Shown: positions 1-32,000 of the stretch, piece by piece
Layout: the number at the start of each line of letters is the position of its first letter
Position numbering within the stretch: the stretch's first letter is position 1
Source: Corynebacterium glutamicum ATCC 13032
Lineage (GTDB): Bacteria > Actinomycetota > Actinomycetes > Mycobacteriales > Mycobacteriaceae
Reading direction: 5' to 3'
Assembly (NCBI RefSeq): GCF_000011325.1
Contig: NC_003450.3
Coordinates: forward strand, 3,150,001-3,182,000
DNA: 32,000 nucleotides
Notes under the pieces: model-generated
What the model was told of the DNA's origin: nothing
What the model saw: the letters and a program-made list of their open reading frames with translations, nothing else
Database searches by the model: none
Program-made: the position numbers and the translations under genes

Positions 1-1203
<1,203 letters not shown>

Positions 1204-1544
1204 AAAAACAATAAAAAAGATTGTTCAGGCCGTGAAAAGCCCAACACCTGACAAAAACAACAACACCCCCACCAACCACACACAAAGGTGACAGTTGGAG
1301 AATGGGGTGTTACTGGCATTATCAAAAAATAATGATTCTAAAAAAACACCACAACCCACATAAGGATCATCGTGCCTTCAACGTGGGCCTGAATCCCTTG
1401 ACGGGGAACAAGCAGACCCACAAAATCATGCCAACAATAAGATTATTGTTTACAGTGATGGATAAAATTGGCGATCCACCACCCGGCATGACCCACCACA
1501 CATCACCCAAGGTGATCTGTGGTAGTGACAAAAATAATAAATGG

Positions 1545-1568
1545 CACACTATTGAGTTCTCAAACAAC
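1545..1568 (-). promoter_or_regulatory. boxA-like antitermination/processing motif in the rrn leader
   Basis: RC reads GTTGTTTGAGAACTCAATAGTGTG. From memory this resembles actinobacterial rrn leader/spacer boxA-type elements. It lies ~350 nt upstream of the mature 16S 5' end, inside an A/T-rich non-coding leader (1204-1839). Confidence 0.4.
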
Positions 1569-1784
1569 ATACGCACACCATAAGAGCATCAACATTTGTT
1601 TGTGTTGGTGTCTTGTTGGCAGCTTGTTCAACGTTACTTCATCTTGTTTACTTTCACCAAATCGGTGTTTGTTGACTTCGATGAAGTGTTGTTGGTTTGT
1701 CGAGCGTTTGTTTTCCTAGATCCGCCTCACTGTCCACATAATCTCTTATGTGTTGGGGCGTTGTTGGTCGCGCTGACTGGAATT

Positions 1785-1813
1785 AATTTACACACCCGCA
1801 CAACAGTCCGCAA
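1785..1813 (-). promoter_or_regulatory. candidate rrn promoter (TTGCGG - 17 nt - TAAATT, with TGTG just upstream of the -10)
   Basis: On the minus strand ccgcaa (1808-1813) = TTGCGG, and aattta (1785-1790) = TAAATT preceded by gtgtg. The spacer is 17 nt. This rests on a pattern match alone; other promoters probably exist in 1204-1839. Confidence 0.3.
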
Positions 1814-1839
1814 CTTCCCAGGTCAAGAGGGTTTAAGCG

Positions 1840-2205
1840 CTACTTGTACAGGCCCCTACTTTCAGCGACCTGGTCTAAAAGGGCGTGAATGCGCGCACGA
1901 GTGAAACCAAGGTGGATGGATTCGTCGATAAGCGGTGCTACATAAGTAGCCGCGAAGGCGGCATCTCGCCGCTCTCGGATGAGTGCTGGGGCCTGGGCGC
2001 TGACGAACATGCCAATGCCACGCTTCTTATAGAGGATGCCGGCTTCGACAAGGAGGGTCAGGCCGTTGCGTGCGGTGGCGGGATTAATGCGATGGAACGC
2101 GGCTAGTTCATTAGTAGAAGGCACGCGTTGATCAATGCTCAAGGTTCCGTCAACGATGGAGTCCTCAATCAAAGAAGCGATCTGTTTATACAGAGGCACG
2201 GTCAC
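1840..2205 (-). CDS. GntR-family transcriptional regulator, short YtrA-like type (121 aa)
   Basis: The ORF has a GntR winged-HTH (VPSTNELAAFHRINPATARNGLTLLVEAGILYKKRGIGMFV) and only a ~50-aa C-terminal helical part. GTG start at 2205. An imperfect inverted repeat GGTTACT-catata-ACTAACC at ~2222-2241 just upstream is a possible operator. Confidence 0.85.
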   Translation of the reverse strand: MTVPLYKQIASLIEDSIVDGTLSIDQRVPSTNELAAFHRINPATARNGLTLLVEAGILYKKRGIGMFVSAQAPALIRERRDAAFAATYVAPLIDESIHLGFTRARIHALLDQVAESRGLYK

Positions 2206-2413
2206 GACGATCCCGATGGTTGGTTACTCATATAACTAACCCTATGCCTCTTTATAGCCATTAAAAACAGTATTAACGACATTACTTTCGGGTAATACCA
2301 AGTGTTATGCAGTCTCTACCCACTTAAAATGGACGCATATTCGCAAGATAAGGCATGCTTGGATGAATAGATTTTAACTCAACGTTTACTAAACAGAATC
2401 GGAATTAGGAGCC

Positions 2414-3832
2414 ATGCTTGAACGCACACAGGTATTCGTGGATACGTCCTACCTGCTCGCAAGCTTTTACAACTCTTGGGAGACAGGGGCACGTGCCCAA
2501 TTAGAAATCGACCTCCCCGAAGTAGTCGGGGTATTAGGAAGGATGATTGAACAACAACTTAAACAGCCAGTACAACGCCAAATGTGGTACGACGGAATCC
2601 CCGATTCCGGCCCCCACCGCTATCAACGAGCACTACGCACCTGCGATGGTGTGCAACTTCGTGCTGGCCAATTAATTGAATGGGGCGAACGCCGCACACA
2701 AAAGGCAGTAGATACCCGCCTTGTTGCAGACCTCGTTCTCGCAGGTGTTCGCGGACAATGCTCCGATATCGTGCTCGTCAGTGGCGACGCCGACATGATC
2801 CCCGGTGTTCAAGAAGCTGCCAATGCAGGCCTTCGCGTTCACCTCTACGGCTTCGGCTGGGATTCCATGTCCTCCCAACTGCGCCACTGCTGTGACACCA
2901 CCACCATTTTGGATCCTCGAGAAGATTTTGCTGAATGCATGCAGCTGCAGGTTCTCGAAGGTCCACTACCCCCTGTCGTTCGGGTAAAGCCCATCAACGA
3001 TGCAGAACCCATCGAGGATTTGGATTTCACTCCAGTTCCAGGCGTCGCCTCACCATTTGAAGAGGTCAGCGCGAAAGATGAGAAATTCTCTCCACGCCCA
3101 AGTGAACCTGCCGAAGCTTTGTCGGAACAGGTCTGTGAAGCGCAGTATGAGATCTCCAAACACGAAGGTCAAACCGCTGATTCAGGAGAAATCACCGAGT
3201 CTTTCGAGGCCGCTGAAATCAAGGTAACTGAGTTTTTTGGAGAACCAGCTGCTCCAGTAGCGGAATCAGGCGTAGAAGCTCCCACTCCGGAAGCTCCCAC
3301 GGTTCCTGAAGCAGCTAAGCCCACTCCGGCGAAACCTAAGACTCCAAAGGCAGAGCCCCAAAAGCAAGAATCCCCCAAGCCGGGAACTCCAAAACCAAAA
3401 GCTCCAAGCCCTGCGGATATTCCACCGAAAGCCCCAGCTGACACTGAGGAACATTCGGAAGTCGAAGCTGAAATCGAGGACTCACGTCCAAAGATCCCCA
3501 GCCCTTCGATGATGGCTCCCCGCCGCAAGCTTCGTTCCCGCTACGTTCCGCTTCCCAACGAAGTGTGGGCAACAGCAGGATTCCAAACTCCTTACGATGT
3601 CGGGCAACAGTACGCATCGTGGTGGTTTGAAAACGCAGCTACCAGCACTCAAAGAGATCAGGCTCATCTATTGTCTGGTGGCGGACTTCCACCAGAGATC
3701 GATCGCCCGCTTCTGCAGTTTGCTTGTGAAACTCTCCACGAATACACCCTGACTGAAGCGCAGCGCGTAGCTTTACGCGATGGCTTTCACTCCGGAATCC
3801 GTGGTGTATTGCTCAACCAGCGAGATAGCTAG
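2414..3832 (+). CDS. NYN (LabA/PIN-like) domain protein with long Pro/Glu/Ala/Lys-rich linker and conserved-looking C-terminal domain
   Basis: 472-aa ORF with AGGAG immediately upstream of the ATG. The N-terminal ~180 aa show NYN hallmarks (VFVDTSYL..., DTRLVADLV, IVLVSGDADMIPGV). Residues ~200-360 are low complexity (PEAPTVPEAAKPTPAKPKTPKAEPQKQESPKPGTPKPKAP). The C-terminal ~110 aa are globular-looking. Confidence 0.85.
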   Translation: MLERTQVFVDTSYLLASFYNSWETGARAQLEIDLPEVVGVLGRMIEQQLKQPVQRQMWYDGIPDSGPHRYQRALRTCDGVQLRAGQLIEWGERRTQKAVDTRLVADLVLAGVRGQCSDIVLVSGDADMIPGVQEAANAGLRVHLYGFGWDSMSSQLRHCCDTTTILDPREDFAECMQLQVLEGPLPPVVRVKPINDAEPIEDLDFTPVPGVASPFEEVSAKDEKFSPRPSEPAEALSEQVCEAQYEISKHEGQTADSGEITESFEAAEIKVTEFFGEPAAPVAESGVEAPTPEAPTVPEAAKPTPAKPKTPKAEPQKQESPKPGTPKPKAPSPADIPPKAPADTEEHSEVEAEIEDSRPKIPSPSMMAPRRKLRSRYVPLPNEVWATAGFQTPYDVGQQYASWWFENAATSTQRDQAHLLSGGGLPPEIDRPLLQFACETLHEYTLTEAQRVALRDGFHSGIRGVLLNQRDS

Positions 3833-3838
3833 AATCAC

Positions 3839-3882
3839 AAAAAACTGGGGCTAATTCCTTTCGGAGTTAGCCCCAGTTTTTT
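3839..3882. terminator. bidirectional intrinsic terminator shared by the convergent NYN and pspA genes
   Basis: AAAAAA-CTGGGGCTAA-ttcctttcggag-TTAGCCCCAG-TTTTTT. The stem is a perfect 10 bp (3845-3854 / 3867-3876), flanked by an A-run on one side and a T-run on the other. Confidence 0.85.
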
Positions 3883-3891
3883 GTGTTTAGG

Positions 3892-4767
3892 TTATTTCTT
3901 CTCGGACTCGTCTGCGGATGCTTCTGGAGCATCAGCTTCTGGGCTTGCGGTTTCTGGGGTAGCTGAAGGGGTGGAGGTTTCGTCGATAAGTTCTTCCGCA
4001 TCCTCGACACCTGCCTCTAGCTGGCCCTTAGGCGTTGCGGACGTGCCCAGCGCCTCCGCGCGAAGTTCAGCCAAACGAGCTGACGCCCGCATATCGGTGC
4101 CGGACTGCGCAATCTCAGCCATGCGATCACTAACAGTGTTCTGGGTAAGTTCCTGCGCGCCCAAAGCATCTGCGTATCGACGCTCGATCTTCTCACGCAC
4201 CGCATCAAGGGTAGGAACAGAAGAATCCTGAGTGCCAAACTGATTCAAAGAATCCATAGACTTAGTGACACTTTCCTGCATCTTCGCCTGATCAGCCTGC
4301 GCACGTAGAGCATCAATCTGAGACATCTGCTCTTTCAGGCGCATCTCAGACTCTTTAGACTTCGCAACAGCATCCTTCGCCGCAACCTCAGCCTGCTGAT
4401 GAAGCGCAGTAGTCTGCTCCAACTGCTGTTCCACAGCTACCAACTGGGAAGCAAAAACCTCAGCAGTGTTGTTGAACTCCTGAGCCTTAACACTGTCGCC
4501 TTCGTTTGCGGACTTATCTGCCAACTGAATTGCCTGACGAGCCTGTTCCTGCAACTTATCGCGGTCAGTAACCAAGCGGTTCAATTTCATCTCAAGCTGC
4601 TTCTGCTGACCGATAATCTGAGAAGCGTGCTGCATAATCTGCTGGTGCTGCTTCTGGGCAGCTTCTGTAGCTTGCTGAATTTGGATCTTTGGATCTGCAT
4701 TCTCATCGATCTTGTTGTCGAACGATGCCATGAGATACTTCCAGCCCTTGCTGAGCGGATTAGCCAT
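3892..4767 (-). CDS. pspA: PspA/IM30-family coiled-coil protein (I believe this is the C. glutamicum protein described as RsmP; unverified)
   Basis: 291-aa ORF. The N-terminus MANPLSKGWKYLMASFDNKIDENADPKIQIQQA and the Q/E/A/L-rich heptad body closely resemble, from memory, mycobacterial PspA (35-kDa antigen). It has an acidic S/T/P/E C-terminal tail. Confidence 0.9.
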   Translation of the reverse strand: MANPLSKGWKYLMASFDNKIDENADPKIQIQQATEAAQKQHQQIMQHASQIIGQQKQLEMKLNRLVTDRDKLQEQARQAIQLADKSANEGDSVKAQEFNNTAEVFASQLVAVEQQLEQTTALHQQAEVAAKDAVAKSKESEMRLKEQMSQIDALRAQADQAKMQESVTKSMDSLNQFGTQDSSVPTLDAVREKIERRYADALGAQELTQNTVSDRMAEIAQSGTDMRASARLAELRAEALGTSATPKGQLEAGVEDAEELIDETSTPSATPETASPEADAPEASADESEKK

Positions 4768-4797
4768 TATCAGTCACTTCCCTGAGGTTTTAGTTAC

Positions 4798-4817
4798 GTG
4801 TGTCTAAGTGTGTCTAA
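4798..4817. repeat. perfect tandem duplication GTGTGTCTAA x2 in the pspA upstream region
   Basis: 4798-4807 and 4808-4817 are identical. On the pspA strand this reads TTAGACACAC TTAGACACAC, 31-50 nt upstream of the start codon. Confidence 0.9.
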
Positions 4818-5136
4818 TTGAAAAATCATTTCTGCGCCCGCAAGCAAATCACTGAATCCGATTCGCTGCTCAGAACCCGAGTCTACGCAAAACTGCACTC
4901 TGCTGAACGCTCATTTGAAAAAATGGGGGATGGTTCGGGGTCTTCATCAGGGGTGAAGGTGGTGCGCCCTTAGGTTTGGAGGGACTTCGTAAGATTCCGG
5001 CTTTACTTCGGGCGTCACTTCAGGCCTGTATCGCCAGTTTTGGCCTTGGCGCCCGCGATTTCGCCCCAGACGACCTCAATTCAAGGGGGTCCAATCCTAA
5101 AACCGGACTAAAACCAGACTGTAAAGTGTCAGCACG

Positions 5137-5218
5137 TTGTGCACACTCAATATCATATCCTTGCGCACGCCCGATCCCACTAGGTTGTGCACACACAAAG
5201 CCACAGCAGTGTGCACAC
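5137..5218. repeat. four 10-bp motifs with exact 24-bp phasing in the IS subterminal region (core palindrome TGTGCACA)
   Basis: TTGTGCACAC at 5137, TTGCGCACGC at 5161, TTGTGCACAC at 5185 and GTGTGCACAC at 5209. The same core sits in the right IR (6741-6748). Confidence 0.85.
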
Positions 5219-5243
5219 CAACCCTCACCCTCGGGACAAGTTT

Positions 5244-6698
5244 CTAGCGCAGTAGATCCCCCGGATCTATCGACTTAAATCGCTTCTCAGCCTCATCACG
5301 TTTGCGTTGCCACAACAGCGTCGGGTGTTGCATCCACACCCCACGAATGTTGTAAGAACTGATATACGACTTACCCCGGGCAATCGCCACAACCGGCAAC
5401 GAAATCAACAACTCAAGCTCCCCGGTTATCGCATCCCAGAAACCAAGCTCAGTTGCCGTCACCGTCCGATAAAACTCCCTGTCCCTCATCGTACGAGGAA
5501 CAGAAATACGCATCCCCTGGAACACCACCTTCTGATTATTCCCAGCAAACGTAAACACATCAGGATCCACCGGCTTTTTACCAAAACGACGTACCCGTCG
5601 ACGTTGCTCGGTCTGCTGCATCTTAGACACCGGAACAGATTCCTCCTGCCGAACAAGCGAGACATCTGATTGCTTCTCAATTCGACGACGGGCATAGTGA
5701 TCAGCTTGCTGTTGAAGCACGACGGGATCAATCGGGGGTTGTTGCTCCACACACCCCACAATCTCCCAGGCCGCAGCCGGAGTGAGATTATTCGGCAACC
5801 CCTGATGTGGACGACGATTGTTGCAATGATCACGGAACTGTTCAATATAGTGCGCACATTCCTCAAGTGTGTGTGGTTGATGAGCTTGAAGGAAACGAAA
5901 TAGTGTGCGGTGGCCGCGTTCGTTTTTACCTTGGGTTTGAGGATGCCCAGGCTTGCCGGTAATGCTTAAACACCCCACCGTCGCGAGATAGCTTTCCAAA
6001 CTTCCGACGTATCCTTGCCGCATCCGGTTAAACGCTGAGCCGTTATCACTGAGTAATTCATGCGGGGCACCAAAATGAGCAATCGCTTGTTCTAGCACTG
6101 TTCGGGCATCGACTGAGTTTTCATTCGCGGGAAAGACACAGGTTCCGACATCAAACCGAGTGGCATCATCAAGGATTTGATAGATCGTTACCCGAGTCAG
6201 ATCACTATCGTGCAGCGTGTAAATGAAACCATCTATTTGCCACATTTCCATAGCTTGACCTCGTTGAAACCTCACCACCGACGACTTTGGTCGCTTCTTA
6301 GGGTTACTTTCGACTGCTCCTGCAGCGCGTAACAAGCAAGCGATAGTTGAGACGGATGGAATCGGTGCAGTCAGTTCCCCGGTGGCGATGCCTTCGAATC
6401 GGATAGAGATCGGACCGTATTCCCATCCTTGGGCTTTCAGGCGGTGCGCGGATGGCCAACAAGATACTGGTGATGGATTCATCGTATGTTCGCCGGGAGG
6501 TGATCTGGGCGCTGGAGCGTGGATGCAGCGCTGCACTGGCATCTTGTTGGTATCGGTTGCGGATGTTGTAGAAGCTGCGCCGCGATATTTTAAGCCGACT
6601 GCAGAACTCTTCGATCGAGGGACTGTTCGGTGCGAACAGATCGAAATCGATGATCTTGCATCGGGTTTCTGGGGGCAGGGGTTTAGGTATGATCTCAA
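5244..6698 (-). CDS. DDE (rve/integrase-core) transposase, IS481-like; N-terminal HTH lies in a different frame (frame-disrupted or recoded)
   Basis: Catalytic-region motifs WQIDGF...LSDNGSAF...HPQTQGKNERGHRTL are in this frame from ~6440 downward. The HTH (SIEEFCSRLKISRRSFYNIRNRYQQDASAALHPRS...ITSILLAIRA) is in the frame of ORF 6304-7374. The junction is at ~6443-6450. The first 'M' of the listed ORF is a TTG codon. Confidence 0.8.
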   Translation of the reverse strand: MRSYLNPCPQKPDARSSISICSHRTVPRSKSSAVGLKYRGAASTTSATDTNKMPVQRCIHAPAPRSPPGEHTMNPSPVSCWPSAHRLKAQGWEYGPISIRFEGIATGELTAPIPSVSTIACLLRAAGAVESNPKKRPKSSVVRFQRGQAMEMWQIDGFIYTLHDSDLTRVTIYQILDDATRFDVGTCVFPANENSVDARTVLEQAIAHFGAPHELLSDNGSAFNRMRQGYVGSLESYLATVGCLSITGKPGHPQTQGKNERGHRTLFRFLQAHQPHTLEECAHYIEQFRDHCNNRRPHQGLPNNLTPAAAWEIVGCVEQQPPIDPVVLQQQADHYARRRIEKQSDVSLVRQEESVPVSKMQQTEQRRRVRRFGKKPVDPDVFTFAGNNQKVVFQGMRISVPRTMRDREFYRTVTATELGFWDAITGELELLISLPVVAIARGKSYISSYNIRGVWMQHPTLLWQRKRDEAEKRFKSIDPGDLLR

Positions 6699-6766
6699 TT
6701 GTGAGCAGCCGAGGACTATGCCTGTGGTGAAGGTCTAGGGTGTGCACAAGGTCATGACACAAAACA

Positions 6767-7937
6767 TCACGTAACCGCACCCCTGTCCACCGGGCGGTAG
6801 CTGACCAGCCCTGCATGCACGTGTGGACGGCGACATACGAGGTCTGCGGCAGCTCCCGCAGATCGTCGAGGGTGATGGTTTTCTCGGTGCCGTTGGGATC
6901 GTCGCCGAGGGTGATGGTGTATCCCTCCCACTCGTTGTCGCGGGCGGCGATCCACTCGGGGGATTCATCATCGGTCGGCGGCAGGCCATTGGTCCAGTGG
7001 AACTGCGAGATGTCCTTGTCCGTGTAGGTGTTCTGCCTGCTCATCCGGGGACGCAGCCGGTTGAGGAAGATTTTGCGTCCGATCTCCGTGATGCTGGCGG
7101 TGAACCGCTGGGCGCGGGCCCGGTCAGCCAGCGACCAATAGCTGAGCACGATCCAGAACAACACCACCATGACGATGGTGGTGATCACGATGATGTAGGC
7201 CTGCGCCGCACGGTCAGTGTTCATATCGCCGAAGACCATGTGGACCATGTTGTAGTCGCCATGGACCAAAAAACCAGGCCGACGTGCATGATGACAAAGC
7301 CCGTCATCAACACCATGGCGATGAAGTGCAGGGAACGTGCACCCTGGTGGCCGCCGAAGAGTTTGACGTACCACGGGAAGCGGGACCGGATGGCCGGGGC
7401 CATCGCTATTCCGGTGAGGATGAGAAACGGCGCCAGGATAAAGATGACGAAGGTGTAGCCCAGCATTTGCAAGGCGTCATAGGGGGGTGAAGTGCTCGAT
7501 GCCTGGGGCACGAAAGCCCAGGTAAACCTTCAATGTCTCCCACGCCTCGGGGAAGACGTCCCAGGAGGTGGGGATAATGCCTTGCCACAGCCCGGTGGCG
7601 AACAGCAGAACGACGTAGACGATGCCGTTGAGCACCCGCAACATCGTCGACAGACCGTGCCAGTGTCGGCCCAGGCCGATGTTCTCCCGACCCGGCAGAC
7701 CGATCAACGGGGAAAGGGACTTCTCGTCCATCAGTGAGGTGTAGACCCTTCCTCCTTGGGCAGTTTGCATTTGGTGACCCGGAGCCATTCCGTGCCCGGG
7801 GCGCAGTCATTGCGCCACCACAACCGCGGCATGGACGACAGAATCTCCCACCCGGAGCGCAATAGCATGCCGATGAGAACGAAATTGATCAGGTGCGTGG
7901 CCCGCAGCCACAGGGGGAAATCTGGGTTGATCTCCAC
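6767..7937 (-). pseudogene. cytochrome b (MsrQ/YedZ-like) - molybdopterin oxidoreductase (MsrP/YedY/sulfite-oxidase-like) fusion gene, three frameshifts and 3' end cut off by the IS
   Basis: Four successive minus-strand ORF pieces (7937-7731, 7788-7477, 7511-7221, 7374-6767) read through as one protein. It runs MEINPDFPLWLRATHLINF...GLPGRENIGLGRHWH...YDALQMLGYTFVIFILAPF...HFIAMVLMTGFVIMHVGLVF, then HWTNGLPPTDD...VAVHTCMQGWSATARWTGVRLRD. The frame changes at 7746-7748 (GGG), 7482-7487 (G6) and 7268-7273 (A6). The reading frame runs straight into the IS terminus at 6766. Confidence 0.8.
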
Positions 7938-8010
7938 GGATTACTCCTTAAATCGTGACCGTCAATAGCTACATACAATGGAAAATTACGTATGATGCGT
8001 CTCACGCTAA

Positions 8011-8838
<828 letters not shown>

Positions 8839-9078
8839 CAGTGGTGGCCTACTCGGTAGTCGTCTTCTCAGAAAACATCTCATAGCACCAGTGTGGTTAC
8901 CTGCCGGAGGAGAAACGAGTAGTCAGCCGGACCATAACTGGCGACCGCCTGGGGCAGCGGTCCATCCAGGCCCCGGATGGTCTGCAAGGAGGTCGGCGCC
9001 GATCACTTCGTCCAGGCGTCGACGAAAACGCCCAGCCACCACAAAACCCGCATTCCCCCTTTTCTGTCCCGAGGCACC

Positions 9079-9801
9079 TCAGACTGCGGCCCCGAACAAA
9101 ACACCGACACCGTAGGTCAGGGCCAGGCCGAGGGCACCACCGATCACCAGGCGCCCGCACGCGCGCATTGGGGAGGTACCCGAGATCTGGGCTGAGATGA
9201 ACCCGGTCACCGCCAGGACCAGCAGCGTGACTACGAAGACCACGCCGGCGTCCCAGCCTGCAGGGGCGATGAATACCGACACCATCGGCAGCAGTGCTCC
9301 GAGCAGGAAAGCCACGGCCGAGGAGAAGGCGGCGGCCAAGGGGCTGGTCAGTTGCTCATTATCAATACCGAGCTCGAGCTGAAGGTGGGCGCCCAAGGCG
9401 TCGCCCTGCCCGATCTCGGTGGCCGCCTGGTTCGCAGTCTCAGGGGAGATGCCGTAGGAGTGTAGGATCTCCGACAGCTCGACGTGCTCGGCCGTCGGGT
9501 CTTCGGCCAGCTCCTTCGCTTCTTTTGCGATGAGCACCCGTTCGGTATCACGCTGTGAGGAGACAGAGACGTACTCACCGAGAGCCATAGATACCGCCCC
9601 CGCGATCGTTGAGGCCAAACCAGCGCCGAACACGACGGTGTCACTGGCGCCGGTGGCGATCACACCGAGCAGTAGCGCAGCAATGGAGACGATACCGTCA
9701 TTAGCACCCAGCACACCGGCACGCAGAGTATTCATACGATTGTGGTGGCTGGGTACGTGCGGTTCGTGCAGGGGGTGAGCGGTGTTAGTGGAGATGATCA
9801 T
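9079..9801 (-). CDS. VIT1/CCC1-family (iron/manganese) membrane transporter
   Basis: The sequence RAGVLGANDGIVSIAALLLGV...MALGEYVSVSSQRD...cytoplasmic helical insert...three C-terminal TM segments is the typical VIT-family layout. ATG at 9801 (MIISTNTAHPL...). Confidence 0.85.
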   Translation of the reverse strand: MIISTNTAHPLHEPHVPSHHNRMNTLRAGVLGANDGIVSIAALLLGVIATGASDTVVFGAGLASTIAGAVSMALGEYVSVSSQRDTERVLIAKEAKELAEDPTAEHVELSEILHSYGISPETANQAATEIGQGDALGAHLQLELGIDNEQLTSPLAAAFSSAVAFLLGALLPMVSVFIAPAGWDAGVVFVVTLLVLAVTGFISAQISGTSPMRACGRLVIGGALGLALTYGVGVLFGAAV

Positions 9802-9828
9802 CAGTCCTTTATCGGTGCAGGAGACCCT

Positions 9829-9843
9829 ATAAGCACAGCTTAT
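9829..9843. promoter_or_regulatory. perfect palindrome ATAAGC-aca-GCTTAT upstream of the VIT gene (possible operator)
   Basis: It lies 28-42 nt upstream of the VIT start codon and overlaps a TATAGG -10-like hexamer on the minus strand. I do not recognise a cognate regulator. Confidence 0.3.
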
Positions 9844-9983
9844 TAAGGGCCTAGTTTTCCCACAACGAAGCAGAGCCAACCCTCGCCGTCTTTCGGGGCT
9901 AATCTCTTCGTTGACACGTCCCGTTACTCTCCGGGAGATCTCCTGGAACGTGGACTCCGGCCTCGAGATGCGAGAAGAGGCAC

Positions 9984-10205
9984 CTACTCATGCTCAAGCA
10001 TGCGGTAGAGGGGGGCCGGTTGACTTTGTCCTCGCGGGCGACCTGGCCCTTGGGTACGTGGGCCACGATCTTTTCCATGATCACCTGGGGTTGCTCGTTA
10101 TCGAACTTCGTGCCCCTGACGTTGTTAGCGGTTGGCCGCCTTAACCAGGTCGATACCCTCGGCCTGGCACTCATGGATCCGATAACGCTCGAACTCCACG
10201 AAGGG
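9984..10205 (-). pseudogene. serine recombinase (resolvase) remnant, C-terminal part only, frameshifted
   Basis: The minus strand reads ...FVEFERYRIHECQAEGIDLVKAANR*. After frame changes it continues ...NVRGTKFDNEQPQVIMEKIVAHVPKGQVAREDKVNRPP / LYRMLEHE*, which is the AEFER...ERQ.EGI motif plus the HTH tail. One frame break is at the G6 run 10010-10015. Confidence 0.6.
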
Positions 10206-10234
10206 AGCCGAGGAGGGTGAATTACTCCTGGAGA

Positions 10235-10531
10235 TCACGTGGAGAAGGTGAACCGGATCTCCTTCGGCATGATGTGGACAGCCTTAAACTCTGGGTCTGC
10301 CACGATCTCGTGCCAGATATCAGCGGGAATGACGAGGCTGTCTCCCGCGCTCACACCACGGTCTTCGGCAGAGAACTGAACGATGCATCGCCCCTCGGTG
10401 ACGACGAGCACCGATTCGGTTGATGCTCTGTGTCTGGGCCAGGAAATTCCCGACGCCGCTTCCATCCGTTTAGTTTCAAACAGCGCTCCTTCTTCTAACG
10501 GCGTCACCCGGGGTCGCCCTGCGGATTCCAT
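10235..10531 (-). CDS. cupin-domain protein (98 aa)
   Basis: It shows a cupin_2-like pattern (...HRASTESVLVVTEGRCIVQF...GDSLVIPADIWHEI). ATG at 10531 (MESAGRPRV...). Confidence 0.7.
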   Translation of the reverse strand: MESAGRPRVTPLEEGALFETKRMEAASGISWPRHRASTESVLVVTEGRCIVQFSAEDRGVSAGDSLVIPADIWHEIVADPEFKAVHIMPKEIRFTFST

Positions 10532-10630
10532 CGTAAAACTCCTTCGCCACACGTCACTCACTGGAGGGAATCTAGTCCCCGACCTGCCATGCCGCCACCC
10601 TACCGGCACAGGTCATGAGCGATGAGAATT

Positions 10631-11040
10631 AGTCCTTATCGTTATTGGATAGCGCTCGGTAGAGGGTGGCTCTGCCAATTCTGAGGTCTTGGGCGATCGA
10701 CACCTTGGACTCACCAGCTTCTACCCGTTTCCGGGCTTTCTCGACGTCGTCCGGGGTGAGGGCGCGTTTGCGGCCCTTGTACTTGCCGGCCTTTTTCGCC
10801 AGGCGATCCCCTCGGCTTGGCGCTCCCGGATGATGGAGCGTTCGAACTCAGCGAAGGAGCCGAGAATGCTCAGCATGAGCTGGGCCCGCAAAGCATTGGA
10901 TTCCGCCGAGAAGATCAGGTTTTCCTTGATGAAGTGCACGCTCGCACCCTTGGTGGTGATTTGGTCAATGATCTTCTGCAGGTCGACCTTCGACCATCAC
11001 AATGACAGGCCAGGAACAACTATTGGTACGAGGGACATGA
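10631..11040 (-). pseudogene. serine recombinase (resolvase) remnant lacking the catalytic N-terminus, frameshifted
   Basis: It reads ...SKVDLQKIIDQITTKGASVHFIKENLIFSAESNALRAQLMLSILGSFAEFERSIIRERQAEGIA. A 1-nt loss at ~10798-10803 follows. In the next frame it continues AKKAGKYKGRKRALTPDDVEKARKRVEAGESKVSIAQDLRIGRATLYRALSNNDKD*. Upstream of SKVDLQ there are stops and no Ser-containing catalytic motif. Confidence 0.75.
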
Positions 11041-11084
11041 AACATCGCAGTCAGGTTCTCCTTGTTTAGGGCCGATATCAGGTC

Positions 11085-11408
11085 CTAGTTCTGGTTCTGT
11101 GGCGGCAGCACCGCGACGAGCTGGGCGTCGAAGTCCTGCGGACCCAGGCTGGCGGCACCGCCTGGCGAACCGAGGTCGTCGAAAAAGGCGGCGTTAGCGC
11201 CGGTGTAGTCCCACCATTCGTGGGGAACATCATCTTCGTAGAAGATGGCTTCAACCGGGCAGACGGGCTCGCAGGCACCGCAGTCGACGCACTCATCGGG
11301 GTGGATGTAGAGCATCCGTTTGCCCTCGTAGATGCAGTCCACGGGACATTCCTCGACGCAGGCTCGATCCAGGACATCAACGCAGGGCTGGGCGATTGTG
11401 TAGGTCAT
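11085..11408 (-). CDS. fdxA: 7Fe-type ferredoxin (3Fe-4S + 4Fe-4S)
   Basis: MTYTIAQPCVDVLDRACVEECPVDCIY...CVDCGACEPVCPVEAI carries the classic Cys spacing of actinobacterial FdxA. Confidence 0.92.
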   Translation of the reverse strand: MTYTIAQPCVDVLDRACVEECPVDCIYEGKRMLYIHPDECVDCGACEPVCPVEAIFYEDDVPHEWWDYTGANAAFFDDLGSPGGAASLGPQDFDAQLVAVLPPQNQN

Positions 11409-11679
11409 CGGATCTCCAATACTACGGATAAAGACGTGGAAAATAGGTTCACTGTCATCCTATTAGCTCCCCGACCCTTCACCAAGGGGCACATATTTTC
11501 GATTATCCCCGCCACCAGTAGCGGTAAGGATAGTGGAACCGGTCAGCTGGTCACCGTCGCATGCTGGTACAAACATCAGGGGCAGGAGGCCGGTGATCGA
11601 ACGGTGCCGGTCCATGGTCTCGCCGCGGAAGACGGACCCTCGGCGGGCTCAAACACCCCAGGGGAAGTCCCTATCTTTC

Positions 11680-12015
11680 TTATTGCGTCAGTTTGGCAAT
11701 GGTGATCAAAACAGCGGAGTCCTCGATTGCTTCGAGGCTGTGCCGAGATCGCGGCACGATCAACAGATCACCGCTGCGACCTATCCAGGTCTCATCGCCC
11801 GTCCTGAGTTGGACACGCCCTTGTAGGACATAAATCGTGGATTCATCGTGATTGTCGCGCTCTCCGAGCTCAGCACCCTGACGTATCCCGACGACGGTCT
11901 GCCGCAGAATTTTTTCGTGCCCGCCGAAGACGGTATCGGCGGCACGAGCACTAGGGGCGGCGACGGCCTCTTTAAGTTGCTTGCGGGCGAGGGCCTCGAT
12001 CGATATTTTGTGCAT
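11680..12015 (-). CDS. cupin-domain protein (111 aa)
   Basis: ...ERDNHDESTIYVLQGRVQLRTGDETWIGRSGDLLIVPRSRHSLEAIEDSAVLITIA shows a cupin beta-barrel pattern. Confidence 0.7.
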   Translation of the reverse strand: MHKISIEALARKQLKEAVAAPSARAADTVFGGHEKILRQTVVGIRQGAELGERDNHDESTIYVLQGRVQLRTGDETWIGRSGDLLIVPRSRHSLEAIEDSAVLITIAKLTQ

Positions 12016-12535
12016 ATAAACAACCTTTCGGAGCCGGTCTGGGAAGCATCGAATGGTGAGGAGACGATGTTTTTGTTCATGCGCCTTCCCTGATGACCCG
12101 AGAAGTTAGCGCAGTACGTAAAAAAGTGGACTCTGACGTGTCAGTGGTAGGGATCCTCCGTGGGCGGGCCGATGCGCAGGATAGCGGTCAGCGCTTGGTT
12201 TCGGTCACTGACATCGAGATGGGCGACGATTATTCATGAGGAACGCAAGTTTATTGCAGCATCACGCGACGAGTCAACTACATCCGACCCATTGCGCAAG
12301 CTCTTCGATTGCGGTTGATCGTGATGGTCAAAACCAGCGGCCGGTCAGGGATCGCTCTTTGCCACACGTCAGGGACTTAAGCTCGTCAGTAATTGTTGGC
12401 GGCGGCGACGGTAGCGAACTCGATGGCGACGACATGGCCGGCCATGGTCAAAGAATCCGCGTTCGTGGCATAACCCGGTCGTAACGTCTCTCGGACTTCG
12501 GCATCTGGTTGGATTACTCCGATGGTCTTCCGCGC

Positions 12536-12853
12536 GGTGCTGTTGCAAAGTTTGGGCAGTAGGAAGAGCGACGTGAAATAATCACAGCCATGGGTACCTT
12601 CTCCGGTCGTCATTTCCCCCGTGACATCATTCTGTAGGCAGTGCGCAGGTCACTGCCGCTACGGGGTGAGCTGACCTAAGATCTGGAGGAAACGATGACT
12701 TCAGCGGGGCGTGCCGGTCGATCACACCACGATTCTCACCGCTGGGTCCAGACATACGCCCCTGAGCTGGACAAGCAAACACGGTGGTACCGGCAGGTAC
12801 CTGACTAGCAGGCCAGTTCCTGGCGGGTGGATAAGACCTACATCCGGGTACGG
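12536..12853 (+). mobile_element. truncated IS6-family element (left IR plus ~260 bp of a degenerate transposase 5' region)
   Basis: It starts with the IS6/IS26-type IR GGTGCTGTTGCAAAGTTTGGGCAG. ATG at 12590 gives MGTFSGRHFPRDIIL*AVR..., with TAG stops where Trp is expected. It is ~95% identical (by eye) to the RC of 27541-27858. Similarity stops at ~12850. Confidence 0.85.
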
Positions 12854-12855
12854 TG

Positions 12856-12984
12856 TCATCGGTAATCGGTGGTGACGTCGCTGACCCCGAGGAGTTCCAT
12901 GTCCTCCTGGGCTCTCACCGCGTCGGCTACACGTTTACCGATGACACCGTACCCGTTTACTGCAACCTTGATTTTATTCGGCAT
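12856..12984 (-). pseudogene. N-terminal 42 codons of a class II (archaeal-type) glyceraldehyde-3-phosphate dehydrogenase-like gene, truncated at the IS6 fragment
   Basis: SD GGAAGGA lies upstream, then ATG at 12984. The peptide is [42 protein letters not shown]. The [19 protein letters not shown] Rossmann start is characteristic of that family. The ORF ends where the IS6-derived sequence begins. Confidence 0.6.
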
Positions 12985-13071
12985 GCTGATTGTCCTTCCC
13001 GGAAATCCTGGTTTGGCCCGATGGTCGTATGGTCGTGTTTCTCATCTGGGGTGGTCGGGGAATGTCCTTGT

Positions 13072-13734
13072 TCAGAGCTCGTTGAGCATCTGCTCCATCT
13101 CGGCGATCTCGGCCTCCTGATCTTCAATGACCTGCTCAGCCAGAGCGATGGCCTGCGGGTTCTGGCCATCAGTGACCTCATCGCGGGCCATATCGACCGC
13201 GCCCTCATGGTGGGCGGTCATCTGCTCAAGGTAGAGCCGGGCAGCCTCGGTGCCCTGGGCGTCCTCGAGGGCTGTCATGTCCTCCTCGCTCATCATTCCA
13301 CTCATCCCGCCATGGTCCATCTCACCCATATCACCGGTGACCGGATCTTCTTCCCAGGTCTCGAGCATGGTATTCATCCGGTCGATCTCCGGGCCCTGGG
13401 CATCGATAACACCCTGGGTGAACTCGATGACCTCGGCCGGGATATCGTCCTTGGCCAGGAGGATTTCACTCATCTCCACGGCCTGTTGGTGATGCGGGAT
13501 CATCATCTGCGCGAACATGATGTCCGCATCATTGTGCTCGGCGGAGACCTCTCCGGCCGCCCCCGTCTCTGTCTCAGGATCCGTGGTGGCCCCGGTCGTT
13601 TCGGTGGTGTCGGGGGCGGACGTAGTGGCGATGGTCGTGGTGTCGGTGTTTTCTCCCTCAGTGTTATCTGCGCAGGCGGACAAAACCAGGGTGGAGGTCA
13701 AGGCGAGAGCGGCGATGGTGATAGTGCGCTTCAT
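13072..13734 (-). CDS. DUF305-family secreted lipoprotein (copper-associated four-helix-bundle family)
   Basis: Signal peptide plus lipobox LVLSAC. It has a Thr/Glu-rich linker and duplicated DUF305 motifs (MMIPHHQQAVEMS / QMTAHHEGAVDMA). A Met/His-rich stretch GDMGEMDHGGMSGMMSEEDM is also present. Confidence 0.85.
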   Translation of the reverse strand: MKRTITIAALALTSTLVLSACADNTEGENTDTTTIATTSAPDTTETTGATTDPETETGAAGEVSAEHNDADIMFAQMMIPHHQQAVEMSEILLAKDDIPAEVIEFTQGVIDAQGPEIDRMNTMLETWEEDPVTGDMGEMDHGGMSGMMSEEDMTALEDAQGTEAARLYLEQMTAHHEGAVDMARDEVTDGQNPQAIALAEQVIEDQEAEIAEMEQMLNEL

Positions 13735-13786
13735 GGGGGTTCCCTTTCGGAGGTTGTGTATGGGGGAGTCGATGAAGGATTGAAAG

Positions 13787-16006
13787 TCAGCGGACGGGGG
13801 CTGCAGAGCTCACAGCAGCCTTCTCCTCCTTCCCGTCGGTCGGAGCTAGGTGAGCCGGGTCCAGGTCGATCCGGCGTAGCAGCTGGGCGTTGAGGGCGAC
13901 GATGATCGTGGACAGGGACATCAAGATGGCGGCCGCCGCCGGGGGAAGCAGCACACCGATAGGGGCGAGCACACCGGCGGCCAGCGGAACGGCCACGATG
14001 TTGTACCCGGTCGCCCAGACCAGGTTCTGGACCATCTTGCGGTAGCTGGCATGGGAGAGCTCGATCATCGACAGCACGGCCCGGGGATCATCACTGGCCA
14101 GGACCACCCCGGCGGACTCCATCGCCACATCTGTACCCGCGCCAATCGCAATACCGACCTCGGCCCGGGCCAGGGCCGGGGCGTCATTGACACCGTCGCC
14201 GACCATGGCCACGCTCAGACCGCGCTCCTGCAGCTGGGTGACCTTGGTGTCCTTGTCCTGCGGCAGAACCTCGGCGAAGACCTCATCGATCCCCAGATCC
14301 TTGCCCACTGCCTGGGCGACCTGGGTGGCGTCACCGGTGATCATCGCCACCTTCACCCCGCGGGCCTGCAGGGCGCGTACCGCCGCGCGGGATTCGGGGC
14401 GGATTTTGTCCTCCACTGCCACCGCACCGATGATCTCACCGTCGCGGACGACATGGAGCACTCCGGCACCTCGCTGTGCCCAGGAACCGGTGATGTCGGC
14501 GAGCTCACCCGGGGTGGTCAGATTGAACTCGCGTAGCATGTTCGGCCCGCCCACGAGGATTTCGGCACCGTCGACGGTGGCCCGGATCCCGCGGCCGGAG
14601 GCGGCGGTGAAACCGGTTGCGCGCAGCTGACGCTGCGAGGCCTCCGGGTGTGCGGCCGCGGCAGTCACGATCGCGCGGGCCACGGGGTGCTCACTATCGG
14701 CCTCAGCGGCGGCGGCCAGGGCCAGCAGCTCACCCTCGGCGATACCCGTGGCCGGAGCCACGCCGGTGACGGCGTGTGCGCCTTCGGTCAGGGTGCCGGT
14801 CTTATCGAACAAGACGACGTCGATGGTGCGCATGTGCTCGAGTGCCATGCGGTCCTTGATGAGCACCCCGGATTTCGCGGCGCGCTCGGAGGAGATCGCG
14901 ATGACCAGCGGGATGGCCAGGCCCAGGGCGTGCGGGCAGGCGATGATCAGCACGGTCACCGCGCGGACCACGGCATCGTCGGGGCTGCCGATGATGGTCC
15001 AGACCACGGCGGTGATCAGGGCCGTGATCAGGGCGAACCAGAACAGGAAGGCTGCGGCTCGATCGGCCAGGGCCTGGGCCCGGGAGGAGGAGGCCTGGGC
15101 GTCGGCGACCATGCGCTGGATGCCTGCCAGGGCGGTGTCCCCACCGGTGGCCTCCACCCGGATACGGACGGTGTTGTCGGTGGCCACGGTGCCGGCCACC
15201 ACGGTCTCACCGGTATCCCGGTAGACGGGTCGGGATTCGCCGGTGATCATGGCCTCATCGAATTCGGCCGCTCCGTCGATGATGGTCCCGTCGGCCGGGA
15301 CGCGGGCACCTGCTCGGACCAGCACGACATCGTCGACGGCCAGCTCTGAGATCGCTACGGTGCGGGTGGTCCCGTCGACGACCTTCTCGGCCTCATCGGG
15401 CAGGAGCGCTGCCAGCGCGTCAAGCGCGGAGGAGGCTGCACCAAGAGCGCGCATCTCCAGCCAGTGGCCCAACAGCATGATGGTCACCAGCAGGGCCAGT
15501 TCCCACCAGAAATCTAGGTGGAACCCGCCCAGCCCCAGGGTGGTGACCCAGGAGGCGATAAACGCCACGGTGATCGCCATGGCGATCAGGAGCATCATGC
15601 CCGGTTGGCGGGATTTCAGCTCGGTCATTGCGCCCTTGAGGAAGGGGGTGCCGCCGTAGAGGAAGATGATCGTGCCCAGGACCGGAGGAATCCAGTAGGC
15701 TCCCGGAATCTCCGGAATATTATATCCCAGCAGGTCGGCGAACATCGGGCTGAAGAACACCACCGGAACCGACAGGATCAGCGACCACCAGAAGCGGTCC
15801 CGGAACATCGCGGCGCTGTGGCCGGCGTGTTCACCGTGACTGTGGACCTGATGTTCTTCATCGACAGTGGAATGCGGATGATCGTGCGGCATGGCCTGGC
15901 CGTGGGTGGCGGCATCCGCATGGTGCTCGTGACCGGCATGATTCGGGTGGTGGGTGTGGTCTGTTTCCGGAGCGGGGTGATCACCGTGGTGGTGGGGAGT
16001 GCTCAT
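13787..16006 (-). CDS. copB: P1B-3-type (CopB-like) copper P-type ATPase with His-rich N-terminus
   Basis: SD GGAAGGAA lies 6 nt before the ATG at 16006. The N-terminus is MSTPHHHGDHPAPETDHTHHPNHAGHEHH.... The TM motif is CPH (IIACPHALGLAIP). Other motifs are DKTGTLT, TGES and GDGVNDAPAL. Confidence 0.95.
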   Translation of the reverse strand: MSTPHHHGDHPAPETDHTHHPNHAGHEHHADAATHGQAMPHDHPHSTVDEEHQVHSHGEHAGHSAAMFRDRFWWSLILSVPVVFFSPMFADLLGYNIPEIPGAYWIPPVLGTIIFLYGGTPFLKGAMTELKSRQPGMMLLIAMAITVAFIASWVTTLGLGGFHLDFWWELALLVTIMLLGHWLEMRALGAASSALDALAALLPDEAEKVVDGTTRTVAISELAVDDVVLVRAGARVPADGTIIDGAAEFDEAMITGESRPVYRDTGETVVAGTVATDNTVRIRVEATGGDTALAGIQRMVADAQASSSRAQALADRAAAFLFWFALITALITAVVWTIIGSPDDAVVRAVTVLIIACPHALGLAIPLVIAISSERAAKSGVLIKDRMALEHMRTIDVVLFDKTGTLTEGAHAVTGVAPATGIAEGELLALAAAAEADSEHPVARAIVTAAAAHPEASQRQLRATGFTAASGRGIRATVDGAEILVGGPNMLREFNLTTPGELADITGSWAQRGAGVLHVVRDGEIIGAVAVEDKIRPESRAAVRALQARGVKVAMITGDATQVAQAVGKDLGIDEVFAEVLPQDKDTKVTQLQERGLSVAMVGDGVNDAPALARAEVGIAIGAGTDVAMESAGVVLASDDPRAVLSMIELSHASYRKMVQNLVWATGYNIVAVPLAAGVLAPIGVLLPPAAAAILMSLSTIIVALNAQLLRRIDLDPAHLAPTDGKEEKAAVSSAAPVR

Positions 16007-16056
16007 GAGGTTCCTTCCGCTCAACCCGGTCGGGGTCGAGATGATGGGTGAATCGA

Positions 16057-16389
16057 TCAGGACAAGACGGTGTAGCCGGTCTCCTCAATTGCCCGGTGGA
16101 CGGTTTCCAGGGGCACGGAACCCGTGACCGTGACGATGGAGACCCCACCGGCGATGAGGTCGACCTGGACGTCGTCGACCTGGGGCAGAGCGCTCACCGC
16201 CTCGGTGACGTTGTCGGCGCAGTGTCCGCAGGTCATGCCTGTGACCTGGTAGGTGGTGGGACCTTCAGGTGTTGCGTCGGTTGCCGCGGCCACGGCCGAG
16301 GCGGAGACGGTCGCGGACGGTGTAGAGGGCGCGCAGCATCCACAACCGTCGGAGGCCAGCGGCAGCAAGGGGGAAGTCGGGGTGGTCAT
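16057..16389 (-). CDS. heavy-metal-associated (HMA) domain protein with extra N-terminal Cys cluster
   Basis: SD AGGAGC precedes the ATG at 16389. The motifs are ...DGCGCCAPS... followed by YQVTGMTCGHCADNVTEAV (GMTCxxC). It lies immediately upstream of copB on the same strand. Confidence 0.85.
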   Translation of the reverse strand: MTTPTSPLLPLASDGCGCCAPSTPSATVSASAVAAATDATPEGPTTYQVTGMTCGHCADNVTEAVSALPQVDDVQVDLIAGGVSIVTVTGSVPLETVHRAIEETGYTVLS

Positions 16390-16436
16390 CGGATCGCTCC
16401 TGTGGGATCGGGGGATCAGGCGGGGTTTCCCCTCCC

Positions 16437-16464
16437 ATCGTATACCCCTATGGGGTATTGTCAA
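16437..16464 (-). promoter_or_regulatory. sigma-A-type promoter TTGACA-16 nt-TACGAT whose spacer is a CsoR-type palindrome ATACCCC-TAT-GGGGTAT
   Basis: On the minus strand, TTGACA is 16459-16464 and TACGAT is 16437-16442. The 17-bp perfect palindrome is 16442-16458. It sits ~50 nt upstream of the HMA-protein start and overlaps the last codons of copS. Confidence 0.6.
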
Positions 16465-17647
16465 GGGGTTGATACGGATCGCTGCCGAGGTCATCAGAAT
16501 TATTGTCCCCGGGAGTGGGGTCACTGAGCATCAGGGACACGTTTTCCTGGTGCAGGGGAAGACGGATGGTGAAGACCGATCCGGCACCGGGGCCAGGAGA
16601 GGTGGCGGTGAGAGTGCCGCCGTGGGCCTCGATCAATGCCTTGGAGATGGTCAGACCGATACCGGCCCCGCCGTTGTCCCGGCTGCGGGCGGCATCCCCC
16701 CGGTAGAAGCGTTCGAAGATGTGTCCGAGCTGGCCAGGTGGGATGCCCTCGCCGTCATCGGCGACGTGGATGAGCGCGGTGGACGCCCCCTGTCGGTGGA
16801 CGCTGATCCGGACCTGCCCGCCGGCCGGGGTGTACCGTAGCGCGTTCGACAGGAGATTGCTCATCACCTGGCCGAAGCGTTGCCGGTCCACGAGCACCCG
16901 GACGGTGTCCATAATGGTCTCGACCTGTAAATCGACGCCTTTGTCAGCATAAGCTTCCCCCGCGGCAGCAGCGGCGGTATGGAGCAGATCCCCGAGCCCT
17001 TCCTCCGCCAGGTCCAAATCGATCCGGTGTTCCTGGGCCCGGGAGACATCGTCGATGTCTTCCATCAACCGGGTCAGGCGGGTGAGTTGGTCAGCCATGA
17101 TCGTGTGGGTGGCATTATTCCAGTCCACGACCCCGTCCTGGAGACCATCGAGGTAGACCGTGAGCACCGATAAGGGGGTGCCCATTTCGTGGGCCAGATC
17201 AGAGAGCATCTGGCGGCGGACCTGTTCGGTGTGTTCCAGCCGGTCGGCCATGGTGTTGAAGGCATGCGCCAGGGTGGTGACCTCGGGGCCTGCTTCTCCG
17301 GCGGGCACGCGGATACGGTAGTTGCCGGCCGTCAGGCTGGTAGCGGCGCGGGTGAGATCCTGCAGGGGGGTGCGCAGGCGACGCGATAACCACAGGCTGG
17401 CCAGCAGGGCGCTGATCAAGGCGGTGGGCAGGGCGACGGCCAGGGTGATCAGGTTGGCGTCCCGGTAGGCCTGCTCGGCATGGAACAGCTCCAGCGAGGG
17501 GTCCTCCCGGCCGGTCATCAACATATGATCATGGAACAGGGTCGGGCCCACCATCGTGGCCACGGCCGCGGCCACCAGCAGGCTAATCACCACGACCAAC
17601 ACCTGGGCGGCCAGGAAGCGGAAGGTCAGGCCGGGTCTGTGATTCAT
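16448..17647 (-). CDS. copS: sensor histidine kinase of the copper two-component system
   Basis: It has two N-terminal TM segments, HAMP, the H-box SDLAHEMGTPLS, and HATPase motifs (NLLSNALRYTP, DDGEGIP, GGAGIGLTI). Its ATG overlaps the copR stop (ATGA). Confidence 0.93.
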   Translation of the reverse strand: MNHRPGLTFRFLAAQVLVVVISLLVAAAVATMVGPTLFHDHMLMTGREDPSLELFHAEQAYRDANLITLAVALPTALISALLASLWLSRRLRTPLQDLTRAATSLTAGNYRIRVPAGEAGPEVTTLAHAFNTMADRLEHTEQVRRQMLSDLAHEMGTPLSVLTVYLDGLQDGVVDWNNATHTIMADQLTRLTRLMEDIDDVSRAQEHRIDLDLAEEGLGDLLHTAAAAAGEAYADKGVDLQVETIMDTVRVLVDRQRFGQVMSNLLSNALRYTPAGGQVRISVHRQGASTALIHVADDGEGIPPGQLGHIFERFYRGDAARSRDNGGAGIGLTISKALIEAHGGTLTATSPGPGAGSVFTIRLPLHQENVSLMLSDPTPGDNNSDDLGSDPYQPLDNTP

Positions 17648-18366
17648 GGCTGCCCCACCCGGTAGCCCACGCCACGCACGGTGTCGATAAACCCCCGGCC
17701 CCGGGTGTCGGTGCCGAGCTTGCGACGCAAGTTGCCGATGTGGACATCGACGATGCGTTCATCGCCGACCCAGGTGGTGTCCCAGACCTCGGTGATCAGG
17801 TCGTGGCGGGTCAGCACCTGGCCGGGGCGCAGGGCCAGGGCAACCAGCAGCTCGAACTCCGTGCGGGTGAGCTCCACGGTCGTCTCCCCCACCCACACCT
17901 GATGGGCGACGGGGTCAAGGATGAGGTCACCAACGATCAAGGGGGTGGTCACCTGCGGTGGGGTGGTGCTGGTGCGCGGGCGGCGCAGCACCGCATGCAC
18001 CCGGGTCACCAGTTCCCGGATGCTAAAAGGTTTGGTGATGTAGTCATCCGCCCCCAGGGTCAAACCGCTGATCTTGTCGTCCTCGCTGCCACGCGCGGTG
18101 AGCATGAGGATGTAGCAGTCCGAGAAGGTGCGGATCCGTCGGCACACCTCCAGGCCGTCGAGTTCGGGCAGCCCCAGATCCAGCACCACAACATCGGGGG
18201 AAAAGCGACGGGCCTCGTCCACGGCCTGGGTGCCGGTGTGCGCCTGGCGGGTGTCGAAGCCGGCCCGGATGAGGTAGGAGGCCACCATCTGAGCCAGGGG
18301 TTGTTCATCATCGACGACCAGCACCCGCCCCGGGGGCGTGGCGGTGGTCGGTGTGCGGTCAGCCAT
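17644..18366 (-). CDS. copR: OmpR-family response regulator of the copper two-component system
   Basis: Receiver domain (VLVVDDEQPL...VVVLDLGLPELDG) plus an OmpR-type winged helix (...LTRTEFELLVAL...IDTVRGVGYRV). I prefer the ATG at 18366 (MADRTPTT...). Confidence 0.93.
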   Translation of the reverse strand: MADRTPTTATPPGRVLVVDDEQPLAQMVASYLIRAGFDTRQAHTGTQAVDEARRFSPDVVVLDLGLPELDGLEVCRRIRTFSDCYILMLTARGSEDDKISGLTLGADDYITKPFSIRELVTRVHAVLRRPRTSTTPPQVTTPLIVGDLILDPVAHQVWVGETTVELTRTEFELLVALALRPGQVLTRHDLITEVWDTTWVGDERIVDVHIGNLRRKLGTDTRGRGFIDTVRGVGYRVGQP

Positions 18367-18424
18367 AGACCCCAGTATCGCTTCGGCCGGGGGGAATACC
18401 ACCCTCGTTCAGTGCCCGGCGGGG

Positions 18425-18444
18425 AAATCTTCATCAAATCTTCA
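18425..18444 (-). promoter_or_regulatory. CopR operator, direct repeat TGAAGATTT-nn-TGAAGATTT
   Basis: The plus strand reads AAATCTTCA-tc-AAATCTTCA. The RC equals the CopR binding motif I recall being published for C. glutamicum. It lies in the copR / cueP-like divergent intergenic region, 59-78 nt upstream of copR. Confidence 0.8.
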
Positions 18445-18768
18445 AACATCACCCTTCGACCGCCGTCACCCCTGTGCCCCACCCCGGGCCGGCGGCATCG
18501 CCTCCCCTGGTCGGTTCAGCAGGCGTCACCAGGGATTTCACTGCCTGCACCGCATACCCGGGGCGGGTAGAAGGACATCGTCCACGGCTGTGGGGTGGTG
18601 TCCCGGTGGTGACCCAGCCCACCGGAGTCACCCCCTTTTCGCCCTGTTATAAGGCTGTGAGCAGGGTTTTTGATTTCTGGGCCGTCAGGCACCCGTGCTA
18701 GAAAAGGTATGGCATCGACCTTGAGGCGGTGTCTTCTCACGGTCTTACCACGATCCAAGGAGATTGAC

Positions 18769-19344
18769 GTGAAACGAGCAGCGATCGCAGCCGCCGCCCT
18801 TACCCTCGCCCTCACGGGGTGTTCGGCCGCCGACCCGGAACCCACCGCCGACGGGACGGTGTCCCAGGATACATTCCTGACTACCCATGGCCTGGCCGCC
18901 ATGGACGCGGTGGAGATCATTGATCACCTCGACCGGCAGAAGGTCACTGAGCGTCCCACGGATCTGATCGCCTCAGTGCGTGCCGATGAACTGCTGCTCT
19001 CGAGCGATGACCAGGAAGTCGTGGTCGATCTTCCCGACAATCAGACGTATGTCTCGATCGCACCCTACCTCACCTCCACCCACGACTGCTTCTACCACAG
19101 CCTCACGACCTGCCTGGGGGAACTCGACAATGAGGATATCCAGGTCACGATCACCGATGAAGCGACCGGCGAGGTCCTGATCGATGAGCAAACCACCACC
19201 TTCGACAACGGGTTTGTCGGCTTCTGGCTTCCCGATGATGCCACCGGCACCATCGAGATCACCCATCAGGGGCGCACCGGTGTCACCGAGTTCTCCACCA
19301 CCGAGGACGGGGCCACCTGTGTCACGGACCTGCGCCTGACCTGA
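18769..19344 (+). CDS. CueP-like secreted copper-binding lipoprotein
   Basis: SD AAGGAG lies 6 nt before the GTG at 18769. The lipobox is LALTGC. Three Cys are spaced as I recall for CueP (THDCFYHSLTTCLGEL ... GATCVTDL). The family call is from memory. Confidence 0.75.
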   Translation: MKRAAIAAAALTLALTGCSAADPEPTADGTVSQDTFLTTHGLAAMDAVEIIDHLDRQKVTERPTDLIASVRADELLLSSDDQEVVVDLPDNQTYVSIAPYLTSTHDCFYHSLTTCLGELDNEDIQVTITDEATGEVLIDEQTTTFDNGFVGFWLPDDATGTIEITHQGRTGVTEFSTTEDGATCVTDLRLT

Positions 19345-19414
19345 TGCCTCAGCAGCGGGTTTCCCCTGATCCTTCCCCTGTGTCACTCAGACTTGCACCA
19401 AGGACGGTTTAACC

Positions 19415-20896
19415 ATGACAAGTAGTTTTTCCCGGCGACAGTTTCTGCTCGGCGGGCTCGTACTCGCCGGCACCGGGGCCGTGGCCGCCTGCACCAGCGA
19501 CCCTGGACCCGCTGCCTCGGCACCAGGTCCCTCCCTTCGCCCCACTCCCACCCCCACTGCGCTCGGTGAGCCGACGGTGCGCCGGACACTGACCGCCCGG
19601 CCCCTCTCCCTGGATATCGGCGGCATCGAAGCCAAGACGTGGGGATACGTCTCTGACACCGGGGATGCGGCCATTGAGGCCACCGCCGGCGACGTCCTCC
19701 AGGTCGATATCACCAATGAACTGCCTGAGAGCACCTCCATCCACTGGCATGGCATCGCACTCCACAACGCAGCCGACGGTGTGCCCGGCATGACCCAGGA
19801 CCCCATTGAACCTGGCGAGTCTTTCTCCTATGTTTTTGAAGTCCCCCACGGTGGCACCTACTTCTACCATTCCCACACCGGCCTGCAGCTTGATCGCGGC
19901 CTCCACGCCCCACTGATCATCCGTGACCCGCAAGACGCTGAGGACCAGGACGTCGAGTGGACCATCGTGCTCGACGACTGGGTCGATGGCATTCAGGGCA
20001 CTCCCGACGATGAGCTCGACAAGCTCACCGGAATGGGTTCGGGCGACCATAACGGGAGGATGGGAATGGGAGGTCACGGCCAGATGATGCACGGCACCCC
20101 GGACCGGGTACTGGGCGGGGATGTCGGCGATGTGATGTATCCGCACTACCTCATCAACGGACGTATCCCCCGTGCTCACCGGACCTTCGAGGCTCGCCCG
20201 GGCGACAAGGCCCGCCTGCGGTTTATCAACTCCGGCGGTGACACCATCTTCAAGGTGGCCCTCGGTGGTCACCGCATGACTGTCACCCACACCGACGGCT
20301 TCCCTGTCCAGCCCTGGGAGACCGAATCGATCTACCTGTCGATGGGCGAGCGTGTCGACGTCGAGGTCATCCTCGGCGACGGCATCTTCCCGCTCACGGC
20401 TTTGGCGGTGGGTAAGGACGACCGCGCCTTCGCCGTCATCCGCACCGCCGGCGGCCAGGCCCCCCGCCCCGATGTCGACTTCCCCGAGTTGTCGTCCACC
20501 GGACTGCTTCTGTCCTCCCTGAAGCCAGCAGACCGTGCACTCCTGCCCGAGGGCACACCAGACCGAGAAGTCAGCATCGACCTGGGCGGGCAGATGATGC
20601 CGTATGAATGGAGCATTCTCACCGACGGCCAATCCTCCTCCGCGACCGTGCAGGAGGGCCAGCGCCTGCGGATGGTCATGCGCAACAGGACCATGATGCC
20701 CCATCCCATGCACATCCACGGCCACACGTGGGCGCTGCCCGGCAGCGGCGGGCTACGCAAGGACACCGTCCTTCTCCGCCACGGTGAAACCATGATCGCC
20801 GACCTGATCGCTGACAACCCCGGTGAGTGGGCATTTCACTGCCATAACGCCTATCACATGGAAACCGGGATGGTCAGCTCGCTTCGCTACGAGTAA
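19415..20896 (+). CDS. copO: multicopper oxidase, Tat-exported lipoprotein
   Basis: Twin-arginine signal SRRQFLLGG followed by AVAAC. The four copper-ligand motifs are HWHG, HSH, HPMHIHGH and HCHNAYHMETGM. Confidence 0.95.
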   Translation: MTSSFSRRQFLLGGLVLAGTGAVAACTSDPGPAASAPGPSLRPTPTPTALGEPTVRRTLTARPLSLDIGGIEAKTWGYVSDTGDAAIEATAGDVLQVDITNELPESTSIHWHGIALHNAADGVPGMTQDPIEPGESFSYVFEVPHGGTYFYHSHTGLQLDRGLHAPLIIRDPQDAEDQDVEWTIVLDDWVDGIQGTPDDELDKLTGMGSGDHNGRMGMGGHGQMMHGTPDRVLGGDVGDVMYPHYLINGRIPRAHRTFEARPGDKARLRFINSGGDTIFKVALGGHRMTVTHTDGFPVQPWETESIYLSMGERVDVEVILGDGIFPLTALAVGKDDRAFAVIRTAGGQAPRPDVDFPELSSTGLLLSSLKPADRALLPEGTPDREVSIDLGGQMMPYEWSILTDGQSSSATVQEGQRLRMVMRNRTMMPHPMHIHGHTWALPGSGGLRKDTVLLRHGETMIADLIADNPGEWAFHCHNAYHMETGMVSSLRYE

Positions 20897-21046
20897 CCCC
20901 CACAGCAGGGTTGAGTGCCGAGGTGGGCAGAGTCGCTGCAGACCACCCACCGGGCAGCACGATGACCTTCCTCGGTGTTGTGGTCTTCCGGGACAACCAG
21001 AACACCGTCTTCTTCCTCACCGCCCCGGAATAAGGAGATCTAATCC

Positions 21047-21620
21047 ATGCCGAGCACACCCCGCAGAGCCGCCATCGCGGTTGCCGCGGTGCTCACCGCC
21101 GTGACCCTGGTGGCCTGTTCCTCAGGCGACGGCGCCCGAAACGCCGTCGCCGTCGGGGGGCACCTTCCAGTTCCACTCACCAGGAGGCCAAACCGAGATT
21201 ATCTACGCAGAGGAGGAACGTGCCCCGCTGCCGGACTTCTCCGGCCCGTCGCTGATGGAGGAGGGTGAGGAGATCAGCCTGTCTGATTTTGAAGGCGAGG
21301 TCGTCGTCCTCAACGCTTGGGGCCAGTGGTGTGCACCGTGTCGGGCGGAAGTCGATGACCTGCAGCTTGTCCAGGAGACTCTCGACCCCCTCGGTGGCAC
21401 GGTGCTGGGCATCAACGTCCGTGACTACAACCAGACCATCGCCCAGGACTTCAAACTCGACAACGCGGTGACCTATCCCTCGATCTACGACCCGCCGTTT
21501 CGTATCGCTGCGGCCCTGGGTGGGGTGCCGACCTCGGTCATCCCGACCACCATTGTCCTGGACCGAAGCCACCGCCCGGCCGCGGTGTTCCTGAGGGAGG
21601 TCACCGCGTTGTCTGGTTAG
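21047..21620 (+). pseudogene. tlpA: TlpA/ResA-like thiol:disulfide oxidoreductase, split by a frameshift in a G6 run
   Basis: The signal/lipobox part (MPSTPRRAAIAVAAVLTAVTLVACSSGD..., ORF 21047-21268) and the thioredoxin-fold part (GTFQFHSPGGQTEIIYAEEERAPLPDFSGPSLMEEGEEISL...WGQWCAPCRAE..., ending at 21620) are in different frames. They join cleanly if the run GGGGGG at 21155-21160 had five G. The thioredoxin part alone equals ORF 21255-21620. Confidence 0.8.
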
Positions 21621-22537
21621 TCCTGGGAGGTGATGAGCTCGAGGACGATCTTGCCGCGGGCGTGGCCCTGCTCAACGTGGGCCAGGGCCTTACCGGCCTG
21701 TTCCAGCGGGTAGGTCGTATCGACCTTCGGGTCGACCAGCCCGTACTGGACCACCCCGGTGATCTGTCCGACCATTTCCGGGGTGCGGCGCAGCACCTGT
21801 CCACCGAGTTCTCCCACGGTGGCAGCATCAGCCGCCGAGATCACGTGCGCCGGATTCTTCGCTAAGGGAGCAACCACCCGCAACGCCTCCCCGCCGACTA
21901 GGTCGAAGACTACGTCCACACCGTCAGGGAGCAGCGCACGCACCTGCTCCGCGACGGCGTCGCCGGTGGCGACGAAGATAGCACCGGTGGATTCGATGAG
22001 CTCGCGCTTGTCCTCGTGGTCAACGCCGACGACCTGGAACTTGTGGACCCGTCCGATCTGCGCGGCCATCAGCCCGACCCCACCACCGGCCCCATTGATC
22101 AGCAACGACTGGCCTGGTTCAAGCTCGACCTGGTGAGTGCCGGCGTAGGCGCTCGCCCCAGCGACCGGGATCGCGGCGGCGTCGGTGAACGAGATCTCCT
22201 CCGGCTTTAGCACGGTACTCTCTGCCACCAGCAGGGTGTCCTCGGCATATCCGCCGACGCCGGGGGCCACCAGGCCGAGCACCGGATCGCCGACCGCGAA
22301 GCCCTCCACACCGTCTCCAACGGCGGTGACGATCCCGGAGGCCTCCTCGCCCAGGGGTGCCGGAAGCTCTCGCGGGGTTCCGGCAACCCCGGAACGGACC
22401 TTCCAATCAAGCGGGTTGACCCCGGCCGCGTGGACCTTGACCCCGAGTTCTCCCGGGCCTGGCTGGGGGGTGTTGCGGGTGATCAGTTCCTGGTTTTCCG
22501 GGCCGCCGTACTCGTTGGACACGTATACCTTCGACAT
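21617..22537 (-). CDS. zinc-type alcohol dehydrogenase / NADPH:quinone oxidoreductase family protein
   Basis: SD GGAGAGGAAG precedes the ATG at 22537 (MSKVYVSNEYGGPENQEL...). The MDR-family layout carries the nucleotide-binding motif LINGAGGGVGLMAAQIG. Its stop overlaps the tlpA stop (TTAG, convergent). Confidence 0.88.
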   Translation of the reverse strand: MSKVYVSNEYGGPENQELITRNTPQPGPGELGVKVHAAGVNPLDWKVRSGVAGTPRELPAPLGEEASGIVTAVGDGVEGFAVGDPVLGLVAPGVGGYAEDTLLVAESTVLKPEEISFTDAAAIPVAGASAYAGTHQVELEPGQSLLINGAGGGVGLMAAQIGRVHKFQVVGVDHEDKRELIESTGAIFVATGDAVAEQVRALLPDGVDVVFDLVGGEALRVVAPLAKNPAHVISAADAATVGELGGQVLRRTPEMVGQITGVVQYGLVDPKVDTTYPLEQAGKALAHVEQGHARGKIVLELITSQD

Positions 22538-22907
22538 CGTGTGCTTCCTCTCCTCGTGAATTTCTTTCCTGTGGTCACGGCCGTTTGCGGCCTTGCCTGT
22601 CACGGTAGGAAGATGATCACCGCGAGACCATGACGTGGATCAAAGAGTGAAAGAAGTGATCACGAAGGACCCCACCGACATTGGGGGATCTATCGCGCAG
22701 GCCCCTTCGTGCCGCTAAGGTCGGTGTCGCTTGCCACAGCGTGCCCAGGGCCTCTCGATGCCCTAGGTGAGGCCTGCCCCTGTTCCCAGCAGGAGCAGGC
22801 ATTTTTCTCCGTCGTCACCCTTCGGGGACGGCAGGACCCTGACATGCATATCCCACACCGCCTCAACGGTTGCGCACCATGAATCCCGAAAAACCGGCTA
22901 GTACCGG

Positions 22908-23075
22908 TTAAACCTGCGGCAGTGGGGAGGCCCTGAGGCGAAGGTCGGTGATGCAGGTGGCTCCGTCCGTACCGGTGGTGAAGTAGGAGTAGCCGATGAA
23001 CCCGTTGTCGAAGGTGGTTGCCTGCTCCGAGACGAGCACCGCACCCGTGCCGTCCTCAATGATCTCCAACTCCTG
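22908..23075 (-). pseudogene. C-terminal fragment of a second cueP-like gene
   Basis: ...LEIIEDGTGAVLVSEQATTFDNGFIGYSYFTTGTDGATCITDLRL... aligns with VTITDEATGEVLIDEQTTTFDNGFVGFW...TTEDGATCVTDLRL of the 18769 gene, apart from a ~17-aa internal gap. No N-terminal two-thirds is present. Confidence 0.7.
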
Positions 23076-23076
23076 G

Positions 23077-23469
23077 GCGATTGAGACCACCTGCGCGCTC
23101 TACCTGCCCGTCGAGGCCCTGGCCGAGGTCGTGGACGCCTACCCGCAACTGGCGTTGGCGATCATGCGGATGCAGCAGGACCAATTGGTCCGGTCCCGGG
23201 AACGCGAGACCGCACAGACCACCTCGACTGTCGAGCAGCGCGTGGCCGCCGCCCTCCAACACCTGGACGCCAAGCTCGGGCAAATCCGACAAGACGGATC
23301 CAGCCTGCTGCAGGTCCGCCTGCGCCGCGACGACGTGGCCGGCACCACCGTCGAGTCCGCCTCCCGGGCAATGGCGCGGATGAAGAAAACCGGTGTCATC
23401 GACTCCGGCCGCGAATGGATCGCCATTACCAACCACCAGGCCCTGGCCGACCTGGTCGCCGGCCTCTAA
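23077..23469 (+). pseudogene. FNR-type Crp/Fnr-family regulator lacking the N-terminal sensory (cNMP/beta-barrel) domain
   Basis: Only the end of the barrel, the dimerisation helix and the HTH are present: AIETTCALYLPVEALAEVVDAYPQLALAIMRMQQDQL...EQRVAAALQHL...DDVAGTTVESASRAMARMKKTGVI...IAITNHQALADLVAG. The recognition helix has the FNR-type E-x-x-S-R motif. The first 27 codons of listed ORF 22996-23469 are antisense to the cueP-like fragment. Confidence 0.7.
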
Positions 23470-23529
23470 ACGCCCACATCCCTCTCTCTTTCCCAGGACA
23501 ATTTCCCGGTAGGAGAGATTTGTCGTTGT

Positions 23530-23571
23530 TTGATCCAGGTCAAGGAATTAACCCGGAAAGGACCGTATCTT
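23530..23571 (+). promoter_or_regulatory. P1: FNR-type box TTGATCCAGGTCAA + 22 nt + TATCTT (class-II geometry) upstream of the HMA chaperone
   Basis: The box is 23530-23543 (centre 23536.5) and the -10-like hexamer is 23566-23571. The centre lies 29.5 bp from the first base of the hexamer, as for a -41.5 site. Confidence 0.55.
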
Positions 23572-23624
23572 TAAAGGTGCAAGCACAGGAACATGACGAT
23601 AAAAGATGAAAGGACCTGGTTACG

Positions 23625-23861
23625 ATGACCGCCCCCGCCACGCTGAAGAACACCACCTTGCGCTCTGATGAGTTCACCTGTCCGAGCTGTGTCGCCAAGA
23701 TCGAAAACAAGCTGAATGGTTTGGACGGCGTGGAGAATGCGGAGGTGAAGTTCTCCTCCGGACGCATCCTGATCACCCACGACCCACAGAAGGTCTCCGT
23801 ACGTGACCTGGTCACCGCGGTAGCCGAGGTCGGTTACACCGCCAAGCCGTCGGCGATCTGA
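23625..23861 (+). CDS. HMA-domain metallochaperone (CPSC metal site)
   Basis: 78 aa with a ferredoxin-like HMA pattern: LRSDEFTCPSCVAKIENKLNGLDGVENAEVKFSSGRILITHDP...AVAEVGYTA. Confidence 0.85.
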   Translation: MTAPATLKNTTLRSDEFTCPSCVAKIENKLNGLDGVENAEVKFSSGRILITHDPQKVSVRDLVTAVAEVGYTAKPSAI

Positions 23862-23880
23862 CGCACTCCCGACCCCACAA

Positions 23881-23910
23881 GCCCGCCCGCACCAGAAAGT
23901 GCCGGCGGGC
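23881..23910 (+). terminator. GC-rich hairpin downstream of the chaperone gene (no U-tract)
   Basis: GCCCGCCCGCAC-cagaaa-GTGCCGGCGGGC is a 12-bp stem with one mismatch. Confidence 0.45.
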
Positions 23911-23975
23911 CATCTGTGCCCCCGGGCTACGAGCACCACAGTCTTTTTGCGATCCATATCTCACTTTGCGGGTAC

Positions 23976-24017
23976 TTGATGCGGATCAAGGTACTTTCTC
24001 CGGATTGTTCATAACTT
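23976..24017 (+). promoter_or_regulatory. P2: consensus FNR box TTGATGCGGATCAA + 22 nt + TAACTT upstream of the repeat protein
   Basis: The box is 23976-23989 (centre 23982.5) and the hexamer is 24012-24017. The geometry is the same as P1 and P3. The ~90 bp from the box to the ATG is a diverged duplicate of the P3 region. Confidence 0.55.
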
Positions 24018-24066
24018 AATGAGTATCACAGAAAACACCTGATCTTCATCATGAAAGGACACCACC

Positions 24067-24384
24067 ATGGCCGAAGTAACCTTTGCCAGTCTCCACGAGA
24101 AAATGAACTTCCTGCTCAAGGACCACGGGGTCGAGAACTTCGACGAGTCGGATCTGGACCTCGAATCCGTCTCCTCACTGCACGCCAAGGCGAACGCGTT
24201 ATGCGCCGCCCACGGCGGTGACCCCTCCCGCATGGCGAACGATACCCTCGCCCAGCTGCACCCGAAGCTGGACTTCCTGATGAAGGGGCACGGCGTGGAC
24301 ACCGACACTGCCCGCCTGGACTTGAGCACACTGGAGGCTGTGGATGCCAAGGTCAACGCCGTTGTCAACGCCCACGATCATTAG
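24067..24384 (+). CDS. small acidic protein made of two ~46-aa tandem repeats with conserved His positions; function unknown
   Basis: 105 aa, with SD AAAGGA upstream. Repeat 1 is TFASLHEKMNFLLKDHGVENFDESDLDLESVSSLHAKANALCAAHG. Repeat 2 is TLAQLHPKLDFLMKGHGVDTDTARLDLSTLEAVDAKVNAVVNAHD. About 20 of 46 positions are identical. Confidence 0.7.
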   Translation: MAEVTFASLHEKMNFLLKDHGVENFDESDLDLESVSSLHAKANALCAAHGGDPSRMANDTLAQLHPKLDFLMKGHGVDTDTARLDLSTLEAVDAKVNAVVNAHDH

Positions 24385-24636
24385 CGACTGGACCATCTTT
24401 CCGAAGTGGGAGCCGCGCTGTCCTCATGTCCACACCGACCCGTGAACGACAGGGACCGAATCTTCTCGCAAGAACTCGAGCCCTGAATACAGGCGACATC
24501 CAGGGTGCCATACGCAACGGCTACTCCCGCCTATCACAGTGTGGCGGCGTTGTACCGCGTGAGCCGTCCTGCGGGCCAGGACGACACTATCCACCTAGGA
24601 CATCTCAAGGAGACCCGTGACGCCTACCAGTGACGC

Positions 24637-24774
24637 GTAGATGACGACCTCGCCCTGTTCCCCTCCCTTGCGGCGCCCGACCCACACGGCCGCCACCCGA
24701 TCCGGGAATGGCTGAGCACTCACACCGGCCCTCTCATGGACCCCGGCTGTACCGCCAAACCCTCGGCCTACTAA
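24637..24774 (+). pseudogene. possible degenerate remnant of a second HMA-chaperone gene
   Basis: The frame ending in TAA at 24772-24774 reads VDDDLALFPSLAAPDPHGRHPIREWLSTHTGPLMDPGCTAKPSAY*. Its tail GCTAKPSAY* parallels GYTAKPSAI* of the 23625 gene (~21 of 30 nt identical), with weak similarity further upstream. Confidence 0.3.
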
Positions 24775-24830
24775 ACACCCCCTATCCGAGTACCCGGGAA
24801 AGGAGCATGATCGACGCCACGTCATCTCCA

Positions 24831-24876
24831 CGCCAGGAACCCACCAGCACCGTGCGGTGCTGGTGGGTTCCTGGCG
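24831..24876. repeat. 46-bp essentially perfect palindrome (22-bp arms)
   Basis: CGCCAGGAACCCACCAGCACCG-tg-CGGTGCTGGTGGGTTCCTGGCG. This is why the peptide QEPTST.RCWWVPGV appears in ORFs on both strands. No U-tract follows. Confidence 0.95.
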
Positions 24877-24937
24877 TTGACAGGCCACGTGGCATGCTCT
24901 TCTGCTCCACCTCGTCAGGTCGGAGGTGTGTGGGTGA

Positions 24938-24979
24938 TTGATCCAGGTCAAGGAAGTTTCTCCGGAATTGTCCTAACTT
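24938..24979 (+). promoter_or_regulatory. P3: FNR-type box TTGATCCAGGTCAA + 22 nt + TAACTT upstream of the P1B ATPase
   Basis: The box is 24938-24951 (centre 24944.5) and the hexamer is 24974-24979. The geometry is identical to P1 and P2. Confidence 0.55.
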
Positions 24980-25027
24980 AATGAGTGTCACAAGAAAAAG
25001 ACCCTCAAAAAGTAAAGGACACCCATC

Positions 25028-26905
25028 ATGAAGACCTGGAAAACCTGGGGCATCGTCGCCGTCTCAGGCCTGTTGATTATCCTGTCCTGGCTCACCCCCG
25101 CTGGGTGGCTGTCAGACGGATTCATGATCGCCGCCGCGGTGGTCGCCGGCTGGCAGATCGCCCTCTCCGCCGTCCAGGCCCTGCGCATTAGGATGATCTC
25201 GATTGACCTGCTGGTCATCGTCGCCGCCATCGGCGCGCTGTTCATCAACAACTACTGGGAATCCGCCGCCGTCACCTTCCTCTTCGCCCTCGGCAAGGCA
25301 CTGGAGAAGGCCACGATGAACCGCACCCGCAAGGCACTGTCTGACCTGGTGGACGCTGCCCCCGAGACCGCCACCGTGCTGCGCGACGGTGAGCCCGAAA
25401 CCGTTGAGATCTGGGAACTGGCCCCCGGTGACGTCGTGCTCGTGAAAAACGGCGAGCAGATCCCCGTCGATGGACGCGTGCTCTCCGGACACGGTGGGGT
25501 CGATGAGGCCACCATCACCGGAGAATCCGTCCCGGCCGAGAAGGCCGCGGACTCCGAGGTCTTCGCCGGCACCTGGCTGCGCTCCGGTGTGCTGCGCATT
25601 GAGGCGATCGGCATCGGCTCGGATTCCACCCTGGCCAAGATCATCCACCGTGTCGAAGACGCCCAGGATGACAAGGCAAAAACCCAGACGTTCCTGGAGA
25701 AATTCTCGAAGTACTACACCCCCGGCGTCATGATCGCCGCCCTGGCCGTCGGCCTGATCACCCTGAACGTTGAACTGGCCCTGACCCTGCTGGTCATCGC
25801 CTGCCCGGGTGCCCTGGTCATCTCGATCCCGGTCTCGATCGTCGCCGGTATCGGCCGCTCCGCCAAGGACGGCGTCCTGATCAAGGGCGGGGAATACCTG
25901 GAGACCTCCGCGAAGGTCGACACCGTAGTCGTCGACAAGACCGGCACCCTGACCAACGGCCGCCCCGAGCTGACCAACGTCGACGTCCTTGACCCCGCCT
26001 ACTCGGACGATGAGGTGCTCACCCTGGCCGCCCGCGCGGAAACCGCCTCCGAGCACCCCCTGGCCGAGGCCATCATCCGCGGCGCGGAGAACAGGGGCTT
26101 GACCGTGGCGATGGTAGAAAAGGCCGAACCGGTCGCCGGCCGCGGCATCCGCGCTGACGTGGACGGTGCCACCGTGGCCGTGGGCTCAGCCGACCTGCTC
26201 GATCACACCCCGGATAACACCCGCATTCTCGAGCTCAACGAACAGGGCAGGACCGCCATGTACGTCGGCATCAACGGCAAGGCCGTGGGCATCGTCGCTG
26301 TGGCCGACACCATCCGAGATGATGCCCCGGCCGCGATCAGGTCCCTGCACAATAAGGGAATCCGCGTGGTCATGGCCACCGGTGATGCCGAACGCGTCGC
26401 CCGCAACGTCGCCGCCGAGCTCGGTGTCGATGAGGTGAGGGCAGAACTGATGCCTGAGGACAAGCTCGAGATCGTCAAGGAGCTGCAGGCGCAGGGCCGG
26501 GTCGTGGCCATGGTTGGCGACGGTGTCAATGACACCCCGGCACTGGCCACCGCGGACATCGGTGTGGCGATGGGTGCGGCCGGTTCGCCTGCCGCCATCG
26601 AGACCGCCGATATCGCCCTGATGGCCGACAAGCTGCCGCGGCTGCCCTACGCCCTGGGTCTGGCCCAGCGCACGGTGCGCACCATGCGGGTCAACATCGG
26701 CATCGCCCTGCTCACTGTCACGATCCTGCTGGCCGGTGTCCTGCTCGGTGGAGTGACCATGTCGATTGGCATGCTCGTCCACGAGGCCTCCGTCCTGCTG
26801 GTCATCGCGATTGCGATGCTCCTGCTGCGCCCCACCCTGAAGGAAGACAAGGACAAGGCAGACGTCAGTACTGCTGACGCCGCGAAGGAGACGCTGAGCG
26901 CCTAA
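25028..26905 (+). CDS. P1B-type heavy-metal ATPase without N-terminal metal-binding domain, atypical CPG transmembrane motif
   Basis: 625 aa with four TM segments before the actuator domain. Motifs are TGES, DKTGTLT and GDGVNDTPAL. The TM motif is LLVIACPGALVISIP (TGC CCG GGT at 25802-25810) instead of CPC/CPH/SPC. The last TM has HEAS. Confidence 0.9.
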   Translation: MKTWKTWGIVAVSGLLIILSWLTPAGWLSDGFMIAAAVVAGWQIALSAVQALRIRMISIDLLVIVAAIGALFINNYWESAAVTFLFALGKALEKATMNRTRKALSDLVDAAPETATVLRDGEPETVEIWELAPGDVVLVKNGEQIPVDGRVLSGHGGVDEATITGESVPAEKAADSEVFAGTWLRSGVLRIEAIGIGSDSTLAKIIHRVEDAQDDKAKTQTFLEKFSKYYTPGVMIAALAVGLITLNVELALTLLVIACPGALVISIPVSIVAGIGRSAKDGVLIKGGEYLETSAKVDTVVVDKTGTLTNGRPELTNVDVLDPAYSDDEVLTLAARAETASEHPLAEAIIRGAENRGLTVAMVEKAEPVAGRGIRADVDGATVAVGSADLLDHTPDNTRILELNEQGRTAMYVGINGKAVGIVAVADTIRDDAPAAIRSLHNKGIRVVMATGDAERVARNVAAELGVDEVRAELMPEDKLEIVKELQAQGRVVAMVGDGVNDTPALATADIGVAMGAAGSPAAIETADIALMADKLPRLPYALGLAQRTVRTMRVNIGIALLTVTILLAGVLLGGVTMSIGMLVHEASVLLVIAIAMLLLRPTLKEDKDKADVSTADAAKETLSA

Positions 26906-26924
26906 CGACACAATCGCCACAGCC

Positions 26925-26962
26925 AGCCCCGCCGGTTTCCTCCAGGTCTTCCCGGTGGGGCT
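26925..26962 (+). terminator. hairpin downstream of the ATPase gene
   Basis: AGCCCCGCCGG-16 nt-CCGGTGGGGCT is an 11-bp stem with one mismatch, followed by TTCCCC. Confidence 0.4.
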
Positions 26963-27008
26963 TTCCCCTGTGCACCAGATCCCCGATCTCATGTAGCTGC
27001 ACTGTGAC

Positions 27009-27858
27009 GGTGCTGTTGCAAAGTTGGGCGGAGAGCAGCGAAGACTCAGTTTCTCATTCCCTGATCGCCGCTGCGTGTGGGCGTTGTTAGGCCGTCTCGA
27101 AGACCCGGTTGACGATCACCGCGTCCGGGTTCGGTTGCCCGTGAGGGCAAACATCATGCCTTGCCCTTTCCGCAATGAGTGCATCGCCTCCATCCCTTTC
27201 AACGTCCGATATGCAGATGTCTAAGTTCTTAAACGCGCCTTTCGGCCCGAGGATCCGTTTCAGCCGACCATGGTCGCCTTCCAGGATGTTGTTGAGGTAT
27301 TTCACCTACCGGTGTTCCACTGTTGGCGGGCAGATTCCCTCTGACTTCAACTCGGTGATTGCCCTGGCTAGGGAGGGTGCTTTATCGGTGTTGATCACTC
27401 TGGGATACCCGGCTGACGCATTGGATCTGAGGGCCTTGGCCAGGAAACGCTTCGCTGCGGCCACGTTCCGCTTCGGAGAGAGGTAAAAGTCCAGGGTCTG
27501 GCCACCGGCGGTGATCGCCAGATCAGAGGTAGCACCACCTGCCGCCGACCCGGATATAGGTCTCATCCACCCGCCAGGAACTGGCCTGCCAGTCAGGCAC
27601 CTGCCGGTACCACCGTGTTTGCTTGTCCAGCTCAGGGGCGTATTTCTGGACCCAGCGGTAGATCATGGTGTGATCGACCGGCACGCCCCGCTGAAGTCAT
27701 CATTTCCTCCAGATCTTAGGTCAGCTCACCCCGTAGCGGCAGTGACCTGCGCACTGCCCACAGAATGATCTCACGGGGAAATGACGACCGGAGAAGATAC
27801 CCATGGCTGTGATTATTTCACGTCGCTCTTCCTACTGCCCCAACTTTGCAACAACACC
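27009..27858 (-). mobile_element. full-length but defective IS6-family element (850 bp)
   Basis: The IRs are GGTGCTGTTGCAAAGTTGGGCGG (27009 onward) and, as RC of the other end, GGTGTTGTTGCAAAGTTGGGGCAG (27858 backward). No 8-bp target duplication is seen (flanks ACTGTGAC / CAAAATCC). Confidence 0.9.
27087..27804 (-). pseudogene. IS6-family transposase, multiple frameshifts and in-frame stops
   Basis: Recognisable pieces lie in different frames: MGIFSGRHFP..., ...GVPVDHTMIYRWVQKYAPELDKQTRWYRQVPDWQASSWRVDETYIRVGGRWCYL, ...AITAGGQTLDFYLSPKRNVAAAKRFLAKAL...VEHR*VKYLNNILEGDHGRLKR, SAYRTLKGMEAMHSLRKGQG and QPNPDAVIVNRVFETA. There is a TAG stop at 27306-27308. Confidence 0.85.
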
Positions 27859-28040
27859 CAAAATCCCACCCTGACCTCAGAAAAAGTGCCCCTCTAGATT
27901 CGCTTCAAACGGTCTAAGGAGGCCAAACCCACACTCTGGCCCCTTCGACATTTTCGACGCCTTAAATCGCCACCAAATCAGCCATCCCCAAAACCCCGCA
28001 ACAGACACAAAAGCCTCAAAAGCCGCAAGACCCCAAAGCT

Positions 28041-28088
28041 CCCAAAAAGGACGAAAACCGCCGAGAAGAAGTTCTCCTCAGCGGTTTT
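28041..28088 (-). terminator. intrinsic terminator of the thioredoxin gene
   Basis: The minus strand reads AAAACCGC-tgag-GAGAA-cttc-TTCTC-g-GCGGTTTT followed by CGTCCTTTTT. Confidence 0.6.
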
Positions 28089-28109
28089 CACCAAAACACA
28101 ATTGGAAGC

Positions 28110-28484
28110 TTATGCCTCTGCAGAACCCTGCTGCTCTGCGACCTGGCGACGAACGTCATCCATGTCGAGTGCCTTAACCTGGTTGACCAGATCATCCAGT
28201 GCAGGAGCTGGCATGGTGCCGGCTTCGCGGTAGACCATGATGCCGTCGCGGAAAACCATCAGAGTTGGGATGGACTGGATCTGCAGTGCTGCAGCCAGGC
28301 CCTGGTTTGCTTCGGTATCAAGCTTGGCGAAGGTTGCGTCGGTGTGGGTTTCGGAAACCTTCTCGTAGGTTGGGGCGAACTGGCGGCAAGGTCCGCACCA
28401 GGATGCCCATGCGTCTACGAGGACAATTCCGTCGCCGGTAACTGTGCTCTCAAATGTTTCTTCGGTTACATCGATGGTTGCCAT
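28110..28484 (-). CDS. trxB1: thioredoxin (WCGPC)
   Basis: SD GGAGA precedes the ATG at 28484 (MATIDVTEETFESTV...). The active site is DAWASWCGPCRQFAP. 124 aa with an acidic C-terminal extension. The symbol is the C. glutamicum name as I recall it. Confidence 0.9.
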   Translation of the reverse strand: MATIDVTEETFESTVTGDGIVLVDAWASWCGPCRQFAPTYEKVSETHTDATFAKLDTEANQGLAAALQIQSIPTLMVFRDGIMVYREAGTMPAPALDDLVNQVKALDMDDVRRQVAEQQGSAEA

Positions 28485-28510
28485 TAAGAATCTCCGTTCA
28501 AGATTTGTAA

Positions 28511-28526
28511 GGTCTATATATAGACC
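28511..28526. promoter_or_regulatory. perfect 16-bp palindrome GGTCTATATATAGACC between the SigH-type promoter and the trx start
   Basis: It lies immediately downstream of the GTT element and 27-42 nt upstream of the trx ATG. It could be an operator or a 5'-UTR hairpin. Confidence 0.4.
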
Positions 28527-28553
28527 AACTTTCAGCGGACTGTAGTTATTCCC
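28527..28553 (-). promoter_or_regulatory. SigH-type promoter GGGAA-19 nt-GTT upstream of thioredoxin
   Basis: The minus strand reads GGGAATAACTACAGTCCGCTGAAAGTTGG. This matches the actinobacterial SigH/SigR GGAA...GTT pattern, and thioredoxin genes are classic members of that regulon. Confidence 0.5.
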
Positions 28554-28669
28554 GGCCAAGGATTTTCTTCATTGACCGGCAGCTCGTCTGATTCACTGCA
28601 CATCGTACATTGGACGGTGGACACGTTTCAGAGTCCGCTGGATTTCATCACATCGGAAGGAAGAGAATT

Positions 28670-28876
28670 TTGAGTACCAAAAATTACCACGTCGAGGGTT
28701 TGACCTGCGCAAACGGTGTAGCTTCCGTAGAGGATGAAATCGGCATTGTTGCGGGCACCCAGGGTGTGGATATTGATATTGAGACCGGCCGCGTCACGGT
28801 GACTGGTGAAGGTTTCACTGACGAGGAAATCATTGAGGCTGTCGCGAACGCGGGCTACAAAGTTTCTGGGCGGTAG
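28670..28876 (+). CDS. HMA-fold protein with degenerate metal site (CANG instead of CxxC)
   Basis: The TTG start at 28670 is preceded by GGAAGGAAGAG. The protein is STKNYHVEGLTCANGVASVEDEI...GRVTVTGEGFTDEEIIEAVANAGYKV. The second Cys of the GMTCxxC motif is Gly (GGT). Confidence 0.7.
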   Translation: MSTKNYHVEGLTCANGVASVEDEIGIVAGTQGVDIDIETGRVTVTGEGFTDEEIIEAVANAGYKVSGR

Positions 28877-28891
28877 CACAATTACACATTC

Positions 28892-28945
28892 ATCTCATCG
28901 ATTCCGATGAGATTGCCACCCCCAAAATGGGGCGCCTATTTTTTT
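28892..28945 (+). terminator. terminator region after the HMA-like gene
   Basis: A perfect hairpin ATCTCATCG-attc-CGATGAGAT (28892-28913) is followed by CCCC-aaaat-GGGG and a T7 run (28939-28945). Confidence 0.5.
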
Positions 28946-29076
28946 GACCGCCACCCACGGTAGCGCTTGTGCGCTCAGCCGGGGTGGCCGTTTGCGTGTA
29001 CGGGTTTTGCTTATCGACGCCCACTTCTGATTTTAAAGGCAAATATTTTGTGTCACAGCGAGTAATCTTTTCGGGC

Positions 29077-30396
29077 ATGAACCTAACCCGGAATGACAGG
29101 CTCGATCGACTGCCCGTAACTTCCAAACATAAAAAGATTCTTGGCGGCTCAGGTATCGGCTGGGCATTGGATGCCATGGATGTCGGACTGATCTCTTTCG
29201 TCATGGCTGCGTTGGCCACTCATTGGGGCCTATCCCCTACTGAAACTTCCCTGCTCGGATCCATCGGTTTCGTTGGCATGGCCATCGGCGCTTCGCTGGG
29301 CGGTTTGCTGGCGGACAAGTTGGGGCGTCGACAAGTTTTTGCGTTGTCTTTGCTAGTTTATGGCGTTGCCACTGGCGCGTCGGCGCTTTCAGTGTCGCTG
29401 GCAATGTTGATGGCGCTGCGCTTCGTCGTTGGACTTGGCCTGGGCGCTGAACTCCCCGTTGCATCCACTCTGATTTCCGAGTTTTCTCCACGAAAAGTTC
29501 GTGGCCGCATGGTCGTTATCCTGGAGGCGTTTTGGGCGCTGGGCTGGATCATGGCTGCAATCGTCGGAACCTTTGTCGTGGCAGGATCCGATAATGGTTG
29601 GCGTTGGGCGTTAGCTCTTGGCTGTGTCCCTGCAATTTACGCGGTGTATGTCCGTCTCGGACTTCCAGAATCAGTACGTTTCCTGGAGAAGAAAGGCCGG
29701 CACGACGAAGCAGAAGCCATCGTTGTTTCCTTCGAAGAAGCTGCCGCTGCCGAAGGTAAAGCTGCCGATGCCACCACCGCTGTGGTTCATGACAACGCTG
29801 CCGAGGGTTCCGTATCCATCTGGTCAGCTGCTTTGCGCAAGCGCACCGTCGCGCTGTGGATCGTGTGGTTCTGCATCAACTTGTCCTACTACGGAGCCTT
29901 CATTTGGATTCCATCGCTGCTGGTTGCCGACGGTTTCACCCTCGTGAAGTCTTTCCAATTCACTCTGATCATCACCTTGGCTCAGCTTCCAGGCTATGCG
30001 GTTGCAGCGTGGTTGATTGAAAAGTGGGGCCGTCGCAGCACATTGGCCACGTTCCTGGTTGGTTCTGCTATCTCTGCAGCGCTCTACGGCTTGGCAAATG
30101 TGGAGTGGCAGATCCTGGTCGCAGGTTGTTTACTATCCTTCTTCAACCTGGGCGCATGGGGCGCACTGTATGCCATTGGGCCGGAGCTTTATCCCACTAA
30201 TGTCCGTGGAACTGGAACGGGTGCTGCCGCGGGATTCGGGCGCATTGCTTCCATCATCGCTCCGCTCATTGTTCCGCCAGTGATTGCTTTTGGTGGACCA
30301 ATTGCTTTGTTCGCTCTCTTTGCCACCGCGTTTGCGATCGCAGCGATTGCGGCGTTTACGCTGCCTGAGCAGAAGGGTAAGTCTCTCGCTGATTAG
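29077..30396 (+). CDS. MFS transporter (12-TM, SV2/NiaP/aromatic-acid-transporter-like)
   Basis: The ATG is at 29077 (MNLTRNDRLDRLPVTSKHKKIL...). MFS motif A is GGLLADKLGRRQVF, and there is a central hydrophilic loop. Substrate not inferable. Confidence 0.85.
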   Translation: MNLTRNDRLDRLPVTSKHKKILGGSGIGWALDAMDVGLISFVMAALATHWGLSPTETSLLGSIGFVGMAIGASLGGLLADKLGRRQVFALSLLVYGVATGASALSVSLAMLMALRFVVGLGLGAELPVASTLISEFSPRKVRGRMVVILEAFWALGWIMAAIVGTFVVAGSDNGWRWALALGCVPAIYAVYVRLGLPESVRFLEKKGRHDEAEAIVVSFEEAAAAEGKAADATTAVVHDNAAEGSVSIWSAALRKRTVALWIVWFCINLSYYGAFIWIPSLLVADGFTLVKSFQFTLIITLAQLPGYAVAAWLIEKWGRRSTLATFLVGSAISAALYGLANVEWQILVAGCLLSFFNLGAWGALYAIGPELYPTNVRGTGTGAAAGFGRIASIIAPLIVPPVIAFGGPIALFALFATAFAIAAIAAFTLPEQKGKSLAD

Positions 30397-30568
30397 TGAG
30401 ATCCTTCCACCAGTTTTTCACCTGCCCAACGATGGTGCGTTTCTGCGCCTGGCGGAAGTCCTCCAAATTGCGGGGCAGGTTCGCGATAACCGTGGCACCC
30501 TGGGTGCGGGTGACCACGATATCTTCGCGCAGCTGCATGGTACTGGGGTTATAGTCTCTTGATGTCAT
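30356..30568 (-). CDS. small hypothetical protein (70 aa) translationally coupled to the PadR gene
   Basis: A strong SD AAGGAGA lies 7 nt before the ATG at 30568, which sits inside the last codons of the PadR gene. The protein MTSRDYNPSTMQLREDIVVTRTQGATVIANLPRNLEDFRQAQKRTIVGQVKNWWKDL... is non-hydrophobic. The 3' end overlaps the MFS 3' end in antisense. Confidence 0.5.
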   Translation of the reverse strand: MTSRDYNPSTMQLREDIVVTRTQGATVIANLPRNLEDFRQAQKRTIVGQVKNWWKDLTNQRETYPSAQAA

Positions 30569-31127
30569 CTGCTGCTCTCCTTAAAATCTCGATTATTTGC
30601 TCTGCTTTATCGTCGGGAGCAGCTTTCGCTGCTTCCCTGACCTTGTGAAACTCAGAGCGAATGTTAAACACCCGCACCTCTCGGGATTCTGGATTGCGAT
30701 AAGCCTCCAGAATTGATCCCCACGCATCCTTGTTCTTTGCCACTTCCTGCGCGCCTTCTTCTGTAAGGCGCGCCATTTTTCTGCCCATTTCATGGGAGAT
30801 GGAAATCAGGCCTTCATCTTCAAGCATGGACAAGGTTGGATAGATGGTTCCTGGGCTTGGAGTCCAGTTACCTTCTGTTTGCTCACTGATGGTGGTGATG
30901 ATCTGGTAGCCGTGCATTGACTCAGCTTCCAGCAGCACCAAAATCACATTGCGCAGATCGCCTCTGCCAGCACGTCCACCGCGACCACGTCCGGGTCGCC
31001 TGCCGTGATGATGTCCATGTCCGTGCCCTTCAGCGTGCCGTTGAGCATGACGCCTGCCCGGCCTTCCCCTGAATTCTCCGGATCCGCGTGATCCACAAGA
31101 TTCATTGTTTAGTTCTTCAAAATGCAT
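30549..31127 (-). CDS. PadR-family transcriptional regulator with His/Arg/Gly-rich N-terminal extension
   Basis: SD AGGAGA precedes the ATG at 31127. The N-terminal ~60 aa are ...RHAQRHAEGHGHGHHHGRRPGRGRGGRAGRG. The PadR wHTH follows (DLRNVILVLLEAESMHGYQIITTI...GTIYPTLSMLEDEGLI). Confidence 0.85.
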   Translation of the reverse strand: MHFEELNNESCGSRGSGEFRGRPGRRHAQRHAEGHGHGHHHGRRPGRGRGGRAGRGDLRNVILVLLEAESMHGYQIITTISEQTEGNWTPSPGTIYPTLSMLEDEGLISISHEMGRKMARLTEEGAQEVAKNKDAWGSILEAYRNPESREVRVFNIRSEFHKVREAAKAAPDDKAEQIIEILRRAADDIKRL

Positions 31128-31159
31128 ATCATTATCTCCTGTTCTTGAACTGAAGTTAA

Positions 31160-31169
31160 CGATATATCG
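31160..31169. promoter_or_regulatory. perfect palindrome CGATATATCG (plus a second AACGATAT 30 bp away) upstream of the PadR gene
   Basis: AACGATAT occurs at 31158-31165 and again at 31188-31195. The first is part of a 10-bp palindrome 33-42 nt upstream of the PadR start. It is a possible autoregulatory operator or -10 region. Confidence 0.3.
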
Positions 31170-31281
31170 CAACATATCTCTACGTCAACGATATGGCTAT
31201 TCTAGAACAACTTTGCAGGTCAGTCTATGTCGGTAAGTCTTGCCAAAGATAGGATTGCCTGGGCTGAGTGACTTAGAATCA

Positions 31282-31319
31282 CTAAAGGCAGTGCCCCACA
31301 TCGGAGTCACTGCCTTTAG
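31282..31319 (-). terminator. hairpin just downstream of dnaB (no U-tract on the dnaB strand)
   Basis: CTAAAGGCAGTG-14 nt-CACTGCCTTTAG is a perfect 12-bp stem, 16 nt after the dnaB stop. Confidence 0.4.
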
Positions 31320-31334
31320 AAAAATGAACTTTTC

Positions 31335-32000
31335 TTAACCGCGCGCCATGTCCACAAAACGTGAATAGTGCAGCTGGTGCGCCACCTGGACGGTATCGAT
31401 CGGGCCACCACGGTGCTTAGCCAAAATGATGTCGGCCTCGCCCGCGCGCTCGTCGTCCTTATCCTGGGAGTCTGGGCGGTATAGCAGCATAACGATATCG
31501 GCGTCCTGCTCCAGCGAGCCGGATTCACGAAGGTCAGCAAGCTGTGGTCGCTTATCGGTACGGGATTCAGGTCCACGGTTCAGCTGGGAAATCGCGATCA
31601 ACGGCACATCGAGTTCTTTGGCCAGCAGCTTGAGCTGACGGGAGAACTCGGAGACTTCCTGCTGACGGGATTCCACGCGTTTACCGGAGCTCATCAGCTG
31701 GAGGTAGTCCACCACGATCATTTTCAGATCATGCTTCTGCTTCAGCTTTCTGGCCTTGGAGCGGATTTCCATCATGGTGAGGTTCGCGGAGTCATCGATG
31801 AACAAAGGTGCCTGGGCTACCTTGTCTAACTTCTGCACCATCTTTTCCCATGCGGTTTCATCCATCTTTCCACCACGCATATCAGCCAGGCGGATTTCTG
31901 TTTCTGCAGAGAGCAAACGCATCACGATCTCTGACTTGGACATTTCCAAGGAGAAAATGACAGACGCCATGTTGTTCTTGATGGATGCCGAACGCATGAA
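31335..32000 (-). CDS. dnaB: replicative DNA helicase DnaB, C-terminal ~220 aa (5' part beyond the right edge)
   Basis: RecA-like helicase motifs are present: ...VIFSLEMSKSEIVMRLLS..., MIVVDYLQLM (Walker B), QQEVSEFSRQLKLLAKELDVPLIAISQLNR and LADLRESGSLEQDADIVMLLYR. Confidence 0.95.
   Translation of the reverse strand, partial: FMRSASIKNNMASVIFSLEMSKSEIVMRLLSAETEIRLADMRGGKMDETAWEKMVQKLDKVAQAPLFIDDSANLTMMEIRSKARKLKQKHDLKMIVVDYLQLMSSGKRVESRQQEVSEFSRQLKLLAKELDVPLIAISQLNRGPESRTDKRPQLADLRESGSLEQDADIVMLLYRPDSQDKDDERAGEADIILAKHRGGPIDTVQVAHQLHYSRFVDMARG

Follow-up and report, generated by a model that had tools for sequence, protein, structure and literature searches.

The window (the whole stretch of DNA that was analysed, 32 kb in length) carries a metal-resistance island, inserted into the C. 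glutamicum chromosome at a place of high GC content. On the minus strand lies cg3290 (21617..22537), encoding an MDR-family NAD(P)-dependent oxidoreductase (Pfam ADH_N, ADH_zinc_N and ADH_zinc_N_2) whose orthologue in C. phoceense is 78% identical and has a perfect box upstream. On the same strand is a remnant of cueP (22908..23073, Pfam CueP, E = 1.4e-6), a gene for a periplasmic copper-binding protein, which has an internal deletion and a cut 5′ end when it is set against the intact cueP of the plasmid pCmarinum1. The plus strand carries the remnant of a Crp/Fnr-family regulator, cg3291 (23072..23469), and three further genes. The first, cg3292 (23625..23861), encodes a metallochaperone-like HMA-domain protein with a CPSC motif (Pfam HMA, E = 1e-12); the C-x-S-C motif is conserved in its family, and in about 24 loci the gene directly follows that of the regulator. 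The second, cg3293 (24067..24384), encodes a protein of 105 aa, for which the Pfam search matched no family. Its two tandem repeats, already described from the letters alone, are 47% identical to each other, and its family comprises 25 protein clusters in which all members bearing an organism name are from Corynebacterium and His10, His39 and His49 are invariant; among the retrieved loci the gene is confined to the pCmarinum1-type lineage of the module.

The third gene, cg3295 (25028..26905), encodes a P1B-type ATPase of 625 aa (Pfam E1-E2_ATPase and Hydrolase) that has no N-terminal metal-binding domain and carries the membrane motifs CPG and HEASVL. The Pfam matches of cg3292 and cg3295 bear out the identities which had been proposed for both from the sequence. 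The closest solved structure to cg3295 is the P1B-4 pump sCoaT (7qbz, E = 7e-109), in which SPC aligns to the CPG and HEGS to the HEAS of cg3295. CPG is invariant in the module ATPases examined, and HEASVL is present in most of them, with HEGSVL in one and two unmatched by the pattern. The putative pump resembles P1B-4 ATPases, but with a non-canonical CPG motif.

The regulator gene had been described as decapitated, with an E-x-x-S-R recognition helix, and both points stand. The first ~110 codons of cg3291 are gone (~90 residues, from the nucleotide-binding-type domain, when counted on the shorter 225-aa gene call) by alignment with full-length homologues, the only Pfam match of the ORF is HTH_Crp_2, and its recognition helix has the sequence TTVESASR. 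What is left of the protein comprises the beta-roll Cys, the dimerisation helix and the helix-turn-helix. DNA alignment with pCmarinum1 placed the lesion in a deletion of ~1.3 kb which spans cueP into the regulator gene, with its junction at about 23072-23073, and which took the regulator promoter, a leader HMA pseudogene and the N-terminal codons. There is also a second lesion near 23340, where three residues (9 nt) are gone from the helix-turn-helix and VAGMAGTT has become VAGTT. The cis-encoded regulator of the window is a dead pseudogene.

Each of the four genes of the island (cg3290, cg3292, cg3293 and cg3295) is preceded by an FNR-type boxed promoter. Three boxes had been reported earlier and were recovered exactly: TTGATCCAGGTCAA at 23530-23543, TTGATGCGGATCAA at 23976-23989 and TTGATCCAGGTCAA again at 24938-24951. 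They are the only exact matches to TTGATNNNNRTCAA (TTGATnnnnRTCAA) in the 32-kb window, where shuffling gave a chance expectation of 0.10 and no shuffle with four strand hits. The reported distance of 22 nt from box to TAnnTT hexamer is also exact at all three, the hexamers being TATCTT (23566-23571), TAACTT (24012-24017) and TAACTT (24974-24979), and the 46-nt extended pattern matches these three sites only, with none expected. Promoter P1 of cg3292 (23530..23579) and promoter P3 of cg3295 (24938..24987, predicted TSS about 24987) both have GGAA in addition to the box, the 22-nt spacer and the -10 element; promoter P2 of cg3293 (23976..24025, predicted TSS about 24025) has a perfect palindromic box. 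P2 and P3 are close paralogues. The start codons at 23625, 24067 and 25028 and their AAAGGA Shine-Dalgarno elements can be read in the sequence as they had been claimed. A position-weight-matrix scan of the window gave four sites in total, the fourth being the minus-strand promoter of cg3290 (22594..22643), whose box TTGATCCACGTCAT (22643-22630) has one mismatch and whose geometry equals that of the other three, with a 22-nt spacer and the -10 element TACCGT (22607-22602); it scored 30.0 against a shuffle maximum of -12.3. The sequence-only reading had missed this fourth promoter, as well as the helix-turn-helix lesion, the plasmid origin and the CPG motif. A simple sigma-70 scan for paired -35/-10 hexamers returned no promoter in 22400-27100.

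Published transcription start sites (TSSs) fit this architecture. The supplement of PMC3890552 gives a TSS for cg3292 at genome position 3146885 with a 46-nt 5′-UTR, which is window position 23579 where about 23578 had been predicted, and a TSS for cg3290 at 3145900 with a 57-nt 5′-UTR, which is window position 22594 with the ATG at 22537. The same supplement places the TSS of cg1328, a gene of a paralogous module, at 1234014, and its authors assigned a -10 TAGACT at 7-nt distance and no -35. In all three cases (cg3292 and cg3290 in the window, cg1328 in the paralogous module) the box centre lies at -42.5; the class II geometry proposed earlier therefore agrees with three published starts, while the proposed centre of -41.5 is corrected by one position. 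The supplement lists no sense-strand TSS for cg3293 and cg3295. The cells in which the cg3292 and cg3290 starts were mapped were unstressed and aerobic, and their strain has the dead cis-encoded regulator, so that these two promoters work without it, which is compatible with control in trans, with a repressor or with plain basal activity.

The comparison set consisted of 31 genome loci from Corynebacterium, Dietzia, Rothia and Bowdeniella. Homologous modules were checked for loss of the boxes or of the adjacent regulator and both were found to be kept: the order regulator-HMA-ATPase is preserved in about 24 of the 31 loci, and the box, the 22-nt spacing and TAnnnT stand before the HMA and ATPase genes also in loci where regulator identity is as low as 45-70%. 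A boxed promoter like P3 is found upstream of the ATPase gene wherever related loci have an intergenic gap. Across 35 non-redundant promoters, conservation extends to the box, GGAA, the -10 element and the +1 region; the spacer sequence varies, but the box to -10 distance is exactly 22 nt in every one. The intact reference module on pCmarinum1 consists of cueP, a boxed promoter, an HMA pseudogene, a full-length regulator and the same three boxed genes as in the window, and the window module, 94% identical to it, is a plasmid-type island.

Intact regulators of the family are about 246-250 aa long with an FNR-type E--SR recognition helix (V-E-S-x-S-R), and profile hits to FNR reach ~1e-20. Their N-terminus, to which the sequence-only reading had drawn attention, carries a conserved Cys-x3-His-x-Cys accompanied by an invariant beta-roll Cys. 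An in-frame NPVRxxC-A-x-P-H-x-C stretch occurs in 34 of 34 loci; alignment A5 shows no variation at Cys16 and Cys119, and the Cys of the last beta-roll strand is Cys122 in Cg1327. The motif cannot be matched one to one with the ligands Cys20, Cys23, Cys29 and Cys122 of E. coli FNR. The predicted structure folds like Mtb CRP and GlxR (TM-score 0.91, pLDDT 92), GlxR being the closest solved structural relative. The cAMP-contacting Arg of GlxR/CRP is replaced and its position is variable in the module regulators. The N-terminal arm of the model has a pLDDT of only ~70, so that the predicted nearness of the four candidate ligands is uncertain. An FNR-like protein with such a Cys-His-Cys motif may represent a novel type of sensor for metals or for redox state, and our literature search found no published characterisation of this regulon.

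An intact paralogue of the module, cg1327-cg1328-cg1329, is present in C. glutamicum MB001, with boxes TTGATCTAGGTCAA and TTGACGCAGGTCAA in the same geometry as in the window and with HMA protein and ATPase 86% and 78% identical to the window copies. Its regulator Cg1327 is intact and shares the recognition-helix residues and the box consensus of the island. A leaderless TSS of cg1327 at the upstream ATG (PMC3890552 supplement) supports the long form of the protein and shows that it was expressed in the cells used for TSS mapping; in an RNA-seq study cg1327 and cg1328 were co-induced (PMC7764795). The C. glutamicum copper-excess stimulon, as given in the main tables of PMC3140484, ends at cg3289 and contains neither of the two modules, so that, as far as these tables go, copper at 21 uM is no obvious inducer.

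Taken together, we consider it likely that the boxes are operators of an FNR-like activator whose cis-encoded copy is dead in the window, that Cg1327 acts on them in trans and that sensing goes through a Cys3-His set. All four boxes would be bound by this member of the Crp/Fnr superfamily. The promoter design is TTGATnnnnGTCAA-GGAA, 18 further nt, TAnnnT, 7 nt and +1, with no -35 hexamer, which would put the centre of the regulator dimer at -42.5; this is the class II Crp/Fnr position, from which the dimer would contact RNA polymerase and replace the -35 contact. The regulon would include the CxxC HMA protein and the P1B-4-like ATPase with its unusual CPG motif, and in some lineages a His-containing repeat protein, the MDR oxidoreductase, a ZIP transporter and, by way of an HMA-paralogue leader gene, the regulator itself. 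The ligand of the putative sensory site may be a metal ion or an Fe-S cluster, or the signal may be the redox state, and occupancy would switch the regulator to its DNA-binding, activating form, in a manner likened to cluster binding in FNR. The sequence-only reading had left the module as silent, constitutive or served in trans; because an intact module with the same boxes exists in this genome lineage, the last of these is the most probable situation at present, and Cg1327 most likely drives the island promoters.

The regulator could instead be a repressor which, sitting on the box (-49 to -36), blocks RNA polymerase until a signal frees it, so that its loss gives a constitutive pump selected under metal stress. 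Such a pattern of loss is what is seen, as the regulator has been damaged independently next to intact HMA and ATPase genes in the window, on a C. glutamicum plasmid where it is truncated at residue 140 (L002) and in C. casei by an ISL3 insertion (L036), and cg3292 and cg3290 have starts in unstressed cells that carry no cis-encoded regulator. But steric repression needs no fixed spacing, and 22 nt are kept in 35 of 35 promoters despite a diverged spacer; there is no -35 element to occlude, the detected starts do not prove independence of the regulator since Cg1327 was expressed in the same cells, and all well-studied examples of Crp/Fnr proteins bound with their centre near -41.5 are activators. 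We therefore regard repression as unlikely. It is still less probable that the module is a decaying relic, with its regulator destroyed, its boxes non-functional leftovers and its transcription basal noise. The surroundings are indeed degraded (the cueP and regulator remnants and IS-like ORFs at 27087-27684), cg3293 and cg3295 have no detected TSS, and other copies show decay: L033 has an internal deletion in the ATPase and Gln in place of the recognition-helix Arg, and L018 and L028 have damage in the HMA or the ATPase gene. However, the HMA, His-repeat, ATPase and oxidoreductase ORFs of the window are all full length with pN/pS of 0.13-0.45 against pCmarinum1, two of the four promoters have a mapped start exactly where it is expected, and the same genome lineage has a paralogous regulator whose recognition residues are identical.

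That the boxes belong to GlxR, the global cAMP receptor, or to another unrelated regulator, with the adjacent Crp/Fnr gene a coincidence, seems to us very improbable. GlxR binds hundreds of C. glutamicum sites and is the structural relative named above, but its consensus is TGTGA-N6-TCACA, which boxes of the type TTGAT-N4-GTCAA do not fit, and its recognition helix reads R-E-x-x-x-K where the module family has V-E-S-x-S-R. Moreover, the boxes accompany the regulator gene from genus to genus, and they decay along with the module (L018, L033).

An activator of the FNR type had been called unusual for a metal module. Rhizobia offer a precedent in fixGHIS/ccoGHIS, where a P1B ATPase is under control of the FNR/FixK type. 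In Lactococcus a link between FNR-like Flp proteins and zinc uptake has been made, going by the title of a reference cited in PMC7162690. With these precedents the unusualness holds for metal-resistance modules and is not absolute.

Two further features belong to this region. The sole mapped start at P2 is antisense: PMC3890552 (Supplementary Table S7) has an entry for a transcript on the minus strand, genome positions 3147318 to 3146766 (window 23460..24012, with matching sequence), with a detected TSS and the -10 TACTCA, which starts inside the P2 -10 hexamer and spans box 2, cg3292, box 1 and the 3′ end of cg3291. Downstream of cg3293, on the plus strand, a terminator-hairpin-like inverted repeat with perfect 17-bp arms (24836..24871) coincides with a TransTermHP prediction at genome positions 3148146-3148173 (PMC3890552 supplement).

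The box TTGATNNNNRTCAA is present on the plus strand of the window at positions 23530, 23976 and 24938 and has no other match there, with shuffled sequences giving 0.10 matches on average. Exactly 22 nt after each box stands a hexamer, which is TATCTT in the first promoter (P1) and TAACTT in the second and third (P2 and P3), and the 46-nt extended pattern matched these three sites alone, where 0 matches were expected. Downstream of the boxed promoters lie the genes of an HMA-domain protein (cg3292, 23625-23861), of a 105-aa protein without Pfam match (cg3293, 24067-24384) and of a 625-aa P-type ATPase (cg3295, 25028-26905). The ORF of the regulator remnant cg3291 ends at 23469 and carries the Crp-type helix-turn-helix alone among Pfam domains. 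A search allowing one mismatch gave a fourth promoter on the minus strand, in which TTGATCCACGTCAT (22643-22630) is followed by 22 nt, the -10 hexamer TACCGT (22607-22602) and a start site at 22594, and which drives the MDR-family oxidoreductase gene cg3290 (21617-22537); the box of the cg3290 orthologue in C. phoceense (L017) is perfect. The position-weight matrix made from the related promoters returned four sites in the 32 kb, which are the same four, and no further boxed promoter in the window. The sequence-only reading had the coordinates, the 22-nt spacing and the hexamers of the three boxes right and had overlooked the fourth promoter on the minus strand. Ordinary sigma-70 promoters were rejected, as the scan with the sigma-70 consensus found 0 paired -35/-10 promoters in 22400-27100, and a riboswitch or leader RNA was rejected on the Rfam scan of 22400-25200, which returned chance matches far under the gathering scores.

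The window agrees with sequence strings printed with the transcriptome of C. glutamicum ATCC 13032 (PMC3890552). The published 5′-end data (PMC3890552), which come from unstressed cultures, were placed on the window by subtracting 3,123,306 from their coordinates, a conversion that reproduces the start codons of cg3292 and cg3290 as well as the 5′ end of an antisense RNA. In these data cg3292 has a leader of 46 nt, corresponding to a start at 23579, and cg3290 has a leader of 57 nt, corresponding to a start at 22594 on the minus strand (PMC3890552). In both cases the hexamer lies at -13 to -8 and the box centre at -42.5. The same -42.5 geometry is found at cg1328, the paralogous HMA gene, where TAGACT, 7 nt away from the start site, is named as the -10 and no -35 is assigned (PMC3890552). 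The start sites are therefore compatible with the position proposed earlier from the sequence after a correction of one base, the centre being at -42.5 and not at -41.5. A site centred at -42.5 at three published start sites, with the -35 absent, is what is seen at class II promoters, the dependence on an activator being putative, and the promoter logic is by analogy that of the FNR class II promoters. The published 5′-end data hold no sense-strand start site for cg3291, cg3293 and cg3295.

For conservation, one genome per species was scanned, which gave 31 loci with relatives of the regulator in Corynebacterium, Dietzia, Rothia and Bowdeniella, and the module promoter pattern can be written as TTGATnnnnGTCAA followed by 22 nt and TAnnnT. 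The order regulator, HMA gene, ATPase gene is kept in about 24 of the 31 loci. The box, the 22 nt and TAnnnT stand before the HMA gene, approximately 30-40 nt past the stop codon of the regulator, and a second such box stands before the ATPase gene wherever an intergenic gap exists; in the Dietzia loci and Bowdeniella, where the gap between HMA and ATPase genes is about 50 nt, the first box is present alone. Across 35 non-redundant promoters the box, a GGAA after it, a C two bases 5′ of the hexamer, the hexamer and the bases at +1 are kept, and the 18 nt between GGAA and the -10 region vary freely. The boxes decay along with the genes of the module: one locus (L018) has a degenerate box and a damaged HMA gene, and another (L033) has an internally deleted ATPase gene and a recognition helix in which Arg is changed to Gln. 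This pattern of conservation and joint decay argues for function and against the idea, named in the sequence-only reading as one that would undo it, that the three regions are mere duplicated junk.

The antisense RNA, of 553 nt, runs on the minus strand from 24012 to 23460; its first base falls within the -10 hexamer of P2, it spans box 2, cg3292 in full, box 1 and the 3′ end of cg3291, and its start is the sole one mapped at P2. Its -10, TACTCA, is the opposite strand of a conserved element, AATGAGT(A/G)TCAC, located 3′ of the sense -10. The +1 region itself (23572-23585, 24018-24031 and 24980-24993 in the window) is kept in the 35 non-redundant promoters with the consensus.A.aGGTG.CA, and in P2 and P3 it forms a short palindrome, GTGTCAC or GTATCAC. 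These conserved bases may reflect a preference of the initiation region, serve as a second operator or belong to the antisense promoter.

P2 and P3 are close paralogues of each other, and the His-repeat gene cg3293 with its promoter is confined to the lineage of the pCmarinum1 type. Some close relatives are devoid of the His-repeat gene, and in one of them (L009, 1448-1461; compare L008, 9231) a box of the P2 type, TTGATGCGGATCAA, is located directly before the ATPase gene, as if recombination between P2 and P3 had removed or inserted the cg3293 cassette. The approximately 550 bp between cg3293 and box 3 (24385-24937) hold no recognisable gene and have a perfect 17-bp hairpin at their end (24836-24871). 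The His-repeat protein has no match in Pfam, and its homologue search gave a narrow family in which no name suggests a function.

The reference for the intact arrangement is the plasmid pCmarinum1 of C. marinum (L001), which carries the same region at 94% identity in the order boxed oxidoreductase gene, cueP, boxed promoter, HMA paralogue, full-length Crp/Fnr gene and three boxed genes. The promoter next to cueP consists of TTGATCCAGGTTAA, 22 nt and TATTTT, the HMA paralogue is broken by a stop codon, and an extra box of the same geometry precedes a gene assigned by Pfam to the ZIP metal transporters. Compared with this plasmid, about 1.3 kb is missing from the window, beginning within cueP and ending within the regulator gene, with the junction at approximately 23072-23073, and the cueP remnant has additional smaller deletions. 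What is left of cg3291 begins just ahead of the conserved WAIETTC segment. It also has an in-frame deletion of 9 nt at about 23338-23344, between short direct repeats, which changes VAGMAGTT to VAGTT and removes three residues (AGM or MAG) from the first helix of the helix-turn-helix. By the loss of its head and by this deletion, cg3291 is therefore a pseudogene twice over. Owing to the three-residue deletion, its 157-aa product would not be expected to act as a dominant negative. Its pN/pS against pCmarinum1 is 0.14, not above that of intact genes; the value comes from 14 substitutions, most of which probably predate the deletion, and so says little about relaxed selection.

An intact paralogue of the regulator is encoded in the same genome lineage. 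The 250-aa protein CAF19878.1/BAB98567.1, named a putative Crp-family regulator, matches cg1327 by genomic position and by the sequence of its start site, and its neighbourhood was taken from C. glutamicum MB001. Located 3′ of cg1327 are TTGATCTAGGTCAA, 22 nt, TAGACT and an HMA gene, and then a terminator-like hairpin, TTGACGCAGGTCAA, 22 nt, TAACGT and an ATPase gene. The HMA protein encoded there is 86% and the ATPase 78% identical to the window counterpart, and the ATPase shares the CPG motif. Between Cg1327 and the pCmarinum1 regulator the identity is 59%, with common recognition residues. Under standard conditions cg1327 is expressed, from an ordinary promoter (PMC3890552), it rises together with cg1328 in one RNA-seq experiment (PMC7764795), and its transcript changes along the aerobic-to-anaerobic transition, its deletion being without growth phenotype (PMC6027265). 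A network reconstruction gives it as an orthologue of E. coli FNR with an uncharacterised regulon, for which hmp is a predicted target (PMC8303971), and according to a transcriptome study the annotated proteome of C. glutamicum has no FNR homologue (PMC6027265). No functional study of cg3291-cg3295 or of cg1327-cg1329 was found in open-access PubMed Central and bioRxiv, where these genes occur as entries of transcriptome tables alone. Control in trans by the intact Cg1327 is the simplest explanation of the start sites of cg3292 and cg3290.

The boxed promoters probably work by activation, as judged from where the site lies, from the lack of a -35 and from a spacing that stays invariant despite the divergence of the spacer. 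Repression by the regulator, which we regard as unlikely, would agree with the independent loss of the regulator in three places where the pump genes are intact. These are the window, a C. glutamicum plasmid (L002, 5003-5257), in which residues 140-224 of the regulator are left beside a recombinase gene and the HMA and ATPase genes are intact, and C. casei (L036, 3286-5399), in which an ISL3-family element splits the regulator gene and the HMA and ATPase genes are again intact. It would also agree with the firing of boxed promoters in a strain that has no cis-encoded regulator; this second argument is, however, weakened by the presence of Cg1327.

The full-length homologues of the regulator have the Pfam domains cNMP_binding and HTH_Crp_2, of which the window copy keeps the C-terminal part alone. 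The AlphaFold model (pLDDT 92) has as its closest solved structures the CRP of M. tuberculosis and GlxR, at a TM-score of 0.91 and about 22% identity, and FNR was obtained at about 1e-20 in the profile search; on this modelled fold the family is a member of the Crp/Fnr superfamily. The recognition helix reads T-V-E-S-x-S-R with E, S and R invariant, which is the FNR pattern, and DNA recognition is predicted to be of the FNR type from this E-x-x-S-R helix and from the boxes kept beside the regulator gene. In the profile alignment the Arg of GlxR that holds the phosphate of cAMP falls on a variable small residue and the next Ser on a near-invariant Asp. The residues of a cAMP receptor of the CRP/GlxR type are not matched, and because the Arg position is variable, cAMP is unlikely as the ligand.

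At the N-terminus, N-P-V-R-x-x-C-A-x-P-H-x-C is encoded in frame in 34 of 34 loci, upstream of many annotated starts. Automatic annotation begins many of the regulator genes about 21-27 codons late and gives 223-225 aa instead of 246-250 aa (for example L001, 7294-7359, and L038, the cg1327 module, 5001-5081), and in this way the late start calls hide the candidate sensory Cys-x3-His-x-Cys motif in the current annotation. Many database entries of the family have 242-250 aa. Transcription of cg1327 begins at the upstream ATG and gives an mRNA without leader (PMC3890552), which supports the long form. Regulators without the N-terminal Cys motif, as the 225-aa gene calls would have it, were discarded on the forms of 246-250 aa, the conservation in frame in 34 of 34 loci and the leaderless start of cg1327. 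When an invariant Cys of the last beta-roll strand (Cys122 in Cg1327) is added to the motif, the conserved Cys-His-Cys-Cys is a candidate ligand set. The N-terminal arm of the long-form model has a pLDDT of about 70. In the wider clade, searched in 1.8 billion representative proteins, a single N-terminal Cys, in many cases as H-x-C, is kept along with the beta-roll Cys and the E--SR helix, and the full Cys-x3-His-x-Cys is rare outside the module group; the sole more distant relative having the full Cys-His-Cys motif (P0169) is on a contig of 1.4 kb.

The likeness to E. coli FNR covers the half-site, the E-x-x-S-R helix and the Crp/Fnr fold, the site standing in one helical-turn register 5′ of the -10 hexamer with no -35, and the division of the candidate sensory residues between an N-terminal arm and a Cys of the last beta-roll strand, numbered 122 in both FNR and Cg1327. 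The differences are in the detail. The arm has Cys-x3-His-x-Cys in proteins of the Cg1327 type and Cys-x3-Cys-x2-Cys-x5-Cys in FNR (ligands Cys20, Cys23, Cys29 and Cys122), an extra predicted helix lies between the motif and the domain, and the beta-roll Cys comes two residues earlier in the strand. The module site is centred at -42.5, where that of FNR is near -41.5, and its second half-site is mostly GTCAA with the conserved GGAA; the known regulon is a small metal-handling set in place of an anaerobic respiration programme. With two N-terminal Cys and one His (C-A-x-P-H-x-C) and one beta-roll Cys, the ligand set of FNR proper is not matched, and the family is kept apart from FNR proper because the layout is like that of FNR in plan and different in detail. 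Comparable ligand sets serve in regulators of other families: the [2Fe-2S] cluster of IscR is held by three Cys and one His, and Cu(I) in CsoR by two Cys and one His. A cluster held by three Cys and one His is possible for the present family and would differ from the FNR ligand set; the one hint of an oxygen-labile cluster is the change of the cg1327 transcript along the aerobic-to-anaerobic transition. It is also conceivable, if rather doubtful, that the proteins of the Cg1327 type are direct metal sensors on the FNR scaffold, in which a metal ion would replace the Fe-S cluster of FNR, and the dimer, once metal is bound at Cys-x3-His-x-Cys and the beta-roll Cys, would become a class II activator for the HMA protein and a CPG-type P1B pump.

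The ATPase cg3295 has no N-terminal metal-binding domain, and its best solved match is the P1B-4 pump sCoaT (7qbz; E = 7e-109). It has CPG where sCoaT has SPC (the motif lies within 25795-25830) and HEASV where sCoaT has HEGST, and because of these two motifs it was not filed as a canonical P1B-4 pump. CPG is invariant among the module ATPases examined, including those of the chromosomal cg1329 type, and HEASVL is present in nearly all. The P1B-4 pumps sCoaT, CtpD, CtpJ and PfeT likewise have no N-terminal metal-binding domain and carry HE(G/A)S in the last membrane helix; the module pump differs from them in CPG instead of SPC in TM4. In a 2026 review the seven P1B subtypes have the TM4 motifs CPC, CPH, SPC, PCP, SCA and CSC, and CPG is absent from them (PMC13460109), and the literature search in open-access PubMed Central and bioRxiv returned nothing on a CPG motif in P1B ATPases. 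The TM4 motif of the pump is thus outside the seven recognised subtypes. Neither module is in the published tables of the copper stimulon at 21 uM copper (PMC3140484). The module HMA protein keeps a C-x-S-C motif, and cg3292 is annotated as a copper chaperone. The neighbouring cueP and the cop island point to copper, and the other boxed genes (ZIP) and the likeness to P1B-4 pumps point to divalent metals.

Among known systems, FixK/FNR drives fixGHIS (ccoGHIS), including the P1B ATPase FixI/CcoI, from an FNR-type box, and FixI, which has CPC and N-terminal HMA domains, supplies copper to the cbb3 oxidase as part of a respiratory operon. Common to both are an activator of the Crp/Fnr family (putative in the present case), an FNR-type box and a P1B-type ATPase as target; the module pump differs in being P1B-4-like with CPG, without metal-binding domain and with a separate HMA protein, and the module lies in mobile resistance islands beside cueP, ZIP and cop genes. 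Metal-efflux pumps and chaperones are in the textbooks controlled by MerR, ArsR/SmtB, CsoR, CopY or two-component systems. The CopZ-CopA circuits with CsoR, CopY, CueR/MerR or ArsR/SmtB resemble the module in having a CxxC HMA protein and a P1B pump beside a one-component regulator, whereas the module has a Crp/Fnr regulator and apparent activation from -42.5 in place of derepression or a MerR-type distortion. GlxR and the CRP Rv3676 are the closest solved structures and come from the same bacterial order, but they bind cAMP and read TGTGA-N6-TCACA, and the module family is without the phosphate-binding Arg and has the FNR-type helix and an N-terminal Cys/His arm. The Flp proteins of Lactobacillus casei and Lactococcus lactis are likewise of the FNR family with the full Cys cluster absent. 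They belong to another phylum and have a different N-terminal sequence, with no known conserved His or reported HMA-ATPase synteny. When oxidised, Flp acquires an intramolecular disulfide bond and can then bind promoters, its target genes are not established (PMC7162690), and by the title of a reference cited there the Lactococcus Flp pair is linked to zinc uptake and oxidative stress.

The view that FNR-type control of a metal module is unusual can be kept for metal-resistance modules, though not as an absolute one, given the precedent of FNR/FixK with fixGHIS and the link of Flp to zinc. In open-access PubMed Central and bioRxiv no description was found of a dedicated FNR-type regulator with HMA protein and P1B pump in resistance islands, of the Cys-x3-His-x-Cys motif or of a CPG pump class, and in the excerpts of a 2024 review of bacterial metallosensors the Crp/Fnr family is absent (PMC11672702). 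The module is a conserved and mobile one of the Corynebacteriales, with a putative FNR-type protein at -42.5 whose motif is unlike both the cluster site of FNR and the nucleotide site of CRP, and the window is a degraded copy of it, yet points to an intact system in a model organism. A metal as the signal would make this a new family of metallosensors and supply an industrial organism with a new metal-inducible promoter part. If these proteins sense metal directly, the Crp/Fnr fold would join the structural families of bacterial metalloregulators, and the substrate of an unclassified P1B subtype would be defined in a model organism that is genetically tractable. With an Fe-S cluster or a thiol switch as the signal, C. 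glutamicum would after all possess a redox sensor of the FNR kind.

The copper island cg3281-cg3289, under the control of CopRS (PMC3140484), is followed directly downstream by the genes cg3290-cg3295. The G+C content is 58-69% over about 8000-27000 and about 52-55% in the flanks, and IS-like ORFs (27087-27684) mark the end of the island; we read the stretch of about 8-27 kb as horizontally acquired DNA. It holds VIT/methyltransferase genes, copB-copRS-copO and the boxed module, and it is a composite metal island, the pieces of which are contiguous on pCmarinum1 and are interrupted and inverted in the window. Against pCmarinum1 the ATPase gene (25027-26902 in the window; L001, 9591-11469) has a pS of 0.28, and the adjacent HMA, His-repeat and oxidoreductase genes have pS values of 0.02-0.06; since the value of the ATPase gene exceeds those of its neighbours by 5-15 times, the module looks like a recombinant mosaic. 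In Dietzia a gene for cytochrome b561 fused to a molybdopterin-oxidoreductase domain and a 91-aa ORF are located directly 5′ of the regulator (L019, 6140-7913; L024, 5082-6855). The fusion gene with this ORF is also near the module on pCmarinum1 (L001, 1697-3503), and a stretch of 84% identity is present in a rearranged position at 6766-8055 of the window; a functional link to the module is possible.
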